From IMG/VR virus record IMGVR_UViG_3300042013_000056, positions 32,001 to 96,000 of that record: a DNA stretch of 64,000 bases. One strand, 5' to 3'. Shown here in pieces: positions 1 through 64,000 of the stretch. The position numbers and the translations under genes were made by a program. Position 1 is the first letter of the stretch. Each line of letters begins with the position of its first letter. The DNA comes from a virus. Under the pieces are notes generated by a model. That model saw only the letters and a program-made list of their open reading frames with translations, was not told the DNA's origin and did not search any database.

Positions 1-83
1 AACACTCCAAAATACAAAGTATGCCAGAATTGCCAACCAGTAATAACCAGATTTCCAATCTGGTGTGACTCGCATCAATTTCA

Positions 84-749
84 TCATTTTGCAAATTTCT
101 CGTTCAAACGCAGCCATTCTGCGTAGTCTGGGTCTTTTTCTTGTTCAATCTTCTGTGCCAAAGACTTATAGACAGTGGTTTTGCCGGTTTGGGCGAATTC
201 AATACCATCGAGCCAATATTTCAACAGCTCAATACTACGCGAAGCCCCACCATCACCATGCGATCCACCATATGCCGCGTCGTCTCTCGCTTTACCAGCG
301 GATGTGACAACAACATTTTCAATTTCTTTTGCAAGCTTGATTGCATGGGATGAATCATACACAGGCTTTTGTTCTGTTGCAAGCGGTTTTTGTTCAGTTT
401 GTTGCACTGGTAATCGTGGGTATCGAGTCCACTCATGGTCATTCTTACACCACGATGTACCGGCGATGTCTCTAGCACCAATAACACCCGGTTCATCACA
501 TGTTGGGCAACGGCCATAGATACAGTTTTCAGCCGGGGCTTTACGTGGTCGGGCATTGCTTGGAATAGCCAACAGACTATGGGCATGCGGCCATTTATGA
601 CCGTTCCTGCAAAATCGGGTGCCTACCATGTCCTTAGCCATGTGAGTTGCCACTTCATAACAGAAGGGGCACATACCTAAATGTGTCGGCTGGTCACTGA
701 TAAAACGATTCGGCAGGTCTTCGCTGCCATCCATCGCAATACCCGGCAT
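84..749 (-). CDS. Hypothetical protein with two tandem Zn-ribbon-like repeats
   Basis: CPFC..(K)D..GT.FCRNGHKW and CPTC..RD..GTSWCKNDHEW repeats; overlaps macrodomain stop by 1 nt. Confidence 0.65.
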   Translation of the reverse strand: MPGIAMDGSEDLPNRFISDQPTHLGMCPFCYEVATHMAKDMVGTRFCRNGHKWPHAHSLLAIPSNARPRKAPAENCIYGRCPTCDEPGVIGARDIAGTSWCKNDHEWTRYPRLPVQQTEQKPLATEQKPVYDSSHAIKLAKEIENVVVTSAGKARDDAAYGGSHGDGGASRSIELLKYWLDGIEFAQTGKTTVYKSLAQKIEQEKDPDYAEWLRLNEKFAK

Positions 750-1225
750 TATTGTTTCACCAAAATCAACGGCAGATCAGAACCTTCGAAGGTCGAGCGG
801 ATGATTTCTTCAATCACCGACCATGTACCATTGCCTAACCCGGCACCGATCAACGGGAACAGAACGCGTTCAATATTGGTATTGAATGCCAAACGACGGA
901 TAACCTTGAACGAATCTTCGATTGCATCATATGACACATAACGAACATTCGGGTCACGACCGAAGTTCTCTTGGGTAATTGCGTTCAACACCCAGATTTT
1001 ATCTGGTGTATCAAAATAAGGAATCACTGTTCCCATGAACAGTTTGTTGCCTTGGTTGAAATACGCACTACGGTATGCTTCATATGCACCCGGATAGATT
1101 TCACGAACACCAGCGGCCACACCGGAACCCATTACACCTTGAGCATTACAGCCATGAACCATGGCGTCACCCGGTGACAACAGTTTGAAAATATCACCTT
1201 TAACGGTGGAAATAGTTTTAGACAC
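749..1225 (-). CDS. Macrodomain ADP-ribose-binding/hydrolase protein (T4 Tk.4-like)
   Basis: KGDIF, VHGCNAQGVMGSGVA, NAITQ, FPLIGAGLGNG macrodomain motifs. Confidence 0.88.
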   Translation of the reverse strand: MSKTISTVKGDIFKLLSPGDAMVHGCNAQGVMGSGVAAGVREIYPGAYEAYRSAYFNQGNKLFMGTVIPYFDTPDKIWVLNAITQENFGRDPNVRYVSYDAIEDSFKVIRRLAFNTNIERVLFPLIGAGLGNGTWSVIEEIIRSTFEGSDLPLILVKQ

Positions 1226-1382
1226 GTCTTACTCCTTCAAGTCTTAATAATCGCTCGGAATGTAACCAGCTTTGATAAGCTTCTAGTGGTGTATTGCCCA
1301 ATCCAGAATCAAGCACACTAAAACTACCGATGTAACATATCCACCAACCATCATTGATTAGTTTTATGTGTGGTTTCTGCAT
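1218..1382 (-). CDS. Small hypothetical protein (54 aa, below ORF-track cutoff)
   Basis: Hand-translated MQKPHIKL...GLGNTPLEAYQSW; AGGAG upstream; overlaps next start. Confidence 0.6.
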   Translation of the reverse strand: MQKPHIKLINDGWWICYIGSFSVLDSGLGNTPLEAYQSWLHSERLLRLEGVRRV

Positions 1383-1408
1383 TGATACAACTCCTTGTTT
1401 GATAAAAG

Positions 1409-1434
1409 AAAAGCCGGATATAAACCCGGCTTTT
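1409..1434 (-). terminator. Intrinsic terminator
   Basis: AAAAGCCGG-ATATAAAC-CCGGCTTTT hairpin after the 1455..2159 ORF. Confidence 0.75.
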
Positions 1435-1454
1435 GGTCGAACTAGTTTTGAGAC

Positions 1455-2159
1455 TTAGGCAATAACCCAAGTTTTTTCGGTTGGTGTACCGGCATCTTGT
1501 TTCAGAATCGAAATGCCGTGGGTGGACTTGATGGTCCAGTTCAGTTGGTTGAAGCTTGGAACTTGTGCTTTAACCGCAGCGGCCACGTCAAATGGTACGG
1601 TGATGGTAACCTTGGCGCTGGTTTTCAGGTCAACAACGGTTACGTCTGCGAACTTCGGTTTGTTTTCCGATTCAACCAATTGACGAATTTGTTTCGCCAA
1701 CGATTGGGACACATAGCCCAGACGGTCGTAGTTCAGGTACACCGCGACTTTCGGTTGTGGTGCCGGGGCTGTATCAGCCTTGACAGCGGTGGTCAGCTTG
1801 CTTGCGGCTGGCTTGACCTTCACCGGGGCAACAGCAGTTGTACCAACGGACTTGATCAGACTCAGCCCGGTAACGCGGTAGGTATTTTCTGTGTAGTTCG
1901 CGGTGACCAGCGACAGGGTAACGCTCAGGTTTTGGCGAGCGGCGGCATCAACCACACGTTCGATTGACTTGGCTTGACCGGTTGCACGAACGAACAGGTT
2001 CAGGTGATCGCGGCGGCTATCGTATTTGATACGAATATCAGTGAACTTGCCGGATTTGGTCAGAGCTTCTTTCAGCGCGTTGCGCAGGTTGAAATCCAGA
2101 GCCAGAGAAACGGTTGCTTGGGTGGACAGTTGAGCTTTCAGGCGTTGGGTAGCGGACAT
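1455..2159 (-). CDS. Hypothetical protein, Ala/Val/Thr/Lys-rich, probably highly expressed
   Basis: 234-aa ORF with its own TTTAGA-N17-TATGAT promoter (about 2220-2248) and terminator. Confidence 0.75.
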   Translation of the reverse strand: MSATQRLKAQLSTQATVSLALDFNLRNALKEALTKSGKFTDIRIKYDSRRDHLNLFVRATGQAKSIERVVDAAARQNLSVTLSLVTANYTENTYRVTGLSLIKSVGTTAVAPVKVKPAASKLTTAVKADTAPAPQPKVAVYLNYDRLGYVSQSLAKQIRQLVESENKPKFADVTVVDLKTSAKVTITVPFDVAAAVKAQVPSFNQLNWTIKSTHGISILKQDAGTPTEKTWVIA

Positions 2160-2267
2160 CTTTAGGTATTCCTCACATGGTTTGAGTTGAAACAGTGGTT
2201 GTTCTGTTTCGTTGGATGAATCATACGACGTTTGGTGGTCGATCTAAACATTGGAACAGATTTATTT

Positions 2268-2360
2268 GGTCGAAGGAGTTTCCAGAACATGACCAAATCG
2301 GTCGAACTAGTTTCCGGTGGAGACACTTTTGGTGGACATAGTTTTGGTCGAGATAGTTTT
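2268..2360. repeat. Tandem 15-16 bp iteron-like repeats GGT(C/G)GAnnnA(G/C)TTT(T/C)
   Basis: Units at 2268, 2300, 2316, 2331, 2346; partial copy at 2237; lone copy at 1435. Confidence 0.8.
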
Positions 2361-2631
2361 GAGCTGAATGTTTAATATCCCAAAAAAGTGTGATACCCTA
2401 GAATCTTATTCTGCCGAAAATTCCGATATACCAATCTTATTCAACCCTAATTCACCCCTTCCTGTACCGGTTTGCCTTCCTATATAGAAGCTTTCAAACC
2501 ACACCAACAAAACTCTATGCATATAGATAGCAGCCACAGGCTGCACAGCTTCACAGAAGCTGTTCTATTCCAATAAATTGCTTCCTTTCTTTATAGGTTC
2601 TGTTTCAAAACAGGCTCAGAAGGGCGGATTT

Positions 2632-2768
2632 GATCAAAAAATGAGCAGCGGGGCGGTCAAATGCGAAAAATTCCCAAAAACCGACCCTGAATGAGACATT
2701 TTCGCATTTGAACCCCAAAATCGATCAAAAAATGAGCAAAATCCCGGATTTTCCAGCCCAAATGCGAA
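2632..2768. repeat. Direct repeats GATCAAAAAATGAGCA x2 and CAAATGCGAA x2 plus an inverted copy
   Basis: 16-mers at 2632 and 2723; 10-mers at 2658 and 2759; inverted TTCGCATTTG at 2701. Confidence 0.8.
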
Positions 2769-2943
2769 TGGATCGCCCTAACCCCAGAAGGGGAGATGTC
2801 AAATAACAACCATTCGCATTACCGGACGAACGCCCACCCTCCCCGTTTGTCTCCGGGTTCGTACCACCCCGCTTTCTGTTTCATGTCCAAAGTATAACAC
2901 ACCCGGAACAGAACACAACCCCCAAACCAAAATAATTTCAAAC

Positions 2944-2967
2944 AAAAAAGGCCACCCGAAGGCAGCC
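2944..2967 (-). terminator. Intrinsic terminator with UUCG tetraloop
   Basis: Minus strand GGCUGCC-UUCG-GGUGGCC-UUUUUU just after the kinase gene. Confidence 0.85.
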
Positions 2968-2986
2968 CATTTGTCAATCATTTTGT

Positions 2987-4579
2987 TTATGCAGCGAGCT
3001 TTGCACCCATGGTATCCATTGAAAAGTTCCCACCACACAGCGGGTCTGTCAATACCAGAGTTCTGACATCATTGTCAACCCGCCACATAACATTACCCGG
3101 ATGGATGTCGTATGTACCGTTAATTTCGCTATGGGTGTCGCGTACAACTTCAAACAGGTTAATTGCATCATCCCCATTACAGCCAAATTCACGTTTGATA
3201 GTAGAAAGTTCACTATTTCGAAACGCTTGCATTTTACCGGCGTTTCGTTCTCTAAACTCGGTTTGTTCAACATCTGTCAGCGGTTCGAGTCGTTCAATCT
3301 TGGCGCAGTATGTTGTGCCCATTCGGGCGATTTTATCAATCTTCGGGAAGTTCTTAGAACTGCCGTTTAACTTGACGTTAACCGCATATGCAAACCAACC
3401 ATCCAGAGAATCGCTGTTACAGTTGACCTTATAAACCCAACCATCAGGCCCAAGGTATGCATTAGACCAGCAACCCTCACCCAGATAGGAAAACCCCTGT
3501 TCTTTTAAACGCTCTGTACAGAGTTGCACCGCCGTATGCATACGCCCATTGCCATAATATCGAACTTCTGAAAAAAACCAAGCAATTCGCTTCGCAACAT
3601 CAACACCCGGTTTATTCAGGTCACGCAAAATATCATTTGCAAGTTGTTCATAAATCTTTTTGAACTTTGCGGTTTTAAGTTTCCGCTTTCTATCGGATTC
3701 TTTCCTATTTGCTACCTGTTCGGCTTCCAGTCTGGCGTCTCGCTCTAACTGTTCAATCCGCTTTGCTTCGCGTTGTTCAGTATTAAGATGCGGGTCCGGT
3801 TTAAACATGTTTTGCCACGCACCAAACAAACCATCATCATCAATACGGAAACCGTCCAGAATGCCATGCAAGCCACCGACATGCACCGGATGTATCGGTT
3901 CAGCCTCACGCCATCCAAGTGTCAGCGGCGGCAAGGCTTCACGTTTGCGCCCATGGATCAAACCCTTTAAAGCCGGGTGACCATAGCCGATACCGGGTTT
4001 AACGCCTTGTGCGTCCTTCCAGAAGGCTTTAAGGGCTGCTACCGGGTTATGTTTGGCAGTTCTCGGTTTGATATGGTGAATCGGCAGCAAATCATCAGCC
4101 AAGATACGAACGTTTTTAAAATCGCCCATCTTGAACGCAAGTTGTGCATGGTCACGATCTTTACGATCTTTAGGAACTTTGAGCTTGAGAAATGGGTTCG
4201 CTACTTCCGGGAATTTATCAACCATATCATCCCGACACACAACGCCTTCAAATTCACGCGGGCGAGCGTCAAAAAATCCAGCCGGGTCAATAACAATATT
4301 TCGCGCAGGGCGGCCAAAACGGCCAAACTGTTGGTTAAGTTGCCATTTGTCCCAGATGTCACGCATGGGGCCAGCAATACCGGGAACACCGAATTTATCA
4401 AATGGATTTTGGACAACTTCCATATCAAACACAATATTTTTGATATCATGTTTTGCAAAATCGCCAGCTTTCGGCCAATCGAACTTGATATTATCATTTG
4501 CATTCATTGCAGCACCTAACAAACGGATTTGTTCTAGGGTAACTTTCGGACCAGTCAACAACTTCATACCATTAAGCAT
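2987..4579 (-). CDS. T7 gp0.7-like Ser/Thr protein kinase with long N-terminal extension
   Basis: C-terminal LGEGCWSNAY, VYKV, DIHPGNVM, LVLTDPL; start moved to ATG 4579 (GAGG upstream, coupled to upstream stop). Confidence 0.78.
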   Translation of the reverse strand: MLNGMKLLTGPKVTLEQIRLLGAAMNANDNIKFDWPKAGDFAKHDIKNIVFDMEVVQNPFDKFGVPGIAGPMRDIWDKWQLNQQFGRFGRPARNIVIDPAGFFDARPREFEGVVCRDDMVDKFPEVANPFLKLKVPKDRKDRDHAQLAFKMGDFKNVRILADDLLPIHHIKPRTAKHNPVAALKAFWKDAQGVKPGIGYGHPALKGLIHGRKREALPPLTLGWREAEPIHPVHVGGLHGILDGFRIDDDGLFGAWQNMFKPDPHLNTEQREAKRIEQLERDARLEAEQVANRKESDRKRKLKTAKFKKIYEQLANDILRDLNKPGVDVAKRIAWFFSEVRYYGNGRMHTAVQLCTERLKEQGFSYLGEGCWSNAYLGPDGWVYKVNCNSDSLDGWFAYAVNVKLNGSSKNFPKIDKIARMGTTYCAKIERLEPLTDVEQTEFRERNAGKMQAFRNSELSTIKREFGCNGDDAINLFEVVRDTHSEINGTYDIHPGNVMWRVDNDVRTLVLTDPLCGGNFSMDTMGAKLAA

Positions 4580-5210
4580 ATTCGGCAACCTCAAAAACCG
4601 GAATTTGATTCGCCAAATAGGCGATAGGGTCATTTAAAACAAGTTGGCCATTCAACCGCATTACATTAGCTGTGTGAATGTCTAGAAACGTCTTGATAAT
4701 CTTTGCATCAATCCTATCGGGGTCAAAATTATCAAACATACCCCGGCTTACTTCGCATTCATTGGCGCAAACTTGCACGGCCAATAGTATCGCATCACGC
4801 AAATAACGATTAGTGCGGCTGGCCCCGTACAGGCTTTCAGGGCCGTCTATTGTCCATTGTTTTTGCAGTGGTTGGACTTCGACACAAAACCGCTGACCAT
4901 GTTGCACAAGCTCGCCAAACTGAGGCAAACAAGGGTTACCCGGTTGTTTGATACAAGCCAACATCCAGTTATAGAAACCATCATACACGCCGTTTAGGTT
5001 TGAATTGATTTTGTATAGCTTGCCGTGCAAACGCCAGACAGAACTATACATCCCAACCCCAACCAAAATATAGCCGCGTTGGTTCATTTCAATTTCAAAC
5101 AATTTCTGTTTGTTTCGCCATGTTCCACCGTCCGACCGAAAGCGGTCTATTTCACGTTGATGGCGAGCTTCGGCATGGGCGAACCGTTCAAGGATGTCAT
5201 TCTGTATCAT
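4572..5210 (-). CDS. T7 gp0.7-like Ser/Thr protein kinase
   Basis: VGVGMYSSVW, LYKI, NPCLP, DIHTANVM, LVLNDPI. Confidence 0.78.
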   Translation of the reverse strand: MIQNDILERFAHAEARHQREIDRFRSDGGTWRNKQKLFEIEMNQRGYILVGVGMYSSVWRLHGKLYKINSNLNGVYDGFYNWMLACIKQPGNPCLPQFGELVQHGQRFCVEVQPLQKQWTIDGPESLYGASRTNRYLRDAILLAVQVCANECEVSRGMFDNFDPDRIDAKIIKTFLDIHTANVMRLNGQLVLNDPIAYLANQIPVFEVAEYA

Positions 5211-5282
5211 GATTCAATTCTGTTCTAATCCAGTGGCGTCCATAATAGAACAGAAAGAAATAGAACACAACCCCCAGACAAG

Positions 5283-5306
5283 AAAAACCCCTTACGGGGT
5301 TTTTTT
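5283..5306. terminator. Bidirectional-type terminator
   Basis: AAAAACCCC-TTAC-GGGGTTTTTTT. Confidence 0.75.
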
Positions 5307-6104
5307 AACCTTTGCGGCCTTCGGCAGCTTAGGTTTGTTGATAATGGTTTGCTTCTGTCCATTCCAGCCTTCCCGCTGTTCTTTCACGGTGCCGGTAATG
5401 GTAAAGGTTTGGCCGATTTCAATTTCCTTGAAGCCTTGAGCAACCGAGTAGAACACAACCTCATTGCCTTCTGGCGTCTGTGCGATGTGCATCAGTGTAG
5501 GATATTGGGATTGGGTCCAAGATACGCGTTTGAGGGTCAACACCAGTTCAATGGCCTTGTCTACCTCACCAATGTAGCCGGGGAGTTCCACACCGGTTTC
5601 TTTGATGTAGTTGGTGGCGATGGTTACACATACCGCCATTTTGCCGTGGGCGTCTGTTTGCTGTGCAACCCAGAACAGATACCCAAGATCAACCACAGCG
5701 ATTTCAGCGGCGGTCATACCAGTGTATTTGCCAACAATGAACACACCGGCTTGAATCTGTTCAACCTTTTCAGCTTCCCATGCCGCTACGCGTTCAGCGT
5801 AGGCACGTTCTGAGGCTTCACGTTTGGCCGTGGCTTCGGCATCACGCACCCGGCGAATTTCGTTCAGCTCAAAATCCGCGTTGCCTTTGAATGGCAGCCC
5901 CATCAGAGCCGACATTTCAACCGCTTTAGATTCGGCGGTGTCCTTATCATTCGACAGGTTCTGAATGTAGTAATCATTCATTTCCTTGAATGATGTATCA
6001 CCCCAAACCACGGTGTCTAGGCACATTACGCGTAGGGTGTACATTGCAACTTTGTCACCGGTCGATATGAAAGTGTATTTTGCTTCGGAATTTGCTACTG
6101 CCAT
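5292..6104 (-). CDS. Putative nucleic-acid-binding protein with C-terminal OB-fold-like region
   Basis: GKYTG...D.GYL.W small domain, then YIGEV...GQTFTITGTVKEQRE.NGQKQT..K pattern; own promoter. Confidence 0.5.
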   Translation of the reverse strand: MAVANSEAKYTFISTGDKVAMYTLRVMCLDTVVWGDTSFKEMNDYYIQNLSNDKDTAESKAVEMSALMGLPFKGNADFELNEIRRVRDAEATAKREASERAYAERVAAWEAEKVEQIQAGVFIVGKYTGMTAAEIAVVDLGYLFWVAQQTDAHGKMAVCVTIATNYIKETGVELPGYIGEVDKAIELVLTLKRVSWTQSQYPTLMHIAQTPEGNEVVFYSVAQGFKEIEIGQTFTITGTVKEQREGWNGQKQTIINKPKLPKAAKVKKTP

Positions 6105-6259
6105 GATCGTAACTCCCGGTAAGGTCCGGGGTAAGTCCCGGTTTGCCTTGCTTGTGGTTTATTCTACACCATGGTTTGATACAGTCAAGGGTTTGATACA
6201 AATATTTTTGAAAATAAAAAAGCCCCACCGACCGGCAGGGCTTGAGGTGTTGCGAAACG

Positions 6260-6529
6260 TTAGAGCGTCACAGTCTTGACTGTGGTTCGCTTCACGGTGC
6301 TGTCATAGTTGTCACACAACCATTGATGCCCCTTTGCAAACGTTTCATTGAAGTGTTCCAGCGTTGCGGCAACCACACCAGCGGGCAACCGTTCGCCTTT
6401 GTTGCCATAAAATTCGGCTTCGTCCTGTTTCAGATAGATCGCGTCTGCAATCACCACACCATTCAAGGTGATATCCGCGCAAGCCGGAATGCCACCGGCA
6501 ACAACTGTATAGACTTGAGGCATGTTCAT
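6260..6529 (-). CDS. Hypothetical protein
   Basis: Co-oriented ORF, AAGGAA upstream. Confidence 0.7.
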   Translation of the reverse strand: MNMPQVYTVVAGGIPACADITLNGVVIADAIYLKQDEAEFYGNKGERLPAGVVAATLEHFNETFAKGHQWLCDNYDSTVKRTTVKTVTL

Positions 6530-6535
6530 AATTCC

Positions 6536-7057
6536 TTATGCGGCCTGTTTCTGTTCAACAGCTACAGCTTTGAAAATCAGTTCACGTCGGCCCGGTCGTT
6601 TAACTTCGTCAACCTTGTAACCCATACGGACCACAAGCCCCGTCGATTCAGCCCAGCGCATTGCGTTGGATACGTGCATAAGTTTCATTTTCAACTTTTT
6701 GCGGGCTTGCTTAACGGTGAATTCTTGTCCGTTCTGTGCGTTGATGAATGTTACCAGACTACGGCGGGTTTTGGTCTGGTTTGCCGAGATTGGGCGACCA
6801 CCCAGAGACTTAGTATTACCGGTTTGAGTCAGTTCAACCACTTTAACCGGGGTTTCTACTGCATCCAGAGCTTTCAGACCGGCTGTAAGTTCTTCTACCA
6901 TTTTCAGGCGGGTAGCTTCACTGTCGTCGTGAATGCGCAGGGTTTCGACTGTGAAACCATCAACACCCGGCACAATGTTGCACATTTCGGCCCAGTTGTC
7001 GCCGTGTAGCTTCTTGGCGGCACGTACAGCGGATGATTTAGCTTTGTAAGTAGTCAT
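6536..7057 (-). CDS. Putative winged-helix DNA-binding protein (paralog of 26439..26900)
   Basis: C-terminal FTVKQARKKL...VSNAM...GLVV...PGRRELIFK; own promoter at about 7093-7125. Confidence 0.55.
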   Translation of the reverse strand: MTTYKAKSSAVRAAKKLHGDNWAEMCNIVPGVDGFTVETLRIHDDSEATRLKMVEELTAGLKALDAVETPVKVVELTQTGNTKSLGGRPISANQTKTRRSLVTFINAQNGQEFTVKQARKKLKMKLMHVSNAMRWAESTGLVVRMGYKVDEVKRPGRRELIFKAVAVEQKQAA

Positions 7058-7151
7058 GTTCGAATTCCTTTATCAAATTGGCTTTCAGTGGTTTGTATCT
7101 TAATCGTTGTTTCTGGTTACGTCAAGGGTTTAATCAAACTATTTTCTATTT

Positions 7152-7550
7152 CTATCCAAGCCCCAAATAAACACCAGACAACACCAACACCCAACACCAG
7201 AAAATTACATAGTGTTTCCGCCGTCGCTTGCGGGTGTGTGGGTCTTCCTGTTCGATAATGTCACACCTATCAGGGTACAGCTCAAAGTCGGCTGATACAG
7301 GCTCACAGACCGGTTTAAACATCGATTCAGGGTCACGGGTCAGTGGGTGATATTCAATCGGCCAACCCATCGCCCGACAATATGACGCCCAAGCCTTGTT
7401 CCGTTTCAGAATTAGAGCGTGCTTTGTATGGGCATAGGTTACCAAATCAATAGCCTTTGCCGATAATGCTTGATCTAATTCAATTTCCTGTTTGTCTATA
7501 TTGTCCAACCGTTTCGCGGCTGGTATTGCCTGAAAACTAAGTTTATCCAT
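7152..7550 (-). CDS. Hypothetical protein with C-terminal membrane anchor
   Basis: RRRRK followed by a hydrophobic tail. Confidence 0.65.
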   Translation of the reverse strand: MDKLSFQAIPAAKRLDNIDKQEIELDQALSAKAIDLVTYAHTKHALILKRNKAWASYCRAMGWPIEYHPLTRDPESMFKPVCEPVSADFELYPDRCDIIEQEDPHTRKRRRKHYVIFWCWVLVLSGVYLGLG

Positions 7551-7650
7551 ACATCACCAGAACCCCCAGAAACGGGGCATACAATAGGATTACAGTAACG
7601 ATACCATAGGTTTTGATACAATGCAACATCAGTTGTTGATAATATTTCAT
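7543..7650 (-). CDS. 35-aa hydrophobic micro-protein
   Basis: AAGGAGG RBS, MKYYQQLMLHCIKTYGIVTVILLYAPFLGVLVMYG, array promoter at about 7680. Confidence 0.65.
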   Translation of the reverse strand: MKYYQQLMLHCIKTYGIVTVILLYAPFLGVLVMYG

Positions 7651-7734
7651 TGATCAGCCTCCTTTTCGTTGATGTGAGTATGATAGAACTATTTCAGGTG
7701 ACTGTCTAGTGGTTTGATACAAATATTTTTAGAT

Positions 7735-7850
7735 AAAAAGAACCCGCCAGATCGGGGAATCATGGCGGGTCAAATGAGGTGTTTCAGGGTTGGTTGTGAT
7801 TAGCCAGTCAACGAACTAACCACAGGGAGCGCACATAGTCCGTATGTGAC
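7735..7850 (-). ncRNA. Candidate small RNA of about 115 nt
   Basis: TTGACA(7884-7879)-N16-TATTAT promoter, two hairpins, intrinsic terminator, no ORF with an RBS. Confidence 0.55.
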
Positions 7851-7932
7851 TGCCGAATAATAAACGATTTACATAAAGTGTCAAATAAACCCGATAAAAG
7901 GCTTGACAGATTGACAGATTGGATCACATCTT

Positions 7933-7959
7933 AAATCAGTGGCAATAAGCCACTGATTT
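7933..7959. terminator. Perfect 11-bp-stem terminator
   Basis: AAATCAGTGGC-AATAA-GCCACTGATTT. Confidence 0.8.
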
Positions 7960-7967
7960 TATAAGAC

Positions 7968-8285
7968 TTATTGGATGCCACCATAACGCCAGCTTTCGAC
8001 TTTCTTGGCGTCCAGCAAGTCGGCAACCGTTCCGCGTGGCTTGTTCTTAGCTGGGGCTTTCCACCCGGCAGACTTCCACAAATTGCCTTCTTGATCCATG
8101 AACCCCCAGCAATAACGGCGGTCGCTTACAGTTCCGTCCTGATTCACGTCCGTGCTAACAAGGCGTGTCCAGACCTTACCCGGTTCAGCAGATAGAAGCT
8201 TTTGACCATGCGGGCCACCGGTAGCGTTCAGAGTGGTGGTTGCGAATTCCAGACCTTCGGCTAGTTGTTTGATCAATTCCGACAT
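7968..8285 (-). CDS. Hypothetical phage protein (WKAPAK-motif family)
   Basis: GFMD..GNLWKSAGWKAPAK..RG; start moved to ATG 8285 below promoter. Confidence 0.7.
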   Translation of the reverse strand: MSELIKQLAEGLEFATTTLNATGGPHGQKLLSAEPGKVWTRLVSTDVNQDGTVSDRRYCWGFMDQEGNLWKSAGWKAPAKNKPRGTVADLLDAKKVESWRYGGIQ

Positions 8286-8361
8286 TTTGTAACCCTCAAT
8301 TCGTTTGGTGTGTTTGTATTCTATCAAACCCCCAGCCGATTGCAAGGGGTTTGATTCAATT

Positions 8362-8736
8362 TTACATATCTTTTTTGCGCTTCACGTCTTGAGCATATCC
8401 ACCGATGTGCAATGCTTCCCGTACTTGCCAGTTACCCAACGCGTAACCACTTTCAGCGGTCATGTAACCGTTTTGAATCAACCACTCGCCCCCGGTAACC
8501 AAATAATGGTTATCATGACCCGGACGCATATCGGCAAAGCCACCCAATTCTTGCCATTCGCCACCAACCAACGCCGACACATAAATTTTGTGGTAGCAGT
8601 TAGTCATAGAATCATACCACCGAACACCTTTGATCGATATTTCTTGAAAGTTGTCGCATTTCGCGGTCAATGCGGCGGTGACCATTTTAGGGCCGTCTTG
8701 AGTTTGAATGCGGTAGTCGATGGTTTTCATGATCAT
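8362..8736 (-). CDS. Hypothetical early protein
   Basis: Own array promoter and AGGAA. Confidence 0.72.
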   Translation of the reverse strand: MIMKTIDYRIQTQDGPKMVTAALTAKCDNFQEISIKGVRWYDSMTNCYHKIYVSALVGGEWQELGGFADMRPGHDNHYLVTGGEWLIQNGYMTAESGYALGNWQVREALHIGGYAQDVKRKKDM

Positions 8737-8807
8737 GTTCCTGTGGTTGGGTGTGGTTGTATTGTAGCGGGGTTGTCGGTTTGATACAACCCCTATTTCG
8801 ATTCTTT

Positions 8808-9251
8808 TTAGTAGCCCCAGCTTTCACGGGCGTAGCGGTCAAGGTCGCCCATCAATTCAGCTTTGGACTTGTACAGGGGGCCAACAGTGCGCGGCATGCC
8901 TTGCGGGTTCAATACGCTGTCATGAATGTCTACCACACGCCACAGGCCGTGGCCTTGATGCCAGTAGCCTAAACCAGCATAACGGGTTTTCATGATTTTA
9001 AACGTACTGGTGATATTTGCAGATGCTGGCACGGTTTCGGCCTTTTCAATTTCATACGTGAACAGGGTTTGCCCGTGGCTACCGCGAAACTCGGCACCGT
9101 CCTTTACATCAAACCAGCTATTAAAGTCGCTGACTTGCAACACGCCGTCATGAACACGAACATCATAATAACGCCCGTCGATATAGATACCGTTCCCGAT
9201 ATTCAAATGGGCGCGGATTTTGCGAGCTGCTGCGTTAGGTGTGAGTATCAT
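8808..9251 (-). CDS. Hypothetical early protein
   Basis: Own array promoter and AAGGAA. Confidence 0.72.
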   Translation of the reverse strand: MILTPNAAARKIRAHLNIGNGIYIDGRYYDVRVHDGVLQVSDFNSWFDVKDGAEFRGSHGQTLFTYEIEKAETVPASANITSTFKIMKTRYAGLGYWHQGHGLWRVVDIHDSVLNPQGMPRTVGPLYKSKAELMGDLDRYARESWGY

Positions 9252-9331
9252 TTTCTAATTCCTTATGTCGGTTGGTGTAGGGTTATTCTATCAAACCACC
9301 CGAAAGAGTCAAGCGGTTTGATGTAATTATT

Positions 9332-9538
9332 TTACTGTTCTTTGATACTGGTAGTGTTGCCGTTCAACATGGCTATAACAAACACCGTGTTTAGATGTTT
9401 GATGATATACCTACGGTGTGCGCCTTTCTCACTTTCCCAGTCCTGCAAGTCCAACACCACACCATAGCGGCAAAGTTCTTTTTTGACGGCTTCCAGTTCG
9501 TTAGCCTGTATCGCTATCAGGATTTGCAATAGTGTCAT
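9332..9538 (-). CDS. Hypothetical early protein
   Basis: Start moved to ATG 9538 after GGGAG; own promoter. Confidence 0.7.
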   Translation of the reverse strand: MTLLQILIAIQANELEAVKKELCRYGVVLDLQDWESEKGAHRRYIIKHLNTVFVIAMLNGNTTSIKEQ

Positions 9539-9609
9539 GTCGATAACTCCCGGTTGGTGTATGGGAATGATAGAACCCCCTGACAATGATGTCAAGGGGT
9601 TTGATAGAA

Positions 9610-9915
9610 TTATTTTGCGTTCAATTTGTCCAGCCGTTGCTGTTGACGGAACGCCGACAATTCTTTTTTCCAACGCTTGCAAAACCATTTGTTATATGTC
9701 TGCAATGCCTTGAACGCAATTTCAAAGTTTGCCGAATCACGCCGCCATTCCGGGCTTGCCTTGACGCTATCCGGGGTTAACCCCATTGGCCCTACCGGGT
9801 ACTTGTTCAAATCATTAGACGCAGCATCACAGGCCGCGTTTAGTTGATCTTGCTTAGCCTTTGCCTGTTCAAAAGACATAAGCGAATTACCGATTTCTTC
9901 TAGGGACATGAACAT
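9610..9915 (-). CDS. Hypothetical early protein (MGLTPD.VK.SPEW motif)
   Basis: Start moved to ATG 9915 after GGGAG; own promoter. Confidence 0.7.
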   Translation of the reverse strand: MFMSLEEIGNSLMSFEQAKAKQDQLNAACDAASNDLNKYPVGPMGLTPDSVKASPEWRRDSANFEIAFKALQTYNKWFCKRWKKELSAFRQQQRLDKLNAK

Positions 9916-9990
9916 TTTGATAACTCCCGGTTGGTGTGGTTGTATTCTATCAAACCCCACGCCGATTGCAAGGGGTTTGATAAATTCTTT

Positions 9991-10296
9991 TTACTTGACC
10001 AGACCCGCCGCCATGCAAGCCTTTGCCCAGTAGCGTTGGGAACGTGCATCCTTGCCGGGGTGAATCGCTTTAATGGTGTGGCTACCGTCCGTGTGTAGCT
10101 CGCCTTCGGTAGACAGCCAATCCGGTGTGCCGGGGTAGCAATTCGACTGTGTGAAGCCTTCGCGGTCGATATAGTCCACCAGTTCGCGGAAACCATAATC
10201 AACATCTTCAAATTCAAAACCGCGTTCATCAGTTTCGCCCGCTTCTATTGCTTCTTGCGACCATTCCTCATACGTTACGGAAATTTTGATACCCAT
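9991..10296 (-). CDS. Hypothetical acidic early protein
   Basis: Own promoter, AGGGG RBS. Confidence 0.72.
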   Translation of the reverse strand: MGIKISVTYEEWSQEAIEAGETDERGFEFEDVDYGFRELVDYIDREGFTQSNCYPGTPDWLSTEGELHTDGSHTIKAIHPGKDARSQRYWAKACMAAGLVK

Positions 10297-10376
10297 GATA
10301 CAAACCCCTGTTTTCGTTGGTGTGCCGGTATTCTATCAAACCGCCTGATAGTGTCAAGCGGTTTGATAAATTCTTT

Positions 10377-10703
10377 TTAGTCCGTCCGCTTGCCGATTGT
10401 TCGGGCGACGATAGCCACAAATTCCTCATACTCGGCCTTTGCAGCCTCATCACACGCCAGCCATTCACCGAAGTTCGGGGATTGGATCATTACGATATCT
10501 TCGCGGCTGTCAACCCCTTTCGGAATCAAATGCTGTTCATAGCTCGCCACACTGCCGACCGAATGAATCCGAAAGATAAACGCCCGGTAACCGAATATAA
10601 TCGATTGGTCAAGCGTATGCATGGTGAACTTGTATTTAAATTTCTTGCCGCCGTTCTTGACCAGTGCGGCAACAAACGCTTTTGTCATTGGATGTTGTTT
10701 CAT
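10377..10703 (-). CDS. Hypothetical early protein
   Basis: Start moved to ATG 10703; own promoter. Confidence 0.7.
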   Translation of the reverse strand: MKQHPMTKAFVAALVKNGGKKFKYKFTMHTLDQSIIFGYRAFIFRIHSVGSVASYEQHLIPKGVDSREDIVMIQSPNFGEWLACDEAAKAEYEEFVAIVARTIGKRTD

Positions 10704-10791
10704 GTTGTAGCCCCTTTCCGGTTGGTGTGTGGTCATTATGGGGCTATATCAAACCCCTGTCAACAGGTTTGATACAAATATTTTGAGCAAC

Positions 10792-10813
10792 AAAAAAGCC
10801 CCGAAGGGCTTTT
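10792..10813 (-). terminator. Intrinsic terminator (UUCG loop)
   Basis: Minus strand AGCCC-UUCG-GGGCU-UUUUU. Confidence 0.82.
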
Positions 10814-11015
10814 AGTTGATACCTTGCAACTCCCGCCAGATGTCGCCCAACCGCTGTTCAACATCTTGAATCGATATGTAACCCTGTAGCTCGCTTTCCC
10901 CTGTAAATTTAGGGCTTGCCAGATACGCCCGGAACGCTTGCAGGCTGTCATCTGCTAGGTTAATGCGGCTGGTAAGGTTGTCTATCTCGACTTGCTTGGC
11001 GTTGACTGTAGGCAT
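10812..11015 (-). CDS. Hypothetical early protein
   Basis: Own promoter, AGGGG RBS. Confidence 0.68.
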   Translation of the reverse strand: MPTVNAKQVEIDNLTSRINLADDSLQAFRAYLASPKFTGESELQGYISIQDVEQRLGDIWRELQGIN

Positions 11016-11094
11016 TTTCAAACCCCTGTTTTGGTTGGTGTGGGGTCATTATGATGCAACATCGAACGCACGTCAAGCGGTTTGATGCAATTAA

Positions 11095-11310
11095 TTAAGC
11101 AGCCATAGCCGCCGCTTCGGCTGCAAAACGCTTTAGACGGGCTTTGCAGTTACGCCACGACCTACGGTCACTAGGCGTTGAACTGGTAAACACTGGTTTA
11201 GTTCCCGGCATGAAAAATTTTAGGTGTTTGCCGTTTGTTTGTTCTATACCCCAACCCAAACCCTTTGCATAGTCCACTAGGTCGCGCATATCACCATTTT
11301 TAATGTTCAT
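11095..11310 (-). CDS. HicA-like (dsRBD-fold) protein, orphan
   Basis: LVDYAKGLGWGIEQTNGKHLKF...STPSD pattern with the conserved His. Confidence 0.65.
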   Translation of the reverse strand: MNIKNGDMRDLVDYAKGLGWGIEQTNGKHLKFFMPGTKPVFTSSTPSDRRSWRNCKARLKRFAAEAAAMAA

Positions 11311-11373
11311 ATCAAACCCTTATGTTTTATTGATAATAGATTGTTGCATTGAAACAAAATAAAGTCAAGCGGT

Positions 11374-11718
11374 TCAAGCGGTTTTGATTTCGTGTATCAG
11401 TTCCAGAACTTGCGGGCATTCTGACAGTTCATCACCTAACCGCAAGTGTTTAAAGTCCTTTGATGCAACCCGGTACAGGTGTCGGAATAATCCGCTGTTG
11501 ATGTAGTCCGGGTGTGAGTATGCAGCAACCACCCGACCCAATTTGCTGCTATGGCTAGCCACAAGCAACACAGCGACCGAACGCCCGTGAACCTGATAGA
11601 CATATCGGTTTGAGCCGTTGAACGTCTTAAACAGCGTTACAGACGGCCCAACCAAATAGCCGGTTTCCTTATCGGTGATGGTTGGGCATTGGTTACAGGG
11701 TGCAAGTAGACTATCCAT
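11374..11718 (-). CDS. Hypothetical protein, weak GNAT-like C-terminal pattern
   Basis: VVAAYSHPDYINSGLFRHLY. Confidence 0.4.
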   Translation of the reverse strand: MDSLLAPCNQCPTITDKETGYLVGPSVTLFKTFNGSNRYVYQVHGRSVAVLLVASHSSKLGRVVAAYSHPDYINSGLFRHLYRVASKDFKHLRLGDELSECPQVLELIHEIKTA

Positions 11719-11734
11719 AACCAACCCCTATCGA

Positions 11735-12148
11735 TTAGACCGATTTGATAATTTCTGCGTTCTTTTCATACCATGCCAACATTTTTTGCAGGGCTTCGGC
11801 TGGTGTCTTGCCTTTGATCTTGCGGAATTTCAAACCAGCGTTACGCAAGTGATGCGACCATGATAACAATTCAATGTCAAATGAATTTGCGACGTTGTGT
11901 TGACTGTTACCATTCAAGTGCATCATGAAACGCATTTGACCGGTTGCATTCAACAGGATACCGCTTGCGCATTCGGATTTGTCCGCGACGTTGTAAAAAT
12001 CAATTACCACATTGTCACCCAAACTTTTGTAAGGGCGGGCTTTTGCCAGAAAGGTCGGGAACAGTTGTTTTATGCCAGTGTTAAAGGCTTCGCAACCTTC
12101 GGCGGCGTTGGCTACTGCATCTTGAATCAATTGGATTTGAGTTTTCAT
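11735..12148 (-). CDS. Hypothetical early protein
   Basis: Own palindromic promoter. Confidence 0.72.
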   Translation of the reverse strand: MKTQIQLIQDAVANAAEGCEAFNTGIKQLFPTFLAKARPYKSLGDNVVIDFYNVADKSECASGILLNATGQMRFMMHLNGNSQHNVANSFDIELLSWSHHLRNAGLKFRKIKGKTPAEALQKMLAWYEKNAEIIKSV

Positions 12149-12225
12149 GTTCCGGCTTCCTGTGGTTGGTATGGGTTAGTGTAGCGGGGTTGTAGGTTTG
12201 ATACAACCCCCTTTAGCAATTTATT

Positions 12226-12546
12226 TTAGTACCGGGTTACTTTGTCCGGGTTGTCTTTAATCCATTGTTGCAACCGGGCCTGACCTTCGGCTTCTGATTC
12301 TTTAATCAGTTCCGACACCTTATGCGGGAACCAATACGCTTCGCAATCCATATAGATAAACCGGTCATACTTCGACAAATCGTTGGTTGTGTCAAACCCG
12401 ATAATTTCACGACCGGGGAAAATAACCCCGTAATCGTTGATGAATGTAACGATGTCACCGACCTTTAGGTCACACCCTACCGGGGCTTCTTGATCCAGTT
12501 TGGCGGCGAATGCTTCGATGTCGCCGTGGCCTGTACGATTTTTCAT
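12226..12546 (-). CDS. Hypothetical early protein (SH3/KOW-like start)
   Basis: LKVGDIVTFINDYG; own promoter. Confidence 0.7.
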   Translation of the reverse strand: MKNRTGHGDIEAFAAKLDQEAPVGCDLKVGDIVTFINDYGVIFPGREIIGFDTTNDLSKYDRFIYMDCEAYWFPHKVSELIKESEAEGQARLQQWIKDNPDKVTRY

Positions 12547-12616
12547 GATTTCGGTTCCTGTGGTTGATGTTGGGTAGTGTAGCGGGGTTGTAGGTTTGAT
12601 ACAACCCCTATTTTGA

Positions 12617-12991
12617 TTATTCGGTGAAATAATCCCGGCTCAAACTGTGCGACCCGAATTCAACGTGTGGAACCTTCAAATCAATGTCATAATCGAACAA
12701 CCCGACACCGTGGCCCATTGCTTGCATGGCTGCATAATGGCCCCATTCTTGCGCCTTGAGTTCGTTGGTAGCGTTGTTGCTTTCGTACAAGCTTGCAACC
12801 GGCATGCCGTGCATCAGTTCGAGCTGAAAAGTCAGGGTATCAGCCGCATGCAACGCCGCCGAATCGATCACAGCGGGCAATTGATCCATGATTTCGCCGT
12901 GCAATGATTGGCCGCAATCGTCTGCCATGTCAGCATAAGCCGAACCGAAAAACGCTAGTGCCATGCCTTTCTTGATTTGTTCTTGAGACAT
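12617..12991 (-). CDS. Hypothetical acidic early protein
   Basis: Start moved to ATG 12991 after AGGAG; own promoter. Confidence 0.72.
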   Translation of the reverse strand: MSQEQIKKGMALAFFGSAYADMADDCGQSLHGEIMDQLPAVIDSAALHAADTLTFQLELMHGMPVASLYESNNATNELKAQEWGHYAAMQAMGHGVGLFDYDIDLKVPHVEFGSHSLSRDYFTE

Positions 12992-13107
12992 TTTTGTAAC
13001 TCCTGATTTGGTTGGTGTGTAGAGATTATGGGCTTGATTGATATGGCTGTCAACAGGTTTGATACAAATATTTTTAGATATGAAAAAGCCCCGGTTAAGG
13101 GGCTTCT

Positions 13108-13305
13108 TTACTTGACAAGCTCTAAATCCGCTTGGTTCCAATACTTGCAGCCGCGCAAATCTTGATCTAACCAAACTTCGCCGTCTTTACCGTAACAGGC
13201 CCGGATATTCGCCTGATGGTTGTCTTCCCGACCATCCGGGCAACCGTCCCAACTTGCCAACACATCCGGCTTTAGTTGTACGGTGTCGCCTTTCTTGAGT
13301 GACAT
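13108..13305 (-). CDS. Small hypothetical protein (SH3-like)
   Basis: LKKGDTVQL. Confidence 0.65.
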   Translation of the reverse strand: MSLKKGDTVQLKPDVLASWDGCPDGREDNHQANIRACYGKDGEVWLDQDLRGCKYWNQADLELVK

Positions 13306-13315
13306 GATTAACCCC

Positions 13316-13567
13316 TTAAACGTCGTTGGTAACCCAATTATCTTTCATGTGGAAAGATTCGCCGTTATCGAAACGCACGCTCAATTCATAACCCGGTTTG
13401 AACGTGTGAGTTACTTCGCCTTTCATGCCAACCGAAAGCTTTTTCAGGAAGCTATCACTTGGATAGTTAGGGGTCACACACGACCGGTTTGAGCTGTGCA
13501 TTGTATCGATGTTGGTTTGGGTTAGAACTACACGATCACCAACTTCGCGATGTACTGGCATGACCAT
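13316..13567 (-). CDS. Small hypothetical protein (SH3-like)
   Basis: EVGDRVVL...GMKGEVT; own promoter. Confidence 0.65.
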   Translation of the reverse strand: MVMPVHREVGDRVVLTQTNIDTMHSSNRSCVTPNYPSDSFLKKLSVGMKGEVTHTFKPGYELSVRFDNGESFHMKDNWVTNDV

Positions 13568-13659
13568 TTTTGTATCTCCGGTTTAGAAGGCGTTTTGCCT
13601 TTCGATGTGGTTATTCTAACAGGTTGATTGAATGCGTCAAGCGGTTTGATAGAAATATT

Positions 13660-13959
13660 TCAAAATTTTTGAATCGGGCTTACCAGTTCGTCAACTAACC
13701 GGCGATCATTGGGTAACAGGTCGCCGGGGATAGCCCATTGGCCGTTGATGCGTTCCAGCTTGATAACCCGACCGGATGGCAGTCGAAACGTCGTCAAGGC
13801 GTCTGTAGGCTGTTCAGGACGGCATTTCGCACCGTCGTACAGTTCATCTGCCAGATACTGCGCACGTTTGACACATTGGGATTCTGTAAGGTGTAGGGCT
13901 TGTACTCTTTCCATCATACCGAAAGGCGTATCGGTCAAGGCAAACAGTGTATACAACAT
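13660..13959 (-). CDS. Hypothetical protein
   Basis: Coupled (TAATG) to the upstream ORF. Confidence 0.68.
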   Translation of the reverse strand: MLYTLFALTDTPFGMMERVQALHLTESQCVKRAQYLADELYDGAKCRPEQPTDALTTFRLPSGRVIKLERINGQWAIPGDLLPNDRRLVDELVSPIQKF

Positions 13960-14204
13960 TACAAACCCCCCAAATCAGCATTGATACCGAAAATATCAAC
14001 GTCTTTAACATCAGTAAAATCAAGGGCCATGCATTTAGCCATGTAATCATCAGGCCCGCGGCGACCAATATTAAAAACATTACCCATATAATAAGCGATA
14101 ATTTCGTCCTCAGTTCCATTGATTTCGGTGTTAGTGGTAAATTCTTTACCATCTTCACCTTTCCACGTTAATTTTATGGTACGGCGGCGGGCTACTTGTG
14201 ACAT
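13959..14204 (-). CDS. Hypothetical early protein
   Basis: Own promoter, AAGGAA. Confidence 0.7.
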   Translation of the reverse strand: MSQVARRRTIKLTWKGEDGKEFTTNTEINGTEDEIIAYYMGNVFNIGRRGPDDYMAKCMALDFTDVKDVDIFGINADLGGL

Positions 14205-14324
14205 GTTGGCGGTTCCTTGTGTTGTTTGGCTTTCTTGTGGTTATTCTAGCAGGTGGTTTGATATAGTCAAGGGTTTGATACAAATATTTTTAGGCGACAA
14301 AAAGCCCCATAACGGGGCTTCTTA

Positions 14325-14522
14325 TCAGTACATTGCTTGCTGGGTCAATTCGTTGACCACGGTTTTTGCAGTGTGTTCACTCAGACCGGCACGTTGGCAC
14401 ACATCATTGGCGTCTAGAACCATCCAGCGCCCCGACATGACGTTAAATTCAGCCCGGTAGGCCATGGGCTGGCTTGTGGTTGGTGTGGCTTGTACGGCGT
14501 TTAGCGGGATTACGTGGAACAT
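14325..14522 (-). CDS. Hypothetical protein
   Basis: GGGG RBS before ATG 14522; terminator downstream. Confidence 0.6.
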   Translation of the reverse strand: MFHVIPLNAVQATPTTSQPMAYRAEFNVMSGRWMVLDANDVCQRAGLSEHTAKTVVNELTQQAMY

Positions 14523-14588
14523 TGCATTACCCCCAATTAACACAAAAAGCGGCCTATGCTAGCATATCACAGGCCGTTGTCAAATCCT

Positions 14589-14894
14589 TTACAGATGGCA
14601 GTCCAACCCGGTCGCGGCTGTAAATTCAGATTGCAACATGTCGGCATAGTTGCCTTCTGACTTGTGAACCAATTTCAGGTTAACGCCGTGAAAGTTGTAA
14701 AATTCAATGTCGTACAGGTCAGCCGGTGTCAAGATAATTTTCACCAAATTGATTTTATCTTTCGCAAAATTGGACGGTAGTTTGAACTGTAGGAAATTTT
14801 CACCACCTACAAACTGTTTCGCGCCAGTCATTGCGATAAACTTGTTACCGCCGATTTGTTCTAGGATGGTATTTGCTACGGTCAGATTCGACAT
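14589..14894 (-). CDS. Hypothetical phage protein (ILEQIGG..F.AMTGAK motif)
   Basis: Own promoter; motif recurrent in phage hypotheticals as recalled. Confidence 0.72.
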   Translation of the reverse strand: MSNLTVANTILEQIGGNKFIAMTGAKQFVGGENFLQFKLPSNFAKDKINLVKIILTPADLYDIEFYNFHGVNLKLVHKSEGNYADMLQSEFTAATGLDCHL

Positions 14895-14968
14895 TTTGAA
14901 AACCCTTGTTTCGGTTGGTGTGGTTGCAGTTTAACACCTTTGTATCAAACTGCAACCCCTTTTCGAAA

Positions 14969-15430
14969 TTAAATATTCAGTTCCAACCCTTTGCGAATCA
15001 ATTCAATGGTAAGGGTTACCGCTTTTTCTTGTGCTTCTTTAAAACCCTTCGCGGTAAACTTTTGTTCTTTTACATCCTCACCATATTGACCACCTTTAAC
15101 GCACAATGTCCATGATTCACTTGACTTATAACGGGAAATTGCCAAATGGTTGTTATATGGGCTGGTGTCCTCATGCAAACCATTGATCAGGTAAACGATT
15201 TGTTTGGACTCACAAAACAAATCTTTCATCCAGTCAGCGGCTATCAAAAATTCGCATGCTTGTACAGCATCAAAAATTTTATACGAATAATCTGCATCAT
15301 CTGTAGATGTTGCATTTTCCACTGCATCATCTATTTCATCATCAAGTTTGGACAGGATAGCCAACGCCAACTGATTATCATCAGTTAGTGCCTTGTGTTC
15401 CAGTTGGGACAAACTTAGTTGATTAATCAT
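14969..15430 (-). CDS. Hypothetical acidic early protein
   Basis: Own palindromic promoter, AAGGAA. Confidence 0.72.
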   Translation of the reverse strand: MINQLSLSQLEHKALTDDNQLALAILSKLDDEIDDAVENATSTDDADYSYKIFDAVQACEFLIAADWMKDLFCESKQIVYLINGLHEDTSPYNNHLAISRYKSSESWTLCVKGGQYGEDVKEQKFTAKGFKEAQEKAVTLTIELIRKGLELNI

Positions 15431-15502
15431 GATTCAAATTCCTTTCAGTGGGTGTATGAGCATTGTATAGGGGTTGTATCAAACCTACAACCCCTATCGA
15501 AA

Positions 15503-15754
15503 TTAAATTTTACCGAACAGCCACAGGCTTTCCGGGGCTTGCGACGGTGTGAAGCGATACAGCCTCACATAACCATCAGCCATAACCACTATAAACACCA
15601 CGCTAGCCACGCGGGAATCTTCCAGAACGCGACGGGCTGCCATTCGGGCTTCGGCATACGTGGTTGTATATTCACCGTTGCCGACCTTTGCCAAATGGTC
15701 TAGTTCGAACAGTTCACGCAGTGGGGAAAGCTTGCTAGGAAGTTGGAAAGCCAT
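15503..15754 (-). CDS. Hypothetical early protein
   Basis: Start moved to ATG 15754; own promoter. Confidence 0.7.
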   Translation of the reverse strand: MAFQLPSKLSPLRELFELDHLAKVGNGEYTTTYAEARMAARRVLEDSRVASVVFIVVMADGYVRLYRFTPSQAPESLWLFGKI

Positions 15755-15831
15755 TTTAAAATTCCTTGTTTCGGTTGGTGTATGAGCATTGTATAGGGGT
15801 TGTATCAAACATACAACCCCTATTTTTAAAA

Positions 15832-16035
15832 TTATGCATTCAACCGGTCGGCATAGCCGCTTGCATAATAATATGCGCCTAGGTTGCTTGGTTGAACACC
15901 AATCGGATTATCCAAATTGAACTTAGCCACACACGCAGCATGGCTCATACCGTTTAGGTCGGCCTGTGCAGCTTCCCAACCTTTCATGTAGTCCGGTTGA
16001 TGTTGGGTGTGGGTAACTGTGCGGGGTGTGTTCAT
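15832..16035 (-). CDS. Hypothetical early protein
   Basis: Own promoter, AAGGAA. Confidence 0.7.
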   Translation of the reverse strand: MNTPRTVTHTQHQPDYMKGWEAAQADLNGMSHAACVAKFNLDNPIGVQPSNLGAYYYASGYADRLNA

Positions 16036-16112
16036 TTCAAAATTCCTTGTTTCGGTTGGTGTATGAGCATTGTATAGGGGTTGTATGTTTGATACAACCC
16101 CCCAATCGAAAA

Positions 16113-16349
16113 TTATTTTACTTTCAATTTCCCGGTCAATCCCATGGATTTTAGGTGGTTGATAATCTGTTCCACTACATTAGATTTCGTTTCACCGTAG
16201 AAAACAACCGGCTCACCAATTAGTTCAGCAACGTTTGTTTTAATTACGATCAAATCGCATTCACCTTCAAACCACACACGACCGGTCTGGATGTCGTTTT
16301 GTTCGAAAACATAAGCAGTAGCAGCCACAGCTAGTTTGGGGAAATTCAT
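16113..16349 (-). CDS. Hypothetical early protein
   Basis: Own promoter, GAGGA. Confidence 0.7.
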   Translation of the reverse strand: MNFPKLAVAATAYVFEQNDIQTGRVWFEGECDLIVIKTNVAELIGEPVVFYGETKSNVVEQIINHLKSMGLTGKLKVK

Positions 16350-16423
16350 TTTTGTATCCTCTTTCTGGTTGGTGTGACTGCATTATAAAGGGGTTGTAGG
16401 TTTGATACAACCCCTATTTTGAT

Positions 16424-16732
16424 TTAAATTTTGTCGAAAATTGCGCAGTTCGAGTAATTACCCAATACACGGGTTTTGTACTGTTCACCGTCAATCAACA
16501 CAATTTCACCATGTTGCAATGGGGTTTCAGAGTTCAGGCGGTCACGTTCGGCAACGTCGGCGGCTGTGTATTTGTCTTTCAGAACAGAACCGGTAGACAA
16601 GGCCCAATAGATGCCATCGCCAACTTTGTCATAGTCTTGTTTAAGGTGCGCAGTCATTACTCGACGGCCTGCATTCACGTTAAAGCTGTTGACTTGATCG
16701 AAAGAATCTGTAGCTAGGATCAGGGTTTTCAT
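16424..16732 (-). CDS. Hypothetical early protein
   Basis: Own promoter, AAGGAA. Confidence 0.72.
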   Translation of the reverse strand: MKTLILATDSFDQVNSFNVNAGRRVMTAHLKQDYDKVGDGIYWALSTGSVLKDKYTAADVAERDRLNSETPLQHGEIVLIDGEQYKTRVLGNYSNCAIFDKI

Positions 16733-16744
16733 TTTTCTATTCCT

Positions 16745-16811
16745 TGTTTCGGTTGGTGTGTAGAGATTATGGGACTATATCAAACCCCTGTCAACAGGTT
16801 TGATACAAATA
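16745..16811. repeat. 67-bp promoter/leader unit duplicated exactly at 22828..22894
   Basis: Identical TGTTTCGGTTGGTGTGTAGAGATTATGGGACTATATCAAACCCCTGTCAACAGGTTTGATACAAATA. Confidence 0.9.
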
Positions 16812-17015
16812 AATGAAAATAATTTCAGCCAGACATGGCATGGTGTATGCAGTGACAAAAATCATGCCAAGTCAAATCGCAGGCTCCTTCGGTGATTTCC
16901 TCCGAGCCGCCCCGGTAACACCAGTATAATTCTATCAAACCAACAATGCAACCTTTGATACAAATATTTTTAGGCAATAAAAAACCCCAGCGGTCCGGGG
17001 CTTTGTGTGGGGGTA

Positions 17016-17198
17016 TCACACCCCCAAACGATACCGATAGACGTAATAAAGAATTTGACCAGCAAACACAATACAGCATACCAACACAGCCGCAACAAAC
17101 CAGACATTAGCCGTCGTCTGGTTACGGCTGTAACGGTTGATAGCGAACCACAGACAGATTAGCAGTAGAACGCCAACCGTAACACCCAGAGTAATCAT
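17016..17198 (-). CDS. Small two-TM membrane protein
   Basis: Two hydrophobic stretches. Confidence 0.68.
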   Translation of the reverse strand: MITLGVTVGVLLLICLWFAINRYSRNQTTANVWFVAAVLVCCIVFAGQILYYVYRYRLGV

Positions 17199-17257
17199 AT
17201 GGCACCTGTTGATTAGTTAATAACCTATAGAACCATACAATCAATGGTGTGTCAAGG

Positions 17258-17464
17258 TTAAAGTTTATGCAGCTCTGTGCATTCGTATACGTGAACTGTG
17301 CAGCCGTTCGGCAACTGGTAATAGTTCATATTCCAGCGGATTGCATCAAACTCCTTTCCGTCATGTTCCAACAGATACGAGCGTTCATCATTTGAATAAT
17401 GACCATAGCGAAAGCCCGCTGTGGTCACCGTGTTGGATTTCAATTTGATTCGTACACGTTCCAC
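17258..17464 (-). CDS. Hypothetical protein
   Basis: Co-oriented ORF, GAGGG upstream. Confidence 0.62.
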   Translation of the reverse strand: MERVRIKLKSNTVTTAGFRYGHYSNDERSYLLEHDGKEFDAIRWNMNYYQLPNGCTVHVYECTELHKL

Positions 17465-17665
17465 AATACACCCTCAAACAAAACTGTAAATGATTGCGAC
17501 AACACCACACACCAGAATAGCCAGAAACATCCATGTAATAACCGCCGCACCGTCGCGGTCCAATTCTTTTTCCACTTGAAATTCGTTCAATTCGTTCATG
17601 TTGTCACCTTCTTGGTATGATTTGATATAGGGTCATTCTACAGGCTTTTGGGCATAATGCAAGGG

Positions 17666-17887
17666 TTAGATTTGGTCCGGGGTCATATGGCATTCATTCA
17701 AATGTTTAGCCATTTCACCGTGTGTATGACCATGGCGGGCCAGCATCCCATCCGCCAACGATACCAAATGAAGATTAGATACCCCGGTGTTTGCCGGGTC
17801 ATACCCGATAATGTATTGTTCAGAGCCATTTTCAGACCATACACGCCGACCGGGTTTGATATCTGTAGCTTCCCATTCAAATTTCAT
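17666..17887 (-). CDS. Hypothetical protein
   Basis: Start moved to ATG 17887 (MKFEW). Confidence 0.62.
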   Translation of the reverse strand: MKFEWEATDIKPGRRVWSENGSEQYIIGYDPANTGVSNLHLVSLADGMLARHGHTHGEMAKHLNECHMTPDQI

Positions 17888-18116
17888 TTTGAGCCTCGAC
17901 AGGTTTGATAGAGTTGATTGGTTTGATTGGGTTGCCCCAGTCGTCGTGCGTTTCACTGCCCCGATATGGGCTAGCCTTGATTGTGATAACCCGGCGAATT
18001 ACAACACCAGTACCACAACACAGGGCCACTACTGTTAAATGCCGGTCGGATTGTTCCACGTTCCATTCGGCGGCGGTATTCAACCGCAACTCACCTTTAC
18101 AGTTTGGACATTCCAT
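17877..18116 (-). CDS. Small Zn-finger protein
   Basis: CPNC ... CC. Confidence 0.6.
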   Translation of the reverse strand: MECPNCKGELRLNTAAEWNVEQSDRHLTVVALCCGTGVVIRRVITIKASPYRGSETHDDWGNPIKPINSIKPVEAQNEI

Positions 18117-18508
18117 TATTCATTACCCCAGACAGAACGCAAGCAACTAGCCAGCGACGGGAACTTATCACCGTCAAACTTTCCCTTTGTACCCTTGGGA
18201 CGGTAAAAGAATTGATTGTCAATCTGTTTCAGAACGTGGCCGATGGTCTTACCATCCAGCGTAATTGGCTCAACTACCACAAGCTTTGCATATGCCTTGA
18301 TATCAGCTTTCAGCTTACCCATGGTTGGGGCTTTCTTGCGGTCCCCATTGAACGCTACAGCCTGATATTCACGACGGGCGCGCAGGTATTGCACCTTGAA
18401 CACAACACCGCCACAAACGACTTCCACGACGTTCAGGCCGGTGCTAATGATACCCACAGTCAGTTCTGATAGTTCGAGTGGAGTATCCTGCTTTTCGTAA
18501 ATGATCAT
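18116..18508 (-). CDS. Hypothetical basic protein
   Basis: Coupled starts and stops on both sides. Confidence 0.7.
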   Translation of the reverse strand: MIIYEKQDTPLELSELTVGIISTGLNVVEVVCGGVVFKVQYLRARREYQAVAFNGDRKKAPTMGKLKADIKAYAKLVVVEPITLDGKTIGHVLKQIDNQFFYRPKGTKGKFDGDKFPSLASCLRSVWGNE

Positions 18509-18684
18509 TACACAGCCCCTGTATAGGTTGTTAGTTCAGATTCGCGGAATGTACCAGCATCACGGCCAGAATTTCCAAAGGTGCAAGAATAGAATCCAAA
18601 GTCATTAACGCTTTTGATGGTCATCCAAAAAACGCCACCCTTGGCTTGAACCGGGTCACCTTTGGAAAATTTGTTCGCTATCAT
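18508..18684 (-). CDS. DUF2158/YodC-like small SH3-barrel protein (58 aa)
   Basis: Hand-translated FSKGDPVQAKGGVFWMTI...C.F...GTFRESEL; own promoter. Confidence 0.55.
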   Translation of the reverse strand: MIANKFSKGDPVQAKGGVFWMTIKSVNDFGFYSCTFGNSGRDAGTFRESELTTYTGAV

Positions 18685-18759
18685 GATTCAGTTCCTTGTT
18701 TCGGTTGGTGTATGGTCATTCTAGCACGCACACACCAACCGTCAAGGGGTTTGATAGAA

Positions 18760-18939
18760 TTATTTTAGGTGGCGCTCCCAAATGTGAATAATGATACAGC
18801 CGTCCCGCATCTGCATCTTGTACCCGGCCCATTTATCCGACATGAAATTACCGGAAAAATCGTACACAACACCAACCCATTTAGACAGTCTCGCTAAATT
18901 CTTTTGTGCCTTACCAGCCGGGAGCGTGATGGTTCGCAT
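18760..18939 (-). CDS. Small hypothetical protein (59 aa)
   Basis: Hand-translated MRTITLPAGK...; AGGTGA upstream. Confidence 0.55.
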   Translation of the reverse strand: MRTITLPAGKAQKNLARLSKWVGVVYDFSGNFMSDKWAGYKMQMRDGCIIIHIWERHLK

Positions 18940-18950
18940 GGTGTCACCTG

Positions 18951-19214
18951 TTAGGCTTGAACGCCAAAGTCATAGAACAGTTGATAATCGTTCTTTTCAA
19001 CCGCTGCAATTGCTTCAAGAATATACGACTGCATTTGCGTATGATCTTCTTCGCATGTCACCGCTTTAGCCCGAACGCGTGCTACAGCCTTTTCGTCTTT
19101 GGTGTCAGCGGTTGCCAGTTGAAACGACATCATATGATGTTTAACACCTTGACTGTTGATATACGAGATATCTACAAACGCCTTGATAAAGCCGGGGGTA
19201 TGGATCATTGGCAT
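18951..19214 (-). CDS. Hypothetical protein
   Basis: AAGGAG upstream. Confidence 0.68.
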   Translation of the reverse strand: MPMIHTPGFIKAFVDISYINSQGVKHHMMSFQLATADTKDEKAVARVRAKAVTCEEDHTQMQSYILEAIAAVEKNDYQLFYDFGVQA

Positions 19215-19226
19215 AGCGGTAACTCC

Positions 19227-19469
19227 TTATAGATAGTCATTGATGTAGCGGGCAAGCTCAGCCAATATAACGGTTTTTTCAGTGTTGTAGCACTGCATAA
19301 AGTCATTGGCAGAAAAAACGTATACAGCATGATTCAGTGGGTCTGATGGGATTTTGTACACATCCAACCGGATTTTCCGCCCACTTGGCGCAATCATTAC
19401 AGATTCTATAACCTTTTCAGCTTCGCGACCTTCAAGGCATGCGATCTTTTTGATTTCACCGATAGCCAT
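19227..19469 (-). CDS. Hypothetical protein
   Basis: Duplicated leader with AAGGAA. Confidence 0.7.
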   Translation of the reverse strand: MAIGEIKKIACLEGREAEKVIESVMIAPSGRKIRLDVYKIPSDPLNHAVYVFSANDFMQCYNTEKTVILAELARYINDYL

Positions 19470-19527
19470 GATGTTAATTCCTTTTCGGTTGGTTTCTACT
19501 GACTCAGCCCCATTTAAGGGGCTTTGT
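19466..19527. repeat. Duplicated hairpin+leader+RBS unit (second copy 20557..20624)
   Basis: Near-identical about 62 bp, including AGCCCC-ATTTAA-GGGGCT. Confidence 0.85.
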
Positions 19528-19535
19528 CGTTTGGG

Positions 19536-19811
19536 TTATTCCGGGTTGCGGAATCCGTCCGAGTTTTCAGCTTCCAGTTCGGCAAGCGTTTTCAGCTTCG
19601 GTGCCGGGGCGTTGAAATCAATTTTCGTACCACCACAGCGATAATGGGTTACGGTCACTTCAAACCCGCCAGCATCGGGGAACCGTTCTTTAATGATGTT
19701 GAACAGGGCTTGTGCCTCATGTTCGCTAACCGCCGAGCGTGCATCTGTAGCGAACAAGTGACGGCCTTTATAGCTAACGTTGATTTCGTAATGCGATTGG
19801 ATGCCAGCCAT
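19536..19811 (-). CDS. Hypothetical early protein
   Basis: Own promoter, AAGGAA. Confidence 0.72.
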   Translation of the reverse strand: MAGIQSHYEINVSYKGRHLFATDARSAVSEHEAQALFNIIKERFPDAGGFEVTVTHYRCGGTKIDFNAPAPKLKTLAELEAENSDGFRNPE

Positions 19812-19888
19812 GATATCGATTCCTTATTTCAGTTGGTGTAGGGATATTGTAGCGGGGTTGTATGTTTGATACAACCCCTTTGATGAAA

Positions 19889-20143
19889 TTAATTTGGGAA
19901 CATGTAATAGCATGTATCTATGTAATATTCAATCCCATTCGTATCATCATGCACAAGGAAAACTTTGTTGGTGACTAGGCCGTGTTTGATTGCTTCTTGC
20001 TGGCATTCAGTCACCAGCGAATCAACGTAGTGTGTTGCAACCGAATCAGAGCATTCATTGACGGCGCGAATTAGGGTTATTGCATCTTGACGGCAAAGCG
20101 AGTTAACAGCGAATTTGCGGTCGGGGCTGGTCCAGTTCGACAT
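19889..20143 (-). CDS. Hypothetical early protein
   Basis: Own promoter, AAGGAA. Confidence 0.7.
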   Translation of the reverse strand: MSNWTSPDRKFAVNSLCRQDAITLIRAVNECSDSVATHYVDSLVTECQQEAIKHGLVTNKVFLVHDDTNGIEYYIDTCYYMFPN

Positions 20144-20227
20144 TTTGAAATTCCTTGTTTGCGTGTTTCGGTTGGTGTGATTGAATGATAAAACCCCCTG
20201 ACAACCATGTCAAGGGGTTTGATAAAA

Positions 20228-20560
20228 TTATTCGTATCTGTCGTGGATTTTTGCCGCACCGTGCCACGATTCACAACCTGTCATTTTCCGCATCGCATCA
20301 GAGAACCGCGAATCACTGGTTGCCCCGAAGTTCCCGCCGAACATGTGCCAATTCTTGGACGTTGCCGGGTCTTCACACACGATATAGACCACGCCTTTAA
20401 CGGTTGGGTGATTGACCAGCCATGCCGCTGGGGCGTCCTCAGAAGGCTCTAGCGGGCCTTCAACGTTAACCAGCGTTAGACGGCTATACCGTGAAGATAC
20501 ACCGCCGTTAGTGCAATCGTAACCATCAGCGGAACGGTATACAGAGATTAGCAAGCCCAT
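20228..20560 (-). CDS. Conserved phage hypothetical (DCTNGG...MFGGNF..TSDSRF...HDR.E)
   Basis: Recognisable widespread motif set; duplicated leader. Confidence 0.75.
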   Translation of the reverse strand: MGLLISVYRSADGYDCTNGGVSSRYSRLTLVNVEGPLEPSEDAPAAWLVNHPTVKGVVYIVCEDPATSKNWHMFGGNFGATSDSRFSDAMRKMTGCESWHGAAKIHDRYE

Positions 20561-20624
20561 GATGTTAATTCCTTTTCGGTTGGTTGGTGTTTCTACTGAC
20601 TCAGCCCCATTTAAGGGGCTTTGT

Positions 20625-20894
20625 TTAATTCTTACTCAATTTATGCGTGCCTATCTGCACCTTGCCATCTTCAAGGATTTTTACGTCCTTGAGATAATCC
20701 CCGTCGATCTTGACCCATTCATTACCAGCACCGAAACTCATTTGCTTTTCAAGCCGTACCGATATGGGTTGAAATTTAATGCGGTAGACGGTCCCACTAG
20801 GCGCAACCACTTGCATATGCCCCCAGCGATCCGTAGCCCAGCCCAAACCCTCTAAGGCTAATTGCACCACTTCCAAATGAGATTTCTTTTTCAT
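20625..20894 (-). CDS. Hypothetical early protein
   Basis: Own promoter. Confidence 0.7.
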   Translation of the reverse strand: MKKKSHLEVVQLALEGLGWATDRWGHMQVVAPSGTVYRIKFQPISVRLEKQMSFGAGNEWVKIDGDYLKDVKILEDGKVQIGTHKLSKN

Positions 20895-20968
20895 GGTTGT
20901 CTACCTGTTTCGGTTGGTGTATGAGCATTGTATAGGGGTTGTATCAAACCTACAACCCCTATTTCGAT

Positions 20969-21292
20969 TTATTTTTGCTTGCGGTGTGCGTGTGCGACCT
21001 CATTAAAGAACCGCTTAGGGACTTTCTTATATTCTCGCCCATCAGCATCACAGAACCATTCCGGCAGTGTGCCGTTTTCACCGTCGCTCATGTATGCCCA
21101 TGCTCGGCGGTCGTCGTCATCGCGTACCAGAACGATATCCCACCGGCTGCCCTCGGTTGGTTCAGTCTTGGACATTGCCAACGCTTCTTTATACGTCCGT
21201 GAGTGCCAATGCTCTATAACATCATCTTTCGCGAATTCCGGTTGATCGATATCCGATACTTCTTCACAGTCCCACTCATATGCAACAGCCAT
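20969..21292 (-). CDS. Hypothetical acidic protein
   Basis: Co-oriented, AGGGG upstream. Confidence 0.7.
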   Translation of the reverse strand: MAVAYEWDCEEVSDIDQPEFAKDDVIEHWHSRTYKEALAMSKTEPTEGSRWDIVLVRDDDDRRAWAYMSDGENGTLPEWFCDADGREYKKVPKRFFNEVAHAHRKQK

Positions 21293-21295
21293 GAT

Positions 21296-21679
21296 TTAAA
21301 CCCCTTTGATTGCTTGGATTTTGCCATCGGCAAAGTAAACCACGATATTGGACAACAGTTCGCCAATATCATCTTTTGTATTTGGTTCACGTACATAAAA
21401 ATCAATGATAGCCCGCCCATCGTCTGAGAGTTCCACACCTTTAGTGAATTCAGACCATTCAACCGGTGACCACAAATCGGTATCAGACCAGTCGTCAAGG
21501 TCTGCCAACCGAGTGACGCGGGCAATGTTGATATTGTTTTCCACACCTTGAACTTTGATGTTGACACGCTCGCCAACTTCGACTGTTACACGTTTTAGGC
21601 CAACTTCTTTGCGAGCCGCTTCACGTATTTGCTGGCATTCTTTGGTGCTAGGCTTCCAAACATTACCGATGATCGACAT
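21296..21679 (-). CDS. Hypothetical early protein
   Basis: Own promoter, AAGGAA. Confidence 0.72.
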   Translation of the reverse strand: MSIIGNVWKPSTKECQQIREAARKEVGLKRVTVEVGERVNIKVQGVENNINIARVTRLADLDDWSDTDLWSPVEWSEFTKGVELSDDGRAIIDFYVREPNTKDDIGELLSNIVVYFADGKIQAIKGV

Positions 21680-21757
21680 TTCAAAATTCCTTGTTTCGGT
21701 TGGTGTGATAGCAGTATAGCAAAGGGGTTGGTTTGATACAACCCCTATTTGATTAAA

Positions 21758-21976
21758 TTATTCAGCCAGAAACTTAGCATATGCGGCTTCACGTTTCGCC
21801 GTGCATATGTCGCGGGAATCGGTCAATTGAACTTTTTCAGCACAACCAGCGGAATAGCCAGCCTGAAACGCTTTAAAGCCATTCGGTTGGGCTTCTGGAT
21901 TGAATGGGTTTTCTTTATAGAACCCAAGCGAGCCAGCCCTATAAGCGTATTCAAAGATTTCCTTTTTGCTAGCCAT
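21758..21976 (-). CDS. Hypothetical early protein (AY..G...G...NPF...G..AG pattern)
   Basis: Own promoter. Confidence 0.68.
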   Translation of the reverse strand: MASKKEIFEYAYRAGSLGFYKENPFNPEAQPNGFKAFQAGYSAGCAEKVQLTDSRDICTAKREAAYAKFLAE

Positions 21977-22050
21977 TTCGTGAACCCCTGATTTGGTTGG
22001 TGTAGGGATATTGTAGCGGGGTTGTAGGTTTGATACAACCCCTATTTGAT

Positions 22051-22269
22051 TTAAATTTTGTGTGGTGCGAACGTGATACCTTGGGCCTGACCTTCAAATC
22101 CCCGGCAAACCGCTTGGGCCTTGATTGCAGCAGCTTCAGCCAGTTCCAAAGTATCGAACTGCATAGCCAGCTTGACAGAGCCCATGCAAGCGGTTCCCCA
22201 AGTCGGGCACCATGCGTGCAAGTAATCAGAACCAAACTTGCCATACGTGCGTTTTATTACATAAGCCAT
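22051..22269 (-). CDS. Hypothetical early protein
   Basis: Start moved to ATG 22269; own promoter. Confidence 0.68.
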   Translation of the reverse strand: MAYVIKRTYGKFGSDYLHAWCPTWGTACMGSVKLAMQFDTLELAEAAAIKAQAVCRGFEGQAQGITFAPHKI

Positions 22270-22341
22270 GATCAAATCCTTTTCCGTTGGTGTATGAGCA
22301 TTGTATAGGGGTTGTAGGTTTGATACAACCCCTATTTTCAA

Positions 22342-22815
22342 TTATTTGTGTTTGGTCATGGCTTCGGTAAGGTCTGCAATCAGCTTGCGTTGTTGGCCAA
22401 TTTCCCATTCGATTTGGTCAACCACGTACACCGCTACGCCTTGTTCTTTGTTACCGTTGGTGACTTTGCGACCCATTGCCTTGGCTCTATGCAAATCATT
22501 GTAACGGGTGGCGTTTTCGATATTACCAATAACCGCTGTATCGGCCACGTTGTCAAACACAATCGGCATACGACCCGAACCGGTGACAATGATGTAACCT
22601 TTAGGGGCTGTTGCGTTGAACGCTTCCAGTCTAGCTATGTAAGCCTCAGAGTCAGTGATAGCGGTTTTAATGAATTGCAGGGCTTCTGGTTTGATTTGCA
22701 TGGTCTTGGCCTTCTGGTTGATGTGCTTGAGGCACAGGGCGAACGTGGCTGCATAGTTGTCACCGGCTTGAATGATTTCTTTCGTCATCTTGTGGGCTTG
22801 GGCAAATGCGTTCAT
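22342..22815 (-). CDS. Hypothetical early protein
   Basis: Own promoter (67-bp repeat). Confidence 0.72.
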   Translation of the reverse strand: MNAFAQAHKMTKEIIQAGDNYAATFALCLKHINQKAKTMQIKPEALQFIKTAITDSEAYIARLEAFNATAPKGYIIVTGSGRMPIVFDNVADTAVIGNIENATRYNDLHRAKAMGRKVTNGNKEQGVAVYVVDQIEWEIGQQRKLIADLTEAMTKHK

Positions 22816-23039
22816 GTTCGTGTTCCCTGTTTCGGTTGGTGTGTAGAGATTATGGGACTATATCAAACCCCTGTCAACAGGTTTGATACAAATATTTTAA
22901 ATTATTTTCATAGGCAATTGCCATGCCAACACTGATTTGCGGTCGTCAATCCATTTTCTCATATTTTTCGTGGTGCTGTCAACTACAACAAACAAAATAA
23001 AACCCGGCTGATTAGACCGGGTTTGGCATGGTGTTTGAT

Positions 23040-23264
23040 TCAATAGGCAGTGTGGGTTTTCAGTCGTACAAAATGTTTGCCGTTTGGCAGGTCAATAACA
23101 ACTTCGACGCCACCAACGCACAATTGATAGTCACCGTTGATTGTCAGCCAATGCAACGTGCCTTCAAAGTGGCTATCAGTGATAGTCCCGAGGGTTTCGG
23201 TGTCATTGTTAATCATGGCTTTCAGATTCAACAACGCATGATGATTGTAAGAAGTATTAGACAT
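23040..23264 (-). CDS. Hypothetical protein
   Basis: Coupled to upstream ORF; terminator at about 22996-23023. Confidence 0.62.
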   Translation of the reverse strand: MSNTSYNHHALLNLKAMINNDTETLGTITDSHFEGTLHWLTINGDYQLCVGGVEVVIDLPNGKHFVRLKTHTAY

Positions 23265-23650
23265 TACCCACGCCCCCAGATTTCATTATCAGCAATCCCG
23301 AACGCTTGCATAACATCAGCCATCGATGCATCAGGCATGCCCGCCAGTTCCAGAACCGTCGCTCGGATCATATCCCGGCTTTCAGTCATTAACGCGATGT
23401 CTTTATCAGACAGTTTGATATAGCCAATCATGCCCAGCTTTGTATGTGCTTTGATCAGGTCAACCAAACGCGGCTTGAGTTCGTCAGCGGTTTGACGGAT
23501 ATCAACCCGGCTAAACATATGGGATTTGTGGTTAGCCAGTTCATGAGCGGCTTGATCCATATTATCGAACGGTTCGGAAATGAACTTGAGTTCTTCGATG
23601 ATTTCCGAATCGGTTTGGGTAAAGCTACCAGCTATTACGGTGAAAGACAT
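23264..23650 (-). CDS. Hypothetical early protein
   Basis: Own promoter, AGGAG. Confidence 0.72.
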   Translation of the reverse strand: MSFTVIAGSFTQTDSEIIEELKFISEPFDNMDQAAHELANHKSHMFSRVDIRQTADELKPRLVDLIKAHTKLGMIGYIKLSDKDIALMTESRDMIRATVLELAGMPDASMADVMQAFGIADNEIWGRG

Positions 23651-23725
23651 GGTGTAACTCCTGTTTGCGTTTGTGTGATTGAATGATACAACCCCCTGAC
23701 AACATCGTCAAGGAGTTTGATAGAA

Positions 23726-23998
23726 CTATTTCATCCAGTTGTTCATGGTACGAATTGAGATACCACGCGGGCGACTCTGATACTTAAACGAGTATTCCAG
23801 CCATTCCCACGCCTTACCAGCACGAACCATGCCCATTAGGCGTTCAAGCTTACCGATACGGCGGAACACCTTGAGGCTAACAAACTGTGGGCTTTCCCAC
23901 TGATAGCCATCCTCAGAACCCACACGAACAAACCCATGGATAGACAATAGGTGGTCGCGTTCGGCTTCAAGTGCTTTGTAATATGCGGTTTTGGTCAT
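23726..23998 (-). CDS. Hypothetical early protein
   Basis: Own promoter, GGGAG. Confidence 0.7.
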   Translation of the reverse strand: MTKTAYYKALEAERDHLLSIHGFVRVGSEDGYQWESPQFVSLKVFRRIGKLERLMGMVRAGKAWEWLEYSFKYQSRPRGISIRTMNNWMK

Positions 23999-24067
23999 GT
24001 CGATAACTCCCGGTTGGTGATTGAATGATAAAACCCCTTAACCGAGTAGTCAAGGGGTTTGATAGAA

Positions 24068-24445
24068 TTATTCTGCTTTGCGTTCGATATCCCGGAAATA
24101 CCCTTGGGCATCCATCACAGCATATTGATCGCTACCATACCTAGGATCAGTTTCCAGCCACATAGCCGGGTCAAGCTTCCCACCGGCCTTGATATGAGCT
24201 GTAACGCGGTCACAGAGTATCTGAATGGCTTCCTGCGCTTGTTCACGTTCATCAGGAAAGAAAACCATCCCGTCACAATCTTCGCCACCGTCTACGGCTT
24301 TAGTAGAATCGAACTTGACCGAATGCACCCAGCGTTGACCGTTCGGGGCTTCAACCATCACATAGAAGCGTTCGCCTATGTAATCTTCGCCGTCCTCAGT
24401 CACGCCAGCCTTGAAAGCATCCGATCCGATAAAAGCTTCTAACAT
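24068..24445 (-). CDS. Hypothetical acidic early protein
   Basis: Own promoter, GGAGGA. Confidence 0.72.
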   Translation of the reverse strand: MLEAFIGSDAFKAGVTEDGEDYIGERFYVMVEAPNGQRWVHSVKFDSTKAVDGGEDCDGMVFFPDEREQAQEAIQILCDRVTAHIKAGGKLDPAMWLETDPRYGSDQYAVMDAQGYFRDIERKAE

Positions 24446-24520
24446 GGTAAATCCTCCGATTGGTTGAATGCTAGATTAGCACAGCACCAATCGAAGTCAA
24501 GAGGTTTGATACAAATATTT

Positions 24521-24646
24521 TTATTGAATCACCAATATAACCGTAGAAAGAAGAAAAGCTATTAACCACACAACCGCAAATAAATTGCTTCTAACATCCA
24601 AATTCCACGCAATCAACCCGACGATTAGAACCACTATAAGAGCCAT
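24521..24646 (-). CDS. 41-aa membrane micro-protein
   Basis: Hand-translated MALIVVLIVGLIAW...; AGGGG upstream. Confidence 0.55.
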   Translation of the reverse strand: MALIVVLIVGLIAWNLDVRSNLFAVVWLIAFLLSTVILVIQ

Positions 24647-24648
24647 GC

Positions 24649-24828
24649 TTAAACCCCTTTGATATAATCCGACAATTCAACCGCAAATGAAACCACGGTT
24701 ACAACCCCAGATGATACCACAGACATTTTAAGCTGTGCAATGGTCATGGGTTCAGCAGCCCGCCACAACCCCAGCAACGATAAGACAAGGCAGCACAACG
24801 CAAAGATACCTAGAACCACGGGAACCAT
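24649..24828 (-). CDS. 59-aa two-TM micro-protein
   Basis: MVPVVLGIFALCCLVLSLLG... Confidence 0.55.
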   Translation of the reverse strand: MVPVVLGIFALCCLVLSLLGLWRAAEPMTIAQLKMSVVSSGVVTVVSFAVELSDYIKGV

Positions 24829-24965
24829 CCAGAAAGAACTACAGTTAAACCACCATGGACAATCAACCAACCCGCTAACCATTTACCAACAAACAAACCA
24901 CCACAAACCCCAGCAGTACCAGACAATAAGCAATACAACATCAATAAGAATTGCTTATGGGTCAT
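24810..24965 (-). CDS. 51-aa membrane micro-protein
   Basis: MTHKQFLLMLYCLLSG... Confidence 0.5.
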   Translation of the reverse strand: MTHKQFLLMLYCLLSGTAGVCGGLFVGKWLAGWLIVHGGLTVVLSGWFPWF

Positions 24966-24984
24966 TTGATTTGATTGGTTGTAT

Positions 24985-25122
24985 TCATACCCCCAGCACC
25001 TTAGCCAATGGTGTGAAGAACCCAATAGCCAGCATTGACCCAATAGCAAAATATCCACCACAGACCAGCACAACCGAAAACGCCCACAGAACACAATCTT
25101 CAACAAAACTTAAAAAACCCAT
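24985..25122 (-). CDS. 45-aa membrane micro-protein
   Basis: Hand-translated MGFLSFVEDCVLWAFSVVLV... Confidence 0.5.
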   Translation of the reverse strand: MGFLSFVEDCVLWAFSVVLVCGGYFAIGSMLAIGFFTPLAKVLGV

Positions 25123-25316
25123 TTGATCACCCAAACAATAATATCCAACAATTCAAGGATGGCAATGACCAAGCAAATAACCATTACCCCAATAGAACAA
25201 TCCAGAACCCGCCCACGCCAGCCGGAAATCGAATCACCCTCATCATTGGCAATCAACCAGAATGATACACCAACCCCAATAACCAAAGCCACAAACCAAA
25301 TCAAATATCCAACCAT
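25110..25316 (-). CDS. 68-aa two-TM membrane protein
   Basis: Two hydrophobic helices. Confidence 0.6.
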   Translation of the reverse strand: MVGYLIWFVALVIGVGVSFWLIANDEGDSISGWRGRVLDCSIGVMVICLVIAILELLDIIVWVIKWVF

Positions 25317-25332
25317 ACCCGCCCCCAGAATA

Positions 25333-25458
25333 TCAAAATGATCTACGGATCAAGTCAACCATTAACCATAGAAAGAATACCAATACACAACCAAGGCCAG
25401 AACACCCAACCCCTAGAAGTAATCCATACAACAACTGTTCAAGCTTCTTAATCAACAT
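25333..25458 (-). CDS. 41-aa membrane micro-protein
   Basis: Hand-translated MLIKKLEQLLYGLLLGVGC... Confidence 0.5.
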   Translation of the reverse strand: MLIKKLEQLLYGLLLGVGCSGLGCVLVFFLWLMVDLIRRSF

Positions 25459-25937
25459 AACACTTTCACCGCGCCGGGGGTACAAACATCCTATAAGGAG
25501 GAACCCAATATTAGAACAATTAGAAAATCACAATCGCATCACAATAATTTTATATGAATATGATGATATTGCTGGATTCAATGGTTTTGTGGTGATTTAT
25601 TGCTGAGATTTGGAATACACCACAACATCAACCAAATTGATTAAACCATTGATTTGTATGGGTTGGATCGATAATAGATAGGAGAATTTGGTTGATGATC
25701 AATAGAAAGTAATAAAAAGACAATATGATGATTTGGATGATATTTTGTGGTTAAAAATTGAACAATAAATAAGCTCAATTTTGGGTGGTCATTTTGTTGG
25801 TCCTACTCGACTCGTCATCATCCTATTTGTATCAATCATATTGAATTGCATCAAACCACCAACAATTTATCAAACCACGCGATAAAATCCTGTCAGCCTC
25901 GGAGGTCAACAGCAGATTATCGCGTCATTTGTATCAT

Positions 25938-26297
25938 TCAAGCAATAACAGAATGTTCAGCATCAGACAGGAACGCAAACAGTTCCCCATAGGTTGGGAT
26001 GATTTGACGTGCTACCGCTGGAACGTTGATAACCCCAGAAATATAACGACCATCAGTCTCATATGCATGACTGATGATATCGTTAGCGAGGTCGCAAAGT
26101 TCGATATCATCGTACACGCCAACGGTTTTACCGTATGCACCGATAGCACACGCCTTGTAACCGTTCACATGGTCGATGCGTTGATCAGGGTCTTGCTTAG
26201 CTACGAACGCCTTGAACGCTTCCAGATGGTTAACAGCTTGAGCTGTATCAGCACCACTAGGAATGGTTTGAGTGGTTGTATCATTGTTTGGTGTCAT
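25938..26297 (-). CDS. Hypothetical protein
   Basis: Start moved to ATG 26297 after AGGAA; promoter at about 26338-26365. Confidence 0.68.
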   Translation of the reverse strand: MTPNNDTTTQTIPSGADTAQAVNHLEAFKAFVAKQDPDQRIDHVNGYKACAIGAYGKTVGVYDDIELCDLANDIISHAYETDGRYISGVINVPAVARQIIPTYGELFAFLSDAEHSVIA

Positions 26298-26371
26298 GGT
26301 TCGAATGTTCCTATATGGTTTAGTTACTCTAGACCGCAATAATACACCAACAGAACAGAATTGCAAGCAAT

Positions 26372-26394
26372 AAAAAAGCCCCCGAAGGGGCTTT
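26372..26394 (-). terminator. Intrinsic terminator (UUCG loop)
   Basis: Minus strand GCCCC-UUCG-GGGGC-UUUUUU. Confidence 0.82.
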
Positions 26395-26438
26395 ACATCT
26401 TAGATCAATCGGCTATAGTTACAGCCGGATCAGGTGTT

Positions 26439-26900
26439 TCAGATACCAACGTCGAACGCGACTGGTTTGTAAACGATTTCACGCGCACCGGGGGATGTTT
26501 GGAACTTTTCAGCCCAGCGAACCAGAGTCACGTCAGTCAAGGCATTGATTGCGTTTCGGACTTGGATTTTGTCCTTGCCCAGAAACTTGGTCATGGTGTT
26601 GACCGTGAACAGTCCAGCATCATCAGAAGTTGCCCATTGGTTGATCTGTTCCCGGATAGCCAACTGTTCAGGGCTAGCAGTACGACCGCCAGAAGACGTG
26701 GTAGACCGTTTGGCCGCTGGTGATGCATTAACCGGGGCATTGGCTGCATTCACAGCGTTAGCCAGATTAACACTGGTCAGGTCAACACCAGCACCGGACA
26801 ACATCGCTTTGGCCTTTTCCAATGCATCTTGGGCGAGATTCAAAGCAGTCAGAGCGTTAGTAGCAAGGTCTTTGGTTTGTGCAGCGTTCAGAGTAGTCAT
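26439..26900 (-). CDS. Putative winged-helix DNA-binding protein (paralog of 6536..7057)
   Basis: N-terminal coiled coil, S/T-rich linker, FTVNTM...VRNAI...LV...PGAREIVYK. Confidence 0.55.
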   Translation of the reverse strand: MTTLNAAQTKDLATNALTALNLAQDALEKAKAMLSGAGVDLTSVNLANAVNAANAPVNASPAAKRSTTSSGGRTASPEQLAIREQINQWATSDDAGLFTVNTMTKFLGKDKIQVRNAINALTDVTLVRWAEKFQTSPGAREIVYKPVAFDVGI

Positions 26901-27124
26901 GATGCTTTCCTTTCGATTAGTTTGGTTTTAAGCGTTTTCGTTCGCTTGAGCCCATTATAGGTATTGACAAACAGAACACAAGCATTCCAATCGAAGTTTT
27001 TTCACATCCCCTATTGACCATTGCAAATCAATAGGTTAGGCATTACCGTTCGTCGCTTTGGGTCTAGAATCAATTCAACACCCAATAAAAAACCCCGGTT
27101 TCCCGAGGCTTTCTAACCACTATG

Positions 27125-27496
27125 TCACTTGTCAAAGGTCACTATACAAACCAACCTGTCATAGCTGTAACCATCTACCCTAGCCCGATTGATTGCGTCA
27201 ACCTCCGCAACCGCATCCGTCATCGTCTCAACCTCATACGTTAGTTCTACAGGTTCGCCCCACTTCCTATGATGTATCGGCCTGCATTCGATTGTGACCC
27301 GCTTAAACGTGCGTCTGGGGCGTTCTAGCTTCGGGGCTGGACTCTTAGGTATTAATGGACCTTTAACGTGTTTACGCATCCGCTTATCACGTTTGGCTTT
27401 GCGTCTAGCCTCCTGTGCATCTTCCTTTTGAGCTTTCGCGTGTGCCTCTAAGTTGGCCCATGCTTTTATCTCAGCTTCCAAATCCTTATAAGACAT
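27125..27496 (-). CDS. Hypothetical basic protein
   Basis: GGGGG before ATG 27496; terminator at about 27086-27112. Confidence 0.65.
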   Translation of the reverse strand: MSYKDLEAEIKAWANLEAHAKAQKEDAQEARRKAKRDKRMRKHVKGPLIPKSPAPKLERPRRTFKRVTIECRPIHHRKWGEPVELTYEVETMTDAVAEVDAINRARVDGYSYDRLVCIVTFDK

Positions 27497-27583
27497 GCTA
27501 ACCCCCATCAGGGCCGAACCATTCAGCCCTTCCGCGCATCCTATATACCAATCAATATGCTGTCAACCATTTGTATCATTCCG

Positions 27584-27817
27584 CTATATAGGAATACCGT
27601 CCTCATCAACACTAACCCACGGTTCACCATACATAGCTATCACATCAGCTTGAGCAAGGGTCGCACACTGTACATAGTCATTCCCTAACGCTCTGTAATG
27701 GTCCATACGACGTGCGCGGTATGATGCAACCTCTATGCCTAGGCTAATAGAACCATAACCCTTCGGCGGGTTGCGTGGTGATGCTGCATAGGTGTTGACT
27801 AGTGTTTGAATGTTCAT
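27584..27817 (-). CDS. Hypothetical protein, first gene of the early array
   Basis: AAGGAA RBS, CACCAACC leader. Confidence 0.68.
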   Translation of the reverse strand: MNIQTLVNTYAASPRNPPKGYGSISLGIEVASYRARRMDHYRALGNDYVQCATLAQADVIAMYGEPWVSVDEDGIPI

Positions 27818-28030
27818 GTGTTCTATTCCTTATGCATTGGTGTAGTGGGTTGGTGTGAGTGATCATTCTATATGATACAAATGGTTTGATGCAAATAGAA
27901 TGATACAAATACTAGTGATGGTTTGTATCATTGCTATAAGAGGTTGTATCAATCGATATGGTGTGCTAGTCATCGTCGATAGCATGGGTGCATGATCTAG
28001 TGTTGGGTGATTGATACAAATGATTGGACA

Positions 28031-28057
28031 GGGGTGGCGGGGGGTAGGGGGAGGGGG
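28031..28057 (+). other. Putative G-quadruplex motif
   Basis: GGGGtGGcGGGGGGtaGGGGGaGGGGG. Confidence 0.7.
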
Positions 28058-28362
28058 AAAAACCGGGACTCCGGGCGGGGGTGAGCCGGTTTAGTGGATT
28101 TTGATTTGTTATAGTCATATCAAAAAAATTTTCCGACCATATTTTTCGATCACCAAAATTTTCCTACTACATTTGAAAAATTGCCCGCCCAAAAAAATTC
28201 GCCGCCCAAAATTTTCAACTACAAACTTTTCTACTACCACCCACTACCATCTGACGATTCTACACCACAACCAATAATTGATCCCAGTATTTTCCATTTT
28301 CTGAATCACCACATCAAGGTTATAGCTCGGCGGGTGGGAACGGGATGGTTCGATCACTTCCA

Positions 28363-28560
28363 TTATTCAGAATCCACGTATTTTTGCCATAGCTCGGCTG
28401 CCACTTGTTTAGGGATTTTCTTCTGGTCCATATATGCATGAACCTTTTCATCGGTGTCATGACCATAAATGTCAGGATGATAGAACCGATAATAGGTACA
28501 TCCCTGTGACATCCAGTTTTTAGACGCTTCGGCTTCTTTCCGCATTTCATCCCGAATCAT
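28363..28560 (-). CDS. Hypothetical protein
   Basis: 65-aa co-oriented ORF. Confidence 0.55.
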   Translation of the reverse strand: MIRDEMRKEAEASKNWMSQGCTYYRFYHPDIYGHDTDEKVHAYMDQKKIPKQVAAELWQKYVDSE

Positions 28561-28563
28561 ATC

Positions 28564-28593
28564 ATTCAGGAATTCAGGAATTCAGGAATTCAG
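28564..28593. repeat. 8-bp tandem repeat (ATTCAGGA) x3.75
   Basis: Read directly. Confidence 0.9.
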
Positions 28594-28620
28594 CCCGTTC
28601 GGCGGCTGTTAGGATATGAG

Positions 28621-28845
28621 TCATGCCCCTGCCCCTATTTCCCAACCCATAATAGCTTTCTGAAATCCCGGCTTGGCATCATCAAACTTCATTGTGAACT
28701 TTGGACCCCTTGCCCCACAATCATGACATTCCACCCAACATCTACCCAAATGGTAATTAGGGGATGATTTACCTTTACAGAATGGGCATTTGGGTAATAC
28801 AGGATATAATACTTCGATATCCGCTAAATCATCACCTGCACTCAT
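28621..28845 (-). CDS. Lar-family (restriction alleviation) Zn-finger protein
   Basis: KCPFCKG...VECHDCGARGP...AI.GW. Confidence 0.62.
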   Translation of the reverse strand: MSAGDDLADIEVLYPVLPKCPFCKGKSSPNYHLGRCWVECHDCGARGPKFTMKFDDAKPGFQKAIMGWEIGAGA

Positions 28846-29017
28846 TTAATCAATTTTCCTTCACTATCCAGATATTGTGGGCCGGTGATGGTCTTGGTCC
28901 GACCACATTTGATGCATTGGATATCTTTGTAAGTCCACAAAGGAATCCCGAAGAAACATGCATTCCATGTCTGAATCTGCTTATACCGATGGTCGCAGGT
29001 AAACCGGGAGAAGAATT

Positions 29018-29218
29018 TCATTCACCCACCAATGCATCAGGGTCTTTCAGCTTATGGATTTCATCAAGGTAATCCAGTGGTTTACTAGATGGAAACCACT
29101 CATGCCTACCCATCATAAAGTTTTCAAGGGTTTCATCACCACGACGATAAAACAACTTATCATGGGAATCATCGGTATAGACACAATGAGTAGCACCCTT
29201 TGGATATTTTCTGATCAT
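29018..29218 (-). CDS. Hypothetical protein
   Basis: P.GATH motif, co-oriented. Confidence 0.6.
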   Translation of the reverse strand: MIRKYPKGATHCVYTDDSHDKLFYRRGDETLENFMMGRHEWFPSSKPLDYLDEIHKLKDPDALVGE

Positions 29219-29360
29219 TTCTTTAGCCTCTTGTTGCCCATACGGGATTTACACACCGGACATTTACTACCAATACCAACCAGAGCTTTGTCACACGCAA
29301 GACAATACCCTTTACCCAATTTTGGCTTTCTAGCCCGAATTCGATTGACCCCCATATCAT

Positions 29361-29834
29361 TTACCAATTCTTGTAAGGATGTTGTATCAAATTGGAGTTG
29401 TAGTATTTGGGGTCGCCGGTGACTTCTTTGGTGACCCAGCGTGGCAGGGTAATCAATTCTGTTTCGGAAGTCAATTCGATTTCAGCTACAACCAAACCTT
29501 CATTGTCACCATGGAATGCATCAATCTCCCAAACCTTGCCATCAACCAAAACCGTACACCGGGTCTTGCTGATTACCCCTACGCACAGCTTGAGCATTTG
29601 TTGTGCGTCGTACTGGGTGATTTCTCTTTCCCATTCGAACCGGGACAACCCATTCTCAGACGATTTACCCTTGACGGTCATGAAGCCTTTCAAACCAGCC
29701 AACCGAATACGAACGGTTCTTTCTGGGTCAAGGTTCAAATAGCCTTGGGTGATTTCCTCTGATACTTTATTCCAATACAAAGTATCGAGGAATAAGGTTG
29801 TATCAATCAAAAATTTACGTTCGATTTCCATCAT
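29361..29834 (-). CDS. CYTH / triphosphate tunnel metalloenzyme
   Basis: EIERKFL, ITQGYL, TVRIR, TVKG, R.EWE, KTR, WEIDAF, VAEIEL, EVT.DPKYYN. Confidence 0.9.
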   Translation of the reverse strand: MMEIERKFLIDTTLFLDTLYWNKVSEEITQGYLNLDPERTVRIRLAGLKGFMTVKGKSSENGLSRFEWEREITQYDAQQMLKLCVGVISKTRCTVLVDGKVWEIDAFHGDNEGLVVAEIELTSETELITLPRWVTKEVTGDPKYYNSNLIQHPYKNW

Positions 29835-30118
29835 TTGGCCTGAGCCTCCATGAGTTTGTCACACAACAAAATAGCTTCGGCAACCATTTGATCGCGTAAT
29901 GCCACAGGATCGATTTTCCGGCAATAGGAAGCATCACACGATTTCTTGCCCTTCTTATCAATCCGGGTGTAATAGATCAGAGGCGTACTACCAGCACGCG
30001 GCATGACCAAATCGACTTTCCAATAACCTTTGTGGTAACCAGTAACGATATCCCCGGCTTTGATCGTGGGGTCGTATTTGAGGGTTATGCCGTTGGAACA
30101 AATAATCTCAGCAATCAT
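29831..30118 (-). CDS. Hypothetical protein
   Basis: ATGA-coupled; IKAGDIVTG. Confidence 0.65.
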   Translation of the reverse strand: MIAEIICSNGITLKYDPTIKAGDIVTGYHKGYWKVDLVMPRAGSTPLIYYTRIDKKGKKSCDASYCRKIDPVALRDQMVAEAILLCDKLMEAQAK

Positions 30119-30486
30119 TGGAATTCCACCCACTCGGCATTTTTCCGTAATTCTTTCAGTTCTGTTTTAAGGGTTTCGATTTGCTTGGATTGGTCTGCGA
30201 TAACCGTACCGTGGTAATGTTCGTCTTTAGCAAGGTTTTCATTCAAAGCCCCGATGGTCAAATTCATATCATTGAGATTTTTACGCATTTCAGCGGTTTC
30301 TTTGATATGTTCCAAAGTCATTTGCTTACGGACTTCGGAAACCTGATCATCCACAAACACATCAACTGCATCAGCCTTGACCCATTTACCTTCTTCGGAT
30401 TCTTTAATTGATAGAACCCCTACATAACAAGGCTCGCCCCAACTGGTGGTATAGTCAGCGTAAGCCGAAATGTCGTATTTAATCAT
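30115..30486 (-). CDS. Hypothetical coiled-coil protein
   Basis: ATGA-coupled. Confidence 0.68.
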   Translation of the reverse strand: MIKYDISAYADYTTSWGEPCYVGVLSIKESEEGKWVKADAVDVFVDDQVSEVRKQMTLEHIKETAEMRKNLNDMNLTIGALNENLAKDEHYHGTVIADQSKQIETLKTELKELRKNAEWVEFQ

Positions 30487-30728
30487 TTGCAGGTCTTTAC
30501 CGTTGAATCTGTATTGAATGCCGGGACTACAATCGCAGAACGATCATATGTCGAGAAGTAATACACCACACCATTCTTACAGACTTCACCCGCCTGATCC
30601 ATGTAGGCTTGCCCACGATGTGTAAAATACGACGCTACTTCGCCATTGGAACGCTGTTCACATCCAGACATCAATGCCGCACATACAGCCGACATACACA
30701 GCAAGAAACAGATTTGCCAAGTTTTCAT
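30483..30728 (-). CDS. Putative lipoprotein
   Basis: Hydrophobic leader + lipobox-like MSGC; C..GV.YY motif. Confidence 0.65.
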   Translation of the reverse strand: MKTWQICFLLCMSAVCAALMSGCEQRSNGEVASYFTHRGQAYMDQAGEVCKNGVVYYFSTYDRSAIVVPAFNTDSTVKTCK

Positions 30729-30767
30729 TTTAAAATCTTCCCGATATTGAGCGATTATTGATTTGGT

Positions 30768-31067
30768 TCATGGAGACTCGATGAACCGATTAATCATGTC
30801 ATTTGCACGACCCAACGATTCCCGAAGCTTTTTGATTTGATTATGCATCGTGATAGATTGTTCTTGCAGCATTTTGATGGTAAGCCGATCCAATACTGCT
30901 TGATTACGCAGGTCAAGGATCGATTGATTTGGATCAAATTCACTAAGCTGAAAACCATCTGGGAAGTTTTCAATATCCCAGTCACCAACCGAAACCACTT
31001 TGACGGTTTCAGGTAAGCCATCGGAACCTAAAGGCCCATGTTTGATTTCAAATAATGGGTAGTTCAT
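30768..31067 (-). CDS. Hypothetical protein
   Basis: Start moved to ATG 31067. Confidence 0.6.
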   Translation of the reverse strand: MNYPLFEIKHGPLGSDGLPETVKVVSVGDWDIENFPDGFQLSEFDPNQSILDLRNQAVLDRLTIKMLQEQSITMHNQIKKLRESLGRANDMINRFIESP

Positions 31068-31164
31068 TTGAACGCCTTGAACTTGTTGATGAACGAAATG
31101 ACCTTGTAACCGATCCAACCAATAGCCGCTAACAGAACCAGAATAATACCGCAAAGGATATAGG

Positions 31165-31347
31165 TCATTTTTCAGTGCAACTCGTCATGACCGCAACTGG
31201 TAAGGTGTTCCAGTCAGCGGCAACGGTGAACTTTTGATGCAAAACCATTTCTGCTTTATTACATGCATCTTGACTTTCGTATTCCTTGGATTCCAAGGTA
31301 ACGCCGTGGGGTGTTGATAACGCCACCCACAAGATAAAGATTTTCAT
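31165..31347 (-). CDS. Small secreted/periplasmic protein
   Basis: Signal-like N-terminus, two Cys. Confidence 0.6.
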   Translation of the reverse strand: MKIFILWVALSTPHGVTLESKEYESQDACNKAEMVLHQKFTVAADWNTLPVAVMTSCTEK

Positions 31348-31544
31348 TGAACCACCAATTGAAGTTGCCATGGGAACTTAACCCATACCAAATAAGAGAA
31401 CCAACAAGCCATTGCCAATGGAATTACCCAGAAAGGTGATACCTTCCCGGTGAAGGCAAACATGCAATATACACCACCGATAGTTGCGAACCAGAGATAC
31501 CCGGCGATCACTACCAGAACCAGCCAACCAAGTACGATCAACAT
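31344..31544 (-). CDS. Small two-TM protein
   Basis: Hydrophobic. Confidence 0.62.
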   Translation of the reverse strand: MLIVLGWLVLVVIAGYLWFATIGGVYCMFAFTGKVSPFWVIPLAMACWFSYLVWVKFPWQLQLVVQ

Positions 31545-31774
31545 TCTTCCACCACTTCGATTTGATAATTGCGAGGTTGGCCTGAAATTGCTTCGTACAG
31601 GTATTCGATTACCTTTTGGGCATCTTCCATGGTAGGTGTTGACCCGGCAGCACTTGGAATCGTCCCGTCCTTATTACCTTGGAACCCAATACCAGCCAAT
31701 GGGTTTTCATTCCCAATGCTGGTCAGGTACATTTTGTTTCCGTCTTTGTTGACGTAATAGATGTAATATGCCAT
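31538..31774 (-). CDS. Hypothetical protein
   Basis: Packed operon ORF. Confidence 0.65.
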   Translation of the reverse strand: MAYYIYYVNKDGNKMYLTSIGNENPLAGIGFQGNKDGTIPSAAGSTPTMEDAQKVIEYLYEAISGQPRNYQIEVVEEC

Positions 31775-31969
31775 TTACACCACAACCTGTTTGATTTCGA
31801 TTAAAATGATTTCGAATTTATCATCCATGAACCAATCTTCACCGTAAGCATGTTCAAGTTCTTTTGCACATGCGTCACGATTCTTGTTCATGCTGAATAC
31901 CATGATGTCATCATTTTCTTTGTGATGACCAACCCAGTATTTCGGGGAAAAATTTTGATTTGGTGTCAT
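31775..31969 (-). CDS. Hypothetical protein
   Basis: Packed operon ORF. Confidence 0.65.
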   Translation of the reverse strand: MTPNQNFSPKYWVGHHKENDDIMVFSMNKNRDACAKELEHAYGEDWFMDDKFEIILIEIKQVVV

Positions 31970-32169
31970 TACAGGACTTCTTCCCGCTGGGTGTCGTAGT
32001 CGTCTTTGTAGTCGCGAAAGATCACCGCCATTTCGTCGTCAGACAATTCGTACTTGTCGATAGCCCACTGCGCAGCACCACGATATTCATCATGGGAGTA
32101 AACCTTTGTATCATTGACAATCACTTCAACATGACCGTTAGCAAAGTTCTCACGGAATTTGATGTTCAT
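31969..32169 (-). CDS. Hypothetical acidic protein
   Basis: Packed operon ORF. Confidence 0.65.
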   Translation of the reverse strand: MNIKFRENFANGHVEVIVNDTKVYSHDEYRGAAQWAIDKYELSDDEMAVIFRDYKDDYDTQREEVL

Positions 32170-32234
32170 TTATATCATACCAGTTGGGTTAAGTGGAAAT
32201 ATTCTAGCAGTATTAAAACAGAACTGCCAGAATA

Positions 32235-32627
32235 TTAGGCGATGTAGACCAAGCCGTGGTTGATCGCGAAGTTTTTCAGTTCAAGTTCCCAATCATCCGG
32301 TGCGCAACTGTCATGAATGTTTTGCAAATTGATAATGAGATTTTCATGACGATGTTCGGGGATCAACCCACGTTTGACAAGACTGCTCCAATTAGAGCCG
32401 TAGGAAATATTGTTGATATACCCGGCCCGATCCATTTCCTGCTTGTATTCGTCGTCACCAATCAGACAACCAGCCGCACATTTCAACTTGCCGTCTTCAC
32501 CACCACGATAGGCGCATTGGGAAGTGGCCAGTGTTTTGCATTGTTGATTCTGTTTCAACAGGTGAGCCGTAACCTGATCGAAGATTTGTTGTGGGGTTGC
32601 GTCGTTCAAGGTAGCCAAAGTAATCAT
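32235..32627 (-). CDS. Conserved phage hypothetical (C.Y...G.KCA.GCLI), paralog of 50025..50432
   Basis: HLLKQ...CAYRGG..KCAAGCLI. Confidence 0.72.
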   Translation of the reverse strand: MITLATLNDATPQQIFDQVTAHLLKQNQQCKTLATSQCAYRGGEDGKLKCAAGCLIGDDEYKQEMDRAGYINNISYGSNWSSLVKRGLIPEHRHENLIINLQNIHDSCAPDDWELELKNFAINHGLVYIA

Positions 32628-32632
32628 TTATA

Positions 32633-32836
32633 TCAATCCCATGGAAGGTCTGGTTGAATTTTCGCATCTTCGGCCTTTTGTTTTTGCCGATAAATTGCAC
32701 GTTGAATATATTTGTTGTGTTCTATTAGCTTGTTGACCAACCGAACGCGGTAGGCACTATACGGTAAAACCTCATCGTATGTATAGAACTGATTGATAGC
32801 TGCTACGATATCTTCACTGAGTTGTTCGAGGTTCAT
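32633..32836 (-). CDS. Hypothetical protein
   Basis: Co-oriented ORF. Confidence 0.58.
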   Translation of the reverse strand: MNLEQLSEDIVAAINQFYTYDEVLPYSAYRVRLVNKLIEHNKYIQRAIYRQKQKAEDAKIQPDLPWD

Positions 32837-33032
32837 TAATCGTGGTCGCTATCCCAATCTTCTTGGTTGCGGCGACGTTCTGCTAATTCTTCGGCTTCGC
32901 GCCATTCTTGTTCGGTCATTTAATCAAGACTCTTGGTCGGACTGCCACATTTAGGGCAGGTATAGTTCGGCCCCATGAACCGATAGTGTGCCCACCAACC
33001 ACACGCTGTACTGACGCACGCAACGTAATCCA

Positions 33033-33344
33033 TCAATCCCCCAATGGTTTGCAATATTGACCCCAATCGCTTTCTTCTGTTAGAAGCACTGGGTCAATGA
33101 CTTTGAATGGCTCCCCGCGTTCTTGCAGGAATTTAATACCACCAACACAAGGTTTGGTGGGTTCTGCATGGCATGCCCACGTTTTACCGTGGTGTACCCG
33201 CATGTTACGGATGTCCCATGGTTCTGGGAGACACCCGTAGTTCTGTACACGTTCAGATGCTTCTGTCCACGCACACGGGCAGCAGCATTCTGGGTCGTTG
33301 AGGTCACACGTCATCGGTTTGCAACCATTCGGCAAGTCGTTCAA
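33033..33344 (-). CDS. Cys-rich hypothetical protein
   Basis: CCCPC, GCLP, WACH..C. Confidence 0.65.
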   Translation of the reverse strand: MNDLPNGCKPMTCDLNDPECCCPCAWTEASERVQNYGCLPEPWDIRNMRVHHGKTWACHAEPTKPCVGGIKFLQERGEPFKVIDPVLLTEESDWGQYCKPLGD

Positions 33345-33564
33345 ACACTCTGGCTTCCAACATACCGTATACGCCGTAGCACAGTGTCGCCATCAACAGC
33401 ATGAATGAACAGATTGCCAGTGGGAATCCCCAAGCCAATTCCAATTGTGGGGACATGACCATCCCAACCCAACTCAAGATGAATACCAGACCAACGCCAA
33501 TCCATTTATGTTTCGATTTCAGCTTCACAACACAATCTCCGGGGTTTGCGGCAGGTAAGCCCAC
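33304..33564 (-). CDS. Small membrane protein
   Basis: Two hydrophobic segments; true start may be downstream. Confidence 0.55.
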   Translation of the reverse strand: MGLPAANPGDCVVKLKSKHKWIGVGLVFILSWVGMVMSPQLELAWGFPLAICSFMLLMATLCYGVYGMLEARVFERLAEWLQTDDV

Positions 33565-33908
33565 CGAGGGTAACAGACTTTGTACAAGTCCCAGTGAGTC
33601 AATGATACAATCGACCAGCGTTTCTTGCCGACTTCCCAGACGATGATATTACCCCAAGCGTCACACAGCTCGATTTCGGGTTGATATGCACCGTCCGATG
33701 GGTACGTTCCTTGAAGTTTTTCAGATCGGGTTTTATCCAAGCTCATTTGTTTCAGTTTCAACGTTCGAACCATCGCCAACGCATTTTCGAATCGCATAAC
33801 ACGATCAACCAGCTCTTCATTAACCGGTTTGTCGCATTCCGGACATTCTTCCAGATGGCGGAGCGGGTATTGACACCACATGCAAGGCCGAACTTGATTG
33901 GCTGACAT
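33525..33908 (-). CDS. Zn-finger-containing hypothetical protein
   Basis: CMWC ... CPEC. Confidence 0.65.
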   Translation of the reverse strand: MSANQVRPCMWCQYPLRHLEECPECDKPVNEELVDRVMRFENALAMVRTLKLKQMSLDKTRSEKLQGTYPSDGAYQPEIELCDAWGNIIVWEVGKKRWSIVSLTHWDLYKVCYPRWAYLPQTPEIVL

Positions 33909-34091
33909 TCAAACAATCTCATATTTCAATGGAAGGTCGCTGACAGTTGCATCACGCCAAAGGGTGTAATGCGAGAAGTCCATACCTTCACAGTGGTTGT
34001 GTTGGTAGGTGACTTCGATTTGAAGAATCAACTTACCACGCCAATTGGATCGATAACGAAACTTCCCAGTTACGCCGATTTCGTTGCTCAT
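33909..34091 (-). CDS. Small hypothetical protein
   Basis: R.R.NW.GKLILQ...WRDA..D pattern. Confidence 0.62.
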   Translation of the reverse strand: MSNEIGVTGKFRYRSNWRGKLILQIEVTYQHNHCEGMDFSHYTLWRDATVSDLPLKYEIV

Positions 34092-34576
34092 ACGATGGTC
34101 CCAGCAATGTTCATTTTGATATCACCCGGAACTAAATGTTCAGCATTTGGATAATTCGGAAGGATGTTCAAGCGATCATTCCAACTGCTACCGGTGCAAC
34201 GCCCACGGTCATGTTCGCGGTTGTAACGCCAAGCCCCATCATCAAACCGGGCACATTCATAACCTTTCAGGAAGGTCAGTTCAATACAAACGACCTTGTT
34301 ACCACTGATGGTCATGAGTTCATCACCGATTTTGAATGGGATAGAACCTTTCATGCCTTTTTCGTGGGTGGTCTTAGCCAAGGCCAGAATCCCACAAATA
34401 GGGCCGGGGAAATCATCACCGGTACGCGGCTTCGACATTGTGCGCAATTTATCAATCGTCACATAACCCAACCCACGGCAGTCTGCACACTCAACAGGGT
34501 TCTTGTTGATGTACTTGTAAATGATTTCACCTTCACCGTGGCAGCAGTCACATTCAAACAGAACTGGATCGGACAT
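34088..34576 (-). CDS. Hypothetical protein with DnaJ-type Zn finger
   Basis: CDCCHGEG ... CADCRGLG. Confidence 0.65.
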   Translation of the reverse strand: MSDPVLFECDCCHGEGEIIYKYINKNPVECADCRGLGYVTIDKLRTMSKPRTGDDFPGPICGILALAKTTHEKGMKGSIPFKIGDELMTISGNKVVCIELTFLKGYECARFDDGAWRYNREHDRGRCTGSSWNDRLNILPNYPNAEHLVPGDIKMNIAGTIV

Positions 34577-34782
34577 TACAATTCTCTTTCTGTCAGAACC
34601 TGATAACCAGATTCATTAATCAATAGTGTTCGCATACAAGGAAGGTCGGGTAATCCGTAAACCCTTATCTGCGCCCGTTTTTCAGATGATAAAGGATGTC
34701 TATCTGTAAAGCAACAGAACCAACCAATTTTGTTCGTGTATTTTCCGCGAAGAATCTTGACCTGATTAGGTACTATCAACAA
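34576..34782 (-). CDS. Small KOW-like protein
   Basis: VKILRGKYTNKIG. Confidence 0.5.
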   Translation of the reverse strand: MLIVPNQVKILRGKYTNKIGWFCCFTDRHPLSSEKRAQIRVYGLPDLPCMRTLLINESGYQVLTEREL

Positions 34783-35474
34783 AATTGATTCTCGGTTGGA
34801 TTTGTATCAATTTTGTTGATACGGTCTTCATCAGCTTTTTTGATCCGTACAACCAGTTGTTCCATTTCAAGGATGTGGTTGTAATCCGAAATCGACAGGA
34901 ACACTTCACCCTGCAAATTAATCAAACTACGCAACGACCCGGTGTAAATCCCATAGAACCGCATCGGACGTGGATACCGTGGTTGATCGTAACCCGGACG
35001 CAGTTCGTGGATCGCCTTGATAGTGATATGTCGCAACAAGACTTCGGTGTCCTGTTCCAACCACCATTCTTTCGGCAGATGCTTCCAGTAGTCTGGGTAC
35101 AATGCTTTCAAATTGGCGGCAATGGCCTTATGGGACTGGTTCAATGCACTATGGTGACGTTTGATGTAAGTGTACGACCGTTTCCACCAGAACATACCGA
35201 TATGACCGATTTCTTCGGTGATATATGGAGACATGATTTTGTTAAAATCAATCTTGTCTTGACCAGAATTGGCATATTCTTGCAGGTTTGCAAAGCGTTT
35301 ACGATCAGCTTCCTTGCGATCAACCACCGCTTGCCTACGTTTTTCATTTTCAATTTCAAGGAGAGAACCAAGCCTGATGTTTTCAACATCGATCACTTTC
35401 AAACACCGCGTAGCTCGACCCGCAATAGTCGAACCAATGACTTTGATAAAACCTTCGGAATGATTCAATTCCAC
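34776..35474 (-). CDS. Hypothetical protein
   Basis: 232-aa co-oriented ORF. Confidence 0.7.
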   Translation of the reverse strand: MELNHSEGFIKVIGSTIAGRATRCLKVIDVENIRLGSLLEIENEKRRQAVVDRKEADRKRFANLQEYANSGQDKIDFNKIMSPYITEEIGHIGMFWWKRSYTYIKRHHSALNQSHKAIAANLKALYPDYWKHLPKEWWLEQDTEVLLRHITIKAIHELRPGYDQPRYPRPMRFYGIYTGSLRSLINLQGEVFLSISDYNHILEMEQLVVRIKKADEDRINKIDTNPTENQFC

Positions 35475-35650
35475 GTTTCCTTCATTTTGGATGGATCAAC
35501 CTGTTTCCAATACGCGTTGTACGCTTTGAAGTAGTCGCTATAGAACAGATCGGCATCATCAGAACCGCAATTGTCCATATAATCGGCCCTTGCCAATGCC
35601 AATTCACTGAACATTTTTTCGACAGTCTTTGGTTCAGGCGTAATGCTCAT
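35465..35650 (-). CDS. Hypothetical protein
   Basis: Start moved to ATG 35650. Confidence 0.58.
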   Translation of the reverse strand: MSITPEPKTVEKMFSELALARADYMDNCGSDDADLFYSDYFKAYNAYWKQVDPSKMKETWN

Positions 35651-35654
35651 TTTG

Positions 35655-35918
35655 TTACCCCAAAGTGATTGTGTAATAGGGAGACGAGCATGGTCGATCT
35701 TCACACTCCCATTTGACGCCAAACCCACGCGTGATCATTGCAGGTTCGAAGTTGGCTCTTGACCAAACAACCCGACTCGAATCAACTCTAATTGGCTTCC
35801 CATCAGATCGTATAAATGATGGTCGAATGTCATCGGTAATCCAAAGATCGATACCCTCACATTTTTGCAGGGATTTCAGTTCATCCTTAATGTGGTTGGC
35901 TGTTACTAATTGCATCAT
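35655..35918 (-). CDS. Hypothetical protein
   Basis: Start moved to ATG 35918. Confidence 0.55.
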   Translation of the reverse strand: MMQLVTANHIKDELKSLQKCEGIDLWITDDIRPSFIRSDGKPIRVDSSRVVWSRANFEPAMITRGFGVKWECEDRPCSSPYYTITLG

Positions 35919-36147
35919 TTGTACTCTTTGTATCGTGGATTGCCACGATGTCTTCGTAAATTTTCTGGCGAGCTTCCAACGATTTGACGTACTCAGTGAT
36001 ATCACCCAATACCATCAAAAGCTGTGGGCCGGATAGTGGCATATTTGGATTAATCAAACCAAGATCAACCCCAGTTTGTGCAATGGATTCCATCAATACA
36101 TTACGTTGATGGATCACATCTTCCAATTTTTCTTGCGTAACGATCAT
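35887..36147 (-). CDS. Hypothetical protein
   Basis: Packed ORF. Confidence 0.6.
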   Translation of the reverse strand: MIVTQEKLEDVIHQRNVLMESIAQTGVDLGLINPNMPLSGPQLLMVLGDITEYVKSLEARQKIYEDIVAIHDTKSTNDAISNSQPH

Positions 36148-36493
36148 TTAACAGGTCCGGTCGTTTGAGTTTGGTTAAATAACGCTCAATCCAACCGAGT
36201 ACATGTAATTGAAGATCGGTCATGTTGTCGCGTGCCATTAAAACTGGAAAGATTGCGAAAATCGCTTCCTTCATGTAGTTCATTGTGTAGTAATTGTCGA
36301 AATCATAACGAACATAATCATGCGTTGCTGCATCATCGGGCATCGTATGATTCCAAATCATCACAAACACATTGTACAGATGATCGGTTGTCATATCTTT
36401 TGGATACAACATTTTCAATGACGAATTACGCCATTGAAAACTGTGGGCCGGAAGCCCACGACCAAAGCCCTTTACCAGTTCTGTTGGCTTCAT
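36101..36493 (-). CDS. Hypothetical protein (F.W...M.T.HL.N motif)
   Basis: Packed ORF. Confidence 0.68.
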   Translation of the reverse strand: MKPTELVKGFGRGLPAHSFQWRNSSLKMLYPKDMTTDHLYNVFVMIWNHTMPDDAATHDYVRYDFDNYYTMNYMKEAIFAIFPVLMARDNMTDLQLHVLGWIERYLTKLKRPDLLNDRYARKIGRCDPST

Positions 36494-36741
36494 CGAATGT
36501 CACTATCTGGGAAACAGGTTTGAGTTGGACTGCTACCTTTTTCACCGCTTTCCGTGATGTAGCAGGTAACTTTATTACGGGTGTCATGCACAACCGCAAA
36601 TACGGTTGAATCATAGGTCACACCTGCATATTGCCGAACTTCTATATCCGCTTCATCGGTTGACTGTTCGGTGTACTTGGTAGTTTCGGCAAAAACGCTA
36701 CCAGACACCGCCAACAGAATCAAAAGAACCCAATATTTCAT
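36490..36741 (-). CDS. Secreted small protein
   Basis: Signal peptide; HD.RNKVTCY...C. Confidence 0.68.
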   Translation of the reverse strand: MKYWVLLILLAVSGSVFAETTKYTEQSTDEADIEVRQYAGVTYDSTVFAVVHDTRNKVTCYITESGEKGSSPTQTCFPDSDIR

Positions 36742-36753
36742 TGTATCAAATCC

Positions 36754-36954
36754 TCAGTTACGTTCGAAGAATGCTTGACTTTCAAGGCGAGCTTGGCTGA
36801 ACCAGACTGCACCGTACTGAGTCACCCAGTAAAATTCGGTGGTTGCATCGATCTTGACGCGTTCACCAGCTTGAAACTGATGGACCACTTCATTACGAGC
36901 GTTCTTAATTTCCAGCGATGTGTTGAGAATGATAAAACTGTAATTCACAGACAC
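36754..36954 (-). CDS. Hypothetical protein
   Basis: Packed ORF. Confidence 0.6.
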   Translation of the reverse strand: MSVNYSFIILNTSLEIKNARNEVVHQFQAGERVKIDATTEFYWVTQYGAVWFSQARLESQAFFERN

Positions 36955-37202
36955 CCCATTTCTTTAGGATTTGTTTTTGGAACCCCAGCTTCGATTTGAG
37001 CCGCGACACACTGATTCTGTTCTGTTACAATAGTATTGACCATTTTGATACCACATGTCAACAACAGAATCACAGCAATTGTGCAAATTGTTGGTGCCGA
37101 ACTGATCAAAACTTGACCAGTTGTCGAGTCGCGGAAGCTTTCCCATGATTGGACCACGGATTTCATGCTTTCACATGGGGATTGATCGACCTTCTGTTCC
37201 AT
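36945..37202 (-). CDS. Membrane-anchored hypothetical protein
   Basis: One hydrophobic helix. Confidence 0.58.
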   Translation of the reverse strand: MEQKVDQSPCESMKSVVQSWESFRDSTTGQVLISSAPTICTIAVILLLTCGIKMVNTIVTEQNQCVAAQIEAGVPKTNPKEMGCL

Positions 37203-37446
37203 TAGTTACACGCCTTTGCTGCTTCGATGGCTGGGGAGCCGTTTTTGACCAGCGACTGAACACAATCTGTTCGAATTCTGGTGGTGTTGAAATTGTACAC
37301 CAGACTCAGAACCAAAATAAACAGTACCGCGTAGATTCCTGCGACCAAATTTGCGTTAGCTTTCATTTCGATCTTCCAATTTTGTTTGAGAACAGAAGCT
37401 TATCACATCAACCACCAGAAATAAACAGTTCTATCAAAATACATCG

Positions 37447-37453
37447 CTAAATA
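37447..37453 (+). promoter_or_regulatory. T4-late-like promoter motif CTAAATA
   Basis: Upstream of the first tailspike; CATAAATA at 40347 and 44952, GATAAATA at 42292 precede the other units. Confidence 0.55.
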
Positions 37454-37487
37454 TAAGATACAATTACCACATCCATTTGGAGTCATA

Positions 37488-40319
37488 ATGGAACTCAAGA
37501 ATTTTTTTGCACAAGATAGCCAAGGTAATGCACAACCAAATGCAACCTGCTATCTATATGCAGTTGGAACAGAAACCATTGTAACTGGCTTGGTTGATGT
37601 GACTGATACACCATTAGCTAACCCATTCAACAGTGACCCATACGGGCTTATTCAGTTTAAAGCTCCGAATGGAATTTATGATCTAAGAGTTGTATCTGGT
37701 GTTAGAGATTACCGCATTAGAGTTCAATGTAACGATCTTAATGAGTCCATTGCCGCTGCTAAGGCAGAGGCTGACCGCGCGCAAGCGATTGTTGACGGGT
37801 TTGATAATGACACTGCATATATTTCATACCCATTTTCATATGTTACAGGTACATCCACATATGATGTAAGAACGATTAGTGGCGAACAAACAACTACAAC
37901 CAATAACATGGGACTTTGGGTTGAAGGTGCAATCGAATTTGATTATGTGATAAATGATGATTTCACATTTACACTGGGTTCGGTATATCCAAATGGTATT
38001 AGCATGCGAATCCTTAGAGGTACTCGCAAATTCTCTGATATCAGTACCCAATTTGCAACCAGAAGTCAACTTGCTGCATCTGATGGTGCTAGTTTGGTAG
38101 GTACACCAATCGGTTTGGACCTTTCAACTACAACAATTTCAGTATCTAATTTGGCTGCATTACGAGCCGCAACTAAACCTGTCATTGCCGCTGGTAGAAC
38201 ACTATCTGTATGGGTATCCAGTCACACCATTGATAATGATGGTGGTGAAGGTATGTGGTATTGGCAAGGGGATAGCAACGAAGTTGATGATAACGCTTTG
38301 GTTGTGGTTCCAAATGGTGCAACTGTTGGTCGCTGGAAACGTGTATTCTCAGATTTCATTAAACCAGAGTGGTTTGGTGCAACTGGATTAGGATTGGTTG
38401 ATGATTCTACCGCAATTGGTAAGTTTTTTGATGCATGTTTGACCTACAGTGTTAAAGGCCGTGGTAAGCCGGGTGCGAAATACAAAATTTCAACTCAAAT
38501 CAGTAAAACACTGGTACAAAATCAAGTCTTGGATATTGATTGGAATGGTTCTACATTGATCCAAGGTGGAAATAACCTTGTACTCAGTTTACTAAACTCA
38601 GCTAATGGGTTGGTGAAGCCAACAACATCAATTACCGAAACATCGGTCAATCTTGGTGACGGTTCGACAAACACTATTGTCATGCAGATTGTAGCTACTG
38701 CACACCCGTTTACTACGGCTGGTGAAATCGGTAAGATTTTTAGCGATGATATCGTGCCAGATTCGGATGGGTCAAATCAGTTTCGTGGAGAATTCTTCAC
38801 GGTTGGTTCAATCATTGATGCAAATACATTTACCACAACTGGTGTGTTCGATGAAACTTATCTAACTAACCCAAAAGTTGTGAAACCATCAAATGCCAAA
38901 GTAGACTTCTCGAATCTATCTGGTGAATCTGTTTGGGTAGATACTACCACATCCAGCTTTATGAACATCCAAGGGTTTTTGTCGCCAAGACTTCAAAAGT
39001 TGTCTGCGAAAAATATTAACGCAGCTTTCTTGAACCTAACAAGTAACTACAAACCATCCGTACAAGGGATCATTGGTAGAAGCTTGAAGAACCGCCCGGA
39101 CTTAGGTGCCTACGGGTATCTGGTTAATGACAGTGCCGGTTTCTATGGTGATATCTCAAGAATCGATTGTGTATTAGCAAGACACGCATATACAACCACA
39201 ACACCAACCAGCACGATTGCAAATGATGACAAATGGTGGCTTCGTGGTAGAACCATTGGTTCTGTAGTAAGCGACAGTACCGCACAGGGATGCGCAAACG
39301 CATTTGATACACACTCACCAGCTTTGCGTATCACATTCGATAACTGCGTGTCTATAGACGACTTCCGTGGGAATGCTACTGGTGGTGCTGGTATTCAAAT
39401 CAGAGCGAATGATTGTCGAGTGATTGACTGTGATGTGACCAACTCTAAAATTGGTGTTGCGCAGAGCGGTGCAAATAAAACCAGTAATGCGACACTAACA
39501 ATTTCCGGTCTTAGATACAGAGGACCGAACGGTCATATACCAGTTGTGGTAAATGGTAGTGCTACATACGAAACCGTTGTTAACTTTGATGATGGGAACA
39601 TTACCACCATCAACGGTGTTGCATTTGATGTTACCAACGCATACTTGAACGTAACAAACACCAAAGTGTCTATGTCACCAGCAATAAATGGTGCATCGGT
39701 AGTTAAACTAAACGCTGGTGGTCGTCTGGATTGGGACAGTGGTAGTGTTTCAATACTCGCAGGTGTTTCACATAAACTAGTAGAACATGCCGAGACTGAT
39801 ACTATCTGTTACATGGACAATGTTAGAGTTCGTGGTGTTACTGGTAGATTGTCATATCTTTCATCATCAGCAGCACAATATGCAATCCAATCTAGATTCC
39901 GTGGAATGCAACTGGACGCTGCTCTACCGGGTGTGCCATTCCTAGGTGTTGAAGCTACGTTGCCTAAAGTATCGGCTGATTATGTTGTTGGGTTTAACTC
40001 AAGACCTATCGGATATCGCGTGTTCACGTTTGGTACGGCTGGTAACCAAACACTGGATTTGCAATTCACTGGTCATGAAAGTGTGTTTGTTCGCATTGAA
40101 GCCACAATTGCTGGTGTTGTTATTAACTCAATCACACAAGGTGCATTCCCCGGCCAGCGATTGATCATAAACAACCGAAATTCATCCACAAGCAGTTTTG
40201 TAATTGCAAACAACTCTAGTGGACTTCTGTTTATGGGCACATCTGCAACACTTACTGCGGGTAGAGGTATCACACTTGTGTGGGACGGTTCGAACTGGCG
40301 TTCTGCTGACATGCATTAA
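37488..40319 (+). CDS. Tailspike/depolymerase with virion-anchor N-terminus (943 aa)
   Basis: MELKNFFAQD anchor, DGGEG..YW head module, PEWFGA.G.G..DD.TAI beta-helix entry, long beta-rich body. Confidence 0.85.
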   Translation: MELKNFFAQDSQGNAQPNATCYLYAVGTETIVTGLVDVTDTPLANPFNSDPYGLIQFKAPNGIYDLRVVSGVRDYRIRVQCNDLNESIAAAKAEADRAQAIVDGFDNDTAYISYPFSYVTGTSTYDVRTISGEQTTTTNNMGLWVEGAIEFDYVINDDFTFTLGSVYPNGISMRILRGTRKFSDISTQFATRSQLAASDGASLVGTPIGLDLSTTTISVSNLAALRAATKPVIAAGRTLSVWVSSHTIDNDGGEGMWYWQGDSNEVDDNALVVVPNGATVGRWKRVFSDFIKPEWFGATGLGLVDDSTAIGKFFDACLTYSVKGRGKPGAKYKISTQISKTLVQNQVLDIDWNGSTLIQGGNNLVLSLLNSANGLVKPTTSITETSVNLGDGSTNTIVMQIVATAHPFTTAGEIGKIFSDDIVPDSDGSNQFRGEFFTVGSIIDANTFTTTGVFDETYLTNPKVVKPSNAKVDFSNLSGESVWVDTTTSSFMNIQGFLSPRLQKLSAKNINAAFLNLTSNYKPSVQGIIGRSLKNRPDLGAYGYLVNDSAGFYGDISRIDCVLARHAYTTTTPTSTIANDDKWWLRGRTIGSVVSDSTAQGCANAFDTHSPALRITFDNCVSIDDFRGNATGGAGIQIRANDCRVIDCDVTNSKIGVAQSGANKTSNATLTISGLRYRGPNGHIPVVVNGSATYETVVNFDDGNITTINGVAFDVTNAYLNVTNTKVSMSPAINGASVVKLNAGGRLDWDSGSVSILAGVSHKLVEHAETDTICYMDNVRVRGVTGRLSYLSSSAAQYAIQSRFRGMQLDAALPGVPFLGVEATLPKVSADYVVGFNSRPIGYRVFTFGTAGNQTLDLQFTGHESVFVRIEATIAGVVINSITQGAFPGQRLIINNRNSSTSSFVIANNSSGLLFMGTSATLTAGRGITLVWDGSNWRSADMH

Positions 40320-40322
40320 TAG

Positions 40323-40346
40323 AAAACCCGGCACATGTGCCGGGTT
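40323..40346. terminator. Terminator hairpin
   Basis: AACCCGGCAC-AT-GTGCCGGGTT. Confidence 0.75.
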
Positions 40347-40380
40347 CATAAATAAAGATTATATGATTGGTAGACAATAA

Positions 40381-42258
40381 ATGACAATAGGTAAAATTAC
40401 ACAGCTAGTTAATTTGGCCAACACAACTGACCCAACACAAGGTGCTGGGATGGTTTCAAACACAACCGGATTGGATTTATCTACCGCCACCATTTCAATA
40501 TCTAACTTGGCGGCGTTGCGAAGCACAACAAAACCAACCGTCAAATCTGGTAGAACACTAACTGCTTGGGTTGCTGGGCATACCACAGATAATGATGGTG
40601 GTGAGGGTATGTGGTGTTGGCATGGTAACAGTAACGAAGTTGATGACAATGCGATGGTTGTTGCTCCGTCTGGTGCTACTGTGGGTCGTTGGAAACGCGT
40701 TGCTGCTGATAGCATTAGACCAGAGTATTTTGGTGCGTTTGGTGACTTTAACTGGACTACACAGACTGGTACAATTTGTACTGTAAATCTACAGAAAATG
40801 TTTAACTGGGCAAATAAGACCGGTGCGGAAATCCACCCAATGGCTGGTAAGAAGTATCTGACCGATACAATTTACTTGTTCTATGACGTGGTATTAAATC
40901 CGGCATGGCCCGGTAGAGGTGGGCGTACCAAGATTGTAGGTCAGGGTAATGGACATGCTACTGGTGCGTTGGAAGACCCCGGCTGTGCGTTTGTTCATGT
41001 CAACGGATCAACCGGACCACTACTGTATGTCAAGGGTATATTCTCAATTGAAAACCCAACTGGTATGGCTGGTTATTTCAGTTTAGAGGACTTCAACCTT
41101 GTTGGTGGTAATCTGAGTTCTGATGTTTTGAAAATTCAGGGTAGTCAAGGTAGCATTTTCCTTAAAAACTATACTGTAAAAGTTCAAAACCCAGCGGGTA
41201 ATGGTATTACAGAATCTACCACTTGGGAAACTATTCATCAGAATGGATTGATTCGTGGTGGTGCAACTGGTTTGGGTAACTGGACTGGTACTCTACTTGA
41301 TATTAAAACCGATGGTACGGCTGGTCAAACCAACATGAAGGTATATATCAACGTAGACTGCTATCGTGGTGGTAACGGTATTCGTATCGGTAGACGTGGA
41401 TCGGTAGAAGGTACATTTGGTCCATTGGTGTTCATTGGTGGGCAAACTTCTAACTCTGATCAGCATGGACTTTGGTTGGACGGTGGTGTTATTGCATTCT
41501 CGTCAATTGGTCAGCAGTTTGAGGGTGGTCAGAAAAACGCAATTAAGATTGATCGTGAATATGCACCGGGACTTCTATCAACTGACCTTGTTCGAAACAT
41601 TAAATTTGAACGCCCATATATTACTGGATGTGGGTTGATTGAGGATGGTACACCAGATAGTTATGCAATTCACGTTGCTAATGGTGATGGTATCTATTTC
41701 GAGGGAATTACATACAACAATATGGGTAACGGCATGGCTGTTAACCAAGAGTTTGTAACAAACTTCAAGAATATTAGTCCGTTGGTTCGTACTGTTCGTA
41801 CATATGGAGCTACTAGTGGTATCGGCAACTATTTCTACGGTGCAGCACAAGCAATTCAGAAATTTGAATGTCGTGACCCTATCTTTAACCAGAACCCAAG
41901 TGTTCAATTTAATGATGCGGCAATCGAGGCATTCAGTCGATATGATGCTGGTGGTTTTATTAGTAATGCTGGGAATACTGTACCAAGCATTTCTTTGGGT
42001 GGGACATATGGTTCTATGCCAGTGCATCAGCTTAACTTTAACAACCCAACACCACTAACAGTTACTAACATTACTGGTGGTCGATCTAGACAACATCTGT
42101 TGATCACATTCTCAAACACCGTTACAACTATTGCAAGTAACTCGAATATCAGATTGGTTGGTGGGGCTGCATTTACACCTACATCACAATATTCGACACT
42201 AACATTGCATTATGATGGTGTTGTATGGCGAGAAGTTACCAGATCACAAAACGCATAA
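40381..42258 (+). CDS. Tailspike/depolymerase without anchor domain (625 aa)
   Basis: Shares an about 90-aa head module with 37488 ORF; PEYFGA then beta-helix. Confidence 0.85.
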   Translation: MTIGKITQLVNLANTTDPTQGAGMVSNTTGLDLSTATISISNLAALRSTTKPTVKSGRTLTAWVAGHTTDNDGGEGMWCWHGNSNEVDDNAMVVAPSGATVGRWKRVAADSIRPEYFGAFGDFNWTTQTGTICTVNLQKMFNWANKTGAEIHPMAGKKYLTDTIYLFYDVVLNPAWPGRGGRTKIVGQGNGHATGALEDPGCAFVHVNGSTGPLLYVKGIFSIENPTGMAGYFSLEDFNLVGGNLSSDVLKIQGSQGSIFLKNYTVKVQNPAGNGITESTTWETIHQNGLIRGGATGLGNWTGTLLDIKTDGTAGQTNMKVYINVDCYRGGNGIRIGRRGSVEGTFGPLVFIGGQTSNSDQHGLWLDGGVIAFSSIGQQFEGGQKNAIKIDREYAPGLLSTDLVRNIKFERPYITGCGLIEDGTPDSYAIHVANGDGIYFEGITYNNMGNGMAVNQEFVTNFKNISPLVRTVRTYGATSGIGNYFYGAAQAIQKFECRDPIFNQNPSVQFNDAAIEAFSRYDAGGFISNAGNTVPSISLGGTYGSMPVHQLNFNNPTPLTVTNITGGRSRQHLLITFSNTVTTIASNSNIRLVGGAAFTPTSQYSTLTLHYDGVVWREVTRSQNA

Positions 42259-42261
42259 ATT

Positions 42262-42286
42262 AAACCCGGCCATGTGCCGGGTTTTT
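42262..42286 (+). terminator. Terminator, near-copy of 40323
   Basis: AAACCCGGC-CATGT-GCCGGGTTTTT. Confidence 0.8.
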
Positions 42287-42332
42287 ACGTTGATAAATAA
42301 AGAATATAACTAATAATCCATTTGGAGTCATA

Positions 42333-42899
42333 ATGGAACTCAAAAATTATTTTGCTCAAGATGCGGAAGGTAATGCGCAACCAAATGCAACTTGCTACCT
42401 GTATAACGCGGATACAACAAATCTTGCAAATGGATTGGTAGACGCGGATAACCAACCACTTACCAACCCATTTATCAGTAACGATTATGGTCTTATCCAA
42501 TTCAAAGCACCAAATGGTTTGTATGATCTTCGTGTAATTTCCGGGGTTCGAGATTACAAGATTCGTGTGCAGGCTGCTGATGCTTCCGAGTTAATTGGTG
42601 GTATTGCCGATGCGGTAGCGGCTGCCGAAGTCGCAACTGATGCCGCTAACAACGCAACAGCCAAATCTCAAATCGCAACAGATTCCGCTGATAATGCCGT
42701 TAATGCGCGGGATGCGGCTGAATCATATGCAGTTAGCGTATTAACATCAGTTAGTGAAGTTCAGCTTCTTACAATTCAGGCTCAACAAGCCGCTCTGGAC
42801 GCTGGTAACGCTGCGCAAATCAAAGTGGATGCACTAGCAAATACACCATTCAATTTCACCGCTCTAACAGCGATTGAACGCAAAGGAATTCGCCAATGA
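42333..42899 (+). CDS. Stand-alone tailspike anchor/adaptor with Ala-rich coiled coil
   Basis: First 80 aa 58/80 identical to 37488 ORF; ATGA overlap with next gene. Confidence 0.8.
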   Translation: MELKNYFAQDAEGNAQPNATCYLYNADTTNLANGLVDADNQPLTNPFISNDYGLIQFKAPNGLYDLRVISGVRDYKIRVQAADASELIGGIADAVAAAEVATDAANNATAKSQIATDSADNAVNARDAAESYAVSVLTSVSEVQLLTIQAQQAALDAGNAAQIKVDALANTPFNFTALTAIERKGIRQ

Positions 42900-44947
42900 A
42901 ATATTATGTAAGTGCCCTTGGAAGTGATACCAACACTGGTACTCGACCAAGCACACCATGGAAAACACTCGATAAAGTAAACGCACAACGTTTTCAACCG
43001 GGTGACCAAATTGTGTTTCGTCGTGGTGACACATTCTACGGAAAGATCATTCCATTCGGCAACCGTTCTCAGAACGTGCGACCAATTTCATATGGTAACT
43101 ATGGTACTGGTGAACTTCCTATCATCAGTCGTTACAAAGTCATCCCAGCATCTTCATGGGTACTTCATAGTGCCGGTGTGTGGAAAGTTGATCTAACCAA
43201 CCTTGCTAACTTTACCGGTGATCAAGAAGTAACAACACAAGGTGTTAACGTAGGTTTCTTGAAATATGGGACTACGATTTACCCTAACAAGAAATGGAGT
43301 GTGGCGACCCTAGCAAACCAATGGGATTTCTACAGTGACAATACTCAGTACCTGTACGTTAAACTTGACACAATTCCGGGTGTGATTTCAGCACCAGTTG
43401 GTCAACGCATTATCGACTCAGTAACTTATAGTGCCACAGGATATCGCGTATCTGGTCTGCACCTAAAAGGTTGTGGTGGGCATGCCATTAACGGTACGCT
43501 CCAAGATACAGTCATTACAGGCTGTATGATGGGTGAACTTGGCGGTGGTGAACTAATTGGATTTCCAACGCCTAATACTCGTTATGGTAACGGCGTGGAA
43601 ATGTGGAACGGTTCATTCCGTACACTAGCGACCGGCAACGTCATCTATGATGTATATGATGTGGGTTGTACAATGCAAGGTAATCTGGTCACACCAGCAT
43701 CCGGTTGGTCCGATTGCTGGTTCACTAAAAACTTGATTATGCGTTGTAACCAGTCATTTGAAGTATGGGCTACCGGTGTAGATAATGTCACACCACCCGC
43801 CGCTGGTTCTGGGTTTCATCGCACAGGTTTTGTGGATAACATTTGTATTGATGCTGGTAAGTCGTGGGGTAGTTCCGCTCGCCCAGATCAAACAACCAAA
43901 GCACATTTGCTGTTGTATACCATCACAGTACCGGATGTAGATATTCTTGTAGCGGGTAATAAGTTTTATAAACCTGTTGGTGCATTAATCTCAAGGGGTG
44001 GTAACACTAGTCTACCTACAGGTTATGTACTTAAAAATAACCAAGTCTTCTTGGAAGCTGATGTACCAATTCTTTACGGATTGTCTTATAAGTGGTCTGA
44101 TTGGGAAGCTTTTGCTACTTATATCGGCACTGGGTCTGACACAGTATCGACGTTGGTAACTTCGGCAGATACAAACCTTACATTGGTACAAGCAGTAAAC
44201 AAATTGGGTGAGGCGGTTACTTCAAGTTCGTCTTCACAATCCTTCATGGAAAAAGTTACATGTGATTTGTTTGCAACAGCCGCCGCTGCACTTGATGATG
44301 TTACAAGCCTTCGTTCAGATTCATTGTTCACTGGGTTTGAATCGCAGTCGTCATCGGTAGTTGGTGATTACTACGCAAAATTGCTGGTTATCACTGGATT
44401 GGATTCACAAGCTCGTATTGATGGTTCATTCCTGTACCACATTGGTGGTGACTCAACAACCAACCGTCAAGGATTGGGTTTGGTATCGTTCCAGTTCAAC
44501 CCAATCTCGGGTGGTTCATACTTCAACATGGATGTGGTTGAACTACTACCATTCAGAACTGGACCAGATTATACGGACTTTAAAGCTGTATTTGTCGAAG
44601 ATGCGTTGGCTACAGGTGGTAAAGTACAACTAGAGGTTTACTTCAACATTGGTAAAGACAACTTCCAACGACTAAAAGTCATGCCTACAAGTATGATGAT
44701 TTCTGGTAGTTTGAATGGTGCATACCAATACAGAGGTGGTGATGCTCTAATTACTTCCCTACCAGCAGGTACACAAGTAACAGCTACAGGTAACTCAGCC
44801 GCGTGGCAAAAGAAACCGTTGACTGGTACAACTGCACCATCAAGCGTACCTTTGTTTGTTGGACAATCGTATTTGGATACTACCAACAAGAAATCGTACA
44901 CTGCGTTTGGTACAACCAGTTCTGCTGACTGGGTGGCATTGAACTAA
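42896..44947 (+). CDS. Right-handed beta-helix polysaccharide lyase/depolymerase (683 aa)
   Basis: YYVSALGSDTNTGT.PSTPWKTL..VN....PGD.I.FRRG; C-terminal P.FVGQ.YLDT.NK..Y.AFGT....W tail module. Confidence 0.8.
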   Translation: MKYYVSALGSDTNTGTRPSTPWKTLDKVNAQRFQPGDQIVFRRGDTFYGKIIPFGNRSQNVRPISYGNYGTGELPIISRYKVIPASSWVLHSAGVWKVDLTNLANFTGDQEVTTQGVNVGFLKYGTTIYPNKKWSVATLANQWDFYSDNTQYLYVKLDTIPGVISAPVGQRIIDSVTYSATGYRVSGLHLKGCGGHAINGTLQDTVITGCMMGELGGGELIGFPTPNTRYGNGVEMWNGSFRTLATGNVIYDVYDVGCTMQGNLVTPASGWSDCWFTKNLIMRCNQSFEVWATGVDNVTPPAAGSGFHRTGFVDNICIDAGKSWGSSARPDQTTKAHLLLYTITVPDVDILVAGNKFYKPVGALISRGGNTSLPTGYVLKNNQVFLEADVPILYGLSYKWSDWEAFATYIGTGSDTVSTLVTSADTNLTLVQAVNKLGEAVTSSSSSQSFMEKVTCDLFATAAAALDDVTSLRSDSLFTGFESQSSSVVGDYYAKLLVITGLDSQARIDGSFLYHIGGDSTTNRQGLGLVSFQFNPISGGSYFNMDVVELLPFRTGPDYTDFKAVFVEDALATGGKVQLEVYFNIGKDNFQRLKVMPTSMMISGSLNGAYQYRGGDALITSLPAGTQVTATGNSAAWQKKPLTGTTAPSSVPLFVGQSYLDTTNKKSYTAFGTTSSADWVALN

Positions 44948-44999
44948 TAATCATAAATAATTAGCCGTGTAGTGCGGCTAATTTAATAAGGTAACTTAA

Positions 45000-46901
45000 A
45001 TGTCCTACGAAACACTCGCCGCTTCGGTCGATGCACTTGCGGCAATTAATAATCAATTGGCAACCGAAGTCATTGAGACTCAAGTTGCCAGTAATGCTGC
45101 GAAATTAATCGCACAAACTAGTGCGGCATCTGCTGCCGCATCCGCTGCGGTTGCAGCTACAGAATCGCAGGCGAATGTAGATGCTGCTATGACAGCATTG
45201 GCAAGTCCAACTGGGGGTGGTTTAGTTGGTATGACTAGATCGTCACTATCCAAAGCCATTGCTGATGTGAACTCTGTAATATCGGGTCTGATTGTTAATA
45301 TCTGGGAATATGCTGGATTAGCAATTGGTTACGATCCCACGGGTGTGGTTCCACCATCCCAATGGGATTGGACTCCAGCGTCAACCGCCGCGTCGGCATA
45401 TGTCAAGTCTAAAGGTGGTGGCTGGATTCGTTATCCTGCTGGTAGCTACCCTCACACCAAGATGGTAAAACAACATGGTGTGAGTTGGGTTGGTGATGGT
45501 TCAAGTGTCACTTATATCACCACAAAAGCTTCATCTTCATCCGTACCTTATGGTCTTATCGAGGTTGAGCCGGGTGCTGTAAGTTCATCGCATATGATTG
45601 GTATGCATGTAATGGGTAGTGCGGTAGCTGGCTTTGCACAAGCTACAGTTAACCCAACTCAATGGGGTATGTACGCTAAAGCACAATGGGATGCAACTTA
45701 TCAACATGGTGGGTTGTGGTACTCTGAATTCCGCGATGTTCGATTCTCTAACTTCAACTACGGTGTTTGGACTCGTGGTGGATATACAATCAACAACTAC
45801 CAGCGACCAATTCAGTTCCTGACTTTCGACAAAGTGTTCATTCAAGTTCCTACAGGCGGTGAAGCACTTCGTATGACTGGTCAACATGGTCAGATTGAAT
45901 TCCGTGGTGGTTCTGCGGAAGGTCGTGACAGCGTTGTTGCAGCGCTCTGTATCAATATCGGTATGGACCCTGACCCATCGACTATGGCTGATAACGCAAG
46001 TGGTCATGGGGAGAGTACATCTGATACCGCTGGTACAGGTAATGCGGTACAGGCTCCATACAACGTAAACTTTGGTAATGGATTCTCCATTCAGAAGTCT
46101 CGCAAAGGTATTGCTGCTAGGAACTGCCGTCAAATCTCGGTACAAGGTGCTTGGGTCGAAGACATTGCAGAGCTGATTGACTTGTCGGCTAACGCTCACT
46201 TGACGTTTGAGTCAAACCACTTGGCTAACGCGGCTGACGGCTCTGTTGGTGGCACAGCAGGTACAGGTTATTTTATCAAGATGGCCACAAGTTCCGCATT
46301 AGAGTTCAAATCGACTTCTGATGTTATTGGTATAGTCGATAACTACCTTGAGCCTACTACTAACCTGAATAACCTTCGCAGTTTGAAAGTAGAAGGTCTT
46401 GCTTTCGGTGATACTTATCAGAAGTTTGCGGCTGCGGGTTACAAGACTATGGTTCTCACAGGTTCGGCTATCGACATCGGCGCGCACAAGTTTGTTATTA
46501 TCAACCCGGCACCTGCTGATCCTAGTTTGAAGTTGGATATCCTGAAAGCTACTATTGCTCCGGGTGAACGAGTAACCATCCGGGCATTGACTGGGCCTAT
46601 CACAGTAGTCAATACGGGCAACATTTCGTTGAACGGTGAACCTGCAATCTGTGTTCCTCTGTCTGGCGCGATGGTCCTTGAACGGCTCTATCAAGTCATT
46701 GGCAACGTTGAATGGGTACTGCTATCAGTAACCGAACAACGCGCTACTGCCGCACCTACAGACGGGTTCTATTACCCACAGGATCATCGGGTCTGGCGTC
46801 GTGGTGCAGCAGCTTCCGGGCCGATGGGGTGGATTTGCACAACAGCAGGTCTTGCCGGTACAACTGCTATATTCAAAGCTATGCCTAACCTAGCTGCATA
46901 A
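45000..46901 (+). CDS. Tailspike/depolymerase (633 aa)
   Basis: MSYETLAASVDAL helical N-terminus, GGGLVG...NIWEYA..., GGWIRYPAG.Y, beta-helix body. Confidence 0.82.
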   Translation: MSYETLAASVDALAAINNQLATEVIETQVASNAAKLIAQTSAASAAASAAVAATESQANVDAAMTALASPTGGGLVGMTRSSLSKAIADVNSVISGLIVNIWEYAGLAIGYDPTGVVPPSQWDWTPASTAASAYVKSKGGGWIRYPAGSYPHTKMVKQHGVSWVGDGSSVTYITTKASSSSVPYGLIEVEPGAVSSSHMIGMHVMGSAVAGFAQATVNPTQWGMYAKAQWDATYQHGGLWYSEFRDVRFSNFNYGVWTRGGYTINNYQRPIQFLTFDKVFIQVPTGGEALRMTGQHGQIEFRGGSAEGRDSVVAALCINIGMDPDPSTMADNASGHGESTSDTAGTGNAVQAPYNVNFGNGFSIQKSRKGIAARNCRQISVQGAWVEDIAELIDLSANAHLTFESNHLANAADGSVGGTAGTGYFIKMATSSALEFKSTSDVIGIVDNYLEPTTNLNNLRSLKVEGLAFGDTYQKFAAAGYKTMVLTGSAIDIGAHKFVIINPAPADPSLKLDILKATIAPGERVTIRALTGPITVVNTGNISLNGEPAICVPLSGAMVLERLYQVIGNVEWVLLSVTEQRATAAPTDGFYYPQDHRVWRRGAAASGPMGWICTTAGLAGTTAIFKAMPNLAA

Positions 46902-46904
46902 AAC

Positions 46905-46932
46905 AAAAAAACCCGCTTATGCGGGTTTTTTT
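46905..46932. terminator. Bidirectional terminator between convergent genes
   Basis: AAAAAAACCCGC-TTAT-GCGGGTTTTTTT. Confidence 0.85.
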
Positions 46933-47135
46933 GTTTTTGATTCTATCAAATCTTGTTTTGTAATTGTCCCACCGAAGCCACCCGGCATTCTATCATTCGC
47001 CTGAGTTTGTAATTGATACAATTCCTCATCTGAACGGCGTTGGGCTACTCTGGCAGCATGTTCGGATTCGTACACACCCGGTCGCCAACACCCATAAGCA
47101 GATATCACGAACCCAGTACCAGTATCTCTTATCAT
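46917..47135 (-). CDS. Hypothetical protein
   Basis: Packed ORF ending in the terminator. Confidence 0.58.
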   Translation of the reverse strand: MIRDTGTGFVISAYGCWRPGVYESEHAARVAQRRSDEELYQLQTQANDRMPGGFGGTITKQDLIESKTKKPA

Positions 47136-47450
47136 TTAATCATACCACCCAGAACGATCTAACAACCTAAATGATGAATTTTCTTCCCAGCCCAAAACCT
47201 CAGTTCCATTCCAGTTGCCTGATACCACCCGAAACGCAAACTCACGCTCTCCATGAATGATATAACCAACAATCTCATGGTTGCCACCTTCACGATCAAG
47301 CGAACAGCGATCAGTTACGATAACATCTTTACCGTTGCCGAATTCAGCGATTGATTCAAGTATGTCGGTTACAACAGACGATTCGAGGATGTTTTCTGCA
47401 AACTCAATGAATTCTTCGCAATACTGATCGCAGAATTTGAGCCATTTCAA
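47136..47450 (-). CDS. Hypothetical acidic protein
   Basis: Coupled ORF. Confidence 0.68.
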   Translation of the reverse strand: MKWLKFCDQYCEEFIEFAENILESSVVTDILESIAEFGNGKDVIVTDRCSLDREGGNHEIVGYIIHGEREFAFRVVSGNWNGTEVLGWEENSSFRLLDRSGWYD

Positions 47451-47701
47451 AGCCCAATACCATTGTCTTGATTGATAGTATCGACCCCGAGTTGAGCAAC
47501 CCGGTTGACTGCAAGGAAGGTAACCAAGTCTTGAAACGAGTTGCCGACTTCACGAATCATCCGATTCTTATCGACAAACAACAGCTTGGTCTTATCGAGG
47601 GTCAGACCTTTGTAGACTGACACACCATGCTTGCGGGTGTGATATGACTCGCCGGGGATCATTGTAGGGAGAACATAAGCTCCCCGCATCCCCCGAATCA
47701 T
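47447..47701 (-). CDS. Hypothetical protein
   Basis: ATGA-coupled. Confidence 0.62.
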   Translation of the reverse strand: MIRGMRGAYVLPTMIPGESYHTRKHGVSVYKGLTLDKTKLLFVDKNRMIREVGNSFQDLVTFLAVNRVAQLGVDTINQDNGIGL

Positions 47702-47901
47702 GTGTATTGATCCGTTCGTTTCTGATTGGAATTTTCTTCCGGTGTACGGACAAACTTCAACATGCCACGCATTGCGGTTTCGGCTTGTTTCAAATCACCA
47801 TCAAATTCCTTGATTTGGAATTGGGTGACGTAACGCAGTTCTTGCAATGCTGCAAATGCTCGTTCGAGCTTTCCTTTAAATTCAGGTTCTTGAAATGCCA
47901 T
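47698..47901 (-). CDS. Hypothetical protein
   Basis: GAGG upstream. Confidence 0.62.
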   Translation of the reverse strand: MAFQEPEFKGKLERAFAALQELRYVTQFQIKEFDGDLKQAETAMRGMLKFVRTPEENSNQKRTDQYT

Positions 47902-47908
47902 TAATCCC

Positions 47909-48256
47909 TCACATGACTTTGATACACGCAGCCAGTTGCATCGCCGGGGTCAGTGACCAACCGTGGATGTCCGGGCCGATGAGTGCATTATAAGTTGCTC
48001 TGATATCTGGGTCTTTGTTCCATTCATTAATCTGATTGGTATAAGCCCAACGTTGTTCATCGTTGAAGTTCTCAACCATGTATTTGTTGAAATCAGCCTG
48101 ATCGCGTGGATCGGCAGAATTGTGTGCGATGGATGCAAACTGGTGCATTTCCATGCACTTAGCAACGACTGGAATGTCTTTCAGTTTCGCGGCGGGTGTT
48201 GCGTTAGCTACGCCTACCAAACTGATCAGTGCTAATGCGATGATTGTACGTTTCAT
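47909..48256 (-). CDS. Secreted protein
   Basis: Signal peptide MKRTIIALALISLVGVANA; two Cys. Confidence 0.72.
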   Translation of the reverse strand: MKRTIIALALISLVGVANATPAAKLKDIPVVAKCMEMHQFASIAHNSADPRDQADFNKYMVENFNDEQRWAYTNQINEWNKDPDIRATYNALIGPDIHGWSLTPAMQLAACIKVM

Positions 48257-48313
48257 GATTTAATCCATTTAAATGTATTGGGTACTTGCAATATACAAGT
48301 ACCCAATAATTTG

Positions 48314-48793
48314 TCAAGCGGTTGGCTTGGAATATTTGTTCTTCCACTTCATGGTCTTGTTATAGACTGTCTGTTTGACTTGAATATTGTCCAAAGAACC
48401 AAGTTCTGTGTAAATCACATCCAATGCACACAGAATGGTATCAATCGCTTCTCCAATAACGCCGTCTTTACCGGCAGGGCCAGATTTCAAGCCTTTTGCG
48501 ATTTTAATTTCTGTAGCAGTTTCACCAGCTTCTTCAAAAAGAGAAAGCATGATGTCTGGCTGATCAGCCTTGGTGTGACCAATGATTTCACAAGTTTCTT
48601 GAACGAATGCAAGAAGATTGAATTTTTCAAAGAATTCCACCCGTTCAGCATGCATTTTTTCAGCACATGTACGACATGAAACAGCTCGTTTATCAACATC
48701 GTTCGTAATTTGCTTACAATGCATGCAACTGAAAACGGTATAGTTACCGGGTGCGTATCCGAAGACCTTCAAGTGTTCCCATGTATTATTCAT
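48314..48793 (-). CDS. MazG-like NTP pyrophosphatase with N-terminal Zn ribbon
   Basis: CMHC...CRTC then LFEEAGETA...GEAIDTILCALD. Confidence 0.72.
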   Translation of the reverse strand: MNNTWEHLKVFGYAPGNYTVFSCMHCKQITNDVDKRAVSCRTCAEKMHAERVEFFEKFNLLAFVQETCEIIGHTKADQPDIMLSLFEEAGETATEIKIAKGLKSGPAGKDGVIGEAIDTILCALDVIYTELGSLDNIQVKQTVYNKTMKWKNKYSKPTA

Positions 48794-49205
48794 GTTCCAC
48801 CGGAACCGGGATGTAGATATTGCGTTTTTCTTTGTTGTTGTAACGCTGTGCCCAATAGAACGCCTGATCCTTGGTCAATTCTGTAGACGCAAACCGATTC
48901 CGGGTGGTATCCCAGATATTCCAGTGCTTGATTTTCAATGCATCAGCATCGGTGGGTTCTGGCAAGATCGGTCGTTTTGGTGGAGCCACAACCGTTGCTG
49001 GTGCGCCAAACCCAGCCAACCGGGCGTTACCATTCACTGGCTTAGGAACCGCCTGAGAAAGCTGTGCAGCTTCCCACGCTTTCTGTGCATATTCCTTGAC
49101 GTTGGCACGGATTGCATCTTGAAACCCAAAGTTCGGGTAAATCTGGTCAAACCAGACTTCGAATCGATTAGTATCCATACAACTCCATGTAAACTTTTTC
49201 ACCAT
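48786..49205 (-). CDS. Hypothetical protein
   Basis: Packed ORF. Confidence 0.62.
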   Translation of the reverse strand: MVKKFTWSCMDTNRFEVWFDQIYPNFGFQDAIRANVKEYAQKAWEAAQLSQAVPKPVNGNARLAGFGAPATVVAPPKRPILPEPTDADALKIKHWNIWDTTRNRFASTELTKDQAFYWAQRYNNKEKRNIYIPVPVEHE

Positions 49206-49689
49206 GCTTGGAGAACATCACGTCGAATTGGTAGAATCCGTCGTTGTCCATCAGGATTTTCCCTTTACCAACCAATTCAAAGAACCGATTGGTTGAACTT
49301 CCACGCAACATCATTTCAAAACCAGCCGGACATTCAAGAATCAACCCAATGTCACTGTTACCGTGGTAGATGCGTTTGAACTTACCAGTTAAGCGAACAA
49401 CTGGGATGTGGTCGAACAACACTACATCATGCAGGCCGGGTCCGGTGTATGGTGGGTAGATGTAGGATCGGGTAGCTGAATCGTAAACCCCACCGAGGGC
49501 AACGCTCCCATCCGGTGTAACCGTACCATCAAGAGCATATGCATCTTTAGCTTTGTCGATTCTCGCTTGTTGTTGGGTTGGTTTGCCGCAATATACGGTT
49601 GGACAATGCCCGGTAAAGAAATGACCAGTTACTTTGTTCTGAGCTAAAAGCCAAGATTTACTTGGTGCGAGTTTATGAATTACCTGCAC
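49168..49689 (-). CDS. Hypothetical protein
   Basis: Packed ORF. Confidence 0.65.
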   Translation of the reverse strand: MQVIHKLAPSKSWLLAQNKVTGHFFTGHCPTVYCGKPTQQQARIDKAKDAYALDGTVTPDGSVALGGVYDSATRSYIYPPYTGPGLHDVVLFDHIPVVRLTGKFKRIYHGNSDIGLILECPAGFEMMLRGSSTNRFFELVGKGKILMDNDGFYQFDVMFSKHGEKVYMELYGY

Positions 49690-50025
49690 TTATTTTCCTT
49701 TCAGTGTGAAACCAAGGCTGAGAACGTAACGAGTCCCACTTTCAACCTTGGAAACAGAATGTGTTGAGATATCCGGGCGAAAGAACGCCAGAAATCGATT
49801 TTGATAAATCACAGACCCGGCTCTGAACTCCCCACCAACCTTTGCAGGTTTGATGAAAATGTTCAGGCGGTAATGCCGACGATTGGTTACTTGATCTACA
49901 TGGGGTGCGATGTATGCACCTTCTTTGAATCTGAGTAACCATAGATCGAACGGCAACCAGCTTGCAGAAATGATCGGCAGTTTGTCGTAACCAGACTGTT
50001 GCCGACCGAGTGTCCATTTAAACAT
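49690..50025 (-). CDS. 2OG-Fe(II) oxygenase superfamily protein
   Basis: WTLGRQ.SGY, HVD, GGEF, HSVS.V..G.RYVLSLG. Confidence 0.8.
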   Translation of the reverse strand: MFKWTLGRQQSGYDKLPIISASWLPFDLWLLRFKEGAYIAPHVDQVTNRRHYRLNIFIKPAKVGGEFRAGSVIYQNRFLAFFRPDISTHSVSKVESGTRYVLSLGFTLKGK

Positions 50026-50432
50026 CAGAGCTTCCAATCGAAATTAACGCCGACCATGTAATCATGGTATACAGCCGGGGAACGGGCGTCATTGGCCCCA
50101 CCAACAAACGAATCGTATTCTTCATCGTGGTAAGCCTGCCAGCCGCTCAACATACCGTATGCAAGATCATCGTTGGCGTTACGATCAACAACCAATCCAA
50201 CAGAATTCGTCACCGCTTCGATAATATCAGCATCTGAAACGCCACGACCTTCGAACTTTTCGTTGTAGTATTCTGGTTTTATCAAACACCCGACAGCACA
50301 CATCTTACCATCATGCGATTTGTACAGGCAGTCACCGTTTGCAAATGCTTGTGCGTTCTGTTTGGTTAGATGGTCGCGGATAGTTTCCGAAACTTCGATC
50401 AATTTGGTTGTCTGAGTCACGTCTTGCTCCAA
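50025..50432 (-). CDS. Conserved phage hypothetical, paralog of 32235..32627
   Basis: HLTKQ...CLYK..G.MCAVGCLI. Confidence 0.7.
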   Translation of the reverse strand: MEQDVTQTTKLIEVSETIRDHLTKQNAQAFANGDCLYKSHDGKMCAVGCLIKPEYYNEKFEGRGVSDADIIEAVTNSVGLVVDRNANDDLAYGMLSGWQAYHDEEYDSFVGGANDARSPAVYHDYMVGVNFDWKL

Positions 50433-50468
50433 TTCGTTAAGATATGCTTATTAAACCATATCAATGGT

Positions 50469-50918
50469 TCAGGCTAAACATTCAAGCATTTTATTTCGAT
50501 CTTCAAGGTATAGAATGTATTCACATAGCCGCTCAACACTACTCGCCACCCGAAACCCATTGGAGTCTCGATTTGCACGATAATCTTCCAACATCGGATG
50601 GTTGTTCAAGGTTTGATTCAATGTGATTTCATCACGCCACTTGTTACGGGCTGGTACAACCAGTTGTGGATAGTGTTTGATGCAAAATTTACCATCCTTG
50701 AAATGGATTGTATCAAACTCCTGCTCGATATCCGACCATCGAATCAAACCCTGTGCTGGACTGCAATAGTGGATGGTCAAATATTTGGCATCAGCGAACT
50801 GAGCTTTTTGACCAAACTGACCATCATCCCAGCGGTAACCAAGTTTGAATAGTTTTAACTGCGCCGAAATACTGTTGGCCGGACTGGTCACTTCAATTTG
50901 ATAATCGTCTTTAATCAT
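50469..50918 (-). CDS. Hypothetical protein
   Basis: Q..LFKLGY.W pattern. Confidence 0.65.
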   Translation of the reverse strand: MIKDDYQIEVTSPANSISAQLKLFKLGYRWDDGQFGQKAQFADAKYLTIHYCSPAQGLIRWSDIEQEFDTIHFKDGKFCIKHYPQLVVPARNKWRDEITLNQTLNNHPMLEDYRANRDSNGFRVASSVERLCEYILYLEDRNKMLECLA

Positions 50919-51028
50919 ACAAGGCTCTGTAAGGCTATCTGAGAGGGTTTGATAGAATCCCTATACCATCGCATAGGTCATACAATGTAAAACGCCCCTG
51001 CAAGCTGCTAGGGGCGTTCTGGGTGGGG

Positions 51029-51223
51029 TTAGATCAGATTCATGTGGTTGCCGATCAACAAACACAACCCAAACACCGCAATGATCATATTGAAGATCAT
51101 TTCAACCATGTCGGCTTTGTGGTTGTAATATTGAATCATTTTCGGTTGCTTACCCAATCGCCGGAGCCCAAAGTAAAACCGTACAAAGAAAATGAGTGTA
51201 ACCACAGCCGCATAATAGATCAT
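51029..51223 (-). CDS. Small two-TM protein
   Basis: Hydrophobic. Confidence 0.62.
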   Translation of the reverse strand: MIYYAAVVTLIFFVRFYFGLRRLGKQPKMIQYYNHKADMVEMIFNMIIAVFGLCLLIGNHMNLI

Positions 51224-51224
51224 T

Positions 51225-51425
51225 TTATTCCTTACTGATTTTGTTCTGTTTCGTATTGTAATTGATTACGCAGCCAACAAGCAACCCAAAAAACAACAAA
51301 AAGCACGTCGAACCAATAATGGTATGGTTTTCATGCTCAACCCAGCCCAACACGTAGAAACTCGCCACAATACCGAACGTGCTTAAAATTACATTGATAT
51401 AATACAACACCTTTTCCATTTCCAT
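51225..51425 (-). CDS. Small two-TM protein
   Basis: Hydrophobic. Confidence 0.62.
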   Translation of the reverse strand: MEMEKVLYYINVILSTFGIVASFYVLGWVEHENHTIIGSTCFLLFFGLLVGCVINYNTKQNKISKE

Positions 51426-51530
51426 AGCTCCAAAGTTTTTATTATTCCTTACTATGGAGTCGATTATATGGCAATGGTTGCATTGAAATAAACATTGGCG
51501 ATGAAAAAAGGGCCAATTGGCCCTTTTCTT

Positions 51531-51791
51531 TTAACGTTTTGGTGATGTGTAATCGAATCTATCTTTGTTCTTTTCGGTTAATTCATACCGCAGGTTCTCG
51601 CCAGCGGGTGTGGTTGTCAACTGTTCGTTTACAATCATTGAACATTGGGTATAAACCAAATCACCAGAATCAACCCGAACAGTTTTCGGGAGAATCTTGA
51701 CAACCACGTTTACACTGATACCGCTGTAAGTGCTGCTCCATGCAAGGATGTCACCAACCTTGACTTCACGGCCAATAATATCTTTTAACAT
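51531..51791 (-). CDS. Hypothetical protein (KD..GRE...GD family)
   Basis: MLKDIIGREVKVGD. Confidence 0.68.
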   Translation of the reverse strand: MLKDIIGREVKVGDILAWSSTYSGISVNVVVKILPKTVRVDSGDLVYTQCSMIVNEQLTTTPAGENLRYELTEKNKDRFDYTSPKR

Positions 51792-51792
51792 T

Positions 51793-52008
51793 TTACGCTC
51801 GTTTGTTTAAATTGATTTCCGCAATACGTTTGAAGTGTTGGACCGCTTTAACTTTGTCACGCATTTCTGGTTTGGCACCGAAGAAGCATGGGTCTTTGAG
51901 TTCTGTTTTGATCTTCGAATCCGACCACCCAGAAAGAGTCTTACGACCGTGTGGGGTTTTTTGCAGTTCTTCTTTAATCAGACCAACAATAGTGTCGTAG
52001 ATAGACAT
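51793..52008 (-). CDS. Hypothetical protein
   Basis: Start moved to ATG 52008. Confidence 0.6.
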   Translation of the reverse strand: MSIYDTIVGLIKEELQKTPHGRKTLSGWSDSKIKTELKDPCFFGAKPEMRDKVKAVQHFKRIAEINLNKRA

Positions 52009-52058
52009 CAGACTTACCTTTCGAAATAAAATGGAATTCAATCAAACTGTTGCGGCAT

Positions 52059-52388
52059 TCACTTATGGGTGCCAGCTAAGTGACCTTGACTGGTTGCATG
52101 CCATTGGTTGCATTTTGGGCACTGGTAAACTTCGTTGCACTTGTAACCACGCTTGAACTTTGAAAGCCCAAGGATCAACAAGGCATCTGCTTCGGATTTG
52201 AAAGACCGTTTGAAACAGACGAAACTGTTATTGACTTTCCAGCCAATGATTTTTCCATCAAACCGAACTTCTTCGGCTCCAAACTTTTGATACAAAGCGT
52301 TAACCTTGTCACGACGTACACGTTTATCACGGTACTTGATACGGGTTTCTTGAACCAACTCCCTGCTAAAGCGATTATCTTGAATCAT
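52059..52388 (-). CDS. Basic Zn-finger protein
   Basis: C.KRSF.SE..A...YQCPKC.QWH.TS. Confidence 0.65.
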   Translation of the reverse strand: MIQDNRFSRELVQETRIKYRDKRVRRDKVNALYQKFGAEEVRFDGKIIGWKVNNSFVCFKRSFKSEADALLILGLSKFKRGYKCNEVYQCPKCNQWHATSQGHLAGTHK

Positions 52389-52470
52389 TCTACAAACTCC
52401 GATTCTGTTCTGTTGTTTCCGGTAACAGAATCATACCACTCAAGTGTCTCTTTCTAAACAGTTTTTTGAA

Positions 52471-52662
52471 TTATTTGTAGCAAGCTGGTTTATCAGGCAT
52501 ACGTTGCCAATGGGTAACGGTTGGGTCAGATGTCAATAGAACAATTGCTCGTTCTAGGCGACTGGTGACCCAATACCCCATGGAGTTGTTCCACAGCATA
52601 ACCTGACCCAACTTGTCACAATCAAACGATGTCGGAAGGACACGCGCTGCGATTGCAATCAT
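52471..52662 (-). CDS. Small hypothetical protein (..THWQ.MP.KP end)
   Basis: ATGA-coupled. Confidence 0.6.
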   Translation of the reverse strand: MIAIAARVLPTSFDCDKLGQVMLWNNSMGYWVTSRLERAIVLLTSDPTVTHWQRMPDKPACYK

Positions 52663-52964
52663 TCAATATCATCCATGTGATGGGCGTATTGGAGGAATCT
52701 GATACGCTTCTTGAGCTTGAGTGCATCCCATTCAGTTGCATCAATCACACCATTTTCGATCAACAGATCGGTCATGGCTGCAATATCGGCAAGTTCGGCG
52801 GTCAGGTTGTCCCGATTAGGCAACGAGTCCGGGTTTGTTGGCTTTCGTGAGTCCAACCCATGGCGAAGAATCTTGCCGATGACTTGAACGACTTCGCCGC
52901 ATTCCTCTGAGGTTCCACCTAACAATTCAAGTTGCTTCGGTGTTAATTTGTTGAAGTGGTTCAT
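52659..52964 (-). CDS. MazG-like NTP pyrophosphatase
   Basis: SEECGEVVQVIGKILRHG...L..ELADI; start moved to ATG 52964. Confidence 0.75.
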   Translation of the reverse strand: MNHFNKLTPKQLELLGGTSEECGEVVQVIGKILRHGLDSRKPTNPDSLPNRDNLTAELADIAAMTDLLIENGVIDATEWDALKLKKRIRFLQYAHHMDDIE

Positions 52965-53403
52965 TTGATACAAATCCTGCTTTCTTTCGATGGAAATCGA
53001 CGAAATTGGGAATTGCCAACCATTCAGTTGGACAGAACCCGGCCTTATCATCGACGATGATTGACATGTAGAACTTTTCAGCGACGTTACAGGTAACATT
53101 GCCGGGTTCCATTGGATTGGAATTGAAACCGGAAATCCGAATGCCTTGATCTTCAAAGAACTTGATGATATGGGGCTTTTCTTCTTCCTGCACCGAACTC
53201 CACAGAATCAGATGGGTTTCCGGGAACTCAACCAAACGTTGGATTGCACGTTTGATGTAATAGTCGTCAATCCACTCATAGGTGAATTGCTTGTACGTGG
53301 ATTTGATACAAGTGCCGTGAAGATCGAGTGCCCAATACACCCGATCCCATTTACGTTCAGCAGTTTTTTGGTATGCGGCTTCAATTGCTCGGAAGATCGA
53401 CAT
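52927..53403 (-). CDS. HAD-superfamily phosphatase-like protein
   Basis: WALDLHGT, LILWS, IIVDDKAGF. Confidence 0.7.
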   Translation of the reverse strand: MSIFRAIEAAYQKTAERKWDRVYWALDLHGTCIKSTYKQFTYEWIDDYYIKRAIQRLVEFPETHLILWSSVQEEEKPHIIKFFEDQGIRISGFNSNPMEPGNVTCNVAEKFYMSIIVDDKAGFCPTEWLAIPNFVDFHRKKAGFVSNEPLQQINTEAT

Positions 53404-53617
53404 TTGTTTTAACCAGCTCCATAATTTTCAACAGACCAATCGCACGCTGACCAGATTCAGAAATCAAGGTCGGCAAAGAACGAATGTTGTTTTCAACGGC
53501 GAGTTCATGTTGCTCATCGATGTTGATGTATTCGTAATCCACACCAAGTGCATCGAGTTGAGTTTTTGTTTGATTACAGTTGCCGCACCAAGGGGCACCA
53601 AAGATTTTGTATTTCAA
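53381..53617 (-). CDS. Glutaredoxin/thioredoxin-like protein
   Basis: GAPWCGNC, IRSLPTL; TTG start coupled to upstream stop. Confidence 0.82.
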   Translation of the reverse strand: MKYKIFGAPWCGNCNQTKTQLDALGVDYEYINIDEQHELAVENNIRSLPTLISESGQRAIGLLKIMELVKTNVDLPSN

Positions 53618-53868
53618 CGAATTTTTACCTTGTTTTCGATATATGGTTTCAGCCAGAAGTTGTACAGGCCGCGAAACCACAAGAGGGTGATTGCTGTAGT
53701 TGTTACCAGCACACCGACTTCACCCGAACGAATGGCGATCACGTACCAGAACGGTTGGGAGACAATACCAAACAAACATCCATACTTGACAAGTGTTGGT
53801 GAATTTACACACCACATGCCAGCCAATGTCAGGAACATTTGGAGTGCCCCAATAAAATCAAGATGCAT
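53614..53868 (-). CDS. Small 3-TM protein, PnuC/SemiSWEET-like
   Basis: G.LFGIVSQPFWY..A...G..GVL......L.W.RG.Y.FW. Confidence 0.45.
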   Translation of the reverse strand: MHLDFIGALQMFLTLAGMWCVNSPTLVKYGCLFGIVSQPFWYVIAIRSGEVGVLVTTTAITLLWFRGLYNFWLKPYIENKVKIR

Positions 53869-54118
53869 GATTACCATCCAGTCGGCTTTGCAGCCGGTTG
53901 CTAAAGAATTTGCCGGGAAACGGCTTGTTTACATGAGAGTCGTTGAAGTCGGTAGGAACCAGCTTACGACCAAGACGGGATTCGACATGCCCAATACAGA
54001 GCATGCCTTTGTTGGAGTCATGAATTGCGTTCCATGTTGTATCAATCAACATGTAGTGTTCACCGATCTTGCCAGTATCCACACCACAATCCATACACAA
54101 GAATTTCTTACGAGACAT
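53858..54118 (-). CDS. Zn-binding hypothetical protein
   Basis: C.DCG....E.YM...W...GMLCIG..E.RLGR.L...DF. Confidence 0.65.
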   Translation of the reverse strand: MSRKKFLCMDCGVDTGKIGEHYMLIDTTWNAIHDSNKGMLCIGHVESRLGRKLVPTDFNDSHVNKPFPGKFFSNRLQSRLDGNHAS

Positions 54119-54180
54119 TCTAACCAAGCCCATTCTGTTTTGAAACTGAATCATATCAGATTAAAACAGAATAGCAAACA

Positions 54181-54429
54181 TTAGGTTGGTGTATTTTCGT
54201 AGATTGGTAAAAGCTCTTTCGGGATGATCATCAAGCTTTCGCGGACGGTCAGTGAAATTTTACCACCACTACGGTAACCATCAGTTTCATTCTTATCCAG
54301 ATACAGACGCTGAACCTGAACGTTCTTTTCGCGGGCCAATGTGACCTTGTAGAATGCCAAACCGGAACGATTTACCGAATATACAAGGTAATCATTGTTG
54401 GAAATTTCGTTACCAATTACATCTTTCAC
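54181..54429 (-). CDS. Hypothetical protein (KD..G.E family)
   Basis: GTG start coupled to upstream stop; KDVIGNEIS. Confidence 0.6.
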   Translation of the reverse strand: MKDVIGNEISNNDYLVYSVNRSGLAFYKVTLAREKNVQVQRLYLDKNETDGYRSGGKISLTVRESLMIIPKELLPIYENTPT

Positions 54430-54725
54430 GGTAAAAAGTCCTTGAGCAATTCGAATGGATAGATCAAAAGCGAATTTGGGCATTTAATGGTTTGTGGTTT
54501 TCTAACCGGCACCAATGTAAGTGGGCGATCAACACGTTCAGCCACTGGCAACGACCAGTCAGGGCCACTAACAATGTTATATTCATGGACATTCAATCGC
54601 CCATCGTCCGCATAACCTTTGATGTAGTAGTATCGAGCGTATGCCTGACCACAGTTACCGAAAATCGAAACAATCCACGAATCTGCGTGAATCTCACGAC
54701 CAAAATTATCTTTATGCAGTTCCAT
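54426..54725 (-). CDS. Hypothetical protein (KD..GRE family)
   Basis: MELHKDNFGREIHAD. Confidence 0.6.
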   Translation of the reverse strand: MELHKDNFGREIHADSWIVSIFGNCGQAYARYYYIKGYADDGRLNVHEYNIVSGPDWSLPVAERVDRPLTLVPVRKPQTIKCPNSLLIYPFELLKDFLP

Positions 54726-54743
54726 CAATAAATTCCGGGCAAT

Positions 54744-54768
54744 AAAAAAGGCCGCTAACGGCCTTTTT
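54744..54768. terminator. Bidirectional-type terminator
   Basis: AAAAAAGGCCG-CTAA-CGGCCTTTTT. Confidence 0.78.
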
Positions 54769-54783
54769 AAAGGGGTTGTAAAA

Positions 54784-55047
54784 TCAGCCTTTGTCGTCCA
54801 ACAGACGATCACACGCAAGGCTACGGGCGGTTTCTTCGCATTCCTGCCGATTGGCCTTGGTCTTCGGTGCCATCATGTAGCAACCGTTGAACTGTTGGAT
54901 TGCCAACTGTTTTTGAGCCAGTGTCGAACAGGTATACATCACACGGGACGAATCAACTCGACCTTCAACGTGCATCTGTTCTTCTTTCGAGGCACAGCCG
55001 GTCATTGCGAGTGCAGCCAGTGCCAGTGCAGCAAATTTCGTTTTCAT
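54784..55047 (-). CDS. Putative lipoprotein
   Basis: MKTK..ALAALAMTGC lipobox. Confidence 0.72.
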   Translation of the reverse strand: MKTKFAALALAALAMTGCASKEEQMHVEGRVDSSRVMYTCSTLAQKQLAIQQFNGCYMMAPKTKANRQECEETARSLACDRLLDDKG

Positions 55048-55057
55048 GGTTTAATCC

Positions 55058-55714
55058 TTAATGAATTGGGTCAGTGAGAACCAGTTGCGAGTTTCTACGC
55101 ATCCAGTTAGCACCATGACAGTCAATCGTTACCTTAGTACCCTTACCGGCTAACCAAAGAACAATGTCGGCCAGATGTGTATGACTATAGCCACCCATCC
55201 AACGCAAGTCAAACCAAGAATTCAAATAATAACTAATCCGTTGACGCTTCCGCTTCCGGGTCATATTCATCACCCCGAACATCGGTGAACGAACTGCTTT
55301 AACCACGTTCCACATACCAACACTATGGTCGATTTGGGCGTCTTCAAGCAGTTCCATGCGGGAAACACACCACCCACCAAGCTCGTACAGTTCGAACACC
55401 TTTGGCAGCATCGGATTCGATTCGTGGTGATCCAACGCAAATTTTGCGTATTCGACCCACTTATCCCGCCGATTATAAACCAGTTTGATCGCACCATCAC
55501 GGTTCGGGTGTGAGATAACAATCGAGTACATCCCGGCCCCGAGAATTTTACACCCGTAAAATTTCAACTGTTCGATGAAATATGTACGATCCAAACTCTC
55601 ATCGTCTTTGAACAGATTAGTCATACGTTCAGGGATTTTACTGAGGTCGCCCCACACAACCATATCGGAAATGATAGAATACCGATCCAATAACCGCGAC
55701 ATTACATCGTCCAT
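55058..55714 (-). CDS. T7 gp0.7-like Ser/Thr protein kinase
   Basis: GCKILGAGMYSIVISHP, AIKL, NPMLPKV, DCHGANWM, LVLTDPI. Confidence 0.8.
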   Translation of the reverse strand: MDDVMSRLLDRYSIISDMVVWGDLSKIPERMTNLFKDDESLDRTYFIEQLKFYGCKILGAGMYSIVISHPNRDGAIKLVYNRRDKWVEYAKFALDHHESNPMLPKVFELYELGGWCVSRMELLEDAQIDHSVGMWNVVKAVRSPMFGVMNMTRKRKRQRISYYLNSWFDLRWMGGYSHTHLADIVLWLAGKGTKVTIDCHGANWMRRNSQLVLTDPIH

Positions 55715-56607
55715 TCGAAAACATTACCTTCAACAAGCTCTTTGGAATTTGATGTGCCGAACGGATCGTTCACCACCGGGATTTTACCACGAAGCATCAT
55801 ATTGAAATCTGACAGGTCATCGCCATTGTTATTATTGACTTTGACCGCAGTTGCATCAAACACCATGGACATCTGAATCAGGTCGTCGCGGTTGATAGCA
55901 GCCATGAAAACAAACGTCTCATGTTCCATCATGTCGCTGATGTATTCGCCAAAGTTCAAGTCTGGGTGATACGACTCTGCCAAATCACGGAAGCAGCCAC
56001 CATCCGGGGCTTCCACGTCATGATTTTCATGCAGGCTTTCAACAACCATCGCATAGACACCACCCTTTTGATACAAAGCGGCGATCTTCGGTGCAAAGAT
56101 GTTGCCTTGAATCTCAGTGCATGCCTTAGCCCAATCGAAACCGCCGTCTTCACCCCACTCATAGGCGACATCAGCGATGTTCATTTTGATGATCCATTGT
56201 TCACTCAGACGGTATGCAACGCTGAACGAACCAGACCCAAGGTGGCTGAATACCGATTCCATTGCAGATGTTGCAAATTCACGATCAATCCCAACACCAG
56301 ATTCATGACCGGCATAGTCAGCACCCAGACTTTCTTCACTGGCATATTCAGTGAACAGTTCGACCAAAGCTTTGGGAATTTGGGTAATGTCCATGGATTT
56401 GATGATCTTCAACTGACTATCAACATGATTCCGAGCGATATCCCATTGAGTCTTTTCATCTGGAATGAAATCAACCGGTGATTCAATTGTATCAATCACC
56501 CGTGGCGTTTGAACATCCAGTTGATTGATCTGATGCAAGTACATGTGGCACACGTCCATATCAACAAACGGACGTACTTCGGCCAAGAGTTGTTGTTCCA
56601 GCTCCAT
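55702..56607 (-). CDS. T7 gp0.7-like kinase with divergent catalytic loop
   Basis: HLGSGSFSVAY, IIKM, FAPKI, DLSDFNMM, VVNDPF. Confidence 0.7.
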   Translation of the reverse strand: MELEQQLLAEVRPFVDMDVCHMYLHQINQLDVQTPRVIDTIESPVDFIPDEKTQWDIARNHVDSQLKIIKSMDITQIPKALVELFTEYASEESLGADYAGHESGVGIDREFATSAMESVFSHLGSGSFSVAYRLSEQWIIKMNIADVAYEWGEDGGFDWAKACTEIQGNIFAPKIAALYQKGGVYAMVVESLHENHDVEAPDGGCFRDLAESYHPDLNFGEYISDMMEHETFVFMAAINRDDLIQMSMVFDATAVKVNNNNGDDLSDFNMMLRGKIPVVNDPFGTSNSKELVEGNVFEWTM

Positions 56608-56671
56608 TCCCCAAATCCCCAATACTAAAATTGTCTGTCATCGCCTCGTTTTGTTCCAAGGCGTATGCGAT

Positions 56672-57151
56672 TCAGTTATTTTCCAGAAGTTTCTGTGCCC
56701 GGTCAAGCTCCAAATACGAAATTTGGTACTTTTTCATTCTGTTGATGTCATTTTCTGTAACACCTTTCAGACGCGTCAGACTGGAATTGTGTTTGATGTC
56801 GCCTTTTTTGATCTTGATCAGACGAACATTTTGTGATTTCACGATCCGATCAATGAACACCCGATACGATTCATCAGGGCGACGGGTCAGCGCATCAACC
56901 AAACTTAACAATGCAATACGGTTATATTTCATTGCGATGTTGACAAGCCGATCCATGTAATCAGGTTTATCTTCTTTCAGGTCATGGGCGAAGGCAGCGG
57001 CCAGATAAACGTCACTGTCAACACCCATGTGACGGGCATTCTCCATGACGGCGAAGCAATGCAGCACGTAAGGACGACCGCCCTTATCAACATCGTTCGC
57101 AAACGCTTCCGACACCAACGCAATTACTTCACCTAGGAGAGTTCCCATCAC
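56672..57151 (-). CDS. HD-domain (p)ppGpp hydrolase-like protein (RelA/SpoT HD, Mesh1-type)
   Basis: DKGG.PY..H...V...AA..HD..ED, LTRR..ESY..FI.RI, IK..DI.HN. Confidence 0.8.
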   Translation of the reverse strand: MMGTLLGEVIALVSEAFANDVDKGGRPYVLHCFAVMENARHMGVDSDVYLAAAFAHDLKEDKPDYMDRLVNIAMKYNRIALLSLVDALTRRPDESYRVFIDRIVKSQNVRLIKIKKGDIKHNSSLTRLKGVTENDINRMKKYQISYLELDRAQKLLENN

Positions 57152-57501
57152 TTAACCTCTTTGTATTCGACTACGTTCGGGAACCAGCTCAAGACTGGTG
57201 CAATACGATAACCACTGACACGGAAGTCGTAGGTTTTACCGACCTTGATGTCATTGTAGAAATCGGCAGAATCCCATTTCCAGTTGATGATGGAATCGGT
57301 GTTCTGGAACACACCCTTGTCGGTATAGAACATATACTTGCAGGAATCACGCGATTTGCAGCGCTCACCCTTTTCGGTAACCGTTACCGACATCACATCT
57401 TCTTTGATGAACGGTTTGGTGGCAGCAGCAAGAATCACACCAGCAATTGCCAATGCTGCGATTCCGTACAGAACAGTACCGAGTGTCAAATTTTTACTCA
57501 C
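57148..57501 (-). CDS. Membrane-anchored conserved phage protein (YTDKGVF.NTDS...K.DS.D)
   Basis: N-terminal TM plus a recognisable beta-domain motif. Confidence 0.72.
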   Translation of the reverse strand: MSKNLTLGTVLYGIAALAIAGVILAAATKPFIKEDVMSVTVTEKGERCKSRDSCKYMFYTDKGVFQNTDSIINWKWDSADFYNDIKVGKTYDFRVSGYRIAPVLSWFPNVVEYKEVK

Positions 57502-57504
57502 GAA

Positions 57505-57822
57505 TTACCCCACATTTTCAGTGTAATAGCCGACAATCTGGGTCAAAGACTTGACCGCTTCGTTGATCGACTCAGTATCGCCACGATTGGCTTGTTGCAT
57601 TGCATCAATCACAAACTCAATGTGTTTGCGTTCTTCGATAGGCATTGGAGTCTTGTCGGCCAGATATGCCAGAATCGAAACGCCAGCCAATGCGGCTGAA
57701 CGATTCAACATGTCACTTTGGGCCAGCTCACGAACAGCAACAACCTCGACCTTGATTTTTCCATTGCCGGGAATCTTTGCGATGTCACCCAGCAGCTTTG
57801 TTACCTTTGCGTTTGTAGTCAT
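57505..57822 (-). CDS. Hypothetical protein
   Basis: AAGGAAG upstream; own promoter at about 57843-57872. Confidence 0.68.
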   Translation of the reverse strand: MTTNAKVTKLLGDIAKIPGNGKIKVEVVAVRELAQSDMLNRSAALAGVSILAYLADKTPMPIEERKHIEFVIDAMQQANRGDTESINEAVKSLTQIVGYYTENVG

Positions 57823-58018
57823 TTTTGCTTCCTTTGAGTTCAATTCTATACCAACACACGAACAGAATAAACATTTGGGCGAAATAAAGCCATGTGAGCT
57901 TCTGTAAGGCGCAGAAATGCTAACCGCGTATGTTGGGGTGCAGTTTGATACAAACCACCTCAGAACGGATTCTGGGTGGTTCTGTGGCTATGCAGGAGAG
58001 GTATGGATAGAGACTGAG

Positions 58019-58624
58019 TTAAACAAACTCAAAAAACTCTGACAGGACGCCAGAATTTGAAGATGCTTCCATGTGCTGCAATTCATCCTTTATCCCCATG
58101 CGCTCTAATACGAACGCAAAAAATAGTCGTTGACCTTCTTTTGTCCATAGGTTAAAGGCTGGAATTCCTTTGGCCCGCGCTAAATTGAACGCAGACGCAG
58201 TTCCACCCTTAACACTAATCCCGGCTGGTGGTGCATAGGCAGCAACAACATCGGTTTTGCTTTTTAAGTCCAACCCTAGGACTTGAAATACATTGCGTGT
58301 ATGCATCGCTTGGGCGTACTCACTGAGGTTATCCCACCTCGGGTGGAGCTTGCTTGCGATGTCTTCCGCTTCGAACCATATATCACCATAGTCAGATATA
58401 TGGCCGCAAGTAGAGTTTTTTGCGATAACCTCGGAAGTTCCCTTGACAACATAAATTTCTTTTCTATCAAAGCCCAACCAGCCTTGTTCCCATGCAGTGT
58501 CCGCGCCGATAGCCCCACCAGACCTGAGTTCCCAGCCTTGACGTGCCATTCGTCGGGCAATCTGATACAGCATATCGAACGCTTGTTTATTGACCTTCCG
58601 GGTGCCGATTCCAGTAACGATCAT
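58019..58624 (-). CDS. SLOG-superfamily (DprA/Smf-like) nucleotide-binding protein
   Basis: TGIGTR, LRSGGAIGAD.A.E.G, H.RN..QVLG.DL, GGT..A...A...IP.FNL. Confidence 0.8.
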   Translation of the reverse strand: MIVTGIGTRKVNKQAFDMLYQIARRMARQGWELRSGGAIGADTAWEQGWLGFDRKEIYVVKGTSEVIAKNSTCGHISDYGDIWFEAEDIASKLHPRWDNLSEYAQAMHTRNVFQVLGLDLKSKTDVVAAYAPPAGISVKGGTASAFNLARAKGIPAFNLWTKEGQRLFFAFVLERMGIKDELQHMEASSNSGVLSEFFEFV

Positions 58625-58639
58625 AAATCACCGCCACTG

Positions 58640-59089
58640 TCAACCATTGTCTCTAAGCCGGGTAAGGATGCCGCAAAACTCACGCTCGGTCAGTACCGTA
58701 TAACTAGGATCACTAGACCCAATTGTGTGAGTCAGGTGCATCCCCTTAGTTGCCTTTAGGGCCGACTGAAACCCGTCACTCTGTCTGTACATAGAGCAAT
58801 AAGCTTGCCAGAGAAGGTGTTTGTACTCTGGTGAATGCCGACCAATTGGGCAACCCTTCCACCAGAGTGTTTGTGCTTGACGCCAAGCCTTGTTACGTGC
58901 TTTGCCTCTGAACTTCGCTGCCTTACCGATCAACTTGCAGACTTCAACTTGAATATGGGGCTTGTCAAACTTGAGTGATTGTAGTAGCCCCTCCATTGAG
59001 GCGCAATCAATTCCATCAAATATAAACCCATGTCCAGCGAAGTTGGAGAGAGCCGAACTAGGCCAGCCATTTCCACCTTGGATATTCAT
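58640..59089 (-). CDS. NADAR-family ADP-ribosylhydrolase (T4 gp30.3-like)
   Basis: WPSSALSNFA..F.FDG...SMEG.LQ.LK...TL.WKG....S...L...TVLTE.EF..L.RLR. Confidence 0.85.
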   Translation of the reverse strand: MNIQGGNGWPSSALSNFAGHGFIFDGIDCASMEGLLQSLKFDKPHIQVEVCKLIGKAAKFRGKARNKAWRQAQTLWWKGCPIGRHSPEYKHLLWQAYCSMYRQSDGFQSALKATKGMHLTHTIGSSDPSYTVLTEREFCGILTRLRDNG

Positions 59090-59367
59090 TCTACTTCAAT
59101 CTGTTCTTTGAGGATTTGTATCAAATCTTCTGCGTTGGTGCATGACCCTTTCAAGTCGTCCAACAGTTGAATCAACTTGATTGGATTAATCAATTGAATC
59201 ACAACGTCGTCTGTTTGGTCTGGGAACTTTCGACCTTTATCACGACAGTATGAGTATCTGGTTTTTGCATTCCGTGCAGTATCAACCACAGAACACCAGT
59301 CTGCTAATTTACCGGTGGTTTTGTTGGCAACTATGTACGCTTGTTCTTTCAGTATGTTTTGTGTCAT
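59086..59367 (-). CDS. Hypothetical protein
   Basis: ATGA-coupled to NADAR. Confidence 0.65.
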   Translation of the reverse strand: MTQNILKEQAYIVANKTTGKLADWCSVVDTARNAKTRYSYCRDKGRKFPDQTDDVVIQLINPIKLIQLLDDLKGSCTNAEDLIQILKEQIEVE

Positions 59368-59385
59368 TACTTTATCCTTGGCAAT

Positions 59386-59413
59386 AAAAAACCCGACCTA
59401 TGGCCGGGTTTTT
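59386..59413. terminator. Terminator
   Basis: AAAAAACCCG-ACCTATGGC-CGGGTTTTT. Confidence 0.72.
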
Positions 59414-59426
59414 AACTTCTGTTTGA

Positions 59427-60779
59427 TTACTGGGCGACTTTCATGTCCAGCATCAGGTCTTTGGCGTACTTGACCGAAGCCAGTTGTGCCAAGTTGCTGA
59501 TTTCACCTTGACGGCTGGACCCTTCACCAGTACCACCCATGACCATTTGTGGTACAGGGGCTTTAGCAGCGGCAGCGGCCCAAGCTTTGTTAGCTTCGAC
59601 GTATGCAGCCAGTTTCTGGGTCAAAGCACCATCCGCAACCATTACCACTTTCTTGGCGTAAGCTTCTGCTTCGGCCTTTTCTTTGGTGGTCTTTGCATCA
59701 ATCTGCGCACGGTCAAAAACCAGTTGTGCAGTTTGTTTCTCGATGGCAGCACGTTCTTTTTCACGTTCTGCTACGGTGATTGCCAGTTTTTTATCGGTTT
59801 CAGCGTTAGTGGTACGTTCTACCTGATCACGCATTGTAATCTGGCGTTTTTCTTCCACTTCCTTTTCACCGTTAGCGGTAACCAGTTTCTTCTGTTCGTC
59901 CGCAGTCTGACGACCTTGGCGAGCCAGCATCAGGTCAGCTTGCGACTTCTGGATGTTGACCATACGATCTTTGAACTGTTTCGACGGATCGATGTTCAGG
60001 ATGTTCGCATCGGCAACGGTTACACCGAGTTTCGAGAACTGACGTTCCAGACGAATCGGTTGACCAGCTTTGTTCAGAACCTTTTGGGTAATAATAACGG
60101 TAGATGTATCACCGCCGAATTCACCTTGTTCAGTACCGTTCTGTGCGATGGCAGTACCAGCCGCTACACGGGTGTTCTGAACTTGTTTTTCTACACGCTC
60201 AACCACATAAGCGCCTTCCGAGATTTGGTCTTGGAAGCTTTGACGGAAGCCAGTAGCACCACCGCTGTAGTAGTCATCCGCAGTCATCAACTGTGCAGTC
60301 GATTGCAGCGTGGATTTCATTACCGGAACGATACTTTGCAGAACAAAGTTATCAGGGGTACGGTAGGTACGAGCAAGTTGCAGGAACTGTTCACCGTCTG
60401 GCAGAGCCACACGAACGTTCGCATCCACATTCGCAGTCACACCACCCAGAAAGGTGATAGGGAATGCGGAAATCAGTGACGATCCCAGTCCATCTTGATC
60501 AGCACCCTTCGGCAGAGACGCTACGTCAGAAACAGATTGCACCGACATTTGACGCGGCCATGGGGTGTAGTTACCGAAACCGATGTAGGTGTAACCAGTA
60601 GTGCTTACGACCTTTTCAGTTTGAAGCGGGAACTTGGTTGTCACTTGCGTGATGTAACCTGCGTTGTTGTAATAGAACATGCTGCTGAACATGATCCAAA
60701 CAAACAGCAAAGCTGCAATCGCACCACCGACAATGTACGTCAGTTTTTGGTTTTGTTTCAAAGTCTCAATAAAAGACAT
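59427..60779 (-). CDS. SPFH/band-7 (prohibitin/flotillin-like) membrane protein
   Basis: N-terminal TM, ITFLGG.TA...R..LP, long C-terminal coiled coil; start moved to ATG 60779 (AGGAAA). Confidence 0.8.
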   Translation of the reverse strand: MSFIETLKQNQKLTYIVGGAIAALLFVWIMFSSMFYYNNAGYITQVTTKFPLQTEKVVSTTGYTYIGFGNYTPWPRQMSVQSVSDVASLPKGADQDGLGSSLISAFPITFLGGVTANVDANVRVALPDGEQFLQLARTYRTPDNFVLQSIVPVMKSTLQSTAQLMTADDYYSGGATGFRQSFQDQISEGAYVVERVEKQVQNTRVAAGTAIAQNGTEQGEFGGDTSTVIITQKVLNKAGQPIRLERQFSKLGVTVADANILNIDPSKQFKDRMVNIQKSQADLMLARQGRQTADEQKKLVTANGEKEVEEKRQITMRDQVERTTNAETDKKLAITVAEREKERAAIEKQTAQLVFDRAQIDAKTTKEKAEAEAYAKKVVMVADGALTQKLAAYVEANKAWAAAAAKAPVPQMVMGGTGEGSSRQGEISNLAQLASVKYAKDLMLDMKVAQ

Positions 60780-60965
60780 CAATTTTCCTTTCCGTAATAT
60801 GGGGCGTTTCCGCCGTCGCTTTGTTACTGAACACACTATACCGCACATTCAGTTCCATTTAAACATTCTCAAGCATTTTGTTTCGTTTGATTCTGTTTGT
60901 TGCCGCTTGATGTGATGAATTCTACGGAATGAAACAGAACCCGTCAACACCTTTTTCAAATCTTT

Positions 60966-61199
60966 TTACGAAACCCACTGCAACGAACCATATTGCTGTG
61001 CAACCGCGATATCTCTCACGTAGTCGCAGACACCACCAGCCAACGCACGATCAACAAACAATGTGCGAATGCAGATGTTCAGGACATTATTCATATCAAT
61101 CCCACCGGCATATACACCAGTTTCCCATGCGTTATAGATGGTAGGTTCAATCTCAGCGACTGCAAACCGCATGAATTCGGCTTCTGATACCTCACGCAT
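60966..61199 (-). CDS. Hypothetical protein
   Basis: Start moved to ATG 61199, overlapping upstream stop. Confidence 0.55.
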   Translation of the reverse strand: MREVSEAEFMRFAVAEIEPTIYNAWETGVYAGGIDMNNVLNICIRTLFVDRALAGGVCDYVRDIAVAQQYGSLQWVS

Positions 61200-61989
61200 C
61201 GTAATAACTCCTGTCCAGAAAGGCGACATCTTCCCCGGCGTAACCGTATGGGTTACAGATAACGTTCGTACAACCAATGATATAATCGCTTGGTGAGTGA
61301 ATATGACCATGCAACCAATGGGTAATCTGTGGGTGACAGTGAATGAACTGATCCAAGTCACTGTGGTAGCCGTGGTTTCCGTCGATATCCCAAGCAAAAT
61401 TTGGATCAATGCTTTGATAGCTAGGTGCGTGGTGCGTAACCACAATACACGGTTCATCAGAGGCTTCGACGGTTTCTGCGATGTAAGATAAATCGGCTTT
61501 GTGTTCCATTAACCAGTGATGTGGTTTGTATCTTTGATAGTTCTGTCTGATCGGATGGAAATATGTGATGGCTTTGAAATCGTTCATTTTTTGACCAAGG
61601 TGAAATTCCACCAATGGGCATTGACGATTCATGTTCGTCCATAGCGTAGCACCGACGAATCGGACACCATCAATCACAACAGAATCACGAATCAGGAAAT
61701 GAATGTTGGATAACCCTTCCGGGTTCATGTCTTGGAACTTCTTTCTTGCGGCAACTGGATCAATCCGGTAACCGTAATACTCATGGTTCCCCGGAACATA
61801 CACAACAGCTTTGAATCGTTTTGCCATGGATGTCAACGCATCAGCCGTTTTAGCAGCACGCTTGAGCATAGTGAAATCACCGGCAATGACCAGAACGCGT
61901 TCACTATCGCCACCCAGATACGGCAAGGTATATTGGGCGGCTTCGTGATAAAACTCATTGTGTACATCGGATATTAACCGAAATTCCAT
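61192..61989 (-). CDS. Calcineurin-like metallophosphoesterase
   Basis: SDVH, AGDF, PGNHEYY, GATLWT, THHAPS, HGHIH, NP.GY. Confidence 0.9.
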   Translation of the reverse strand: MEFRLISDVHNEFYHEAAQYTLPYLGGDSERVLVIAGDFTMLKRAAKTADALTSMAKRFKAVVYVPGNHEYYGYRIDPVAARKKFQDMNPEGLSNIHFLIRDSVVIDGVRFVGATLWTNMNRQCPLVEFHLGQKMNDFKAITYFHPIRQNYQRYKPHHWLMEHKADLSYIAETVEASDEPCIVVTHHAPSYQSIDPNFAWDIDGNHGYHSDLDQFIHCHPQITHWLHGHIHSPSDYIIGCTNVICNPYGYAGEDVAFLDRSYYDA

Positions 61990-62243
61990 TACTCTTTCAG
62001 CTTTTTGGACATTTTTACCGCTCGCTCATACAGATCACTTGCAGCATCTGCCAGTTTATCACGGTCCATTGGAGTTACATCAATCGAACGATTGTGTTTG
62101 GCTGCAATGAAATACGACAACATGAACTGACGCTTTTCAAGATTTGCAGTTGCAGTTGCAGTTGCAGTTGCAGTTGCAGTTTCAACCGGAAGTTCACCCA
62201 AGTTAGTTTGTGGCGGCTTATAAGGATGTGGGTTATGCGACAT
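61989..62243 (-). CDS. Hypothetical protein with Thr-Ala repeat
   Basis: GAGGA RBS; own promoter TTTAAT-N17-TATGAT. Confidence 0.62.
   Translation of the reverse strand: MSHNPHPYKPPQTNLGELPVETATATATATATANLEKRQFMLSYFIAAKHNRSIDVTPMDRDKLADAASDLYERAVKMSKKLKE
62144..62179. repeat. Hexanucleotide microsatellite (TTGCAG) x6
   Basis: Read directly; in-frame TA repeat. Confidence 0.92.
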
Positions 62244-62299
62244 TTGAAAATCCTCTTAGATAGATCAATATCATATCACGTTTGATATGTATATTAAAC

Positions 62300-62325
62300 A
62301 AAAAAGGACGCCGAAGCGTCCTTTT
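62300..62325. terminator. Terminator (UUCG loop on minus strand)
   Basis: Minus strand AAAAGGACGC-UUCG-GCGUCC-UUUUUUU. Confidence 0.85.
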
Positions 62326-62337
62326 CATTTGTATCAA

Positions 62338-63786
62338 TTACGCAACTTTGATGTCGTCGAAAGTCCATTCAGTCTGGAAATCGCCGTCTTCCCAGACGGT
62401 GTACATCTGGTCAACGATCTTGTGATTGGTCAGTTGCAGTTCTTCACGGTCAGAGAAGAATTTACCTTCTGCGTCCTTGTAGGTAACCACACGACCTTTC
62501 TTGGAACGTTTCACCGAGTCGGTGTCCGGGTCTTTGAACAGATCACGCCAGATGCCGTCTACACACAGTGCAGAAGCTTTCATTGCGAACTTGAACCAGT
62601 CACGGTCGCAGTGTTGCAGCAAAGCACCACCCATACCGAACACGATGTTATCGGCAGAGTACATCAGTGCGAACATATTGGCGTAGATACCACGAATACT
62701 TGCTTCGTTGATACCGTCGCCTTGCAGAACGCGGATGCAGCTTGGCAGAACCTTGTAACCTTTGCTGTTGACGGTGTAACCGAAACCTTCCATCAAAATA
62801 CCGATGATCTTGACCGGAATATCCAGAGGATTGCCTGAGTCTGGACGCACTACGAAAGTGCCACCAGAATTCATCACACGGGTTTTGATAGGATCGCTGG
62901 CAACCCAGCGGGCGAAACGTTCGATGCTGTAGGTATCACCCACACATGCAACGATACCGCCGTGTTTTTCCAGCAACTGAACGGCCATTTCCAGAGCGTC
63001 AGAGTCGTCGCGGTTGTCTGCATCGGAGTTTGCGCAAACAACAGAGTGTTCAGTCGCACGCACCGAGAACGCAGGCATTTGCCCTTTCTTCAAGCCGTAG
63101 TATTCTTTCAGTTCCACGATACCTTGAATGGTATCTGTGCCCATCCAACCGGCTGCAAGGTGGGCAGCACCGCCGATACGGGCGGATTCAACACTGGACA
63201 CGCCACGGAAGCCGAAATCATGCAGTTTGAAGCGACTTTCAGTTCCATCATCAACAGTCAAATCGAAAGCTTGTTGAACGACTTTACGGATGCTGTACGA
63301 AACAGAAGCCACGGTTGTTGGATACCAGACTTGCAGGAACAGCGGCTCGAAGTACGAAACCAGCCATGCGAAATCCGGGTGGGTGTTTTCTACGGTCATC
63401 ATGACGTTACCGGTTGGAACAATAGTTCCTTCCTTCAACGCACGGATACGCAGTGGCAGACGACCTTTGAACTTGGTAACGATTTGTTCCCAACCTTTAC
63501 GGTTGAAGATACCCGGCCCCATGTGCAGTTCAACCATTTCTTCGGCTTCGTCCACATCTTTCATGGTCAGACGACCGGAGAAGTGACGTTTCAGAATGGC
63601 TTGCAGGCCGATGAAAACTGTTTCGGTGTAGCCTTGATTTACACCACGAACCGCCCATTGATCAGAACCACGCGATTCCACGTAGGAATACAGGTAGTTC
63701 GCACCAGCCGGGAGCATTTCCCAGTGTGGAATCTTGTAGGAATCGGTTTTCAGAATCATGTTGTTTGGATTAAATGCAGCGCCCAT
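62338..63786 (-). CDS. nadV: Nicotinamide phosphoribosyltransferase (NAMPT)
   Basis: LKTDSYK..H, Y.ESRG, HDFGFRG, GTDT..G, ATEHS, V.DTY, VVRPDSG, QGDG, FGMGGALLQ, K.SKKG; start moved to ATG 63786. Confidence 0.95.
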   Translation of the reverse strand: MGAAFNPNNMILKTDSYKIPHWEMLPAGANYLYSYVESRGSDQWAVRGVNQGYTETVFIGLQAILKRHFSGRLTMKDVDEAEEMVELHMGPGIFNRKGWEQIVTKFKGRLPLRIRALKEGTIVPTGNVMMTVENTHPDFAWLVSYFEPLFLQVWYPTTVASVSYSIRKVVQQAFDLTVDDGTESRFKLHDFGFRGVSSVESARIGGAAHLAAGWMGTDTIQGIVELKEYYGLKKGQMPAFSVRATEHSVVCANSDADNRDDSDALEMAVQLLEKHGGIVACVGDTYSIERFARWVASDPIKTRVMNSGGTFVVRPDSGNPLDIPVKIIGILMEGFGYTVNSKGYKVLPSCIRVLQGDGINEASIRGIYANMFALMYSADNIVFGMGGALLQHCDRDWFKFAMKASALCVDGIWRDLFKDPDTDSVKRSKKGRVVTYKDAEGKFFSDREELQLTNHKIVDQMYTVWEDGDFQTEWTFDDIKVA

Positions 63787-63811
63787 CTTTTTGAACCCCT
63801 CAAAAATTGAA

Positions 63812-64000
63812 TTATTTGTCTTGTTTCGCAGCACGACCGATCATGGTCATGATGATATTGTGATGATCTTCGAAGAAATCAGTTGCCTTTTCAGGGGCCA
63901 TGATATCCGCGATAGGAACCCAGAACGCCTTGTCTGCATCATCGGAACCGTAAACCCGTGGCAAACTACCGTCATGATTTGTATCAATCTTGAAGGTGTG
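63812..64000 (-). CDS. C-terminal end of a Nudix hydrolase, likely a bifunctional NMNAT/ADP-ribose pyrophosphatase (partial)
   Basis: Hand-translated ...LPRVYGSDDADKAFWVPI...FFEDHHNII; abuts NAMPT; N-terminus outside window. Confidence 0.75.
   Translation of the reverse strand, partial: HTFKIDTNHDGSLPRVYGSDDADKAFWVPIADIMAPEKATDFFEDHHNIIMTMIGRAAKQDK

Follow-up and report, generated by a model that had tools for sequence, protein, structure and literature searches.

Hairpins ahead of small minus-strand genes

The window analysed here is a 64,000-nt stretch (positions 32,001 to 96,000) of IMG/VR record IMGVR_UViG_3300042013_000056, the genome of a 183-kb T4-type phage (hereafter G000) that contains a gp23 match (E 7.7e-117), AsiA and a homolog of endonuclease VII, and whose host is probably Pseudomonas. 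The region of interest contains about 50 small minus-strand ORFs. Within the window the palindrome GGGGTTGTA-N7-TACAACCCC occurs 11 times, against 0.00 expected from 100 shuffles, and there are no further copies in the whole 182,859-bp genome. Each copy lies immediately upstream of a small minus-strand gene, with the ORF starting 33 to 45 nt downstream. A first-pass annotation had listed these copies, and the pattern search agrees exactly with its coordinates. The plus-strand core reads GGTTTGA at 8769, 12186, 12584, 16390, 22018, and 22308 and TGTTTGA at 16077 and 19854; the other three copies carry it in exact reverse complement (TCAAACC at 15470 and 20935, TCAAACA at 15796). In the list below, orientation refers to the word TTGTATCAAAC, which is "sense" when it lies on the gene (minus) strand and "flipped" when it lies on the antisense strand; G001 and G004 are related genomes, and promoter function is putative throughout.

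8769..8793, minus strand: class-A promoter hairpin, sense; one arm mismatch; -10 TACAAT; upstream of ORF 8362-8736
12186..12210, minus strand: class-A promoter hairpin, sense; gene-strand loop TCAAACC; -10 TACACT; upstream of ORF 11735-12148
12584..12608, minus strand: class-A promoter hairpin, sense; orthologous promoters in G004 (85845) and G001 (~64680) also sense
15470..15494, minus strand: class-A promoter hairpin, flipped; gene-strand loop GGTTTGA; -35 TTGTAG; upstream of ORF 14969-15430
15796..15820, minus strand: class-A promoter hairpin, flipped; gene-strand loop TGTTTGA; -35 stays TTGTAT
16077..16101, minus strand: class-A promoter hairpin, sense; loop TCAAACA; G004 ortholog (93922) antisense
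16390..16414, minus strand: class-A promoter hairpin, sense; -10 TATAAT
19854..19878, minus strand: class-A promoter hairpin, sense; loop TCAAACA; -10 TACAAT
20935..20959, minus strand: class-A promoter hairpin, flipped; gene-strand loop GGTTTGA; -35 TTGTAG; upstream of ORF 20625-20894
21724..21745, minus strand: degenerate class-A copy, sense word; right arm without TAC; -10 TATACT shifted, spacer 17 bp
22018..22042, minus strand: class-A promoter hairpin, sense; -10 TACAAT
22308..22332, minus strand: class-A promoter hairpin, sense; G004 ortholog (97580) also sense

The gene behind the 12186 copy has an ortholog in G001 with a different promoter class. The single arm mismatch reported for the 8769 copy was borne out, as was the degenerate copy at 21724-21745, in which TAC of one arm is missing and TTGTAT still stands 17 bp from TATACT. 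Because every gene in the array is on the minus strand, the core inversions are local, as the annotation had argued. Two of its other statements held only in part. The 15796 and 16077 copies had been described as having identical 48-nt flanks; the 48 identical nt are made up of 38 in the flank and 10 in the arm and lie on the -10/leader side only, the other flank having no identity. The flip had been said to change the -35 from TTGTAT to TTGTAG, which it does in 2 of the 3 flipped copies, whereas 15796 keeps TTGTAT.

Promoter architecture and likeness to PeSL cassettes

Read along the gene strand, an element begins with the stop codon of the previous small gene, followed by an A/T-rich UP-like tract, GGGG, and a -35-like hexamer TTGTAN that the last bases of the left arm form together with the first base of the loop. 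Downstream come the remainder of the loop and the right arm as spacer, a -10 TAnnnT, a conserved leader (ACACCAACC...), a Shine-Dalgarno sequence (AGGA), and ATG. The stem-loop overlaps the -35 and fills the spacer, with a stem of 9 to 12 bp and a predicted RNA fold of about -19 kcal/mol (z-score -4 to -6). Of the -35 hexamer only TTG matches, which makes it a weak box.

G000 was compared with five relatives: two IMG/VR genomes, one fragment, and phages Milchi and Astolliot. G000, G001, G004, and G005 are metagenome-assembled records, and Milchi and Astolliot are cultured and completely sequenced. The earlier promoter reading was upheld in all six genomes, TTGTAN in the arm being followed after a 16-17 bp spacer by a -10 TAnnnT in 54 of the 55 class-A elements scored (TAnnnT accepted at at least 4 of 6 matches). 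One G001 element has no TAnnnT match, and one Milchi copy has a spacer of 15 bp. Loops are 5, 6, or 7 nt long, yet this spacing is kept, the position of the -10 tracking loop length.

Other roles for the hairpin were rejected. An N4-type single-stranded hairpin promoter does not fit, since the -10 keeps a sigma70-like distance of 16-17 bp from the TTG hexamer; N4 hairpin promoters have a short stem and a 3-nt loop. Left arm plus loop (TATCAA) was considered as the -10 and dismissed, since it has no -35 upstream of it and would be absent from flipped copies. An intrinsic terminator for the upstream gene was discarded because the gene strand has no U tract, and a terminator scan scored the hairpin sites as terminator-like on the antisense strand only.

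In their sequence organization the copies fit the stem-loops of early-promoter cassettes of the PeSL (promoter-early stem-loop) type in a T4-type phage, a family that the first-pass annotation had missed. As described in passages of Arbiol, Comeau, Kutateladze, Adamia, and Krisch 2010 (PMC2839356), a PeSL comprises an A/T tract, a sigma70-like promoter, and a GGGG...CCCC stem-loop between or overlapping the boxes; PeSLs precede ORFans in hyperplastic regions of the T4-type phages RB49 and phi1, and both promoter and terminator activities were measured for them. Set against those passages, the elements described here have in common with the RB49 and phi1 PeSLs an A/T tract after the upstream stop codon, sigma70-like boxes, the GGGG...CCCC stem-loop, a Shine-Dalgarno sequence, and ATG, as well as dozens of copies before small ORFans in the hyperplastic early region of a T4-type genome and a turnover of cassettes and genes between relatives. 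They appear to differ in that conservation across six diverged genomes extends to the sequence of the stem (GGGGTTGTA/TACAACCCC), in that loop and arm spell a genome-wide enriched word with the loop in both orientations, and in that the gene-strand hairpin has no U tract, a terminator role not being evident. Neither loop flips nor such a word is described in the searched passages of PMC2839356. Between G000 and G001, array gene content differs strongly, with few promoter-proximal genes in common, and orthologous genes carry different promoter classes, which is consistent with PeSL-type modular shuffling of ORFs.

The word spelled by arm and loop

The core that had been singled out as the inverting unit is real but incomplete: it is half of a genome-wide word that had gone unnoticed. 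Core and adjacent arm together read TTGTATCAAAC(C), which is enriched about 30-fold on both genome strands, and the loop is thus not free sequence. The window contains 60 instances of the form TTSTATCAA, where 1.83 would be expected, and the genome 101; its consensus extension is A-C-C, and the word is also found in most other early-promoter classes examined. In the canonical promoters of G000 it lies in sense just upstream of the -35 in 15 cases and in antisense there in 0, and the antisense core lies inside the spacer or the -10 in 9. G001, G004, and G005 mostly use TTGCATCAA as the word, and in G001 and G004 the arm adjoining the TCAAA side of the loop is TTGCA in both orientations.

We infer that TTGTATCAAAC is probably a docking site of a DNA-binding protein, and treat it as a candidate for that role. 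Pfam searches of the phage found no homologs of MotA, MotCF, or HU/IHF. A MotA-box analogue would go with the AsiA of this phage, but Pfam finds no MotA domains and the antisense copies argue against an orientation-specific activator. An IHF site (WATCAANNNNTTR) was rejected, as only some class-B promoters fit it and the phage has no HU/IHF gene; host IHF acting at the word is a possible candidate. A nick or modification motif was likewise set aside, because the Milchi paper reports none for Milchi and the nick motif it gives belongs to another phage.

Loop inversions among relatives and their probable origin

The same flips are present in the five relatives, and the proposal of recurrent local inversion through the palindrome is supported by exact flips at 3 orthologous promoters and between paralogs inside four genomes. 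The copy at 16077 in G000 is sense and its G004 counterpart at 93922 antisense; the 15796 copy is antisense, as is its ortholog at 57486 in G001, whereas the G004 ortholog at 92738 is sense; and the loop AATTGA at 163110 in Milchi is TCAATT at 162547 in Astolliot, within flanks that are 94% identical. G001 and G004 have asymmetric arms (GGGGTTGTA-TTTGA-TGCAACCCC); in their minority copies (65030 in G001; 97580 and 85845 in G004) the entire 23-mer is exactly reverse-complemented, the asymmetric arm positions having been inverted along with the loop. In a single promoter subfamily of recent expansion, whose -10 and leader are identical, 3 copies are flipped and 2 unflipped, with both loop variants in both orientations. 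Beyond these relatives, the exact N7 pattern gave only three unrelated single matches in IMG/VR. A metagenome scan with variable gap yielded, among the matches listed, almost entirely unrelated terminator-like hairpins, one Astolliot-like fragment, and no near-identical strains. Two loci found via a 185-aa protein (L140 and L141) belong to unrelated phages without the element.

These exact reverse complements bear on whether any inversion occurred. Two promoter subfamilies could instead have arisen independently by point mutation or cassette exchange under selection for TTGTATCAAAC on either strand, and the word is indeed under selection genome-wide, with promoter cassettes exchanged between orthologous genes. 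We regard this as very improbable, since the flipped forms are exact over 5 to 9 nt within otherwise identical flanks, the linked variable base is inverted too (TCAAACA/TGTTTGA), as is the asymmetric arm base in G001 and G004, and between Milchi and Astolliot 6 nt are exactly inverted within DNA that is 94% identical. A sequencing or assembly artefact at hairpins, which the metagenomic origin of four of the genomes might suggest, deserves hardly any credence: the flips also occur in the cultured, completely sequenced Milchi and Astolliot, assembly k-mers span far more than the 9-bp arms, and orthologs in independent assemblies agree in orientation.

Comparison of orthologous promoters in relatives, a check that the first-pass annotation had itself put forward, gave a divided answer in that orientation is mostly inherited (the same in 16 of 19 pairs), yet flips are found at the other 3. 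The flanks of these pairs are 73-98% identical, or related at the protein level only. Under random orientation, 3 or fewer discordant pairs in 19 would be expected with a binomial P of about 0.002, a value to be taken with caution because some dependence exists among the pairs. One orientation also clearly predominates in every genome (9 sense and 3 antisense in G000; 10 antisense and 2 sense in G001). From the concordance and the majority orientation, the fixed flip frequency per locus is therefore about that of ordinary substitutions and unlike phase variation, although purifying selection could mask a higher flip rate.

This evidence does not support the working micro-switch that had been envisaged, a recombinase-free device in which the loop flips often and reversibly in the population, toggling the -35 or the orientation of the word and tuning early genes. 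Such a switch would account for flips recurring across the clade and for a recent subfamily with flipped and unflipped copies side by side, and a flip does reverse a candidate protein-binding word and shift it by about 16 bp, besides changing TTGTAT to TTGTAG in two copies. We nevertheless consider it quite unlikely, given that orientation is kept in 16 of the 19 pairs despite flank divergence of 2-27% or more, that a majority orientation prevails in each genome, and that 1 flip in 7 Milchi/Astolliot loci (flank divergence 2-12%) puts the fixed frequency near that of single-site substitutions. The -35 position affected by a flip is moreover a weak determinant, and in the 15796 copy it is left as it was. 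Since orientation is mostly inherited, the flips are better read as rare spacer inversions tolerated by selection.

In the interpretation that we hold to be probable, the copies are PeSL-type stem-loops in which heritable spacer inversions arise rarely by template switching and are tolerated without forming a switch. Both arms end in TTGTA, so an inverted spacer would still yield a complete word in a new place: from the gene strand over the -35, the word would move about 16 bp downstream, into the spacer and onto the other strand, to an antisense position that the canonical TTGACA promoters of the phage appear to use as well. Judging from the known mechanism, the inversions would most likely come from polymerase template switching between the arms during replication, and they have been fixed at least five times in the phage clade, presumably because both arrangements are functional. 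Inversion of an inverted-repeat spacer or loop by template switching has been described (PMC8604942, PMC8794818), and so have quasipalindrome mutagenesis in E. coli (PMC7202029) and, in plastid genomes, small hairpin inversions (e.g., PMC6824564). As in a template-switch product, the spacer is exactly reverse-complemented, the breakpoints fall within the arms, and the flanks are unchanged; the homoplastic recurrence among relatives and the asymmetric arm positions carried along are further likenesses. The difference is that the spacer here lies inside a putative promoter and carries half of a candidate protein-binding word, so that a flip relocates a cis-element, where known spacer inversions scramble a neutral or RNA loop.

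The sequence expected from template switching could also result from cruciform processing or repair. The hairpin would be extruded, cut by a structure-specific nuclease, and rejoined in inverted form by recombination, for which the stable stem (about -19 kcal/mol), the endonuclease VII homolog, and the recombination of T4-type phages on very short homologies speak, as do PeSL crossovers that passages of PMC2839356 map inside the loop of a stem-loop. This route to the same fixed inversions seems unlikely to us, since extrusion from relaxed DNA is poor for arms of 9 bp around a loop of 5-7 nt. A cruciform resolved across its junction gives hairpin-capped breaks and not an in-place inversion; the sequence itself does not tell the two routes apart.

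Returning to tolerated template-switch inversions, it is doubtful, though conceivable, that a flip serves as a usable regulatory toggle, shifting the docking word of a clade-specific DNA-binding protein out of the -35, where it is sense, into the spacer, where it is antisense, and so altering when or how strongly single early genes are activated or shut off, with both states kept at some loci as standing variation that arises without a recombinase. As in the recombinase-driven switches fimS (with FimB/FimE) and hin, a stretch of promoter DNA between inverted repeats exists in both orientations. Unlike in those systems, the segment is 5-9 bp with arms of 7-9 bp, orientation is stably inherited between relatives, and the promoter -10 and the gene orientation never change.

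These observations join three formerly separate things: T4-type PeSL cassettes, inverted-repeat spacer inversion, and a genome-wide candidate docking word. They also call for caution, since loops that are reverse-complemented among repeated phage hairpins are footprints of mutation, and reading them as switches needs read-level evidence. At the same time the flips are natural experiments. The 15796/16077 pair is identical over 48 nt and differs only in the orientation of the word, and orthologous pairs of the cultured phages Milchi and Astolliot differ likewise. Such pairs could reveal whether the word acts in an orientation-dependent manner, and hence what kind of factor reads it.

Predicted hairpin promoters and their cassettes

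The palindrome GGGGTTGTA-N7-TACAACCCC matches 11 times in the window, against an expectation of 0 from 100 dinucleotide-preserving shuffles, and a whole-genome search of the 182,859-bp record, in which the window spans bases 32001-96000, returned only those 11 copies. A pattern search of the window gave exactly the 11 coordinates of the first-pass annotation. A twelfth, degenerate copy lies among them.

Class-A elements (promoter hairpins of two arms and a loop, the core) in the window, cores read on the + strand
8769, 12186, 12584, 16390, 22018, 22308: core GGTTTGA
16077, 19854: core TGTTTGA
15470, 20935: core TCAAACC (reverse complement)
15796: core TCAAACA (reverse complement)
21724-21745: twelfth, degenerate copy, one arm lacking three bases

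Here the genes are small ORFs, closely packed on the minus strand. Read along the gene strand, the preceding gene's stop codon is followed by an A/T-rich tract, GGGG-TTGTA, the loop, TACAA-CCCC, 2 to 3 bases, the −10, the leader ACACCAACC..., and finally AGGA and the ATG, which lies 33 to 45 nt downstream of the end of each element. The −10 hexamers in this T4-type genome (G000) are TACAAT, TACACT, TATAAT, or TATACT. We compared 55 class-A elements from six genomes: G000, the related IMG/VR records G001 (183 kb), G004 (168 kb), and G005 (a 76-kb fragment), and the cultured Pseudomonas phages Milchi and Astolliot. The TTG hexamer stands 16 or 17 bp from TAnnnT in nearly all of them, the exceptions being one Milchi copy with 15 bp and one G001 copy without a TAnnnT match. 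Loop length varies among 5, 6, and 7 nt, so the constancy of this distance means that the −10 shifts in compensation. Such geometry appears to be the signature of a sigma70-type promoter with its −35 in the left arm, and the promoter context first proposed for the palindromes seems well founded on this spacing. The stem is predicted to be stable, folding at about −19 kcal/mol (z-scores −4 to −6). No U tract follows the hairpin on the gene strand; in a consensus scan the hairpins are terminator-like on the antisense strand only, on which the A/T tract looks like a T tail. At 14935-14960 on the minus strand is a degenerate class-A-like promoter, GGGGTTGCAG-TTTGATACAA-AGGTGT-TAAACT, with an antisense word (see below) and a right arm without CCCC, which indicates that the palindrome is not strictly required.

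G000 encodes a gp23 capsid protein (match E 7.7e-117) as well as AsiA and endonuclease VII homologs. The promoter-early stem-loop cassettes (PeSLs) of RB49 and phi1 combine a strong sigma70-like promoter with an A/T tract and a GGGG...CCCC stem-loop that either overlaps the boxes or lies between them. Found ahead of ORFans in hyperplastic regions, they mediate the shuffling of cassettes (PMC2839356). Class-A elements match this architecture and appear to be PeSLs, a likeness overlooked by the first-pass annotation. The attenuator role of PeSLs, however, has only a putative counterpart here, as the gene-strand hairpin lacks a U tract. G000 and G001 have few promoter-adjacent genes in common, and some orthologous early genes carry a different promoter class, hairpin versus TTGAC (G000 12148-12211 and 18684-18760 versus the G001 loci L139, L142, and L143). 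This turnover of genes and promoter classes is consistent with PeSL-style cassette exchange.

Inversions between the arms

Copies 15796 and 16077 had been described as sharing identical 48-nt flanks; the length is correct, but it comprises 38 nt of flank and 10 nt of arm, and is confined to the −10/leader side. Likewise, the flip was said to turn the −35 into TTGTAG, which it does in two of the three flipped copies but not in the third.

The arms of the G001 and G004 elements are asymmetric, with GGGGTTGTA-TTTGA-TGCAACCCC as the majority form on the gene strand. Reverse-complementing the entire 23-mer yields each minority copy exactly (G001 65030, G004 97580, and G004 85845). The inverted segment thus takes in the asymmetric arm position, placing the breakpoints in the outer GGGGTTG/CAACCCC, just as predicted for inversion through an inverted repeat. 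When orthologous promoters were paired by similarity of the downstream gene, exact flips appeared at 3 of 19 pairs.

Orthologous promoters differing by an exact flip (sense, word on the gene strand; antisense, on the opposite strand)
G000 16077 sense, G004 93922 antisense
G001 57486 antisense (like G000 15796), G004 92738 sense
Milchi 163110 AATTGA, Astolliot 162547 TCAATT, in surrounding DNA 94% identical

Paralogs within G000, G001, G004, and Milchi also differ by flips, and at least 5 independent events are required on a conservative count. Together, the orthologous and paralogous flips bear out the earlier proposal of recurrent local inversion.

Inter-strand template switching during replication produces exact spacer inversions between short inverted repeats, sometimes bringing arm mismatches along (PMC8604942; PMC8794818). 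We infer that class-A flips arise by such switching between the arms; small hairpin inversions in plastid genomes belong to this class of event as well. Cruciform processing followed by repair, for which the phage encodes an endonuclease VII homolog, is a less favored route to the same product than template switching. A recombinase is neither needed nor evident.

Two other contigs carry similar hairpins. In L167 (IMGVR_UViG_3300036781_000147), an apparently unrelated phage contig, CTACA-GGGGTTGCA-CCAACAG-TGCAACCCC-TGTAG occurs at 3278, 3728, and 4195, tandemly spaced before small genes and in one orientation; the stem is alike and the context unlike. L033 (Ga0307489_10058735) has two GGGTTGTA...TACAACCC hairpins at 1498 and 1590, separated by 90 bp, whose loops TCCCCAGA and TCTGGGGA are reverse complements. 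We rejected this pair as a loop flip because the flanks are inverted too, making it part of a larger inverted repeat.

A genome-wide word containing the core

Left arm and loop together spell TTGTATCAAAC(C), a putative docking site of a DNA-binding protein. The window has 60 occurrences of TTSTATCAA (1.83 expected) and the G000 genome 101, on both strands, with A-C-C as the favored extension. The usual form in G001, G004, and G005 is TTGCATCAA, with TTGCATCAAA the form of G001-type phages. In G001 and G004 a TTGCA arm adjoins the TCAAA side of the loop in either orientation, and the other arm remains TTGTA in majority copies. The core is conserved because it is part of this word, which the first-pass annotation missed.

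Other early-promoter classes carry the same word 13 to 14 nt ahead of a canonical TTGAC (15 sense, 0 antisense), often with a second, antisense word in the spacer or across the −10. A flip removes the word from the gene strand and the −35 and lands it on the opposite strand inside the spacer; both placements are used elsewhere among G000 promoters.

At least three further classes lie on the minus strand of 6160-24520. The first places TTGTATCAAACC, the word, 13 to 14 nt ahead of a canonical TTGACA, and a true GC-hairpin/T-tract terminator often stands in front; the second reads TTCTATCAAACCCC-TTGAC, then a word-like GGGGGTTCTATCAT as −10; the third has its −35 bracketed by an inverted repeat made up of ATCAAACCCC and GGGGTTTGATAGAAT.

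Example sites of further early-promoter classes, minus strand
6193, 7714, 10769, 13059, 14275, 16800, 22883: example sites
9601, 18751, 23717, 24059: second group
8319, 9286, 9945, 10331: third group

A Pfam search of the phage found no homolog of the MotA activation or DNA-binding domains, MotCF, or HU/IHF. The AsiA (anti-sigma70) homolog lies outside the window, at G000:C1:102868-103089, and its sigma-appropriation partner, if any, could be a candidate reader of the word.

Inheritance of orientation

Orientation is the same in 16 of the 19 orthologous pairs, whose flanks are 73% to 98% identical or related at the protein level only. Were orientation random, the probability of seeing no more than 3 discordant pairs would be about 0.002, the pairs being not fully independent. 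One orientation also clearly predominates in each genome (9 sense and 3 antisense in G000; 10 antisense and 2 sense in G001). These two patterns leave the functional micro-switch proposed earlier unsupported. Milchi and Astolliot are reported to be 86% similar genome-wide (PMC11780129); among their orthologous loops 1 of 7 is inverted and 4 others carry ordinary substitutions, so fixed flips are about as frequent per locus as a few single-site substitutions. That frequency is probably orders of magnitude below phase variation and, as far as sequence can tell, class-A flips are not a switch.

About 17 hairpin promoters in Milchi 150000-174859 (L195) and Astolliot 150000-173571 (L196) have TTNNGG or ATCTGG loops in one orientation; their loop bases change fast between the phages, their arms are fixed, and the right arm is either TACAACCCC or TACAGCCCC. 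Flipped non-word loops (TTNNGG type, about 17 copies) were never found in these two phages, suggesting that flips are retained only where both orientations function. The flip pairs are a ready-made test for orientation-dependent action of the word.
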